From: Heterodontus francisci
Lineage: Eukaryota
NCBI RefSeq assembly: GCF_036365525.1
Contig: NC_090402.1
Span: 15,296,428-15,360,427, forward strand
Direction of reading: 5' to 3'
Length of the DNA: 64,000 nucleotides
Part shown: one piece after another, positions 1 to 64,000 of the stretch
How positions within the stretch are numbered: position 1 is the stretch's first letter
Layout of the letters: each line of letters starts with the position of its first letter
Made by a program: the position numbers and the translations under genes
The notes under the pieces: generated by a model
The model's input: only the letters and a program-made list of their open reading frames with translations
Told to the model about the DNA's origin: nothing
Databases searched by the model: none

Positions 1-3000
1 CCTGCTCTTGTAGCCACAGTATTTATATGGTTGGTCCAGTTAAGTTTCTGGTCAATGGTAACCCTGAGGATGTGGATGGTGGGGATTCAGCAATGGTAAT
101 GCTGGTGAATATCAAGGGTGTTGGTTAGATTCTCTTTTGTTGGAGATGGTCATTGCCTGGCATTTTGTGTGGTGCAAATGTTACTTGCATGTCAAGACTG
201 AATGTTGTGCAGGTCTTGCTGCATGTGGGCCTGGAGTATGTCAGTATCTGAGGAGTTCTGAATGGTACTAAACACTCTTAAATCATCAGGGAACATCCCC
301 ATTTCTGACCTTATTGATGAAGCAGCAGACAATGGTTGGGCCTAGGACACGACCCTGAGGAACACCTACAGCGATGTCCTGGGGCTGAGATAATTGGCCT
401 CCGGCAACCACAACTATTTTCCTTTGTATTAGGTGTGACTGCAGCTAATGGAGAGTTTCCCCTGAATCCCATTGACTCCAATTTTCCTTCGGCTCCTTGG
501 TGACACATTCAGTCAAATGCTGCCTTAATATCAAGGGCATTCACTCTCATCTCACCTTGGAATTCAGCTCTTTTGTCCATGTTTGGACCAAGGCCGTAAT
601 GAGGTCTGAAGCCGAGTGGCCCTGGCGGAACCCAAACTGAGCAACAATGATCAGGTTATTGCTGAGTAAGTGCTGCTTGAGAGCACTGTCAACGACACCT
701 TCCATCACTTTGCTGATGATCGAGAGTAGACTGATTGGGTGGTAATTGGCCAGATTGGATTTGTCTTGCTTTTTGTGGACAGGACATACCTGGGCAATTT
801 TTCACATTGTCAGTAGATGCCAGTTGTAGCTGTACTGGAACAGCTTGGCTCGGGGCATGGCTAGTTCTGGAGCACAAGTCTTCAGTACAATAGCTGGGAT
901 GTGGTCAGGGCCCATCGTCTTTGCCAATCCAGTGTGTTCAGCCATTTCTTGATATCATGTTGAGTGAATTGAATTAGCTGAAGAATGGCACCTGTGATGC
1001 TGGGGACATCAGGAGGACCTGAGATGGATCATCCACTCAGCACTTCCGATTGAAGATTGTTGCAAATGCTTCACTTATCTTTTGCACTGATGTGCTGGGC
1101 TGCCCCATCATTGAGGATGGGGATGTTTGTGGAGTCACCTCCTCTGGTTAGTTTAATTGTCTACCACCATTCATGACCAGATGTGGCCAAGATTGCAGAG
1201 CTCTGATCTGATCTGCTGGTTTTAGTATCGCTTAGCTGTTTAGTATGTTTGTAGTCCTTCCTGTATTGTAGCTTCACCAGGTTGGCATCTCATTTTTAGG
1301 TATGCCTGGTGCTGCTCCTGACACACCCTACTACACTGAAGCAGTCCGTGTCCATATGCAGCAAGACTGGGACAACATCCAGGCTTGGGCTGATAAGTGG
1401 CAAGTAACATTCGTGCCACACAGGTGCCAGGCAACGACCATCTCCAACAAGGAAGAATCTAACTTGACGTTCAATGGCATTACGGATGTTCAATGGGACT
1501 ACGATTGCTGAATTCCCCACTATCAACATCCTGGAGGTCACCATTGACCAGAAATTGAACTGGACCAACCACATAAATGCTGTGGCTACAAGAAAAGGTC
1601 AGAGACTGGGAATTCTGCAGCAAGTAACTCACCTCTTGACTGCCCAAAGCCTGTCCACCATCTACAAGGCACAAGTCAGGAGTGTGATGGAATACTCTCC
1701 ACTTGCCTGGATGGGTGCAGCTCCAACAATACTCAAGAAGCCAGCATCCAGGTCAAAGCAGCCAACTTGATTGACACCCCATCCACCACCTTCAACATTT
1801 ACTCCCTCCACCACTGACACACAGTGACAGCAGTGTGTACCATCTACAAGATGCACTGCAGCAACTCGCCAAGGCTTAGACAGCACCTTCCAAACCCGCG
1901 ACCTCTACCAACTAGAAGGACAAGGGCAGCAGATGCATGGGAACACTACCACCTGCAAGTTCCCCTCCAAGCCACACAGCATCCTGACTTGGAACTATAT
2001 CTCCGTTCCTTCACTCTTGCTGGGTCAAAATTCTGGAAGTCCCTTCCTAACAGCACTGTGGGTGTAACTACAACCCAAGGACTGCAGTGGTTCAAGAAGG
2101 CAGCTCACCACCACCTTCTCAAGGGCAATTAGGGATGGGCAATAAATGCTGGCCTTGCCAAGATGCCTACATCTCATGAATAAATAAAAAAAACTCCTCA
2201 TTAAACCAGAGTTGGTCCCCTGGCTTGATAGTAATGGCACAGTGAGGGATATGCCAGGCCATGAGGTTACAGATTGTAGTGGAATACAATTCTGCTACTG
2301 CTGATGGCCCACAGTACCTCATGGGTGCCCACTTTTGAGCTGCTAGATCTGTTCTGAATCTATCCCATTTAGCATAGCAGTAGTGCCACACAGCATGATG
2401 GAGGGTGTCTTCAGTGTGAAGACCAGACTTCATCTCCAAAAGGCCTGTGTGATAGTCAATCTTACCAATGCTGTCATGGATAGATGCAGCTGAGAATGAG
2501 GTCAAGCAGGTTTTTTCCTTTTGTTGGTTCTCTCACCACCTGCCACGGGCCCATGTTGGGAAATATGTCCTTCAGGACTCGGCAACCTCGGTCTGTAGTG
2601 GTGCTACCAAGCCGCTCTTGGTGATGGACATTGAAGTCCCCCACCCAGAGTACATACTGTGCCCTTGCTACCCCCAGCGTTTCTTCCAAGTAGTATTCAA
2701 CATGAGGAGTACTGAATCATCAATTAAGGGAGGGCTGTAGGTGGTAATCAGCAGGCAGTTTCCTTACCCATGCCTGTGACTTGATGGCATGAGACTTCAT
2801 GGGGTCTGCAGTCAATGTTTAGGACTCTCAGGGCCACTTCTTCCTGACTGTATCCCACTGTGCCACCACCTCTGGTGAGTATGGTGATGGAAGAATCTGG
2901 GACATCGGCTGTAGGATGTGATTCGGTGAGCATAACTATGTCAGGCTGTTGCTTTATTAGTCTGTAGGACAGCTCCCCCAATATCAGCACAGATCCCCAG

Positions 3001-3010
3001 ATGTTAGTAA
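1..3010 (-). mobile_element. Degraded CR1/L2-group LINE (endonuclease-RT region), interrupted by a same-family plus-strand insertion
   Basis: Minus-strand peptides WVGDFNVHHQE..GS..TD and PDIVMLTES are APE endonuclease motifs. The sequence resumes at 2194 after the insertion. Confidence 0.8.
1336..2193 (+). mobile_element. 5'-truncated CR1/L2-group LINE 3' end
   Basis: IQAWADKWQVTF and IYKAQVRSVMEYSPLAW; 3' tail ggcaataaatgctggcc...atgaataaataaaaaa. Confidence 0.85.
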
Positions 3011-3510
3011 GTGGACTATGCAGGGTCGGCTGGTCAGGATGTGACTTTGTCGTTTCTGGTGCCTTGGTTGATGTCAGGTGGTCCCATCAAGTTTTATTCT
3101 AATTTGACTTTTCTTTAGTGGTTTGACACAACTGAATAGCTTGCTAGACCATTTCAGGGGGGCAGTTAAGAGACAACCACTTTTCTATGGGTCTGGATTC
3201 ACATGTAGGCCAGACCAGGTAAGGATGGCAGATTTCCTTCCCTGAAGGACAGTAGTGATCCAGATGATTAAATGCATATCTAGTAGTTTCATGATCATTA
3301 CTGAGACTAGCTTTTTATTTCCAGCTTTATTAATTAATTTAATTTAAATTTTCCAGCTGCCGTGGTGGAATTTGAACTCAGATCTCCACACCATTGGTCT
3401 GGATCTCGGGATTACCTGTCCAGTAACGTCATTACTATGCTACAGTTCCCTTAAGTGTCTACAAATGTAGGTTCCAAATATCACTTCAATTTTTTGTATT
3501 TATTTCAGGC

Positions 3511-5919
3511 ATGTTTTCAGTCACTGATGTTTCAACCTTGGAAGGCAAGAAACCTGCCTTCCGGGTCTTCAAACCTTGGTGGGACACTTTCATGGATTAT
3601 CTGACTGTTATTATGGTGATGTTAGCTATCTTTGGCTGCAGCACACAGCTTTACCTGGATGAGACTTTCTGCTTGCCGCACCCCAATGAAACTGAAGAAA
3701 CCAAAGGTGGAGCATATAATGAGATACCTTCAACTCTGCAAATAACTCCAAGAATATCCGATATCAGTGCCAATCCGCAAGTATATATGAATCCAGATCC
3801 ATCTCCTATCAGACAAGGGAGGGTTACAAAGTTATACAATTGGCAGTATCATTTTGTCAACCAAATATGTTACAGTCAAATTCCCTGGTTTACCAGGTTC
3901 TTCTCTTATCTAATTTTATTTCATACAGTTGTCCTGATTATCCTCAGTAACTTCTGTTTCACATATCCTAAAACAAGCTCCAAATTGCAACAATTTCTTG
4001 ACATCCTTCAAAAGTGTTTTCAGTCACCATGGACATCCAAAGCCCTATCTACAGCAGTCTGTGTAGATGCCAATGAACTGGAAGAGTCAGAACCACAGAA
4101 GACCACTGAAAGTGACGATCGTATCAGTATTAAAGGTGATGCATCGACTGTTAAAGTTCCCACACGCATTCGCTCAAACATAATAGGATCTAGCTCAACC
4201 ATGGACAAGAAGGATGCAGAGCAAGCCAAAGCTTTGTTTGAGAAAGTAAGGAAATTCAGACTCCATGTTGAAGAGAAAGATACAATCTATAAATTATATA
4301 CTGGCCAAACATTGTTTAAAACAATACATTGCTTAATTATTATTGGTTACTTTCCAGCCTATGTCTATGATGTCGACTTCAATAATTTATGTGAACCTGA
4401 TGCAATATCATTGGTTTATTACAAGACTTTCAATTGTACTTATACCACTGCTCGTTTCATCGGGAAAATGGCCCTGCTGTATCTGTGTTTAGTGGTTATC
4501 TATTGGCTACTCTGTATTCACACAATATTTTGGGTTTTCAGAAAACGTCTGAAGCAATACTCCTTTGAGAAACGAGGTGAAAGCCAATTCAGTGATATCC
4601 CTGATGTAACAAATGACTTTGCTTTCTTGTTGCATTTGATTGATGAGTATGACACTTTGTATTGCAAACGTCTCGCAGTCTTCCTCTCAGAGGTGAGTGA
4701 GCAAAAACTAAAATTGTTAAGTTTAAATAATGATTGGACTGTGGAGAAGGTGAAGCAACATCTAACAAAAACTATGAAGGACCAGTATGAATTGTACCTC
4801 TTCATGCTATCAGGAATTCCTGAGTCTGTCTATGAAGTTACTGAGCTACAGGTCTTAAAGCTGGAGTTGTGTAGTAATGTTAAAATATCCAACAAAATAA
4901 CCCAACTTGATCAATTGGAAGAAGTCTGGCTCTCGCATTGTGTGACTGAAGTTACACCATCAGCTTTGATGTGGCTGAGAAACCAATTGAAAAAAGTGGA
5001 AGTTAAATATGTGAGTCGTGATGAAATCCCTGATTGGATCTACAAACTGACCCAGCTCAAAGAGCTGTACCTCACTGGAAAGCTAGCCATTGAAAAAAAA
5101 GCTCTGGAACTGGAATCTATGAAGGGACTTCGCTCTCTGAAAGTCCTTTACCTCAAAACGAGTCTCTCTAAAATACCCTCCACCATCATTGATGTTGCAT
5201 TCCACCTGCTCAAGCTTTGCATTCACAATGATAAGACTAAGCTCATGAGCCTGAGTATCTTAAAGAAGATGGTCAATCTGACTCAAATTGAACTTCACAA
5301 CTGTGAGTTGGATAAAATCCCAACTGCCATTTATGCCTTATCCAAACTTCAAGTCTTGGACCTTAAAGGTAACAATCTTAGCAAAATTGAAGAAGTTGTC
5401 AACTTGCAATATCTGCAAAAGTTATCCTGTTTGAAGTTCTGGTTCAACATGATCAAGACCATCCCTCCAACTATTAATTTAATCAAAAAGCTTGAGTATC
5501 TTTACTTATCAAACAACCAAATTGAGGTTTTACCAAAAGTCCTTTTCACCATTGAGAAACTACATTACTTTGATGTGCACAGTAACAACATTTCTGTAAT
5601 TCCAACTGATATCGGGAACCTCAAAAACCTATATTATTTGGATTTGGGTTACAATAAAATAGAAGCTCTACCAGATCAGCTTTTCAAATGTACCAAGCTC
5701 ATGACTCTCAAGCTAAGCAATAACTTAATCTCATCCCTCAGCTGGAAGGTCTCAAAGCTCAACCAACTATCACAGCTGGAGCTCCAAGGAAACCACTTGG
5801 AAAAGCTCCCAGTGGAAATAGGACAATGCACTATGATGAAGATTAATGGATTTGTGATAGAACAATATGTTTTTGAGTCACTTCCTTTAGAAATAAGAGA
5901 AAAGATGGGTGGTAGTTAG
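3511..5919 (+). CDS. LRRC8-family volume-regulated anion channel (VRAC) subunit, divergent LRRC8D-like paralogue, 802 aa, single coding exon
   Basis: Intact ORF with KPWWD, KCF.SPWT.KALS, EQAKALFEKVRKFR and SDIPDV.NDFAFLLH motifs. Four TM segments are followed by a long LRR domain. A splice acceptor (polypyrimidine + cag ending 3508) lies just before the ATG, and AATAAA is at 6063-6068. Confidence 0.95.
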   Translation: MFSVTDVSTLEGKKPAFRVFKPWWDTFMDYLTVIMVMLAIFGCSTQLYLDETFCLPHPNETEETKGGAYNEIPSTLQITPRISDISANPQVYMNPDPSPIRQGRVTKLYNWQYHFVNQICYSQIPWFTRFFSYLILFHTVVLIILSNFCFTYPKTSSKLQQFLDILQKCFQSPWTSKALSTAVCVDANELEESEPQKTTESDDRISIKGDASTVKVPTRIRSNIIGSSSTMDKKDAEQAKALFEKVRKFRLHVEEKDTIYKLYTGQTLFKTIHCLIIIGYFPAYVYDVDFNNLCEPDAISLVYYKTFNCTYTTARFIGKMALLYLCLVVIYWLLCIHTIFWVFRKRLKQYSFEKRGESQFSDIPDVTNDFAFLLHLIDEYDTLYCKRLAVFLSEVSEQKLKLLSLNNDWTVEKVKQHLTKTMKDQYELYLFMLSGIPESVYEVTELQVLKLELCSNVKISNKITQLDQLEEVWLSHCVTEVTPSALMWLRNQLKKVEVKYVSRDEIPDWIYKLTQLKELYLTGKLAIEKKALELESMKGLRSLKVLYLKTSLSKIPSTIIDVAFHLLKLCIHNDKTKLMSLSILKKMVNLTQIELHNCELDKIPTAIYALSKLQVLDLKGNNLSKIEEVVNLQYLQKLSCLKFWFNMIKTIPPTINLIKKLEYLYLSNNQIEVLPKVLFTIEKLHYFDVHSNNISVIPTDIGNLKNLYYLDLGYNKIEALPDQLFKCTKLMTLKLSNNLISSLSWKVSKLNQLSQLELQGNHLEKLPVEIGQCTMMKINGFVIEQYVFESLPLEIREKMGGS

Positions 5920-6394
5920 AATGAGAAGCATCAGATATCTGTAGTTTAGTTACAAAGAAGTTGTTACCTCATGAAAAAGATGCTTGATGTTAAGGGGGAA
6001 AAAAGCAACTAATTTGAACTAAATCCACCTATCATTGTACATTTTATGGCTGATGGATTTTGAATAAAACAATGACATAAACCTCTCATATTGCCTAATA
6101 TTATATTTTGATTGTTATCCTTTGTTGCAGGCCCCTCTCCAGGGCTTTATTTAAAATTTTGTTCTTGGGATATGATCAATTCTGAGAATTTTATTATTGC
6201 TCCTAGTTGTCCTGAGAATATGATGGTGGGCCATCGCCTTCAACTACTGTAACCCTTGGTGTAACATAGAGAATTTCAGAATATAACAACATTGTACACA
6301 TTTAAATCAGGATGGTGTGTGACTCTGAGGGAAATTTGAGAGTCAATGATGTTCCCAAAACATTGCTGCTTTTGTTCTTCTAGTTAATCAAATT

Positions 6395-7157
6395 CATTTT
6401 GGGAGGACTAACAAGGCAAGGGAATAGACAATGGATGGTAGGATCCTAGTAAGGACAGATGGTCAGAGGGACCTTGGTGTACTTGTCCATAGATCACTGA
6501 AGGCAGCAGCACAGGTAGATAAGGTGGTTAGGAAGGCATATGGGATACTTGCCTTTATTAGCCAAGGCATAGAATACAAGAGCAGGGAGGTTATAACGGT
6601 GCTGTATAAAACACTAGTTCGGCCACAGCTGGAGTACTGTGTACAGTTCTGGGCACCATACTATAGGAAGGATGTGATTGCACTGGGGAGGGTGCAGAGG
6701 AGATTCACCAGGATGTTGCCTGGGCTGGAGCATTTCAGCTATGAAGAAAGACTGGATCGGCTAGGGTTGTTTCCCTTAGAGCAGAGAAGGCTGAGGGGGA
6801 ACATGATTGAGGTATATAAAATTATGAGGGGCATTGATAGGATAGATAGGAAGAAACTTTTTCCCTTAGCAGGGGACATAGATTTAAGGTAAGCGGCAGG
6901 AGGTTTAGAGGGGATTTGAGGAAAAATATTTTCAGCCAGAGGGTGGTTGGAATCTGGAACACACTGCCTGAAGGGGTGGTAGAGGCAGGACCCCTCACAA
7001 CATTTAAGAAGTATTTAGATGAGCACTTGAAAGGCCATAGAATACAAGGCTACGGACCATGTGCTGGAAAATGGGACTGGAATAGATAGGTGCTTGATGG
7101 CCGGCACAGACACGATGGGCCGAAGGGCCTGTTTCTGTGCAGTATAACTCTATGACT
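6395..7157 (+). mobile_element. CR1 LINE 3' fragment
   Basis: LYKTLVRPQLEYCVQFWAP, SYEERLDRLGLF and a typical CR1 3' UTR (gggccgaagggcctg). Confidence 0.9.
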
Positions 7158-8519
7158 CATAGAGCTGGGGGATGCTGTTGAAGTGAGTTTATTGAGTTAC
7201 TGCAGCACATCTCGCAGATCATACATACTGTATCCACTGGCCTCTGATGATAGAAGGGTTGGATTCTGAGACGCCGATCAAATGAGCTGCTCTGTCCTAG
7301 ATGATGCTGAGCTTTCTCAGTGTTGTTGCTGAGTGGTGTGTATTCCATTATACTTCTGAGCTGAGACTGTAGATGGTGGAGGGGCTTTGAGGTGTCAGGA
7401 GGTGTGCTATTTGTCAGAGTACCAGCTTTTTTTTCCTAATCTTGTAGCCATGGGATTGATATGAGGGGGGGGGGGGGGCGGGGTTTCAGTGATGGTGGTG
7501 CCATTGATGATTGGGGGAGATGGTTGGGCTTTTTTATATAGCACTGGTATATAATATGGCACAAATATTGCATACCACATGTCAGCCCAAGCTTGGCTTC
7601 TATCTAGCTCCTTCTGTAGGTTGGTATGGGTTATTTCATTATTGGAGGAGTTGTAAATGGACTGAACACTGCTGAATTGCCTGCAAACAGCCACTCCTGA
7701 TCATGTGAAAGGAGGAAGAACATTGATGAAGCTACCAGCCCCAATTCTGTCTCCACCCTTTGTCTTCATGTGCACTTTCAACATATCACTACATAATCAA
7801 TCAGATATGGGAAGTCTGGTTAACTCTCCCCTCTCTAACCTGGTGGTGCTGTGGTCAATTATACAATTTACTACCACCCTGAGGTCATCATAAACCAACA
7901 ACCAAGTCTCACACTTTGCTGATCTGCTCTACTTTCCTGTTGATAGTTTGACATCAAGCTAGTTTAAGACCTGGCCCTAAATGAATATTTAAACAAAGGG
8001 AGAAATGTTACTAAGTTTTCAGGTTTCATTGATCCGCACGCAGGCTGATTGCACATAGATCAACACAGAAAGTGCCTAACTTTATTTACAAAGAAAACTA
8101 ATGATCAGAGAAGGTAAAAGCAGTGGATCACAGGATGCATTCATACAGCAACAAGTGAACTGCGAGTAACTTCATGTTTAGAGAAGCTCCTCTAAAACCC
8201 AATTTTACTTTGAGTTTAAATTGCTGTGCAGACAGTTGTCATCACTGTGTCCTGGCACGTGTACAATGATTTCCCAGCATTCCGAACAATCCTGGGAATC
8301 AAGTGGGAAATCCTTTTAGTTCACATAAATGTAATTGTCATGTGTGCAGTTGTGAAATCATTGTACAGTTCGCATGACACAGTGATGACAACAGTCGCCA
8401 TGGCGATTTAAACTCAGTGCAAAATTAGGGTGTTAGAGGAGCTTCTGCAGGGTTCTGTTTAACTTTCTATCTTCATCTGCCTTACTTGTTACTTTACTCT
8501 TAAGTTTTGAATATGAGTT

Positions 8520-11420
8520 GCAGGTCTACAGGAATGGTAGGGAAAAAGGTAGAAGGGGAGGAGTAGCCTTAGGGATTAAGGATGAAATTAGTTCAATGAT
8601 GAGAGGATATAATAAGAGGTAAGGAGGCAGTGAAGACTTTATGGGTAGAATTGAGAAATAGAAAAGGATTTAATACTGCAGTGGGAATTGTGTATAGGCC
8701 TCCTGGTAGCAGCTGTGATGTGGCAGAATGTACAAATGCAGAAAATGGACAAACATATAGCAAAGCCGTGTAATTTTAATGGGGGAATTTTAACTTTCAT
8801 ATAGTTTGGAATAAGCAGAAAAGTAGTGAATTTCTTGAGTGTTTTCAAGAAAGTTTTCTGCAATAATATGTCCTAAAACTAACAAGGACCAGGCCGCATT
8901 AGATTAATAATGAGTAATGAGCCAGATTTAGTTAACAGCCTAACAGTACGTAAACATTTATTTAATAATAATAATATGATCAAGTTCAATGTTGTTTTTG
9001 AAAGGGAGAAATGTGGAACAACTACTAAAATTCTAGATTTATGTAAGGCTAACTTCAATGTGAAGAGATAAAGACTGTTCAAAGTAAGCTAGGCAAATCT
9101 GCTAATGGCTAAATTGGCAGCAGATCAATTGTTCAAAAACAATTTAACCTGATACGGAACCGGTTTATAACCCCATGGGACAGGAGCTCTATTCGTCAAA
9201 AAAAAGCCATGGATGACAAAAAGAGGTGAGAGACTATATAAAGCTAAAATAAAAAGCATACCAGAATGCAAAAAAAGCAGAGATCCTGGGACAGATACAA
9301 ATTTCAAGAAAAGATGTCAAAACAGATGGTAACAGCTACAAAAAGGAGTATGAAAAGAAATTTGCAAGGGATATCAAAATCAAGTAAATTTTTTATAACT
9401 ATGATAGGAAAAAGAGTGTGGTCAGGAGCAATGTGGGCCCCTTGAAAACTGATAACACTGATATTGTAAATGAAAATAAGGAAATAGCAGACATGTTGAA
9501 TTTGAAATGCGTCAGTATTTAAAGTACAGGAAAAGGATAGCATGCTGATATCCCATTGAATCAGGGACAGGAACTCACCAAAACGAATATAAACAAAATA
9601 CCAGTAATGAAGAAAATAATGGCACTAAAGAGTGACAAATTCCCAGGACGAGATGGTTTTTATCCCAGGGTTTTGACGGAAGTATGTAAGAACATTACAG
9701 ATCCCCTAACTATGATCTTCCAAAGTTCTCTGATCCGGAACTCTTCCTTTAAATTGGAAAATTGCTCGTCACTCTGCTATTTAAGAAAGGTGAGAGGGGG
9801 AAACCAGGGAACTATGGGCCAGGTAGCCTAACATCTGTTGTTGGGAAATTACGAAGAGTCTACAATTAAGGATGGAATGTCTGAACAGCTTTCAGATTTA
9901 AGAACAGGTCATACCTAACAAACCTGTTGATTTTTGGAGAGGTGACTAAATTCCATGGATGCCTATGGATGGCGGCACAGTGGCGCAGTGGTTAGCACCG
10001 CAGCCTCACAGCTCCAGGGACCCGGGTTCGATTCTGGGTACTGCCTGTGCGGAGTTTGCAAGTTCTCCCTGTGTCTGCGTGGGTTTCCTCCGGGTGCTCC
10101 GGTTTCCTCCCACACGCCAAAGACTTGCAGGTTGATAGGTTAATTGGCCATTACAAATTGCCCCTAGTATAGGTAGGTGGTAGGGAAATATATAGGGACA
10201 GGTGGGGATGTGGTAGGAATATGGGATTAGTGTAGGATTAGTATAAATGGGTGGTTGATGGTCGGCACAGACTCGGTGGGCCGAAGGGCCTGTTTCAGTG
10301 CTGTATCTCTAAAACTAAAACTAAAAACTAAATAAGCAATTTGATAATGTCCCTTATGAGAAAGTGTTAGCAAAAGTTGAAGCTCATGGAATTGATGACA
10401 AATTAATTAGGAAATTGGCAGGAGAAAGAGAGTAGGGATAATGGACAGGGACTGTTAATTGGCAGGATGTGACTAGTGATATCTCACAAGGATCTGTGAT
10501 GTGGCCTGAACTATTCACCATATTTATGAATGATTTAGATGATTGGATAGAGAGCCACATATCCAAGTTTGCCGAGGACACAAAAATGGACAGCATTGTA
10601 AGTAGGGCAAGGGAAGCATAAAATTACAAAGAGATATTAATAGATTAAATGAATGGGCAAAAATGTGACAAATGGATTTCAATGTAGGCAAGAGTGAGGC
10701 CATCTACTTTGGAGCTAAAAAGAATAGAACAAAGTACTTTCTAATAGTGAAAAGCTAGAAACAGTGGAGGTCCAAAGAGACTTAGGGATCCATGTACATA
10801 AATCATTAAAATGTCATGGACAGGTACAGAAATAAACAAAAAGGCTAATTGCTTGCTGGACTTCATATCTAGAGGACTCGAATACAAGGGACTAGAAGTT
10901 AGGCTACAGATATACAAAGCCCTAGTGAGATTACACTTGAAGTACTGGCTTCAGTCCGAGAAACACCCCTTAGAAAGGATATATTGGCCTTGGAGGGAGT
11001 GCTGTGCAGATTTATGAGAATGATACCTGAACTCCAAGGGTTAATTTATAAAGAGAGATTACACACACTGGGGTTGAAGTCCCTGGAATTTAGAAGGTTA
11101 GGGGTGATTTTGTCAGCTTTCAAGATATTAAGGGGAACAGATAGGAGAGATAAAGAGAAACTATTTCCATTGGTTGGGGTGATTAGGACTGGCCTAAAAA
11201 ATAGAGCCAGATGTTCAGGAGTGAAGTTAGGAAACACTTCTACAGGTAAAGGGTGGTAGAAGTTTTGAACTCTCTTCTGCAAACTGGAGTTGTTTCCCAG
11301 GTCAGTTGTTAATTTTAAATGAAGTTGACAGATTTTTGTTCACCAAAGATATTACAGGATATGGGGCAAAAGCAGGTTCAAGGGGTTAAATGGCCAACTC
11401 TGGTTCCTATGCTCCTGAAA
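8520..11420 (+). mobile_element. Old degraded CR1 LINE, interrupted by a SINE
   Basis: Fragmented endonuclease/RT peptides (LKSDKFPGRDG.YPRVL, IYKALVRLHL). Confidence 0.75.
9971..10331 (+). mobile_element. tRNA-derived V-SINE/HE1-like SINE
   Basis: A-box TGGCGCAGTGG, B-box GGGTTCGATTC, V-type core, CR1-derived tail and a (ctaaaa)n end. Confidence 0.88.
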
Positions 11421-11591
11421 GACCGTATTTAAATTGTGGTCTGGGATCTGTGGATAGCTCCAGCTCCTGGGCTTTTTGATCCAACAGTTTCCAATGTGAT
11501 GAGCTCTGAGATCATTGGCCACAGACAGTGGTTGGCATCCTACCATTTATGAAAGATGATGGACATGCAGCAAACAATCCATTTAGGTGGA

Positions 11592-12024
11592 AACATAGGA
11601 ACGGGAGTAAGCCATTCAGCCCATCGAGTCTGCTCTGCCATTCAATATGATCATGGCTGATCATCCACTTCAATGCCTTTTCCCCACATTATCCCTATAT
11701 CCCTTTATGTCATTGGTATTTAGAAATCTGTCAATCTCTGCTTTAAACATACTCAATGACTGAGCTTCCACAGCCCTCTGGGGTAGAGAATTCCAAAGAT
11801 TCACAACCCTCTGAGTAAAGAAATTTCTCCTCATCTCTGTCCTAAGTGGCTCCCCCCTTATTTTGAAATTGTGTCCCCTGGTTCTAGACTCCCAAACCAG
11901 GAGAAACAGCTGCATCTACCCTGTCTATCCCTTTAAATATTTTATAGGTTTCAATGAGATCACGTCTCATTCTTCGAAACTCTAAAGAATACAGGCCCAG
12001 TTTCCCCAATCTCTCCTCATAGGA
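11592..12024 (-). mobile_element. CR1 3' fragment
   Basis: ESRTRGH..KIRG...RRNFFTQRVVNLWNSLP. Confidence 0.88.
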
Positions 12025-12146
12025 CCATCTGCGCCAACCGGTCCTGGCAATGCGGAACGCAGTGCATGCGCAGAGAGCAGGAGCCCGTTTGCGCATGTGC
12101 GCAGGTTGGCGCAGTTGGATGACGTCAGTGGCCGGCTGCGTTGTCA

Positions 12147-12851
12147 GAGAGACCTTGGGGTGCAAGTACATAGTTCACTGAAAGTGGCAACACAGGTAGA
12201 CAGGGTGGTGAAGGTGGTGTATGGCATGCTTGCCTTCATCGGCCGAGGCACTGAGTACAAGAGTTGGGACGTCATGTTACAGTTGTACGTAACATTGGTT
12301 AGGCTGCATTTGGAGTACCGTGTGCAGTTCTGGTCACCGCACTACAGGAAAGATGTGATTAAGCTAGAGAGGGTGCAGAAAAAATTCATAAGGATGTTGC
12401 CTGGTTTGGAGGGCTCGAGTTATAAAGAGAGGTTGGATAGGCTGGGTCTGTTTTACCTGGAGCGAAGGAGGCTGAGAGGGGACATGATAGAGGTATATAA
12501 AATTATGACAGCCATAGATAGGGTAGATAGCCAGAGTCTGCTTCCCATGGTAGGGGTGACTAAAACTAGAGGGCATAGGTTTAAGGTGAGAGGGAGGAGG
12601 TTTAGAGGGGATCAAAGGGGTAAATTTTTCACACAAAGAATAGTGGGTCTCTGGAATGAGCTGCCTGAGGAGGTGGTGGAGGCAGGAACAGTAGCAACAT
12701 TTAAGAGGCATCTGGACAGGTACTTGAATGAGCAAGGCACAGAGGGATATGGAATTAATGCAGGCAGGTGGGATTAGTATAGATAGGCATTATGGTCGGC
12801 ATGGACGCGGTGGGCCGAAGGGCCTGTTAATATGCTGTACGACTCTATGAT
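12147..12851 (+). mobile_element. CR1 3' fragment with an intact reading frame
   Basis: Part of the 226-aa ORF 12097..12777 (RDLGVQVH, LEYRVQFWSP, FFTQRIVGLWN). Confidence 0.9.
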
Positions 12852-13137
12852 TTTGTAACCGGCTTCAGTGACCAATCAGTTCGGAATATTGCGTTAACTC
12901 TACCCTTATTTTTGAACCGCTGCGATCCTTAAATATTTGACCGCAATTGTTGACAACGCGATCGGTAGGTGGCGCTGTTCTGGCACATGCGCAGATACAG
13001 CATGTGCCACGAAAACGTCACAGCCTGCGACTGTAGCAGCTGCCAGGACTAAAGATGGCGCTGCTCAAAAAATCACAGAGATGAAACCTAACAAACACGT
13101 GGCAGAATACAATGGCCGGAGTGAGAGAGTGGAGCGG

Positions 13138-13346
13138 GCCGGGGACAGCAGCGCGGAGGCCGGGGAGATCAGCGCGGGGGCCGGGGACAGCAGCGCGGGG
13201 GCCGGGGAGATCAGCGCAGGGGCCGGGGAGATCAGCGCGGGGGCCGGGGAGAGCAGCGCGGGGGCCGGGGAGAGCAGCGCGGGGGCCGGGGAGAGCAGCG
13301 CGGGGGCCGGGGAGAGCAGCGCGGGGGCCGGGGAGAGCAGCGCGGG
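13138..13346 (+). repeat. 21-bp GC-rich minisatellite (GCCGGGGAGAGCAGCGCGGGG), ~10 copies
   Basis: Tandem units read directly from the sequence. Confidence 0.95.
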
Positions 13347-13359
13347 AGACCAGCGGTAG

Positions 13360-13540
13360 CGGAGAAAGAGGGAGAGGGAGGGGGGGAGAAAGAGGGAGAG
13401 GGAGGGGGGAGAGAGAGGGAGAGGGAGGGGGGAGAGAGAGGGAGGGGGGAGAAAGAGGGAGAGGGAGAGAAAGGGGGAGGGGGTGAAAGAGGGAGGGGGA
13501 GAGGGAGGAAGGGGAGAGAGTGGGGGGGGGGGGGGAGCAG
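13360..13540 (+). repeat. GA-rich polypurine low-complexity tract
   Basis: Almost pure G/A. Confidence 0.9.
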
Positions 13541-14306
13541 CGGAACGGAAGAGGAGTGCCTTTTTCTGTGCATGCGCCATAAACACAACAGCAAAAGACT
13601 TACTGGCCAGTCCCTGGACCCGGTGACACCAAGGTCTTCGCACGCTCGCTCCCCGCGGCTCTCTACGGCCTCTTGCTTCCGGCCCACTCCATTCAGCCGT
13701 TCCCTCCAGCTGCGGATGCCCAATCCAGTTGCTTTCTCCCCTACCCAGTTGCTTTCTCTACTTCTCCTCAGTACTTCAGGCATTGCAACTGTTTGGTCCC
13801 TGCATTTTGCGTGCTCCCTCTCCCCACCCCTCCCCGCACTCTCCACCCCTCCCCCTCTTCACCCACCCCTCCCTCTACCCCCCCACCGTAGTTGAATATC
13901 TGAAGTGCAGTTGCAAAGTCGGGGAAATAGCATGCAAAACAAAACCTCAACAATTCTGGGTTTAATTATTGAAAAGTTTTATTAAGTTCATTAAGTATCC
14001 GAGGAACTGCTGTGCATGGATACATGAGTGTTGTGTCCAGCATTCCCGTTAGACAGACAGGCCGAGTCTCTGCGATGCACAGCTAAAGAGATTGTTCCTG
14101 GAGAGCCTTGTGGTGAATAAACGCTTGGCTCTCTATTCCACTACTGTATTGTCCATGTGAAGAAGGCAAAGTCACAAGAGTTTGAGCTCAGTCTATTCTT
14201 GGTGAATGTTCCCCAAACGCATCCCAATGTGCATTCCCAATTCATCCATAAATGCAATGTTCCTTTCCACATCGTGATGAGCTCCGCAGCATGATCTAGT
14301 TGCCTT

Positions 14307-14760
14307 CGTTGCTTGAATGCTGACCTTAAGTCTCAAGGATTGTTTTCTCGACGGCATGTTTTACATGAAAAGAAATAAAGCAAATCAGAGTCAGAGCTTG
14401 CCTCCCTCCATCCACTGAAATTACTGTTGCGCACACCTTTTTAAGTTCTGCAGTGAAGGCACCAATTGATAACGTCGCCAATGAAGCACTTATTACCCAC
14501 CTCAGATGCAGGAATCAGCACATCCTTGCGTCATCTCCTGCACTGCCTCCTTTGCTGGAATGCCGTCCTTAAGTGTCAAGGATTGTTTTCTCAAGGGCAC
14601 GTTTTACATGAAAGGAAATAAGGAAAGAACATCAGTGTCAGAGCTTCCCTCCCTCCAATGATATTACTGTTGAGCATGCTTTGTGTTCTGCGGTAAAGGC
14701 ATGTACTGATAACACCGCCAATGAATCACTTAGTACCCACCTCAACTGTAGGAGTCAGGA
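14307..14760. repeat. Diverged tandem duplication with a ~240-bp unit
   Basis: ccttaagt.tcaaggattgttttctc...tacccacctca occurs twice (~14325 and ~14567). Confidence 0.85.
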
Positions 14761-14940
14761 TGATGTTACTGCCCCTATCTCGTGATGGTTCAATGCTGCT
14801 CTCAGGGAAAACATGAATGATGTGAGGGTGCTGGAAAAGAAGCACATTTCTTTTGGGCTATGAACATAAAGCTGGCCATTTAGCCCAGCAGTTCCCTGCC
14901 AGTGGTTATGTTACTCGTGCGTCTTTCCATCCATTCCCAT

Positions 14941-15951
14941 TTAATGCTGCCTACTATCACCAGTTGTGTTCACAGCAAGAGCATTCACATTTCTGCTACC
15001 ACTGGACACGGCATGCTTGTTTCTTTTAGTGCTCAGTCTCTTCTTGCTGAATGTTCCCCAAGTGCTTGACCCCTTTGGACACCCTCTCTGCTTGACAGGC
15101 AGCAACTGGCAATTGCGGAGTCTCACAAGGCTCTGCATGGTTGTTTCAACGTCGGATGGGGTAACAGGTGGCTGTGTGTCCATGAGCACTGCCCTGATGG
15201 GTGTAGGAGCAGGCAACTGTGTGCCCATGAGCACTGCCCTGATGGGTGTAGGAGCAGGTAACTGTGTGTCCATGTGCACTGCCCTGATGGGTGTAGGAGC
15301 AGGTGACTGTGTGCCCATGAGCACTGCCCTGATGGGTGTAGGAGCAGGTGACTGTGTAACTGAGCAGCAAGGAGAGGGTACCGCAGGTAGGGGAAGTGGA
15401 GATTTGAACAGGTAGGCATATGTATGGTCCATCAGATCATTAGGCCAGGGGGTGAGACGCTCAGGATCCAGGGTTTGCGACACGTGACTGATGTCCAGCG
15501 TGCGGCCACCTCCATCCGAAGGTGCTTCCGGGCAATTGTTGGGCATAGTAAATGGCTCCATCTCATCAGCCAGTCCTTGCTGCCAGCGGAGAGTCTGTTG
15601 CCGCAGCCAGTCCAGTCTCCTCATGAATGCTGCCGTTCCACTCTGCAGAACGGCCTGTTGTTGCTGGTACAATTGATCTGAAAGCAAGCGGTATTTTTCA
15701 TTGTGACTGAGGGGCCTTGGCTGTTCCTCTGTAATCACAATGGCAGCAGCCATGCCTGTCGTCGTTGGTGTCTGAGATGCACGCCAGCGACAATTGGGGG
15801 CGAGCCTGTCCAAAGGCAGACCCAGATGCCTCTGCACAACAACAGCATGTTTGCAGGGCAACAAAGTCTGAATGGAGAAGATGCAGCTGCAGGTAGCCTG
15901 GCCATCATGTATCTGCAGTGTGTACTGTTTGGCGCCAGAAATCACAGTCAC
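14941..15951 (-). CDS. SWIM zinc-finger ORF resembling the C-terminal half of MULE/ZSWIM1-3-like transposase proteins (probably partial or spliced)
   Basis: CSC-x9-CKH SWIM motif, then a LSHNEKYR...F..RL..L.....W helical segment, four 15-aa Pro/Thr repeats and an AT-hook-like KQRGCPKG. There is no ATG start; the ORF follows a possible tag/cag acceptor. Confidence 0.6.
   Translation of the reverse strand: MTVISGAKQYTLQIHDGQATCSCIFSIQTLLPCKHAVVVQRHLGLPLDRLAPNCRWRASQTPTTTGMAAAIVITEEQPRPLSHNEKYRLLSDQLYQQQQAVLQSGTAAFMRRLDWLRQQTLRWQQGLADEMEPFTMPNNCPEAPSDGGGRTLDISHVSQTLDPERLTPWPNDLMDHTYAYLFKSPLPLPAVPSPCCSVTQSPAPTPIRAVLMGTQSPAPTPIRAVHMDTQLPAPTPIRAVLMGTQLPAPTPIRAVLMDTQPPVTPSDVETTMQSLVRLRNCQLLPVKQRGCPKGSSTWGTFSKKRLSTKRNKHAVSSGSRNVNALAVNTTGDSRQH
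15173..15360. repeat. 45-bp coding tandem repeat, 4 copies (TQSPAPTPIRAVLMG)
   Basis: ccatgagcactgccctgatgggtgtaggagcagg is repeated. Confidence 0.95.
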
Positions 15952-16197
15952 TGTGCCTTCATCCTGCTACATGCGGTGGCCCAGACAATAGAAATGTTTT
16001 CAGAGCAACTCACAACAGGGACTGGAGAACATGCGGTGGCCCAGACAATGGAAATGTTTTCAGAGCAACTTACCTTGGAACAATCTCCTGCGTCAAATAA
16101 AAATGAAGCAAGTCTCCAAAACGAATAAATAATTCAGATAAAATGCCCGACGAAACCTCCCCTCCTTGCACTTTCAAAAAGTCGCGCCGAAGCTTTG

Positions 16198-16375
16198 GCG
16201 CATGCGCAGAAGCCAAACAGGCGCGTCCGCGAGAAAGACGAATAACTCGATGACGTCATCTGCGCATGCGCAGACAAACTTATCGGCAGGTCGTCTGCGC
16301 ATGCGCATATCTGTCCTGGTAAGTCGGGCCGCAGCGCATGCGCAGTGGGCATGAGGCCGTCTGCGCATGTGCGCA
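16198..16375. promoter_or_regulatory. Cluster of NRF1-type GCGCATGCGCA palindromes plus a CRE
   Basis: GCGCATGCGCA at 16198, 16262, 16297 and 16334, a variant at 16362, and TGACGTCA at 16251. Confidence 0.65.
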
Positions 16376-16446
16376 CCGCGGCGCATCCTGATGACGTTGT
16401 CCGATGCAGTCGCGTTGTCATGAATTACTTTGTATTTTAAAATATC

Positions 16447-32462
<16,016 letters not shown>

Positions 32463-35436
32463 ATTTATTTTAGCCAGTGTCCATGGAAACAAGAATGCGT
32501 TATGTACTATGGTGTAATGTCATATGATGCTATTAGCTGTATATTTTAAATTGATTCATTTTGGGACAGTAACGTCACAGACCTATGGTGTTGAGTGTAT
32601 TTACAAAGTAAATTTTATTATGATTAACTGGATATTCTTCTGTGGCAGTGTTCTCAGAATTAAGTAAACTAAATTTTATCTCTCTGCATCTGTTTTTCTG
32701 CTTATCTCCTGCTCTTTCCTTCTGTTTCCCTCTTTCTGGCTTTAAAGGCAAGATGAACTGAAGGACACAATTGTGATTTGGAGTGGCCTCGCATTTTACC
32801 ATTTCCAGAATAAAGCTGCAAGTCATTTGTTCTGTGCTTTGCTTTATTCCTCCTCTTTAAGAATTTAAATTCATAAAGATAAATGTGACTTATATGTTGT
32901 GATGGGAATGCGTAATATGCAACCTTTGATAAAAGGGCTTTTTGAAGTTAATCATTTCAGTATGCTGTAGGAAACTTGCAAAAAGTTGAGAAGCTGTGCA
33001 TTTCACTTGGATGCTGAAGACTTTGGCTTAGTTACCCAAATATTCATTATAATCAGTCAAGTTTTGGGGAACATGTTTACGCCTTTGGCAGAGCCTTACT
33101 GGCCCCTTTGGTGCGGAAATTGTGAAGGAGAGAGCAAATATCATAAAAATGGAAGGAAAGAAAACAATTAAACCCATTTGAATGATCGATAAGTTCAAAT
33201 TTATTCTGTGACATTTTACAATTCCAGTGAATACAGTGCAAACTTTCACGACAATACAGTCAACATAAGCGTATCGTACAAGCTAATCTATACATGGACG
33301 AAGTGCAGCTAAACCAGAGATTTGAACTGGATTGCGGATGAAGGAGGGGTGGGGGAAGAAAGAGACTTGTATATGAATTACACTACAATCTGTACTTATA
33401 GATATATTTAAGCCATTTAATATGTTGCATCTGTGGAGGAACACCCAGTAGGCTAGCATGGGAATGGGAGCGGTGAGAGTTCAGGAGGTTTAATTAACTT
33501 GTTGGTACTTGGTGTGAGCCATTAAGTGGGAGTTTGAACTGAATGAAGGTGCTTAAATTATGAATCCCTTACATTGGGATATTTAGATGTCTGTATATGT
33601 GGGGATTATGAGTACACATCTGCCGTTGAATTTTTCCTGTTTCACCTCTGCTTCCTTTCATCTTTTCCTACTTCTCTTCTCATTCCAATGGCTCCTGAGG
33701 GAGGACTGGTTCCAGACATCTTGTTTGCTCTGTAGATAACAATGTCGGTGATCACATGATGATACATTGGTGCTACTGGCTATGAGAATGAAAACAAATA
33801 AATGTGCCTGAAGAGTGGGAAATGCAGAGGGAATCTCTGGTCATGACCGAGGTAGGTGGAATTGGTGGGTGGGAGGGGAAGAGAGGGCGTGGGAGGCAGC
33901 ATAGGAGGAAGCAGAGATATCTAAATAGGCCAGAAGGAATAAAAGGTTATAAAAATACTCAAGGATCGTTTACACTACTAACTAGAAACAAGACCCAAGT
34001 GAAAACTAATCCATTATTAGTGCAACATTGTAAACAAAAACCTGGTTAGCTAATGGGCGCCATGCAAACTACACAAAGTTGTCTTTTACTCATCAGTTTA
34101 GGAGTTAACAAAGCATGATTTGAGTAATTTCAGCTAGTGATGTTTAACTAGATTTATTTTACACAGCTTATGCTTTGCAGCCCCTTGAAATCTTCAGTTT
34201 CCTAATAGCATTCCATTACAAACAGTTGTACATGCATCTTATCAAAAGTTCACGATCAACAAATTATATCAGTAAATTCCTTCAAACCAACAATCATTTT
34301 ACAGTGAAGAGCATCACTCAAATAAAAAAAAATCTGTGGAAAATATTTAACTTGGGTTGTTAAAGTCTCCTAGCATGGCACAGAATGGTGCTTGAATTTA
34401 TTAGTCCTCTAGCAAAGTGAAGCAATAAGAGACAGTATCCCTCTTGTTGCATTTGATAACTTGTGCTTATTTTTTTTGGAATGAAATACAGTCGAACGCT
34501 AACTGTAGGAAGAAACTTCTATAGTCTCCTGCTGCCTCCTCTGCAAGCAGTTACTATTGCTATTCTACATGTCCACCACACATCCAGCGTACGGCCCGAT
34601 GATCAATCGTCAATAATAATCCTGGGCAGCAAGTGTTGGCAGTCTATTGTACCGTGGGACACGTCACAGCCAAACATGAACCTACCTGATGTTTACACAC
34701 ACACATTTTCTAGCTGGTGTCACCAGAGAGCAACGTGGACCAGGAAGCCTAGATTATTCTACTACCTGATCCTAGACATGAAATGAGGCTTCTCTAAACA
34801 TAACTTGTAAATGTATATTAAATAAAGTGAATAGTCAGCATTTAAACTAATAGTTGATCGGCACAGCCCTAGTCATTTACTCATGTTCTACCTAAGCAGC
34901 AATATTTCACCCCAAAAAATGTTTGTTTAAAAAGTCAATTATGATGAGGTAGTGAAGTCTTTTCCTTCATCTAAGAGAATAAGTTTTCTCTGGTGGGTGT
35001 GGATCTGGTAACTACTGCCAAATCAGAAAACAAGGGACAAACTATCAACCTCTGAAATTTGGAATGTGACATGTCCCACTCAGCAAGAGAAAAACAAAGT
35101 TTAAAAATAAATTGGTACAAACTGCGATGTAGTTGTGATTTTGTTCTATCGTGACGAAGACCATTTGTAAGCTGGGGGGGGGCGGCGGTGCAGGGAGATC
35201 TGTCTTTCTATCTTTCTCCATTCTTCCTGCTCCCTGCATCAACAACTAGCATTTAAATAATGCCTTTAACATAGAAAATATATCCAAGGTGCTTCAAATG
35301 AGCATAATCAGACAAAAAAATTATACTATGCCAAAGCTTTTAGGATTAAGTAGGTTTTAGGATAAAGCACCAATCACCGCTGAGTGACTAGCAATTGACT
35401 TCCAAGTCTCTGATTTTCTGGACCAGTTCCTGTACG

Positions 35437-35762
35437 TGGCACAGGGCGGCGCAGTGGTTAGCACCGCAGCCTCACAGCTCCAGCGACCCGGGTTCAGTTC
35501 TGGGTACTGCCTGTGTGGAGTTTGCAAGTCCTCCCTGTCACAGTGTGGGTTTTTGCCGGGTGCTCCAGTTTCCTCCCACAGCCAAAGACTTGCAGGTTGA
35601 TAGATAAATTGGCCATTGTAAATTGCCCCTAGTGTAGGTGGGTGGTGGGGATGTGGTAGGGAATATGGGATTAATGTAGGATTAGTATAAATGGTTGGTT
35701 GAGGTCAGCACAGACACGGTGGGCCAAAGGGCCTGTTTCAGTGCTGTATGTCTCTATGTCTC
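35437..35762 (+). mobile_element. V-SINE/HE1-like SINE
   Basis: Same family as 9971-10331. Confidence 0.85.
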
Positions 35763-36083
35763 TAAGTGGATAGATTGGCCTAGATTGAGTGACTCATCAA
35801 TTTTTCCCCTTAAACTTCCCCCCGATTTCTTTGGGGAAGTTCCATCCCTCTCCTCAGTACTACTTTTCCCTACTGACAGATTACAATTTGCTCATGTTTA
35901 CTAAGTCTTAACATACACTTTGTGAATGTTGTTCTGCATTACTGCAGGTTATTTTATCATACCACTGTCCCCTTTGTACCACTCCTGGTTGACTTGGCAT
36001 TACTAAGGGGCACATCAGAACTAATATTCACTGCATTTTCCAATACGTTTTATATATATTTTATATATATTTTCCATGTATGA

Positions 36084-36522
36084 TTCCTGGGATGGCTGGA
36101 CTGACGTTTGAGGAGAGATTGAGTTGGTTAGGATTATATTCGCTGGAGTTCAGAAGAGTGAGGGAGGATCTCAGAAACCCATAAAATTCTAACAGGACTT
36201 GACAGGGTAGATGCAGGAAGGTGGTGGGGGAGTCCAGAACCAGGGGTCATAGTCTAAGGATACGGAGTAAACCTTTCGGGACTGAGATGAGAAATTTCTT
36301 CACCCAGAGAGTGATGAGCCTGTGGAATTCGCTACCACAGAGAGCAGTTGAGGCCAAAATATTGTATGTTTTCAAGAAGGAGTTAGATATAGCTCTTGGG
36401 GCAAAAGGGATTAAAGGATATGGGGGGAAAGCGGGAACAGGTTACTGAGTTAGACGATCAGCCGTGATCATAATGAATCGTGGGGTAGGCCCAAAGTGCC
36501 AAATGGCCTACTATTTTCTATG
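36084..36522 (+). mobile_element. CR1 3' fragment
   Basis: GESRTRGHSLRIR, FFTQRVMSLWNSLP. Confidence 0.88.
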
Positions 36523-36904
36523 TATAGTATATAGGTTTCAGCCGAGATTTTACTGAGTGTAAAATCATAAGTTCCATCAGTGCATAAGTCACATGCTCAG
36601 ATTTGCAGATCTTAAGAACTTTGGTTTATACACCTGATATCTAGCAATGGAAATCTAAGACACTCTCATATGACTAGATCTGCTGGTTTAAGGTATGGTT
36701 AAAAACCTTTTCTTTAATCAATACTTGCTCTCTTTAAAAACAGAATCTTATTTCTTCCCTCCCCTCTTTTCCATTTGATATGAGGTGGGATTAGACAGAG
36801 AGAGCGCATTTATATTGAGCCCAAACCTATCCTCACCCCAATATCCACACAAAAATTGTCCATTATCCAATGAGAGGAGTCCCTGGATAACGATCAGGAA
36901 TAGC

Positions 36905-37170
36905 AACAAAAAACAAAATACTGTAGATGATGGAAATCTGAAATGAAAACACAAAATTCTGGAGAGACTCAGCAAGTCAGGAAATATTTGTAAAGAAAGG
37001 TAAATGGTTAACCTTTCAGCTATAATCCTTTGTCAGAACACTTATGGGAATAGTTATACCTGGAATATTAACCTTTTCCCTTTTGTTACATTTGTTGCCT
37101 GATCTGAGTGTTTCCAGTAATTTTGATTTTTTGTCTGATTTCCAGCAGCTGCAGTATTTTAGTTTTTGCA
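36905..37170. mobile_element. Degraded Penelope-like inverted terminal remnant
   Basis: aaaatactg.agatg.tggaaatctgaa mirrored by gatttccagca.ctgcagtatttt. Confidence 0.6.
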
Positions 37171-37795
37171 AAATGTGGCTTAAGATTAACATGATTGCAT
37201 CAACGGTGGGAGTGCATTATTTTTTTTAACCGAACTGAAAAGTACCACTCAGCAAGTTTTCTCTCTTCAAACTGATGACTTGTGTTAAGGGATATGTGAA
37301 AAGCACCAGCAGTGGCCATTTACCAGTCTGATGTTTCAGGCATAATTTTTCATTCATCTGTTCTAATCAAGGGCTACGCCTGAAACATCAACAGCTTCCT
37401 TTCTTTAATCAATTCTGCCTATCAGGAGTGGAAACCCTGGCTAATTTATTTTTATCCACCTCCCTTCACCAGGGTGAGACTAGTTACTTCAGTGCAGACC
37501 AGGGAATAGACGAGGAGCCCTTCCTCATGCAATTGGCTTAATTTCACATCGGGGAATGTATTTACCATTGGGGAAGCCTTAACACATTCTTTAGTATTAT
37601 GGTTATCATTTGCACGAAACTAATAATTTATCAGATAGGTATTAACTTGTTTGGGGTCTCCTCAGAATATTACGATTTCCTCCTCCTGGTGCCATTGGTA
37701 TGTTTTTTGCATTTCAAAAAAAAAAGGAATACTGCCCTTGTACCAGCAAAAACAGCATAGCCACTGCTGTGTTATGGTATGTACAATTATCTCAA

Positions 37796-39367
37796 TCAAA
37801 CCATCAGCATAAGGAAAAGATACAAAGGCAAAAAAAGATTGTCTATTTGATCAGTGTAAGTTTCTAGCAGGGAGACTATAACAATAGATCCCACAATCCA
37901 GCTGTAGCTGCCATTCAGATTCACTGTTTTATCAAAGATCAGAATCAAAGCAACAGCAATGATCTGGGCAAAAACAGAGGTCGCTGTTCCTTCAAAGGTC
38001 TTCTTTGTTCCAGGCCACCTAACTTCTCCCATTGTGCTTCCAAAAGCAGAGGCCATGGCATCGCCAATCCCCACAGCCAGGACGCCAGCATAGGGAGCCA
38101 GTGCTACCTCCCCTGGAAAAGAGCTTTGGGGGACAAACACCCCAGGGAACAACCATACGGGCAGGGTCAGTCCTAGCAGCAGGTAAATGTGTGTCAGGAT
38201 CAAAGGACCACTATCACGGTCATCAAGAAACAGGGCCAGCATTGGTCTCAATATCATTCCAAGTGGTTTAATCCTAAAATGCCTTATATATTCCAAAACC
38301 ACAAAGGCAGCAAAGCAAACTACAGCAGCAACGTAGAGTAACTGACGATCATAGATGAGGCCTGGGATGTAAGTTGCCACTATAATGATATGAAAGCTTT
38401 TCCGCATAGCAGTGGAAGCTTTGTACTCTTTAGATCCAGATGATTGCTTACTGTTCTGATGAAAGACAATGACTGAAGCAAGAAGTGCCAGTGCGATCCA
38501 GTAGCTCAGTAGGCAGATCCTGGTTCTCGTGTTGGTGAGGAAGTTGAGAAGCCAAACAAAAAGATCGTTCCTGGTCAGTCGGTAGAACCAGGGCGCCATG
38601 ATTCCCAATCCAAAAATGACTGCCATCACGTGGAAAATCAGTGAAGAAACCCAGGTCTTAGAGTCCATAAAACAGTACAAAATTGTGAAAACCAGTCCCA
38701 GGAAGGTGGTCCCAACAACCGTCACCAAGAGGAATGATGCAAGTGGATCACATCTGCCATCTCCAAAAGTCAAAGAGCGTTTGATGAGCTGGTTGGTGAC
38801 TATGCTCAAACCTGACAAGAACAACATTACTTCTCCTGGGGTGAAGCTCCGGGGCATAATATAAAGGACAATGAGAGAAAGATAGACAAAGATCAATAGT
38901 ACCTCTAGGATTTCGATGACCTCGGAAACAGAAAGAGTGTGCTTAAGGGCATATATTATGGCACTCGCTGCAAAACCATACACAATGCTGGTATTAGTGG
39001 GCAATGGCTTTGTGAGGCCCAAACCCAATAATGAGACGAACAGAGCAATGGCCATTCCCGCAGCCGAACACACAATGCAGAATCGCTCGAAGTGTACATT
39101 TCCAACTGTTCCCCACTGCTCATTTAACACAATTCCTAGCAGAGGCAAAACCACACTGGCTGGCAGCAGACCACTGCTAAAAGCCGTTCTGTATTGAAAA
39201 ACTGCATTTCCGGACTTCAGTAGCCGGTCCCACTTGTGCTGGACGTAATAAGCCTGAATCGCCAAGGCGAGTGTGCACCAGGAAAACGTGTTCCAGATCA
39301 CAGCATGGACAGACAGCACGATGATGAAAACAATTAATGACTCCACAAAGACGGGATTTTTCAACAT
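37796..39367 (-). CDS. DOLK: Dolichol kinase, 523 aa, single coding exon
   Basis: Multi-TM ORF with [52 protein letters not shown] (CTP-transferase motif) and TDQIDNL. Confidence 0.97.
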
Positions 39368-39589
39368 AGCTGTAGACTTTTCTTCTGCTGTTCACGGACC
39401 GAGAAAGTTTTAATTACTCTAGAATCCAGGAAAATGTTTGAGGTTCCATTCCATCTGACAAAAATTATTCCTTTACATATTCCCTTTGATCGTATTTTCT
39501 TCCACCTTTTGCAACCGGGTAGATCTAACTGATTGTCAGACCTGGAACAGAGATTGTAACGTGACCACATTAATTACAGTTTGATTAAT

Positions 39590-39925
39590 AGAGACATATA
39601 AGATAATCAGAGGGTTAGATAGGGCGGATAGTGAGAGTCTTTTTCCTCGGATGGTGATGGCAAACACGAGGGGACATAGCTTTAAGTTGAGGGGTGATAG
39701 ATATAGGACAGATGTCAGAGGTAGTTTCTTTACTCAGAGAGTAGTAGGGGCGTGGCACGCCCTGCCTGCAACAGTAGTAGACTCGCCAACTTTAAGGGCA
39801 TTTAAGTGGTCATTGGATAGACATATGGATGAAAATGGAATAGTGTAGGTCAGATGGTTTCACAGGTCGGCGCAACATCGAGGGCCGAAGGGCCTGTACT
39901 GCGCTGTAATGTTCTATGTTCTATT
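39590..39925 (+). mobile_element. CR1 3' fragment
   Basis: NTRGHSFKLRG..FFTQRVVGAW. Confidence 0.85.
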
Positions 39926-41017
39926 ATAAGATAATAGTGTCAAATGTTGCAGTGAGGCTTTTTCATCCATCTGCACATCAGTCAAAGGAGCTTTGAAACA
40001 GCATCAGTACTGCAGATACAAGGGTGAAATTTAACAATTTGTTAAATTCACCAAGTTTGCTGACATTTATCTTTAATTCAGCTTACTTCATACCAGGGAG
40101 GTAAGCATGGTGCAGTCTGAAGCTCAGCTGCTTATGGATATCCTGCTCAGGTCACATTTCTCCCTCCCCAACAAACAGAAATAATGAGATTTTCAAATGT
40201 TTTTGGTGTTCTCCCTGCGTGGTGCTTTGAAGGGAATCTTATAGTAGTGGAATAGACAGAACCCATTTTGTACAACTTAGCCTTTAGAAAAACTCCCAAG
40301 AAGTAGAACCTTGATAATATACACATATTCTCATTATTAAGTGACCTCAATACTCATCTAGCAATCAGTAACAGAATATTTTTTCAACACTCCATTATTT
40401 CAATGATAAACAAGTAGATAAAACATCAAATACAGCTTGGAAATGCCATCAGATTACAATACGTGATATGAAGGGAACCACTAGCCAATTCATTTCCAGT
40501 TTAAAAAGTAACGAATTAAATGCAGAATCTACTTAAAACAGTTGGTTGTTTGAAACAGAATCACTAACATTATTATACTACCAATCCCACCATTTTGCTG
40601 AAATAAAAAAACAACCACTTGCGAGGTAGTTGGGCTGAGCAGACTCCAGCTGTTTGCTCCACACTCCAGCTGTTTGTTCCATGTACAACCTGTCAGATGC
40701 CGTTAACTGGGCAACACATATTTCATTGACAAAGAGTGTAGACTGTCTCTGGTATCTGTCACTCGAGCAATCGCAATTTATAACTTTTGCCATCATCAAA
40801 GCGAATGCAGGAATTGACTGTGCACAGTGTTTTGTGTTCTCTGTCAGAACATAGGAACAAAAGTAGGCCATTCACTCCCTTGAGCCTGTTCTGCCAATCA
40901 ATTAGATCATGGTGGTGAATATATCCTCTCAGAGGTGCCAGGAACTGAATGAGGTGTTCCAGATGGTTTCTAATCAGAGCTATGTCTCAGTGTATATGTC
41001 ACTCAGTATATATCAGA

Positions 41018-41528
41018 GCTATTATAGGAAGGATGTGATTGCACTGGATAGGATGCAGAGGAGATTCACCAGGATGTTGCCTGGGCTGGAGCATTTCTGC
41101 TATGAGGAAAGACTGGATAGGCTGGGGTTGTTTTCCTTGGAGCAGGGAAGGCTGAGGAGGTACCTGATTGAGGTGTACAAAATTTTGAGGAGCATTGATA
41201 GGATAGATAGGAAGAAACTTTTGCCCTTAGCGGATGGGTCAATAACCAGGGGGCATAGATTTAAGGTGAGCAGGAGGTTTAGAGGGTAGTTGAGGAAAAA
41301 CATTTTCACAGAGGGTGATTGGAATCTGGAACACACTGCCTGAAGAGGTGGTAGAGGCAGGAACGCTCACAACATTTAAGAAGTATTTAGATGAGCACTT
41401 GAAATGCCATAGCATACAAGGCTACGGGCCAACTACGGGAAAATGGGATTTGATTGGATGGGTGCTTGATGGTCGGTGCAGACGCGTTGGGCCGAAGGGC
41501 CCGTTTCTGTGCTGTAAAGATCTATGAC
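41018..41528 (+). mobile_element. CR1 3' fragment
   Basis: Highly similar to 6660-7157. Confidence 0.88.
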
Positions 41529-43359
41529 ACTACGCACAGCTGCAACACAACTTCTATCCCTTCATATTCCAGCCCTCTTGGGATAAAGGCCAACATTCCA
41601 TTAGCCTTTTTAACCAGCTTAAATATTTGGTGCTGTATGTTTCTCTTCATTGGTCGAAAATTGCCAAATAAAATTAGAATTGTTCAGGCTTCTTGTCCTT
41701 TGTGATTTTTTTTCCATTCCTGAAGATATTTCTTTCAGGTCTAAGTTTTATTAAAGTGCTACTTCTGTCCATAACCCTTCTACCATCATCTATAGAAACC
41801 TGTAACATATGATTTATGTTTTGTTTTATAATCATTGCTGCTAAGGTATGTGTTGTAATTTTTAGCTTAAAGTATATATTTTAAATAGCCAAATCAAGTG
41901 AATGAACAGAACATTCACTTGGCAACAGGGAAGCAGTGAGTGTTTTCTTAGAAAGACATTGTGACAGATTGCAGACCCATTGAAATGTGATTAACTTTTT
42001 ATTCCCCCATATGTACAAAAAAAGCAAGCTTTTTCACAAAATACAGTTCCTCGTACTGGAAATGAGTGAGATCGACCGAGACTACTGCTTAGTTCTTAAG
42101 ATTAGGGTCCTGTTCTGAATGAAGCTTATAATTAAGGTTCATTAAAGTAAGTTTTTATTTTCAAATTGAGTGTGCAGGTTTTCAGGGAGTTTTTTTTAAA
42201 GGAAAAAAAAGAGAAACTCGGTGGGGAAACATTGGACTCCAAAACACCCAGAAAATTTAGAGAAAATCAGAGAATAGCATTTTTATTTTGAACATCACTC
42301 AAACTCGAGAAAACAAGGGCCTTAAAAGTTTTCTCAAGCCAAATAAAAAATCACAATTATTTACAGTTCACAGCCAATAACTTTATAGAACTCATCATCG
42401 AACTATTAATTGAAAAAGAACTTGCACTTACACAGTGCCTTTCACAACCTCAGGTGTCTCAAAGCACTTTACAACCAATTAAATAATTTTGAAGTGTAGT
42501 CACTGTTGTAATGTAGGGAAACTCAGCCGCCAATTAGCACACAGCAAGATCCCGCAAACGTCAATGAGATGATGAATAGATAATCTGTTTTAGTGTAATT
42601 AAGGGATAAATATTGATCAGGACACCAAGGGAACTTCCCTGCTCATATTCAAATAGTGCCGTGGGATCTTTTACATCCATCTAAGAGATCAGATGGGGTC
42701 TCGATTTACGTCTCTTCTGAAACATGGCACTTTCAACAGTGTAGCTCTCCCTTAGGACTGCACTGGTCAGCTCAAATCTCTGCAGCCAACAATCTACTGA
42801 CTCAGAGGTGAGAGTTCTACCACTGAGCGAAGGCTGAATTAAATTCTAAAAAATTAAGTGAAATTGAAGAACTGATGTTGATTGCTATGTCTTCAGCCAC
42901 TTATCTGCTGCTATGCTAGTGTATGTAAATGATTTTAACCTGTCTTTGATTGAAAACCAAAGTCTTCAGGGGAATATTAATGTGGTAACTGTCAGTGCTG
43001 CCCTTGCTCCATATGCAATGAGGAATGAATGATTGACAATTGCTACAGTTTATTGGTTCGGGGGATGTGGGTGTCACTGGCTAGGCCAACACTTATTGCC
43101 AATCTCTAATTGCCCTTGAGAAGATGGTGGTGAGCTGCCTTCTTGAACTGCTGCAGTCCTTGGGGTGTAGGTACACCAACAGTGCTGTTAGGAAGGAAGT
43201 TCCAGGATCTTGACCCAGCGTATTAAGAATATATTCCTAAAAAAGATACAGGTTCCTTCATGAAAATACAAACTGCACAGCATTTGTGTTTTCCTTCCAA
43301 ACATTAGGTCCAAAATTGTGCATGCAACACATCTGTGAAGTCAGCAGGGCATGCACAAC

Positions 43360-44625
43360 ATAGCAATAACCTGCTCAGTGACACTCAGTTTGGGTTCTGC
43401 CAGGGCCACTCAGCTCCTGACCTCATTAGAGCCTTGTTTCAAACATGGACGAAAGAGCTGAACTCAAGAGGTGAGGTGAGAATGATTGCCCTTGACATCA
43501 AGGCAGCATTTGACTGAGTATGGCATCAAGGAGCCCGAGGAAAACTGAAGTCAATGTGAATCAGGGGGAAAACTCTCTGCCGGTTGAAGTCATACTAGCG
43601 CAAAGGAAGATGGTTGTGGTTGTTGCAGGTCAATTATCTCAGCTCCAGGACATCACTGCAGGAGTTCCTCAGGGTAGTGTTCTAGGCCCAATCATCTTCA
43701 GCTGCTTCATCAATGACCTTCTTTCAATCATAAGGTCAGAAGTGGGGATGTTCGCTGATGATTGCACAATGTTCAGCACCATTCGTGACTGCTCAGATAC
43801 TGAAGCAGCCTGTGCAGAAATGCAGCAAGACCTGGACAATATCCAGGCTTGGACTGATATGTGGCAAGTAACATTCATACCACACAAGTGCCAGGCAATG
43901 ACCATCTCCAACAAGACAGAATCTAACCATCTCCCTTTGACATTCAATGGCATTACGATCGCTGAATCCCCCACTATTAACATCCTAGGGGCTACCATTG
44001 ACCAGAAACTGAACTGGAGTAGCCATATATGTGGCTACAAGAGCAGGGCAGAGGCTAGGAATCCTGCGGCGAGTAACTCACCTCCTGACTCCCCAAAGCC
44101 TGTCCACCGTCTACAAGGCACAAGTCAGGAGTGTGATGGAATACTCTCCACTTGCCTGGATGGGTGCAGCTCCAACAACACTCAAGAAGCTCAACACCAT
44201 CCAGGACCAAGCAGCCCATTTGATTGGCACCCCTCCACAACAGATGCACAGTGGCAGCAGTGCGTACTATCTACAAGATGCACTGCAGCAACGCACCAAG
44301 GCTCCTTAGACAGCACCTTCCAAACCCGTGACCTCTACCAACTAGAAGGACAAGGGCAGCAAATGCAAGGGAACACCACCACCTGACAGTTCCCCTCCAA
44401 GTCACACACCATCCTGATTTGGAACTATATTGCAGTTCCTTCACTGTCGCTGGGTCAAAATCCTGGAACTCCCTTCCCAACAGCACTGTGGGTGTACCTA
44501 CCTTATATGGACTGCAGCGGTTGAAGAAGGCAGCTCACCACCAGCATCTCAAGGGCAATTAGGGATAGGCAATAAATGCTGGCCTAGCCAGTGAAGCCCA
44601 CATCCCATGAATGAATTAAAAAAAA
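43360..44625 (+). mobile_element. CR1/L2-group LINE RT and 3' end
   Basis: ALDIKAAFD, GVPQGSVLGP, MFADD; same tail as 1336-2193. Confidence 0.9.
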
Positions 44626-45109
44626 GTGTATTCTGACCTCACTGTTGTTGTGGTACATGTGCATCTCCTGACCTGATTTTTGGTAAGAAAACGATGAGGA
44701 ATTTCATATTTATTTCCTCAAATTTGGGAGGACACTTTTTTCAACGGATTCATTGACCAACAATTTGATAGAAATCTAAAAACTGATTTTAATAATCCCT
44801 ACTTATCAAAAAGAATGCAACTGATTACATGCCAATTCAAAGAGTCAACCTGTGTTTACTTTTAAGAGGCACATCAAATCAGTTGACGTTTAAAATCCAA
44901 ATGAGGGAATTTCATTCCAGATGACTGAGACTCGTGAGGTTTGCTACTGTATTGACTTAGAAATACGTGACAATAACCACCGGGCACATATACACTGCAG
45001 GGATCAGGAAACGTATTGCATATGCCCAACACAAAATTTCCAAACAGGCAAAATAAAAAGTAAATTTAATATCAAAAATAGAGTACCCAAAGTTTAATTG
45101 ATATAATAT

Positions 45110-45325
45110 AAACACAAGAAATGCTGGAACCACTCAGCAGGTCTGGCAGCATCTGTGGAAAGAGAAGAAGGGTTAACGTTTCGGGTCTTCCGAAGAAGGG
45201 TCACTAACCCGAAACGTTAACCCTGCTTCTCTTTCCACAGATGCTGCCAGACCTGCTGAGTGGTTCCAGCATTTCTTGTTTTTATTTCAGATTTCCAGCA
45301 TCCGCAGTATTTTGCTTTTATTTTA
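45110..45325. mobile_element. Penelope-like inverted terminal (hairpin) insertion
   Basis: ~75-bp inverted arms around gggtcttccgaagaagggtcactaaccc; same family as 49734-49970. Confidence 0.8.
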
Positions 45326-45779
45326 CATGATATAATAGTTGTTTCAGCCAAAAATAGCAAATCATTTGTAGGAAAATGTAAAGTGTGTTCACAGTAAACC
45401 CTGCCTTATAACAAGGGTTTGATCACACAATGTTAAACCAGTTCCAGCTCGACTATAGTTCACAACCTAATCCTCCCTTCACAATTCAAAAAGAGGGAGG
45501 AGTGGGTGTGCCTAAGCGAAAAAAACCTGCCAGGTCAGCGGCCAATTTTAGCAGCAGCAAGTGGCAGGAAAAAAAGTCTTTCAGTCTGTGGCCTTGATGA
45601 GGAATAGCAAGGGAATACTGATTACCAAAACTGCAGTGGAATAAAAACATTCCATTGTTTGCAAAGGAAATGAAAATGATGATAAAGAGAAACATTTCCA
45701 CTTTAATATCCGACCAGCAAAACACAACCGTAAACAAACATACATAATAAAAATATACCTCACCCCACATACACCTATC

Positions 45780-45933
45780 ACCTTCCAACGGGCAGCCATA
45801 GTGAAAGGATAATCACGTGATACGGGTCGCTCGCAGTGAAGTATTTTGAAGTCATGTACCGAGGGGGGAACGCTGCGGTGTAAGTCACGTGTATAGGGGA
45901 GGTATTGTGTAGGTCACGTGAGGCAGGTTGGCA
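45780..45933. promoter_or_regulatory. CpG-rich promoter of NUP188, probably bidirectional with DOLK, with three TCACGTG E-boxes
   Basis: Local CpG enrichment; CACGTG at 45814, 45886 and 45915. Confidence 0.75.
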
Positions 45934-45965
45934 ATGGCGGCGGCAGCAGCGGGGCCGTATGTGAG
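45934..45965 (+). CDS. NUP188: NUP188 exon 1
   Basis: ATG in a CpG island, MAAAAAGPYV, gtaaaa donor. Confidence 0.92.
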
Positions 45966-48900
45966 GTAAAAAAAAGAAACTTTTTTTAAATTCGAAAACT
46001 GAAATAAAATGCTCCATTTGAGTCAAAGCTAAGGGACGTTGCGGAATAAATGCGCTTCATCCGAGATAATGAGCGAGCCGGAGGCCGGTGTGAGGAGTAG
46101 TTGGGGTTTACAGTTGGTAAATGGATGAGAGCGCGCTGGACACGAGTTTACATTCAAACTCTCCATCAGGCTGACAGCGAATTGCGCGAAAATGTGGTTT
46201 TGGTCCATTTTGGAGAATGTTAGTTTTTTTTCCTTGTTCAGTTTGCAAATATATTTCCAAATTTTAAGGTAGTTTTTCCGTAAAGGGACATAATTTTACA
46301 GGAAACTGTTCTTTCTGTTTCCCCCCCTCCAGCCTCCTTCCTGTCACTCAGTGAAGTGAAAGGAACACCGAGGACCCAGAATCTCCCAATAACACTTGAT
46401 GCCCTCAGATCTGTACCAAAGAAAGTCTTAGACCCGACGCTCATACAGTCCCAGTAATGCGAATGACATATGACCTACCTAGCAGTCAGATATGTTAAAT
46501 GTGAGTTTTAGTCAGCCTTCTTTACATCTTTTGGGCCATATGTTATGAAATAAAGGATGCTCAATGTCTCTGTGAAGTGCAGTTTTTATTGCAGAACCAT
46601 CAGTGAGACTGACTTACTGCTATACTCAGTCTTTAATATAGGAAACATTACACTTTAGTGGGAGGCATTGTTTTATTTTTATTTGCTGTGTTCGTCAGGT
46701 AATATATTTTTAATCACTGCCCCCACCTTTCACCCAGTAAGGAAAATATCACAAGCTAGCACTGTTAATACAGAACAATTATGATGTAGCAACTTGGTGA
46801 ATTCTACAGTTAGCAGTCCAAGTGATTATAACAATTTGTGGTCAGTGAAGTGTGGAGTAAACTTGTTATTTGTTGTATATGGAATCCAGAATTTCTTTCC
46901 CTTACTTGATGATTGCACTTTGTTTATTCATCAAAATGCACAACCAGAATCTGAAAAGAAAAGACAATATTTTTAGTGAAAACTTAGCTCTGAATCGGTC
47001 GAGCACTTTTTCTGAAAATATTAACCTGTCATTTTGTTCTTCAGATGCTGAGAATTCTATGTCATTATTTTCTATTAACTCATTTATTTAGGGGATAATT
47101 TTGACTTGCAAAATTAAATAGCTTATTTTATGGTGCTTTAGAGATACAGCACTGAAACAGGCCCTTCGGCCCACCGAGTCTGTGCCGACCATCAACCACC
47201 CATTTATACTAATCCTACATTAATCCCATATTCCTGCTGGTGGGCAGCCATAAAGGCGGGGCTAAAGTGTGGCGAGTCGAAGAGACTTAGCAGTTGGCAG
47301 GAAAAAAGACAGAAGTGCAAGGGGAGAGCCAACTGTGTAACAGCCCCGACAAACAAATTTTTCTGCAGCACCTGTGGAAGAGCCTGTCACTCTAGAATTG
47401 GCCTTTATAGCCACTCCAGGCGCTGCTCCACACACCACTGACCACCTCCATTGTCTCTCAAGATAAGGAGGCCAAAGAAGAAGACATTAATCCCATATTC
47501 CTACCACATCCCCAACTTCCCTCAATTCCCCTACCACCTACCTATATAACGGCCAATTTATCTATCAACCTGAAAGTCTTTGGCTGTGGGAGCACCCGGT
47601 GAAAACTCACGCGGTCACAGGGAGAACTTGCAAACTCCGCACAGGCAGTACCCAGGATTGAACCCGGGTCGCTGGAGCTGTGAGGCTGCGGTGCTAACTA
47701 CTGCGCCACTGTGCCGCCCCAGTTTCACCTCTCTCTCCCTAAAATTTATCTCTTTGAAGCTTTTAATTACGTGTCCTAATATCTCCTCCTTTGGTCATTT
47801 GATAAGGTGCCACACAAAAGGTTAATCAGTAAGATAAGGGCTCATGGAGTTGGGGGTGTTATATTGGCATGGATAGATGATTGGTTAATGGACAGGAAGC
47901 AACAAGTGGGCATAAATGGGGCATTTTCAAGTTGGTAGGCAGTAAATAGTGGAGTGCCTCAAGGATCAGTGCTGGGGCTTCAGCTATTTACAATTTATAT
48001 TAATGACTTAGTTGAAGAGAGAGTAATGCATCTGTTTGCAGATACAAAGATAGGTGGAAAGGTAAGCTGTGGGGAGGACACAAACTGCAAAGAGGTATAG
48101 ACATGTTAAGTGAGTGGGCAACAAGATAGCAGGTGGTGTATAATGTAGGGAAGTGTGAAGTTATTCACTTTGGTCGTAAGAATAGAAAATCAGGATATAT
48201 TTTAAAAGGTGTGAAACTTGTAAGTGTCGATGTTTAAAGAGACTTGGGTGCGCTTATACAAGGAATGCAGAAAGTTAACATGCAGGGATAGCAAGTGATT
48301 CGGAAGGCAGATGGCAAGTTGGCCTTTATTGCAAAGGGATTGGAGTACAGGAATAAGGAAGTATTGCTACAATTGTACAGGGTATTGGTGAGACCACATC
48401 TGGAATATCATATGCAGTTTTGATCTCCACATTTAAGAAAGGATATACTTGCATTGGCGACGGTACAGCAAATGTTCACTAGATTGGTCTCTGGGATGAG
48501 GGGGTTGTCCGATGACAGGCTAAGTAAATTGGTCCTATATTCTCTGGAGTTTAGAAGAATGAGAGGTGATCTCATTGAAGCATATAAGATTCTAAAGGGG
48601 TTGGATAGGATAGACATTGAGAGATTATTTCCATTGGTTGGGGAATCTAAAATACTGGGTACAGTCTCAGGATAAGGGGCTGATCATTTAGGATTGAGAT
48701 GAGAAATTACTTCACTCAAAGGGGTTGTGAATCTTTGGAATTCTTTACCTCAGAGGGTTGTGGATGCTCCGTCGGTGAATACATTTAAGGTTGGGATCGA
48801 CAGATTTTTGGTGTCTTGGGGAATCAAGGGATATGATGAGCACGCAGGAAAGTGGAGTTGAATCCTAAGATCAGCCATGATAGTTTTGAATGGCGGAGAA

Positions 48901-51900
48901 GGCTCGATGGGCCATATGGTCTACTCCTCCCATTTCTTGTGTTCTTATGTCTCTTGTTCTCAGTGTCAATTTTTGTACTATTACTCTCCTGTGAAGCACC
49001 TTGGGATGTTTTCTCATGTTAAAGGTATCATAAATGCAAGTTATTGTTGATGGGCAGCATTGTGTGGTGCGCAGTTTGTGCCATCTGCTTGTTATGTAGT
49101 ACATTTGGCGATACCAACGTCTTGCCACGCTTCTTCAAGTATGCTGTCTTTTCTAGCATCTGTTCCCAGGCCCATCAGATACTGGGCATGGTGTTGAGCC
49201 TTGCTATCACTTCCTGCCAGGCATGTTGGACTGCTGCACCAACTGGTGGAGCAGGTGCCGTGTAGTGTTAACTAAATGGCCAAATCCTCTTCACACCAAC
49301 TGCAGCAGTTAATTCACTTTGCTAGCCATAAAACAAAGGATTAGGGGCTATGTTATTCTGCCACTTGCCCACAGAATCCCTTTTTGTTGAAATCTACTTT
49401 TTGCTGCTACTTTTTTCCATTCACCCACCTCCCAGTACAATGTTTGGAAAGGTTGACAAATATTTAAAAACTATTTTCGGCCTTCCAGCTACTTTCTAGT
49501 GGCTGAAAGAATTTTAGTTTCTCCTCCAGGACCGCTTACTATTAAGTGGCTACATGCTGTTGAATTTTCCCAGTAGCTTTTAATTGCTGCTAGGTGATGC
49601 ATAATATCATGCTTCCTCCTTCAACACACTCTGTATCTGGGTCGGTGTGTAGAGTAAGCTCTTAAGTTCCAAATCTGAGTCATGAAGTCAGATGGATTTT
49701 TGTCTCTGCTGGAAAAGATCTATTAGAATTAGGAATAAAAACAAGAAATGTTGGAACCACTCAGCAGGTCTGGCAGCATCTGTGAAAAGAGAAGCAGAGT
49801 TAACGTTTCGGGTCAGTGACCCTTCTTCGGAACGGTTCCGAAGAAGGGTCACTGACCCGAAACGTTAACTCTGCTTCTCTTTTCACAGATGCTGCCAGAC
49901 CTGCTGAGTGGTTCCAGCATTTCTTGTTTTTATTTCAGATTTCCAGCATCCGCAGTATTTTGCTTTTATATTAAAATTAGGAGTTAGATAGCAGAATTAA
50001 ATGAGTAATGACAAATATGACTTCCTTAGTGGTTAAACTTGGGTTTAATAAAAACAAAACATTTTCTCATGCTTTCTATCAAGTCATGTAGGTAAAACTC
50101 AGCTTTAATTGAGTGAGTTAATGAATGTTCTGACATTCTGTGGTTTTACCTGAGACGGAACTGTTTGAGCAGGATAAATGAGGTTGCAGTGTATAATGTA
50201 AGTGAGAAATTTTTAATATAATGGGATTTTCTCCTGTTGGCTTATTAGGAAAAAATACCCATGTGCAGCAAGTAGCATAACTGACTTTCACAACATATAG
50301 TTATCAAAAATAATTAATTATAGACGTAAAATTGCAGAGATGGTAGTGATTTTGATGGTATTACTTCTCCGGAGGAAGTAACAAATATTTGCATTGGACT
50401 GACATGTAAAATGTAAATGGAATCAGTGTGGCAACAAGGGTAAAATTATTGAAATTAATTGATGCTAAAGAGTGAATTGGAAATGTTGTGTGTATTAGGA
50501 TGGGTATAGAGGTGAGGTTAAGGTTTATTCTTTGGGAGAATATTCAGATCTTATTTCACGTTTAACCTGGACAACACTTGAGTGCTTGACAGTAGGGGTG
50601 GGGGAGGGAGAAGAATGTGATTTCCATGGGCCAGTATCCTTCACCTTGATGAGTGCAAAGTTCATTTGAGAAAGAGGAATGATCTGATCTACTTTGGGAT
50701 GTTGATTTGATGAGCAATGTTGACCAAGTCACTGTTGAACTCCATTCCCTTTTATTTATTCCAATAGTGATGTAGGATTTTTTGGCAGCTGGGGCCTTGG
50801 TTTAATGTCTCATTGAAAAGACAGCACTTCTGACAATGCAGCTCTCACTCATTACAGCACTGAAATATTAGCTGAGATTATGTGCTTGAGACTACAATAA
50901 ATCTTCTGACTCAGACTGAGCCAAGCTGATACTGGCACGGTTTCTGTTGGTATTTCACTCAATAGGTTGAAGTTTCCCATTAATTCATAGTGCTATTATA
51001 AGCAATAATGAAAAGTCTTCCAAGCCTGTATTGGGATTCCAAATTGGAGAAACTTCTGAAGAAACTTATTTAAAATGGCTGTAAAAAGATACATGCTGTC
51101 AAAGCCTTTCATCTTGCACTCATCAGGACGGATGCAAGAATGCCAAATTTCAGAGAGCAACAATTTATACTGCATGAGAAAAGGGTGCTGCTTGGTTGGC
51201 AAGTCAACTCTTGATTGGCCAAGGTGTTGCTATGGAGAATGTACCAGGGAATTATTGTCCTTCACGCTTTGTTTAATTCAAAAAAGGTGCAATGCCTGGA
51301 CATGTTCCTTTTTCCTGCAGAGGAGAGGTCCCTGGGTATGAATATATGTATCTTTTGTCCAATCGCAGAATCACATCTAACATTAGACATTGTGTTCTGA
51401 GTTTTGCATGTATGGGCTGGTTGAGTACAGTCAGTATTCTGCCTGTTGTGAACAGAGCTGAAGGAAAGCACTTACTGAACAATCCTGAATGTGCTGAGAA
51501 TTGCATGAACAACCAATTTAAGATGATCAGTCAGGCTTGCAATATGGCTCTCACACACTTGCTAGAAGCCACATATATTCATACGCAGGGACCTGTCCTC
51601 TTCAGGCAAAAGGAACATGTCCAGGCATTGTGCCTTTTTTGATATAAACAAACCGTGGTGGACAATAGTTTCCTGGTGCATTGGTCGAGGAATTGCCATG
51701 GAGCATCAGCACCCTTTTCTCATGCAGTATAAATTGTTGCTCCCTTTGAAATTTGACATTCTTGCATCTATCCCGCTGAGTGCAAGATGGAAAGCTTTGA
51801 CAGCATGTCTTTTTTTCAGCAATATCCAAGTTCTGTACTACTAAGCGATTATTTATTTAAAGTTATTCTGAAATAAAAACTCTCAAAACACATGCACATT

Positions 51901-54900
51901 ATATGTAGAAAAATAAAATACTGGGGGCAGTGGAATATAACAGTGTCACCTTTTAGCCCAATATGTCAATCCAATTCAGACTGTGGGGATGAAAAGCTCC
52001 TCCCTGAAAGCTTTGAGGGTCCTATATGAGATTAATTTGGGAGGCAGTGTCAACTCATGGGCATAAGTTCACAGGGAATAATGTTCATATTTCAACATTA
52101 AGTTCCTGGTAAAGCCAAGACTATGCGATTCCCTTGTGATTCAGTGAGTATTTTTTTGGATAAGATCGAAGCTTGCTTTTAATTTTTGTTTACATCATAT
52201 GGATGTGTTCTGGCATATCGTGTTTTGTATTCTGACTTATGTGCAATGAATATTACTTTGTTCACAGGAGCAGTCGAGAGTTGTGGACAATTTTACTCGG
52301 GAGGTCAGCGCTGAGGGAGACTGTAAGTTCAACTCCATCAAAACATTATCTGATTTGAAGTTGGTTGCTCAGTTTCTCTTGGTTCTTGAAGGATTGATAT
52401 TTCCCCAGAGTTACCAGTAGAGGTAACACTTCTTTTTAAGGGTGTGACTAATCCTTTGAGGCACTCCACCAGTGGGGTTAGAACAATTTTCAACTGATGC
52501 TAGTAAGTGTGGTTTGCTGCTGCAGATAATATGTTACCAGATTTTTGACTACAGTTCTCTATGCAATTTGCAGATCTTTGGGGTATTGAAAAACAAAGTG
52601 CTTTTCCAGGTATAGATATAATATCAAAAGGCAAGTCAGTGTAGACTGTTAAGTGTCTCCTAGTGTCTAACTACAGAACACCATCAGCAAAAGACTGGGA
52701 GCAGGTTGTTGTGGTATATGGGGCTTTGAATAGGAAAGAAAGTAACATAAAACAGGAATGATCTACAACATTATTGAAGAAATCCCTACTAGAATCATTA
52801 TCAGTGGGAGGTGTGGCTTGAAGGAAGGATCAATATGCGATAAGTGGAAATTGAAAGTCAGTGACTTATAGAATCATTTTGAAATGTAAGGCATTTTCTT
52901 TCAGGGTCAGATTGAAGCTGAATTGGATCGACATTGTGAGCGGTTACTGGCTGGACTGTCTTACTATAAACCTCCCAGGTAATGCTGATACCTCTTGTGT
53001 ACTTAATTACCAATAGTTGGGGTACTGTGTGCCTTAAATGCACTGAACATGGTGAGGTTTATATTCATAGCTGGATAATATGACTTCGTTTTTTCTTGTA
53101 AGGCTGACTAAATTTATTTTCCCCATAGTTTGAGGTATATCTTTGAGAGGGAGATGGGTTGTATAGTATGTGTAAGTAGATGACTAAATGTATTTGTGTG
53201 AAAATTAGCAAATTGGGCAAATAGGTTTTGTCGATGGATATAAATGACTCCAATGGGTTTGTATTGTTGCTTGAAAATGAACAAAACCTATGGGATAGCC
53301 ATTGGGTGTAAATTAACCCAATGTTTGAGTATTCTCAGTGGGTGTGAATGACCCCAGTGGATATGTTTGTATGCTGAGAATACTTCTGATTTTATTTGTG
53401 AAAATTCATAAATAGCCTCTAACTGTTGCAGTTCAGGTCTAGATAGCTTCTTGTTTCTGTTGAGAGTTAAGAAGCTTATCTTCAGATACTGAGGAATGTA
53501 ATTGCTGGAGGTAAAACTCAGGTGAAAGCTGGTTGTTCCTCTTACAGTGTATCCTCTGGGGCGAAGCTAAAGACTGATAAGGAAGTGGTGGTACCGTTGA
53601 AGGAACTTGGGCTACGGATCAGCAAATTCTTGGTGCGTACTGCTATTATTTTAGATGTCAGTGCGTTAGCACTAAGTCTCGTGTTTGGGACTTTTGTTTG
53701 AATCTGATTGAGAAGCAATGGAAATCTCTGTCAGTTGTAACATTCCAAAACTAAATGAGTTTAGGGCCGTTTGAACTCATTTTCAAGTGCTTGGATGCTC
53801 AAAGCACAAAATGACCTAAAATCTTACAGTAATAGTGAAGACCATTTGGCCTATTTCCTTCTTTATTAGAAGGATGACTATAGATGGCTCAAATAAATTT
53901 TTTCATTGCTAAGCTTTTATCATTGCATATTCTTATAAACCAGACCACATGGTTCACTATGTTTAGATTAGTTTCTATCTATCTTCTCATACACAATTCA
54001 AGCTGAGACTTGAAGTTAAATTCCATTGTGTTTGATTTATTATGGCACTTGTTTGTTAAAGCAGAAGTATGAAAAATGCACAGCTTGTTTATTATAATGT
54101 CATTCAGTTGTTCTGATAGTTGATTTATTGTCTTGGACAGAGTTTGGATGAACAGCAGAGTGTTCAAATATTGCAGTCGTATCTACAAGAGGATTACAGG
54201 GGCACAAAGAGCTCAATAAAGGTATGGCTCTTTTGGCGGGCGTTTTAATTGATCAAGCATGGATCACTGATCCCTCTAAATTTTCTTAGTGCGCAGCCTG
54301 TTTATTTCAATGTGCGGTATCTTTAGATTTTTTGCGCAGCCACACGTCTGTGGTGTCTTACAGGGGACAGCTTGTGAGTCAACTGTGTGGTACATTCACA
54401 ATTATTGCACGACCGCGCATGCACGCAGCTTAGTGGGAACATTGACCTGGATGCTTTCTGGAGGAATAAAACTTTGAGGGACAATAGGGCAGCTCATCAA
54501 TGAGGAAGGTTTCCTTACCTCTAGAAGTAATTTTTCACTTGGTGTTACCTCATTTCCTTCCTTTCCATATTAAATAATCTAATGGAATGGATGTGACTAT
54601 GTACGTACCAGCTATTTCTACAATCTTTTGATTTGGTCCAGACTTGAAACCACCAAGTCTAATATTGAAATTGGTAAGTGTTTTGATATGTAGAACTTAT
54701 ACTGACAATTGCAGTTAGAATTAGGATCTGATTCAGCCTTGAATTTCCAGTATAAATCTAACATAAATTCATAGTTGTACTATGTTGCACAAAAAAAATC
54801 TTATTGGGGTGTTGACAGATGGGATTTATTACCATGCAGCTGGTTCATTTGTTTCTTTTGTTCTTTCCAGGTAGTTTTACAGGATGAGAGACAGAGCCAG

Positions 54901-57900
54901 GCCCTACAGCTGAAGGTACATGGTTATGTTTAAGCATAAAAAAATACAGCACCTGTCTGCAGCCAACAAGTCGGGCTGTGATAATGGCGAATGCCGATTC
55001 GATCTCCGCACCCCCCGGAACTCCACTGAGTTCCCAATTTGTTAGTTTTTTTCCCTAGTATGTGCAGTTCCTTTATATTTAAAAATGAATTTGGTCACTC
55101 TTTCTTTCCTATTTCAGTACTTAAGTCAGGAGAGATTGTAACCAATGTCATACAAAAATCTGGAAATGAGTGTAAACATAGCGTTTGGTCACAGTGATCC
55201 GATGCGCAGTTATCTGAAATAAACAATTAAATACAGTTTTATAATTTTCTTTCAGCTCAAACTGGGAGACACTAGGGAAATACTTATATTTTCAGCAATC
55301 TTTCCTTGATGTAATAACATTCTTTATCTATGACAGTGTATTTTCTGATAAACACTTCAGAGGGTTCTAGTTTTCCTTGATTGCCATTGCTTTAACCTGT
55401 CCGCCACAGGCGTGATGAAATCTGCTCGTTCTTTGGGGCCAGAATTACGAATCCAAGCCACCAGACTTATGAAAGCAAAGCCACTTACCTTGACCATGTG
55501 GAAAAAATTGGCCATTTTTGACTTGCCTGCTGATTGCAAAATGCATGGCTTGGATCATTTGGTCTTTCAATGAATTTGAGTTTGTGAAAGGTGAAATAAT
55601 GCATAGAAAAATTGTCAGCTGCACTCAAATTTAAAGCCTAATTTTGTTCTGTTTGAAATGAGCTTGAAAAGTTTTATCTTGAATTTCTATGTGCTCAGAT
55701 TGCAGAATACTATTATGAAGAAAGACTGTACACTCTACGCTGTGTTCTATACCTACTTACTTATTTTCAGGATGAACGACACCCTTACAGGGTGAGTTGA
55801 TTTAATGCAAAAATGTGCTATTCAAGTGAAATTTTAACTGCACTGCTACACTGAAAAGATGTAGTGATACGTTACAGCACCTACTACTGTTTAGAGGCTA
55901 ATACTTTAAGAATTGAGCTACATTCTATATTCCTGTAATTCACGAGTAAATAATACATCAGTGCATAATTTTCATTGATTTTCTGTGAAACTGAAGTCCA
56001 CAATGTTTATAATTGAACTGTGTTACGATCTCAGTAGCGACTGTTAACTTTAAAACAAGAGATATGAACTCTGCAGACCAATTAAAGGATTACACAACAA
56101 GATTTCATGTTTTAAGACTTTTACTATAACAGCTAAACTTGATCATGGAAAAACCACCTGGGCCTTCCAGGTGTTAGCAATTGCAACTGGAATTTGCATT
56201 TTTAGATCCCCGGCTCTCTATTTACGATCTGAGAGTCTGGGAGAATGAAACTCATTGTGCGTTAGGTGTTACAAACTTGTTCCCTGCTTTCAAAAAGGTT
56301 TTTGATCTGGGTTCCTTGTTTCCCTGGTAACTAAGACTTTTATTGTAACATCTAAACTAAAAATCAGCATTAACTAAACAGTACTTAGCTAGCTAATACA
56401 CTAAATTACAGAGAAAGATATTTCCCATTCGTTTATTACCACAGTTGAAAACCCCACACCACATTTACATGTTAGACAGCGTTTTCAGCAAAAAAGTCCT
56501 AAACTCTTCCCATTTGCAATGGGTTGGATCTCCCAATCCTTCTCAAAGCCTATGTCCTGTTTGTTCATTTCTTCTGAGTGCATTCGACCTGGACTTCTGT
56601 TAATAAGGCAATCTCTGGGGACCCTGTTGGTCTTCTCCACAAACCTCAACTTTCGAGTTGGATTCAAGTCGTAGCAGCCTTTTACTGTATCGGTGATCTG
56701 AGAGCAGTTGTCTCTCGCGCTCTCAGTCTTGAGGCTGCTGCTGGTCTTCGTGTCTTCCTTTCAGCCTGCCAAACCTAGGAAAGCTTGTTGAATTTATCCA
56801 GAACAAAAGTCAATAGTTTTTTGCCTTTTACAGTATTGAGTATAAGTCTGACTATAGAAAAACTACCTGTGCCTTCCTTTGTTTCCAGGTGTTAGCAATA
56901 TTAACTCAAATTTGCAATTTTAGAGCCCCTGGCTCCCTATTTATGATCTGAGAGTTGGAGAGAGAAGCCCATTGTCCATTGGGTGTTACAACCTTGCACC
57001 CAGCTTTCAAGAGGGTCTTTGATCTGGGCTCCTTGTTTCCCTGGTAACCAAGTTCTCTAGCTTGTCTCTGGGCAGAATTCATACTGCTTTAAAGACTACA
57101 GTTTTTTAATAACGTAACCATGCTACAAAGTCCAGCATTCGTAACAACTGTGCAAAGATATTATTGGCTATGTTAATTGTGACAGCGGACGAGCTATTTT
57201 TATTGATTTATTCCATAGGTAGAGTATTCAAAATGTGTGGACAAGCTGGAGAAGGAACTGGTCTTGAATTATCGGAAGCAGTTTGAAGAATTGTTCAGAA
57301 CTGAAGCTCCAACTTGGGAAACACATGGGAATCTTATGGTATATAAATTCCCTAAATTTGTATTTGTTTAAATTGATTTTGTATTTTTACCTCACTTCTG
57401 GCAAACTATTATTTCCTATTGCTTTACTTCCTGCGCCACATAGGAAGGCAGAAACATCGTAGTCATAGCTTTTATATGGTCATCGTCCATGATCAGCTGA
57501 CAAAGTGTTTCTGTGGGTCCACACTCCTTATGCTTCTTATCTTCTCATCCTTTGAAACTCAGTGGGAGCAAGTGAACCTCAATTGTTCACCTGTGATTCA
57601 GTGAATAGTTTACTTATCAATAGAGATGTACATATTGCAGCCATTACCATGTAGCTGTTTCTCCAAGCTAAATATTTTGTCTTAATTGTATACTTAATTT
57701 TCTGTATTTTATAGGGAGCATCCTTTTCAGACTCAACCTGAATAAGATATAGTTACTTTTTATGTATAACATGTCAGAAATCTCCAAAGGCTACAGGACC
57801 TTCCATTATTCAGTCACCTGCTCCAAAAATCCTGTTCCGTGATCAGAGTGCACTTAAGTAGAACAGACCATCTTATATTACCTACTTTCACTGTTTTCTG

Positions 57901-60900
57901 TAGACAGAGCGTCAAGTGTCCCGTTGGTTTGTACAGTGCCTAAAGGAGCAGGCCCTTATTTTGGAGATTATCTTCTTATATTATGCCTATTTTGAGATGG
58001 GACCGGAAGATCTCCTGGCTTTCGCACGAATATTTAAAGAGCAAGGATTTGGAGCAAGGCAAACAAACAGACATCTTATAGATGAAAGCATGGATGGGCT
58101 AGTTGATCGTATTGGGTGAGTGTGTGCTGGAGATGAAAAGATTGATGTGCAAATGGTTAAAAGTAATTTTGACATGGTTTGGATTTTTTTAAGTAAGAAT
58201 TTTTGGTTGAAATGTTTTGTGATCTTACAGTGTAGTAACATTATGTGGATATATTTTGAGATATCCAGTGACAAACTGTAGAAAAATAATAGATGTAAAT
58301 TTCATCTCTCATTGAATGTTGCATCCTGCACTGGTACCTAATGTTCTGAAATTACATTTGAAGGTTTGGGGGTTATACTCCACTTACGCTGCAACTTATT
58401 CTGACAACAGTAGGATGTTCCCACTTTCAACCACCCCCTTCCATCTCTGCAAAGCCCATTGGAATGTTTCTTGCTTCCACTGCTGCAACGCAAATGGTGC
58501 TGACCAGTGTGCTAAAGTATATTTGCATACATGTGTTCCACTAATTTCTGACTTAATCATAAGTGAACTTCTGGTTTCATACAAATAGTGAATTGGGCTT
58601 CAATTGAAGATAAATGTAAAATGCAAGGATTGTTACAAAAACTGGAACAGAAAAAAAGAGACAGGGATGTATATTCATTCAGTGTAGCAATTCCATTTAA
58701 AGATAGATTTTGTTTATTCAGCTGTATGCTTTTAACAATTCTGTGCATAATGAATCTGGCCCTTTTGCATAAAATAATACACAAGTGTTTACAGATGGGT
58801 TTCCTTGATGGCTGAGCGAATTGTTTGAATGAGTAGCTGGGCTATGCAGATCAGAAAGGCAACAGGCTCAATTCCCAATGTGACAGATCAAAAATATATC
58901 GTATTGTTGAACACACACACACGTATATTCAGGCCTCTCCTGAAAGCATTCCTAATGTAGAGTTATCAGAGCTGGCTTTGTTTTACAAATGAAATGGCCA
59001 GCTACCATTGTGAGTAGCAATTTTTGGTGCCTGTGAAATCTAGATTTGAGTAATCTAGGTTCGCATGGCAAAAGATATCCCATTGGTTGTCTCCAGGGCA
59101 AGGCTTTAATTGACAGTTCCTGTCCAGACAGGAAAATAGATTCAGCTTTTGACTAACTCAGGTAGTTTTCTACACTGAATCCTGCATAGAGATAAGTACC
59201 TGAAGGCAAGCCAACCTTCTAGAAGTTTTCTTTCGGATGCTGGTCCTAGTTCAATAGTGAGAGTTGGTTGAGACTGCAGTATAATGTACGTGAACTGTTA
59301 CTGGGTAGATAGGGACTTTAAGCATCATCGCAGGATGTGATGTCATGAGTCTGAGCCTCATATTGCTCAGTGCTAATGTACAGGCCTTAGAGATAAGACC
59401 CCTGTAAATAAACTCCTGTTACTTTGACCCAAAGTCTACTACCCTCATTTAATATTAACAGCACACTGACCAGTATAGTACAGAAGCATAGCATCTTTTA
59501 CCACCTTGTGAACTGAGAAGTTGTAGATTGAATGTTGTAATCTGTTAATCTTATTACTAATTTTTACTTTTAATAAATATGATTTGTTGATTATAGTCTG
59601 AGCCCCAGTCTTAAGAGTGGTAATTATTCCATTAACTGACAATTATATTAGCCTAACATCTGTCGTAGAGAAAATGCTAGAATCTATAATAAAGGATGTG
59701 ATAACAGGACACTTACAAAATAATGGTAGGATTGGGCAAAGTCGACATGGATTTATAAAAGGGAAATTATGTTTAACAAACCTGTTAAAGGTTTTTGACA
59801 ATCTAACTAGCAGAATAGATACGGGGGAACTGGTGGGTGTGGAATATTTAGATTTTCAGAAAGCTTTTGATAGGGTCCCACACAAGAGATTGGTAAACAA
59901 AATTGGAGCATGAGGGGATTGGAGGAAATATACTGGCATGGATTGAGAACTGGTTAATGGACAGAAAACAGAGTAGGAATAAATGGGTCATTTTTGGATT
60001 GGTAGGCTGTGACTAGTGGGCTACCACAAGGATCAGTGCTTGGGCCCCAGCTATTCACAATCTACATCAATGTATAGGATGTGGGGATTAAATGTAATAT
60101 TTTCAAGTTTGTAGATGACACAAAACTAGGTGGAAGTGTGAGTTGTGAGGAGGATGCAAAGACACTTCAGTGGGATTTGGAGGGACTAAGCAAATGGGCA
60201 ACAATTTGGCAGATAGAATACAATGTGGAGAAATGTGAGGTTATCCACTTTGGTAGGAAAAACAGAAATAGAGTATTAAATAGTGAGAGGCTGGGAAATG
60301 TTGAATTTCAAAGGACTTGGGTGTCCTTGTTCATGAGTCACTGAAAGCTAACATGCAGGTACAACAAGCAATTAAGGCAAATGGTATGTTGGCCTTTATT
60401 ACAAGACAATTTGAGTATAGGAGTAAAGATGTCTTGCTGCATTTATGTAGAGCCTTTTTGAGACCGCACCTGGAGTAACATAGAAAATAGGAGCAGGAGT
60501 AGGCCATTTGGCCCTTCGAGCCTGCTCCGCCATTCATTATGATCATGGCTGATCATCCAACTCGGTAGTGTGTTCCGGCTTTCGCCCCATACCCTTTGAT
60601 CCCTTTAGAACTAAGAGCTTTCTCTAACTCCTTTTTGAAAACATTCAATGTTTTGGCCTCAACTGCTTTCTGTGGTAGCGAATTCCACAGGCTCACCCCT
60701 CTCTGGGTGAAGAAATTTCTCCTCATCACGGTCCTGAAAGATTTACCTCGTATCCTTAGACTATGATCCCTGGTTCTGGATTCCCCCACCCTCAGGAACA
60801 TCCTTTCTGCATCTACCCTGTCAAGTCCTGTTAGAATTTTATAGGTTTCTATGAGATCCCACGTCACTCTTCTGAAATCCAGCGAATATAGTCCTAACCG

Positions 60901-63741
60901 ACTCAATCTCTCCTCATACGTCAGTCCCGCCATCCCAGGAATCAGTCTGGTAAACCTTGGCTACACTCCCTCTGTACCAAGAACATCCCTCCTCAGATAA
61001 GGAGACCAAAACTGCACACAGTATTCCAGGTGTGGCCTCACCAAGGCCCTGTATAATTGCAGCAAGACATCCCAGCTACTGTACTCAAATCCTCTCGCTA
61101 TGAAGGCCAACTTACCATTTGCCTTTATTATCACCTTTTGCACCTGCATGCTTACCTTCAGCGACTGGTGTACGAGAACACCCAGGTCTCGCTGCATATT
61201 CCCCTCTCTCAGTTTATAACCTTTCAGATAATCTGCCTTCCTGTTTTTGCTACCAAAGTGGATAACCTCACATCTATCCACTTTATACTGCATCTGCCAT
61301 GCATTAGCCCACTCACTCAACTTGTCCAAATCACCCTGAAGCCTCTCTGCATCCTCTTCACAACTCACCCTCCCATCCAGTTTTGTGTCATCTGCAAATT
61401 TGGAGATATTACATTTAGTTCCTTCATCTAAATCATTAATGTATATTGTGAATAGCTGGGGTCCTAGCACCGATCTCTGCGGTACCCCACTTGTCACTGC
61501 CTGCCATTCGGAAAAAGACCCATTTATCCCTACTCTTTGTTTCCTGTCCGCCAACCAATTTTCTATCCATTGCAATAAACTACCCCCAATCCCATGCGCT
61601 TTAATTTTACATGCTGATCTCTTATGTGGGACTATGTCAAAAGCCTTCTGAAAGTCCAAATAAACCACATCCACTGGCACCCCCTCATCAACTCTACCAG
61701 TTACATCCTCGAAGAATACTAGTAGATTTGTCAAGCATGATTTTCCTTTCGTAAATCCATGCTGACTCTGTCCGATTCTACCACTGTTCTCCAAGTGCTC
61801 TGCTAGAAAATCTTTGATAATGGACTCTAGAATTTTCCCCACTACCGACGTCAGGCTGACTGGTCTATAATTCCCTGCTTTCTCTCTACCTCCCTTTTTA
61901 AATAGTGGGGTTACATTAGCTACCCTCCAATCTGTAGGAACTGTTCCAGAGTATATAGAATCTTGGAAGATGACCACCAATGCATCCACTATTTCTAGGG
62001 CCACTTCCTTAAGTACTCTGGGATGCATACCATCAGGCCCTGGGGATTTATCGGCCTTCAATCCCATAAATTTCCCCAACACCATTTCTCTACTAGCACT
62101 GATTTCTTTTGGTTCCTCTGTCTCACTAAGCCCTGTGTTCCCCAACTTTTCTGGTATGATATTTGTGTCCTCCTTTGTGAAGACAGAACCAAAGTATGCA
62201 TTCAGTTGGTCAGCCATTTCTTTATTCCCCATAATAAATTCCCCTGTTTCTGACTGTAAGGGACCTACATTTGTCTTTAATCTTTTTCTCTTCACATACC
62301 AATAGAAACTTTTACAGTCAGTTTTTATGTTCCCCGCAAGCTTGCTCTCGTACTCTATTTTCCCCTTCTTAATCAATCCTTTGCTGAATTCTGAACTGCT
62401 CCCAATCCGCAGGTCAATTTATATGCCTCTTCCTTGGATCTGATGCTGTTTCTAATTTCCCTTGTAAGCCATGGTTTGGCTACCTTTCCAGTTTTACTTC
62501 TGCATTGTATTGTGTGCAGTTTTGGTCTCCTGCCAAAGGAAAGATATACTTGCCATAGAGGTTCATCAAACTAATTCCTGGGATGGAGGGATTTTCCTAT
62601 GAGAATAGACTGGGCCTTTATTTTTTGGAGTTTAGAAGAATGAAAGGTGATCTCATTCAAACATACAAAATTCTTACAGGTCTCGACAGGGTTGATGCAG
62701 GAAGGATGTTTCCCCTGGCTGGGGAGTCCAGAACCAGGGGACACAGTCTCAGAATAAGAGGTAGGCTATTTAGCTCTGAGGTGAGGAGGAATTTGTTTAC
62801 TCAGAGGGTGGTGAATCTGTGAAATTCTCTGCCCCAGAGGGTGGTGGAGGCTTAATCATTGAGTATGTTCAAGACTGAGATTGAGAGCTTTTAAAAACAT
62901 CAAGAGTTAATGGGGATAGTGCAGGAAAATAGTGTTGAAGTAGATCAGCCATGATCTCATTGAATGGCAGAGCAGGCTTGAAGGGCCAAATGACCACCTC
63001 CTGCTCCTACTTATGTTCTTATGAGGGCATGAGGGGGCTTGTTCAGGTTTTAATGAGGACATTTCGGTAATCAGGTTGTTCTGTTCCAGACTGGGCAATG
63101 TTACCTCAGCAGGTATTGTGCATATAAGGTCACACTTTAGTTTGTAGAATACAGAGGGTTATTATGTGAGTGCTCCTTTGCACTAATTACCTGAGAAGCC
63201 TCTGGTGAATGCCCAATGGTTGTAATGCCTAGCTTGTGATTTCAAATGGGTTGGTAGTAAATGCACTACATCCCCTGGGTCAAGGAGGGGGCACTCGTTC
63301 AGCATCCTGACCTCTTCTGGAAGTTGTGGACGTGATTGGGCTCATATTTGATGCACTTTCTGAGGAACAATGATTTAACACACTTTCCATGTTACACATG
63401 AATAGCAGGGTGATTGGTGTCCATGTTAATGTGTAAAGGTTTAATTAGCCTCAGTTCTCTTTTTTGAATATTTGTTACTCTTTGCATCTCCAATTTTAAC
63501 TGTGGGAAATTTGAACAGTTTAAACGTTACAGTAAAGGCTTATGTCTGAATATATACATACATTCTTATATTGTAGATCCTCTACCCATCGTATTCAGGC
63601 ATAAGAGCTCTGACCTTTCTCTATAGGTATTTCAGCACATTGATCCTGGTAGAAGGAATGGACATTGATTTCCTACATAAATGCGCTCTAGAGGAGCGAG
63701 TAGAGCAACATCAGTTTGCTAACGCTCGGGAAGTTTGCCAG
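45934..63741 (+). CDS. NUP188: Nucleoporin NUP188, 5' part. Exons: 45934-45965, 52268-52322, 52905-52978, 53548-53632, 54141-54221, 54871-54915, 55699-55791, 57219-57338, 57904-58115, 63627-63741; continues beyond the window
   Basis: The spliced peptide MAAAAAGPYVRSSRELWTILLGRSALRE...YLQEDYRGT...LQDERQSQAL...EAPTWETHGNLMTERQVSRWFVQCL...YFSTLILVEGMDI matches NUP188. Introns are GT-AG with consistent phases. Confidence 0.96.
47140..47719 (-). mobile_element. V-SINE/HE1-like SINE interrupted by an RTE fragment
   Basis: Reverse complement of the SINE at 9971. Confidence 0.85.
47236..47483 (+). mobile_element. RTE-clade LINE 3' end
   Basis: Encodes FFCSTCGRACHSRIGLYSHSRRC* and has a (gaa)n tail. 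It is flanked by a 19-bp duplication ACATTAATCCCATATTCCT. Confidence 0.8.
47806..48950 (+). mobile_element. Degraded CR1 RT and 3' end
   Basis: SGVPQGSVLG, LYSLEFRRMRGDLIE. Confidence 0.88.
49734..49970. mobile_element. Penelope-like inverted terminal insertion forming a 100-bp-arm palindrome
   Basis: Arms 49734-49833 and 49835-49934 with one mismatch. Confidence 0.85.
51075..51820 (+). mobile_element. Penelope-like retroelement 3' end with an inverted pseudo-LTR
   Basis: GIY-YIG C-terminal-like peptide HLLNNPECA...FKMIS...LLEATYIHTQGPVLFRQKE, and a ~260-bp inverted repeat (51080-51350 vs 51570-51815). Confidence 0.75.
52268..52322 (+). CDS. NUP188: NUP188 exon 2
   Basis: SSRELWTILLGRSALRET, cag/gtaagt. 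Confidence 0.95.
52905..52978 (+). CDS. NUP188: NUP188 exon 3
   Basis: GQIEAELDRHCERLLAGLSYYKPP. Confidence 0.94.
53548..53632 (+). CDS. NUP188: NUP188 exon 4
   Basis: PLKELGLRISKFL. Confidence 0.94.
54141..54221 (+). CDS. NUP188: NUP188 exon 5
   Basis: SLDEQQSVQILQSYLQEDYRGTKSSIK. Confidence 0.94.
54265..54444. mobile_element. hAT-type MITE
   Basis: Imperfect 15-bp TIRs CACTGATCCCTCTAA / TTAGTGGGAACATTG and a degenerate 8-bp TSD (gcatggat/acctggat). Confidence 0.65.
54871..54915 (+). CDS. NUP188: NUP188 exon 6
   Basis: VVLQDERQSQALQLK. Confidence 0.94.
55699..55791 (+). CDS. NUP188: NUP188 exon 7
   Basis: IAEYYYEERLYTLRCVLYLLTYFQDERHPYR. Confidence 0.95.
56021..57146. mobile_element. 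Solo LTR (Gypsy-like) with an internal ~190-bp direct duplication
   Basis: TGTTACGA...TCGTAACA termini with a perfect 4-bp ACTG TSD. Confidence 0.8.
57219..57338 (+). CDS. NUP188: NUP188 exon 8
   Basis: VEYSKCVDKLEKEL...EAPTWETHGNLM. Confidence 0.95.
57904..58115 (+). CDS. NUP188: NUP188 exon 9
   Basis: TERQVSRWFVQCLKEQ...VDRIG. Confidence 0.96.
59640..63020 (+). mobile_element. CR1 RT/3' region split by a nested antisense CR1
   Basis: YLDFQKAFD and KFVDDTKLGG. It breaks at ctggagta (60478) and resumes at gtattgtgtgcagttttgg (~62507). Confidence 0.85.
60479..62503 (-). mobile_element. Young 5'-truncated CR1 with a 471-aa open RT frame
   Basis: ORF 60961..62376 (KSPGPDG, NYRPVSLTS, YLDFQKAFD, KFADDTKL), with a frameshift into 60553..60933. 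Confidence 0.93.
63627..63741 (+). CDS. NUP188: NUP188 exon 10
   Basis: YFSTLILVEGMDIDFLHKCALEER...EVCQ. Confidence 0.94.
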
Positions 63742-64000
63742 GTAACCTTTTTTCACTATATGTTGAGTGCAGTGTAATGTGAGAGGAATAGAGTGGAATA
63801 GCAATTATCTCTTGTCAGCATGGCTTATTTAATTCGGGGCACATCATGGCATTGTTTGGTATTGTGATCAGGTTGACATTGTGAAATTTGTGAGCTTTAT
63901 GACTTTCACTCAGACAATTGAGCATTAAAAGTGGGTTTCTCTTCTGCAAGTGCTTGCTGTTGATTTCAGGTGTCACAGTATTTTTTCCTAGCTCTTTATG

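Follow-up and report, generated by a model that had tools for sequence, protein, structure and literature searches.

Which LRRC8 gene lies upstream of PHYHD1 in the shark Heterodontus francisci, how did it come to be there, and what would it contribute to VRAC? The window, that is, the whole 64,000-nucleotide stretch of DNA analysed here, carries an open frame that the original prediction read as a divergent LRRC8D-like subunit. We find that this gene, hereafter Q, is a real LRRC8 gene and is neither LRRC8A nor canonical LRRC8D. The reading we favour, with a probability of roughly 0.6, is that Q is a D-type LRRC8, placed downstream of its tandem partner next to LRRC8A, and likely an LRRC8A-partnering accessory subunit with a predicted altered outer pore.

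Gene Q and its locus

The features of the window on which the argument draws are listed below; X denotes a second D-type gene upstream of Q.

3490..3508, plus strand: predicted splice acceptor (pyrimidine tract and AG), with the AG at −2 from the ATG of Q
3511..5919, plus strand: gene Q, an 802-aa single-exon D-type LRRC8 subunit of a chondrichthyan clade
3511..4527, plus strand: Pannexin-like pore domain, Q residues 1–339, with extracellular Cys 54, 120, 294 and 309
3823..3849, plus strand: extracellular filter segment of Q, residues 105–113, placed by alignment, with residue roles from the literature
3955..3957, plus strand: Cys149 of Q at the end of TM2, Trp in 41/41 other LRRC8 rows, X included
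4558..4575, plus strand: start of IL2 in Q, with a one-residue deletion common to Q and X only
4726..5916, plus strand: leucine-rich-repeat domain of Q, residues 406–802, from Pfam and the structure model
6063..6068, plus strand: weak candidate poly(A) signal, 144 bases past the Q stop, a hexamer common here
27633..27767, plus strand: PHYHD1 exon, synteny marker, E 6e-22 to human PHYHD1
37796..39367, minus strand: DOLK, single exon, synteny marker, atlas score 0.97
55657..58116, plus strand: likely NUP188 exons in two frames, from weak collinear Nup188_N matches

The claim of an intact single-exon LRRC8 frame is borne out by the frame itself, which runs stop-free from ATG to TAG in one coding exon, by the acceptor, and by Pfam and structure matches. 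PF12534 (Pannexin_like) covers residues 1–339 (E 2e-102), with LRR families after it, and the best solved-structure match is LRRC8D (806 bits, E 5e-241), followed by A (761 bits) and C (758 bits). Q aligns gap-free to 6M04 over all four TMs, three of which pass 1.6 in hydropathy, and the four extracellular cysteines are retained in all 13 Q proteins; the build is that of the family, with a Pannexin-like N-terminus, C-terminal LRRs and four TMs with EL1 and EL2 cysteines. A structure model places helices at residues 21–50, 127–149, 258–287 and 313–344 at low confidence, with pLDDT mostly below 50 across the pore domain and confident LRRs at residues ~410–795.

With LRRC8D (human 6M04, the best match at 47%) Q shares a single coding exon, the acceptor position (−2, identical in Q, X, D and D2), an MF-type N-terminus, four rather than six extracellular cysteines, the YPKT and DKKD.EQAKALFEKVRKF motifs and membership of one D-type clade (SH-aLRT 99–100), in line with the D-type reading originally given. 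Q nevertheless differs from LRRC8D in clade and chromosome, in evolving ~6 times faster, in the TM2 Trp that LRRC8D keeps, and in its filter, which reads K-L-[YHF]-[NVIY]-W against N-L-[DE]-[FY]-Q. The long D-type first extracellular loop is indeed absent: from Cys to Cys EL1 measures 67 residues in Q and 94 in this shark's canonical D (49–68 in Q proteins versus 72–100 in canonical D). Divergence is likewise too great for a D orthologue, as had been argued, with 47% identity to the D of its own genome, against which other vertebrate D proteins reach 69–95%. Q also lies outside the canonical clade and the B-C-D cluster, and the F143 aromatic is replaced by N, V or I in 12 of 13 Q proteins, with Tyr in the chimaera only. 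LRRC8A (SWELL1) belongs to the same fold family and the same locus as Q, but its MIPVTEL start, R103, extra EL1 cysteine and split coding sequence (intron near codon 719) are all lacking in Q, whose placement in the A clade was rejected. Identity between Q and shark A is 44%, with 33% in TM3-EL2-TM4 and 72% in IL2, the best-kept region.

The order on the contig of the window (C32) is A-X-Q-PHYHD1, with A, X and Q all on one strand. Where a lone LRRC8 gene upstream of PHYHD1 had been described, PHYHD1 does lie downstream of Q, but the second D-type gene, X, 26 kb upstream of the Q frame, had been missed. The true LRRC8A that was to be looked for upstream of the window is present on the same contig, 53 kb from the Q frame (C32:15246840; MIPVTEL start, split coding sequence), and the 154 kb around A, X and Q yielded no further LRRC8 gene. 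The neighbours fit the naming of the locus as PHYHD1-DOLK-NUP188: the PHYHD1 exon and DOLK were placed (the DOLK frame had no Pfam match and no PDB match), and NUP188 is likely from weak Nup188_N matches in 2 of 92 frames, collinear and both under the cut-off (E 5e-4 and 0.027). A Nup188_N family search over the whole genome was uninformative.

X itself (L002:1501-4002, or C32:15271815-15274316) encodes 833 aa in one exon and occurs in sharks, rays and chimaera; P0272, the public entry for X in this species, is without the first 149 residues. It resembles Q as its tandem sister, with a single exon, common IL2 and LRR deletions and a chondrichthyan-only distribution among the matches listed, and differs in being only 49% identical, in retaining the D102 acid, Q104 and the TM2 Trp, and in having a C-terminal tail.

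Repeats make up about one third of the window. LINE-type reverse-transcriptase fragments lie at 60961-62232 (minus strand) and 43520-44386 (plus strand), in both of which RVT_1 was confirmed, and at 6431-6892, 12226-12777 and 40909-41289. A 3.5-kb GC- and CpG-rich stretch at 12945-16426 lies between the arms of an imperfect 17-nt inverted repeat and has TGCGCATGCGCA-type palindromes close to its two ends. It also has a tandem repeat of 21 nt and, on the minus strand, a 270-aa ORF with no Pfam match; the stretch may be a DNA transposon or a promoter region.

The Q frame is open in all 12 other named species of sharks, rays and chimaera. Compared with contigs of a relative (run X1), bases 4781-5118, within Q, differ at 11 of 73 synonymous and 8 of 266 non-synonymous sites, giving a rough pN/pS of 0.2 that is based on 40 of 131 difference rows, with one row outside the stretch dropped and two double-change codons counted site by site. 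Both results argue against a decaying or silent copy, a reading to which the absence of the exact Q protein from the public collection lends something and whose probability we regard as next to negligible. Run X1, which covers most of the Q coding sequence at depth 2–11 and almost none of LRRC8A, may be targeted DNA and was used for substitution counts only. In run X2 one contig joins two LRRC8A exons over the intron and two short contigs (depth ~3) match Q, a weak hint that Q is transcribed in a relative. A search of sequencing runs with Q returned two small-share runs only, with no RNA run among those listed, and is weightless either way. Two Logan skate proteins (P0009, P0326) were rejected as splicing evidence; they begin in sequence that is intronic in this genome.

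Distribution and family context

Q orthologues were found in 12 named chondrichthyans, comprising sharks, rays and the chimaera Callorhinchus. Among the best 120 of 1064 matches in a protein search, ten named chondrichthyans and one skate-like protein stood at 63–85% identity (78–85% for elasmobranchs, 63% for the chimaera) and the next at 50% or less; a cluster look-up added little skate (XP_055516023.1) and thorny skate. In seven named species the contigs that carry the Q and X records are equal in length. A profile built from 19 Q and X proteins scored every Q/X protein at 1178–1501 bits and single-length bony-vertebrate proteins at 1067 or less among the matches listed; two high-scoring fused records (1386 and 1209 residues) were rejected as Q/X, their best single matches being D and E. 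By best match, a 355-protein set contained 16 Q and 14 X, all chondrichthyan where named, and of 27 matches among shorter proteins 19 were placed in a pore-domain tree, where none joined Q or X. No Q or X was found in bony vertebrates among the matches listed from protein databases (best 120 of 1064, 120 of 1062 and 150 of 77853; 27 of 27), and this absence is protein-database evidence, as distinct from genome scans. The proposal of an extra paralogue absent from mammals thus holds, as a chondrichthyan-only gene with no bony-vertebrate orthologue among the matches listed.

The further suggestion that Q matches an extra bony-fish LRRC8 clade does not: the divergent D-like proteins of bony vertebrates (gar, bowfin, perch, lungfish, frog and lizards) cluster with shark D2 instead. 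Abascal and Zardoya reportedly named a sixth fish LRRC8 paralogue in 2012, which may be D2 or F; if it is a bony-fish gene, it cannot be Q.

When the 6-Gb genome was searched with Q, at least nine LRRC8 genes were found on three contigs, a count that is a floor, as the search used a stricter first look. C32 carries A, X and Q; C8 carries B, C, D and F1; and C43 carries E, D2 and F2, with F2 11 Mb from E and D2. The canonical B-C-D cluster expected elsewhere in the genome is thus present on C8, with canonical D at locus L003, and D-type genes in this shark number four (D, D2, X and Q). Its D and X are identical, residue by residue, to database proteins labelled Heterodontus francisci. HR1-domain genes occur on all three contigs (7 of 8 matches) and an AKAP95-family gene follows within ~55 kb of both F1 and F2, a pattern that fits with paralogous chromosomes. 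The HR1-domain gene on C32, which we take to be PKN3, is 8.4 Mb away from the A-X-Q array; in human, the regions of A, B-C-D and E are presumably mutually paralogous, marked by PKN1-3. A family search for aminotransferase paralogon markers found none on C8, C43 or C32. Human A, B-C-D and E are on chromosomes 9, 1 and 19, respectively, according to the available part of PMC12182595, and which chromosomes are sisters is not settled in the available part of Simakov 2020. Lamprey F-type and hagfish A-type proteins exist, so at least these array slots are older than jawed vertebrates.

D2 (L004, C43:7100654-7103134) is a D-type gene adjoining LRRC8E, and its clade includes rapidly evolving proteins from gar, bowfin, perch, lungfish and frog. 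The Ranitomeya records of D2 and E carry near-adjacent accessions and lie on a same-sized contig. Like Q, D2 is a D-type paralogue beyond the human five, and its coding sequence occupies one exon in the shark; unlike Q, it belongs to another chromosome and clade, is present in bony vertebrates and lacks the Q/X deletion. In lizards and snakes (Rhineura, Pogona, Podarcis, Elgaria, Sphaerodactylus, Python and Phrynocephalus) the D2 clade includes proteins of 379–408 aa (P0337-P0344, P0203) with a pore domain only and no LRRs, which end at a similar place. It would be unusual for an LRRC8 without LRRs to be conserved, and these protein records may alternatively reflect split gene models. F, a fourth LRRC8 type that is missing from the human five, has two shark copies (L009 and L010; C43:17974776 and C8:19935129) and further members in lamprey, newts and a frog; shark F1 carries Arg at the R103 site.

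Phylogeny and origin of the tandem pair

Four trees were built with IQ-TREE under LG+C20, using a quick search and SH-aLRT supports only, with no bootstrap. The D-type group (D, D2, X and Q) is monophyletic with respect to A/B, C/E and F (SH-aLRT 99–100), Q and X form sister clades that both include a Callorhinchus protein (Q+X, 100), and Q+X is sister to D+D2 (support for D+D2, 91–99), at full length and in the pore domain alone. AU tests, which share the model's pull on long branches such as Q and X, were run on a 26-row set, with 15 of 41 rows (partial, redundant or very long) left out, and rejected Q+X with canonical D (p 0.0035), with D2 (p 0.0029), with A (p 3e-5), with C/E (p 2e-6) and with F (p 0.0024), as well as Q inside D+D2 without X (p 7e-17). 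The tree called for by the original prediction therefore groups Q with neither LRRC8A nor canonical D, and the genome has its own D. All 30 Q/X proteins lack one residue where IL2 begins, a deletion seen in none of the 325 others in the set. This character is free of long-branch pull and supports a tandem origin of the two genes.

That Q and X are fast-evolving chondrichthyan duplicates of D or D2, drawn to a basal position by long-branch attraction, is a thought their long branches invite (shark-chimaera path 0.70 for Q and 0.77 for X versus 0.12 for D), the more so as the two least strongly rejected D-type alternatives are only ~20 log-likelihood units off. We consider it very unlikely: both are rejected at p ~0.003 under a site-heterogeneous model, the pore domain alone yields the same topology, and Q and X share a contig with A instead of adjoining D or D2.

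The origin we favour is that an ancestral tandem array, AB-CE-D-F, would have been copied by the vertebrate genome duplications, Q and X descending from the copy of D that lay on the same chromosome as LRRC8A. This copy would have duplicated in tandem before the shark-chimaera split, evolved ~6 times faster than D and been lost in bony vertebrates. Of the proposal that Q is a genome-duplication paralogue of LRRC8D on the A-type paralogon, the ohnologous descent stays the most likely, with chromosome markers and array slot that fit and no cyclostome D-type gene in the comparison; the immediate origin of Q has to be amended to a tandem duplication, with X as sister. The trees hold no lamprey or hagfish D-type protein and give a branching order without a date relative to the first genome duplication.

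Alternatively, an old transposed or segmental D-type duplicate could have landed beside LRRC8A. Genes with one coding exon are readily moved, the C32 array has no C/E or F copy and only three LRRC8 genes within 154 kb, and the aminotransferase search left paralogon markers near that array unconfirmed. Yet Q and X occupy the same strand and the same slot, after an AB-type gene, as D on C8; the −2 acceptor is kept, and Q and X are thus not retrocopies; the branch order ((C8,C43),C32) is that which duplicated chromosomes give; C/E and F1/F2 are likewise C8/C43 pairs; and in a genome of 6 Gb a chance landing next to a paralogue is improbable. We accordingly give transposition a slim chance.

The outer pore of Q and its proposed function

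Residues K107, Y109, N110 and W111 of Q align to human LRRC8A D100, D102, R103 and H104. The D102 site holds Tyr, His or Phe in 13/13 Q proteins and Asp or Glu in 38 of the 39 other rows with a residue there; Trp occupies the H104 site in 13/13 Q and 0/39 others. Lys is found at the D100 site in 11 of 13 Q proteins, and Asn, Val, Ile or Tyr at the R103 site. The TM2 Trp kept in all 41 other rows is Cys or Tyr in 13/13 Q, the T44 site is Ser in 12/12 and the E6 site Asp in 10/11. X keeps the usual residues, so the filter change is specific to Q. In the structure model, helix EL1H of Q spans residues 110–122, starting at the R103-equivalent residue, at the low confidence of the pore domain.

According to the available part of PMC12182595, LRRC8A must pair with another paralogue, A alone reaches the surface by itself, and the partner sets selectivity, D admitting taurine, inositol, GABA and lysine. 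In the accessible portion of bioRxiv 10.1101/331207 the pore is constricted by D102-Y106, at the N-terminal tip of helix EL1H, and iodide enters more slowly with D102A; there, and in the available part of PMC6363415, K98-D100 governs inactivation. The conserved changes of Q at these pore-lining positions likely alter what the channel passes, as judged from sequence. Like B–E, Q would need LRRC8A for surface delivery, and would tune the channel while forming none alone. Loss of the D102 acid and the R103 charge, with Lys at D100 and Trp at H104, would change inactivation, and the same four changes would shift the choice among anions and organic osmolytes. Given the origin, Q is probably an accessory subunit that joins A and alters inactivation and substrate choice, so far as the alignment indicates. 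A pore-domain complex prediction of A with Q, folded without alignments and with no controls, scored 0.01 against a mark of 0.34 and carries no weight either way.

With the same origin, Q might instead be a silencing or modulating subunit, as LRRC8B, or act with X or intracellularly. Replacement of near-invariant residues (D102 site, TM2 Trp) in all 13 Q proteins would suit such a role, as would the reduced A activity of D102A (bioRxiv 10.1101/331207, accessible portion) and the precedent of A/B channels, which are without significant transport yet in which B shifts selectivity (PMC12182595, available part). Set against these are the strong conservation of IL2 relative to A, the E6-site acid, four cysteines and IL1H3 motif kept in Q, and the conducting heteromers made by its nearest relative, D; we hold this possibility to be unlikely, though it is the main rival.

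A narrower reading of the filter is quite unlikely: an aromatic outer filter (Tyr/His-x-Trp) for TMAO, betaine and choline that would make Q the cause of the cation permeability of skate hepatocytes. Skates possess both Q and X, and the skate hepatocyte VRAC, in the available part of PMC6363415, passes Cs and Na at ~0.2 of Cl and choline at 0.55, versus 0.02–0.04 in most cells. The lost D102 acid and Lys at D100, however, point to a more positive pore mouth, and canonical D, which already passes lysine and neutral osmolytes, may suffice.

Novelty and meaning

Q and X are already in databases under the generic name 'LRRC8D-like', which all Q orthologues received automatically and which labels the X records as well (P0015, P0020, P0116 and others); the clade is undescribed in the literature searched, where no description of either paralogue was found, and subscription papers and supplements may show them in trees. 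Elephant-shark LRRC8A alone is used in the available parts of two papers.

VRAC selectivity depends on the partners of LRRC8A, and research on it deals with five mammalian subunits where this shark has at least nine, which derive from a likely four-gene ancestral array. The history of the family is thereby redrawn, its array slots being A/B, C/E, D and a fourth type. Filter substitutions at residues mutated in laboratory filter studies have been retained in the Q clade from before sharks and chimaeras parted, making Q a natural experiment on the pore. It is also a candidate for the osmolyte physiology of high-urea, high-methylamine animals, including the odd selectivity of skate liver.

Follow-up and report, generated by a model that had tools for sequence, protein, structure and literature searches.

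A repeat element beside the PHYHD1 start codon

The window analyzed here (the whole stretch of 64,000 nucleotides from the horn shark Heterodontus francisci) contains a repetitive element of ~3.5 kb, LINE sequence upstream of it and the gene PHYHD1 downstream (Table 1). The element stops 12-26 bp short of the start codon of PHYHD1, which is conserved; the first-pass annotation of this DNA had missed this neighbor. The host-gene protein is 100% identical to Heterodontus francisci PHYHD1 (P0019), and of five other proteins that the search returned, three have MVTDELSTA or MVTDELGAA in place of its first residues, MVTKELGAA; given this conservation, the exon with the ATG is ancestral. Inside the element we recovered the minus-strand SWIM open reading frame described previously (14944-15966), with its finger at the Pfam cut-off (19.6 bits), as well as the internal minisatellites (21 bp in 10 copies, purine-rich, and 45 bp in 4.3 copies). 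Nothing in 11500-17000 matched Rfam.

Table 1. Features of the element, its surroundings and the host gene, in window positions
Feature	Position	Strand	Remarks
Second, diverged copy of the right end	12022-12146	+	Between two LINE fragments; 76% over 96 nt to 16302-16397
LINE 3' fragment	12147-12850	+	Interrupts the second right end; joined via GTCAG microhomology
TTTTGTA	12851-12857	+	Shares TTTGTA with 16429-16434
Host remnant	12858-12936	+	CpG o/e 1.52; CCAAT box (GACCAATCAG; CCAAT at 12872)
Candidate left target-site copy, TTAAATAT	12929-12936	+	Pairs with 16437-16445, one A-run indel
Left terminal region	12937-12961	+	Exact 11-bp core (12951-12961) and poorly matching outer 14 bp; predicted by comparison with the right end of this copy
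GC-rich 21-bp minisatellite (x10), then purine-rich repeats	13136-13537	+	
~243-bp internal duplication	14301-14758	.	Downstream of the transposase stop; 79% over 222 nt; families D7, D9, D12, D15
Open 341-codon frame	14941-15966	-	Encodes the C-terminal part of a MULE transposase (ZSWIM3-like), with the SWIM finger, a helical tail and the 45-bp minisatellite
45-bp minisatellite	15165-15357		Inside the transposase frame
60-bp repeat, 2 units	15969-16073	.	Family D11; at the deletion breakpoint; other copies have more units or the transposase frame
GCRCATGYGC motif	12091, 12983, 16198, 16262, 16297, 16334, 16363		
Right end, CpG-island-like	16140-16434	.	Five GCGCATGYGC repeats and TGACGTCA at 16251; repeated in the genome
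Right terminal region	16410-16434	-	11-bp core (16410-16420), followed outwards by ~14 bp that belong to the family
Candidate right target-site copy, TTAAAATAT	16437-16445	+	Separated from the PHYHD1 ATG by 1 base
PHYHD1 exon 1, observed extent	16368-16473	+	At least 53 nt from the element end, then a short leader, the coding part MVTKELGAA (16447-16473) and a GT donor
PHYHD1 exon 2	18849-19007	+	E 1.1e-12 to human PHYHD1, PDB 2opw; further coding exons to 32459

A high-copy family with a MULE transposase

Contigs from the same species (X1) cover the compared part of the element (from 15365 on) more than 200 times as deeply as the flank: the depth, which is not a copy number, is 957-289,324 across 16 of 16 bins, compared with 4.05 on the single flank contig, and the 14 non-satellite bins range from 957 to 19,028. 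These contigs outline a dispersed multicopy family with deletion derivatives, in which some copies run into transposase sequence and some joints skip internal parts. Together with the window copy, there are four differently truncated Heterodontus relatives. The window copy differs from its family at ~13 sites or more over 1056 bp among the rows listed, a divergence of ~1-2%.

The window frame corresponds to residues 502-818 of the shark protein P0001 (46% identity), which matches 7 Pfam families, among them ZSWIM1-3_RNaseH-like (E 1.3e-26), MULE (9.4e-16) and ZSWIM3_N (6.1e-10), none of the 7 being a recombinase. The closest relative, P0025 of the horn shark, is 83% identical to the window frame over 192 aa, shares its 45-bp minisatellite and carries the MULE domain PF10551. 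Longer relatives with a catalytic domain, which the first-pass annotation had suggested seeking, include P0001 and P0025, both of which carry the MULE domain. The shark proteins form one clade (support 100/99 in a tree of 11 rows), and the nearest non-shark proteins are MULE-domain proteins of molluscs (32-33%) and Phytophthora (28%). A PDB profile search yielded PHD fingers (from invertebrate tails) and one weak unrelated hit, and P0006 was dropped as a spurious protein-search hit with bacterial Ig repeats.

DGTY, DKD, CxxH and NNxxExEN are each preserved in at least one shark copy, and all four together in 0 of the copies examined. The MULE-type DDE motifs (D..D..CxxH..W..E) are spread over P0001, P0025 and P0003, each with lesions or truncations, and are a feature of the family and not of the window copy. 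The C, C, C and H of the SWIM finger are invariant in alignment A1, with the zinc finger C-terminal to the DDE domain in the family. Judging from these relatives, the transposase of full-length members appears to be a ZSWIM3-like DDE enzyme that carries a SWIM finger. An intact autonomous copy was not found among 6 hits from 5417 candidates.

The window copy itself has no match to the upstream transposase residues, and its N-terminal and DDE domains are absent, in line with the previous observation that no DDE domain is visible here; nor were N-terminal, Ulp1 or PHD remnants found in 11400-16700. Its catalytic half is lost at 15968, beside the 60-bp repeat, whose contig depth is 289,324 against ~4 on the flank. 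Beyond two 60-bp units, 17 contigs go on with another unit, and 6 run into the transposase frame at 15968 (..VSVK then QQDEG, matching EVSVKQQ of P0001). Outside sharks, 3 pattern hits for P0001 relatives in viral contigs and 38 in prokaryote genomes left 0 confirmed. A further 19 metagenome-contig loci with the end motif were treated as chance, because the 5 of 19 that matched the element by BLAST did so over at most 22 nt.

Could the frame be a domesticated, single-copy ZSWIM-like host gene that is not mobile and stands head-to-head with PHYHD1 on a bidirectional promoter? The 341 open codons and a DDE-less relative (cluster 2) that is at least 90% identical between Carcharodon and Cetorhinus would fit such a gene. 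A depth that exceeds the flank's by a factor of hundreds to thousands would not, nor would a frame that breaks off at a repeat and whose first in-frame ATG lies downstream of the SWIM finger, nor several differently broken paralogues within one species, and we regard domestication as exceedingly improbable.

We favor the reading, proposed in part by the first-pass annotation and supported by the MULE-domain relatives and the high repetition, that the element belongs to a high-copy shark family of Mutator-like (MULE) DNA transposons, of which it is a non-autonomous copy with an internal deletion. Together with the termini and the insertion into the PHYHD1 leader discussed below, we give this explanation a probability of about 0.72.

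The right end extends past the inverted repeat

The exact 11-bp inverted repeat reported for the ends is present: TGACAACGCGA occurs at 12951-12961 (+) and 16410-16420 (-) and nowhere else in the window (chance mean 0.01; 0 of 100 shuffles gave as many). The same is true of the shared subterminal motif GCRCATGYGC, with 7 matches in the window, 7 of 7 in element ends (chance mean 0.09), and of the CpG-rich ends (CpG o/e 0.89 left and 1.41 right vs 0.31 for the window).

The right boundary at 16420, on the other hand, has to be moved, as family sequence extends ~14 bp further, to ~16434. In 26 contigs of other copies GCGTTGTCA is followed by the consensus GGAATCACT, identical to window 16421-16429 at 7 of 9 positions, a match reached by 94 of 63,991 window 9-mers. 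A contig from another locus (record 31) aligns gap-free to 16434, and depth is 2077 in bin 16405-16469 but 4 in the next, 16470-16534. Agreement in the loose-end consensus is 0.66 over 30 letters, so that target-site preference is not fully separable from element sequence. The supposed right flank, tgaattact, is most likely element sequence, and the TGA noted at either junction is then a product of the wrong boundary. The palindrome obtained by joining the ends carries no information, since any perfect inverted repeat gives one automatically. Extended outwards, the two ends agree at 18 of 25 positions, the outer part contributing 7 of 14, a level reached by 1186 of 20,000 random 14-mers.

The second right end (12022-12146), for which no left end or ORF was seen, has a CpG o/e of 0.96 and ends in GCGTTGTCAG, like the 26-contig consensus. 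It is interrupted by the LINE fragment, presumably of CR1/L2 type, which is 70-72% identical to window copies at 6462-7155 and 41023-41527. The TTTTGTA that follows is probably the tip of this second right end, left after the LINE: it follows 0 of the 6 other similar LINE 3' ends listed (chance ~0.0014 for 3 positions).

Target-site duplication and mode of integration

The first-pass annotation reported no 8-11-bp direct repeat at 12951/16420, and we find none there (matches 4/8, 4/9, 1/10 and 3/11). As family sequence runs past 16420, this verdict was placed at the wrong junction. At 12937/16436 the 8/9-bp pair TTAAATAT/TTAAAATAT is a candidate duplication, seen in one full copy and equalled by 14 of 300 AT-matched random pairs; it needs a right end at 16436, two bases past the point where record 31 and the second copy stop (16434). 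With a divergence of ~1-2% from the family, an intact duplication would be expected. Two other candidates were rejected: a 4-bp AATT duplication (ends 12949/16422), whose right-hand AATT lies inside sequence common to other copies, and an 11-bp pair at 12937/16434, which at 8/11 is too diverged for a copy so young.

The first-pass annotation had proposed instead that integration may proceed without duplication, for example blunt or through a circle. If the element did end exactly at 12951 and 16420, a sequence preference might account for the likeness of the right flanks of different copies. The inverted repeat terminates in TG..CA, no clean duplication lies farther out, the outer left 14 bp barely resemble the right, and a diatom MULE group is entered as 'No TSD' in Table 1 of Dupeyron 2019 (excerpt of PMC6446971). 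Against these points stand the sequence past 16420 common to other copies, one of which aligns to 16434, and the second window copy, which appears to finish in the same TTTGTA. The relatives have an ordinary MULE DDE core, and MULE chemistry has been demonstrated with 8-9-bp duplications (excerpt of PMC5499845). No tyrosine recombinase domain was found among the Pfam hits of the window frames, P0001 and P0002-P0013, and no KDZ or PIF/Spy-type family among those of P0001 or P0002-P0013. The Pfam hits are of the MULE/ZSWIM RNaseH-like type. We consider integration of this kind very unlikely; such unusual chemistry would have been more surprising, and it is unsupported.

Another explanation for a missing duplication is a composite origin. 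Deletion or recombination would have joined the SWIM segment and left end of one MULE to a right end of other descent, either a separate, very abundant repeat (MITE-like or promoter-like) or the end of a sister clade. Each tip would then stem from an insertion event of its own, so no duplication would be expected. The orphan right end at 12022-12146 speaks for this, as does the agreement of the two ends just in the 11-bp core and one motif, and maize Mu elements with dissimilar, heteromorphic TIRs are known (excerpt of PMC10401008). No contig spanning the ORF through the right end was found among the contigs listed. Runs X10 and X13 cover 15365-16069 (~99%) and none of 16080-16420 or the flank, an absence that is a coverage hole and proves nothing. 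On the other side, no single-copy gap separates the ORF from the right end, X1 depth being above 900 in all bins of this stretch, and copy-specific differences are similarly sparse on both sides. The transposase frame reads away from the right end, which is the orientation to be expected of a frame that has its promoter in that end, and a TSD-like pair lies, weakly, where symmetry predicts it. A composite origin therefore seems unlikely to us.

Under the favored MULE reading, the copy was most likely mobilized in trans by ordinary MULE cut-and-paste. Its inverted repeats would be short and imperfect, with the true termini ~14 bp outward of the 11-bp core, and accompanied by repeated GCGCATGCGC motifs. 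The right terminus falls at ~16434-16436, as other copies show, and the left would fall at ~12937, by symmetry; the duplication may be the A-run-slipped TTAAATAT/TTAAAATAT, or may have been lost along with the left tip.

The element end in the PHYHD1 transcript

In one sample, the first exon of the host mRNA contains element sequence. The evidence is a contig from X5, a presumed RNA run of the same sample as X1 whose contigs reveal neither start site nor strand. This contig (record 32; one run, one sample) carries 53 letters on each side of 16420 with 0 differences, and it is spliced, its loose letters being the start of exon 2 at 18849. X5 depth is 0-2.2 over the intron 1 bins past 16534.

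X5 depth over the SWIM region is 112, a value that we do not take as element expression because read-through from many copies could yield it.

The presence of the element end in PHYHD1 transcripts would be explained most simply if its CpG-rich sequence acts as an outward-reading promoter, and we lean towards this view. The GCGCATGYGC repeats of the right end are presumably NRF1-like and TGACGTCA at 16251 presumably CRE-like, and 16140-16434 is a candidate transposase-binding and promoter region. The host remnant at 12858-12936, with a CCAAT that we take to be an NF-Y-type motif, is probably the ancestral PHYHD1 promoter, today 3.5 kb from exon 1. The element would have landed in the open 5' leader of PHYHD1, leaving 10-12 bp to the start codon, and so parted exon 1 from this old promoter. 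The PHYHD1 promoter was apparently hit by an earlier copy too, ~80 bp upstream.

The old CCAAT promoter, or weak starts near the ATG, may still drive PHYHD1, with the element end present as read-through or as a spliced-in leader. The high CpG o/e of the remnant suggests that it is still unmethylated. The RNA contig halts at 16368, where repeats break contigs, and its depth is a whole-contig mean. Yet read-through requires a GC-rich repeat leader of ~3.5 kb, and the densest CpG and motif content is in the right end, beside the ATG. An alternative splice is absent from the 12 joints listed, in a comparison that started at 15365, too far in to reveal one. We see the old promoter as a possible, if doubtful, alternative to a start inside the element.

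Relation to known systems

Like MULE/Mutator elements (MuDR, Muta1 and the SWIM-bearing invertebrate clades of PMC6446971, seen in excerpt), the longer shark copies have a MULE DDE with CxxH and a downstream SWIM finger, and the window element is a non-autonomous deletion derivative. It also resembles Muta1NA1 in its repeated subterminal motifs and unequal ends, whereas MULE inverted repeats are typically >100 bp (both in an excerpt of PMC5499845). The shark repeat, an 11-bp core (18/25 when extended), is at or below the reported range of 14-500 bp, though some families have none. The shark family further differs in that its copy shows a candidate and no clean duplication where 8-11 bp are usual, and in its vertebrate host. 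According to an excerpt of the 2019 survey, MULE evidence in chordates is limited, and the MuDR entries for zebrafish and mammals should be re-evaluated (PMC6446971); RepeatMasker-class MULE-MuDR fossils have been counted in human (excerpt of PMC9004415).

Maize Mu favors regions 5' of ATGs (excerpt of PMC2774946), and its ends initiate transcripts into host genes in 20 of 33 alleles (excerpt of 10.1101/2023.06.05.543741). The shark element likewise lies just 5' of a host ATG, and the host transcript carries its end, as in maize Mu 5' UTR insertions; in contrast to these, the shark insertion is apparently old, and a promoter start inside it is presumed.

RefSeq names the shark copies 'ZSWIM3-like'. 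P0001 shares ZSWIM3_N, ZSWIM1-3_RNaseH-like, DUF5575 (which we take to be linked to ZSWIM9) and DUF5575_N with vertebrate ZSWIM1/ZSWIM3/ZSWIM9, which are host genes, unlike the high-copy shark element with its ends. The protein searches returned no mammalian ZSWIM proteins. The KDZ transposase of Zisupton has CxC, SAP and SWIM domains, and Spy and Crypton show an apparent lack of duplication. The shark element resembles the former in its SWIM finger and the latter in apparently having no duplication, and differs from all of them in its Pfam hits, described above. A search of bioRxiv and of open-licence papers in PubMed Central found no published description of this family, which repeat tables in the supplements of shark genomes, or Repbase/Dfam, may already contain.

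Vertebrate MULEs are poorly documented, and the shark family, with a recognizable MULE core, very many copies and a divergence of ~1-2%, would be a clear vertebrate case. It would also offer an entry to the origin of the ZSWIM1/3/9 genes. More tentatively, a genuine MULE lineage of high copy number might exist in sharks, with ends that are very short and unequal, whose transposase is a still-mobile relative of the domesticated ZSWIM1/3/9 and which repeatedly targets CpG-island promoters (twice at PHYHD1), replacing them with an NRF1/CRE-rich end. Promoter replacement, if true, would be a vertebrate parallel to the outward promoter of maize Mu, and the 99%-identical internal part in differently labelled organisms with no cover of the host flank would, if true, add recent horizontal spread. 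The PHYHD1 locus provides a directly testable example of a conserved gene for which a DNA-transposon end has come to serve as first exon and probably as promoter.

Termini and target site

The exact inverted repeat that the first-pass annotation had recognised is real: TGACAACGCGA at 12951-12961 returns inverted at 16410-16420, and these are the only 2 matches in the 64-kb window (chance mean 0.01). The shared subterminal motif and CpG-rich ends also held, with all 7 window matches to GCRCATGYGC lying inside the element ends (chance mean 0.09) and CpG o/e of 0.89 and 1.41 at the two ends vs 0.31 for the window. The internal minisatellites were found with 21-bp and 45-bp units, together with a purine-rich tract. 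We take GCGCATGCGC to be an NRF1-type site, TGACGTCA a CRE and GACCAATCAG an NF-Y box.

Contigs from 4 of 20 listed public runs were aligned to 15365-17300, a comparison that takes in the element's right-hand portion and the adjoining flank. The right terminus appears to lie near 16434 rather than at 16420 because three observations converge. Among the loose ends listed (17 of 145 rows), one set of 26 contigs diverges from the window at 16397, and its consensus (agreement 0.66 over 30 letters) contains GCGTTGTCA then GGAATCACT; the window reads TGAATTACT at this site, 7/9 identical, a match reached by only 94 of 63,991 window 9-mers. One contig from another locus (record 31) aligns ungapped over 16303-16434. 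Finally, a LINE fragment cuts a second, diverged right end in the window, and TTTTGTA immediately after the LINE tail matches TTTGTA at 16429-16434; such a tip is absent from all 6 other similar LINE ends examined. The LINE 3' fragments, presumably of CR1/L2 type, are mutually 66-86% alike, and two of them flank and cut this orphan end.

By symmetry, the left terminus would lie near 12937. The outer 14 bp there match the right end at 7/14 positions, which 1186 of 20,000 random 14-mers equal or better. A composite of unlike ends has a maize precedent (PMC10401008, accessible portion) and seems unlikely here.

No 8-11-bp duplication flanks 12951/16420, as had been reported, but the absence of a TSD was judged at the wrong boundary. 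At the wider ends the best pair is TTAAATAT (12929-12936) and TTAAAATAT (16437-16445), with one A-run indel, a score also reached by 14 of 300 random pairs matched for AT content. Since this pair is indecisive and the boundary was misplaced, a TSD cannot be called absent. Any perfect inverted repeat gives a palindrome when its ends are joined, so the one noted here is uninformative about a circle. With the right end extending past 16420, blunt or circular integration is unsupported, and we regard a truly TSD-less element as very improbable.

Features of the window
Feature	Position	Remarks
Second, diverged right end	12022-12146	76% over 96 nt to element right end
LINE 3' fragments	6462-7156, 10458-10866, 11592-12021, 12147-12850, 36081-36512, 41020-41528, 47798-48949, 59650-63023	
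Fold-back MITE-like repeats	49734-49973, 45108-45325; partial 36909-37017, 37104-37166	~200-240 bp, nearly perfect palindromes, AT-rich ends
Palindromic element, more diverged	8182-8446	~265 bp, 71% self-complementary
SWIM frame (minus strand)	14944-15966	341 codons, stop to stop
60-bp repeat	15969-16073	
PHYHD1 exon 2	18849-19007	

Transposase fragment and its relatives

The minus-strand ORF proposed earlier carries a SWIM finger that scores just at the cut-off used by Pfam. It aligns with 46% identity to residues 502-818 of P0001, an 855-aa H. francisci protein annotated ZSWIM3-like (domains ZSWIM3_N, ZSWIM1-3_RNaseH-like and MULE). A nearer paralogue, P0025 (83% identity over 192 aa), has a MULE domain and the same 45-bp minisatellite. 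These matches agree with the proposed non-autonomous element with a MULE/ZSWIM-type protein and, on protein similarity, establish MULE ancestry for the fragment. Nothing in the window matches P0001 upstream of residue 502, in keeping with the reported lack of a DDE domain.

Relatives occur in Carcharodon, Cetorhinus, Pristiophorus and Stegostoma. In a tree of 11 rows, the 5 from sharks group together as a single clade (support 100/99); long branches outside it leave deeper placement unsure. The nearest named non-shark full-length proteins (Elysia, Aplysia, Phytophthora) share 28-33% identity, and other relatives show MULE-SWIM-(Ulp1)-PHD architecture. In P0001 the first D and the E position are gone, P0025 retains both D and has lost H and E, and a third relative, P0003, retains E and begins downstream of the D residues. 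The family is thus a MULE, and each annotated shark copy carries its own set of lesions.

Four Carcharodon and Cetorhinus proteins (P0002, P0014-P0016) join a ZSWIM3_N N-terminus to the SWIM part without the DDE, in a single 90% cluster spanning the two genera, and are a candidate domesticated gene.

Repetition and longer copies

Run X1 comes from H. francisci, because its one flank contig (depth 4.05) spans 16404-17300 with 0 differences. All 16 X1 bins inside the element have a summed contig depth, which is not a copy number, of at least 957, with a contrast to the flank above 200-fold throughout. At 15968, 6 contigs run on, reading ..VSVK into the window's QQDEG (cf. EVSVKQQ in P0001). Longer copies therefore exist, and the window copy has its deletion breakpoint at the 60-bp repeat. 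The element is highly repeated and internally deleted; that it is a domesticated gene rather than a mobile element is scarcely credible. At least 13 sites in 1056 bp have ~89% or more of depth on another letter, placing the window copy roughly 1-2% from the family.

Depth over the 60-bp repeat reaches 289,324 in X1 (~289,000 vs ~4 in the flank), so much higher than elsewhere in the element that the repeat may be a transposon-derived satellite. Every unit carries a minus-strand donor-like GTAAGT/GTGAGT motif.

Two further runs, X10 and X13, carry the labels of organisms C and D; their contigs match 15365-16069 at ~99% (3 differences over 483 nt and 5 over 500 nt), with no coverage of the right end and almost none of the host flank. 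This similarity may reflect horizontal transfer, contamination, or a slow rate of evolution in sharks combined with filtering of the records. Both runs share an inversion-type joint from 15579 to the reverse of 13559-13585, and a small share of element words also occurs in runs from a third organism that are labelled as RNA.

The PHYHD1 locus

The PHYHD1 coding exons lie between 16447 and 32459 (+); exon 2 finds its human counterpart in PHYHD1 (E 1.1e-12) and shows 100% identity to the H. francisci protein P0019. The coding region is complete, tblastn mapping most exons and placing short ones near 21744-21792 and 26200 weakly. The element lies upstream of the ATG, 12 bp away if it ends at 16434 and 26 bp if at 16420. 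Exon 1 encodes MVTKELGAA, and Cetorhinus, Carcharodon and Pristiophorus have MVTDELSTA or MVTDELGAA (3 of 5 other proteins); this conservation indicates that exon 1 predates the insertion.

Run X5 derives from the sample that also gave X1. One X5 contig, 389 nt long, matches 16368-16473 with 0 differences, spanning the element/host junction with 53 letters each side of 16420, and continues into the first letters of exon 2. Splicing at a GT donor supports the RNA label, and therefore at least some PHYHD1 mRNA has the element end in exon 1. Element sequence is present in spliced PHYHD1 RNA, in contigs that show no start and no strand.

A CpG-rich stretch of 79 bp with a CCAAT box separates the second end from the left terminus, and we infer that it is the displaced ancestral PHYHD1 promoter. 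Read-through from this old promoter, rather than a start in the element end, is a possible, less probable source of the transcript. Another X5 contig, at a loose end at 16366, runs from the element end into 180 letters of other sequence with a GC-rich start containing CGCCGCCATATT, presumably YY1-like; this may be another host promoter that adjoins an element end.

Discussion

The element behaves like a non-autonomous MULE, with transposase, SWIM finger and multiple copies found at the family level; comparison did not place it among recombinase (Crypton-like) or KDZ elements. By analogy with Muta1, in which subterminal repeats help binding and the non-autonomous elements have unequal ends (PMC5499845, in part), it would be mobilised in trans by cut-and-paste. 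Insertion may be aimed at promoters, as for maize Mu (PMC2774946, in part), and the element end probably acts as an outward promoter of PHYHD1, an activity seen in 20/33 maize Mu alleles (10.1101/2023.06.05.543741, in part).

MULEs have 8-11-bp TSDs and 14-500-bp TIRs, with limited chordate evidence (PMC6446971); 437 MULE-MuDR fossils are counted in human (PMC9004415), each as given in the accessible text. Beside these lengths, the exact repeat in the shark element measures 11 bp, and its candidate duplication pairs 8 bp with 9 bp. The accessible part of PMC4350176 mentions low-copy MuDr in human and holds no mention of MULEs in elephant shark. The accessible parts of PMC10236294, 10.1101/2021.09.26.461848 and 10.64898/2026.07.01.735963 contain no description of the element family, and we found none of this shark family in the open literature (Repbase, Dfam, subscription journals and supplements excluded). 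This is a real element, a MULE in a host where such elements are unusual, and its proposed capture of the PHYHD1 promoter is testable.
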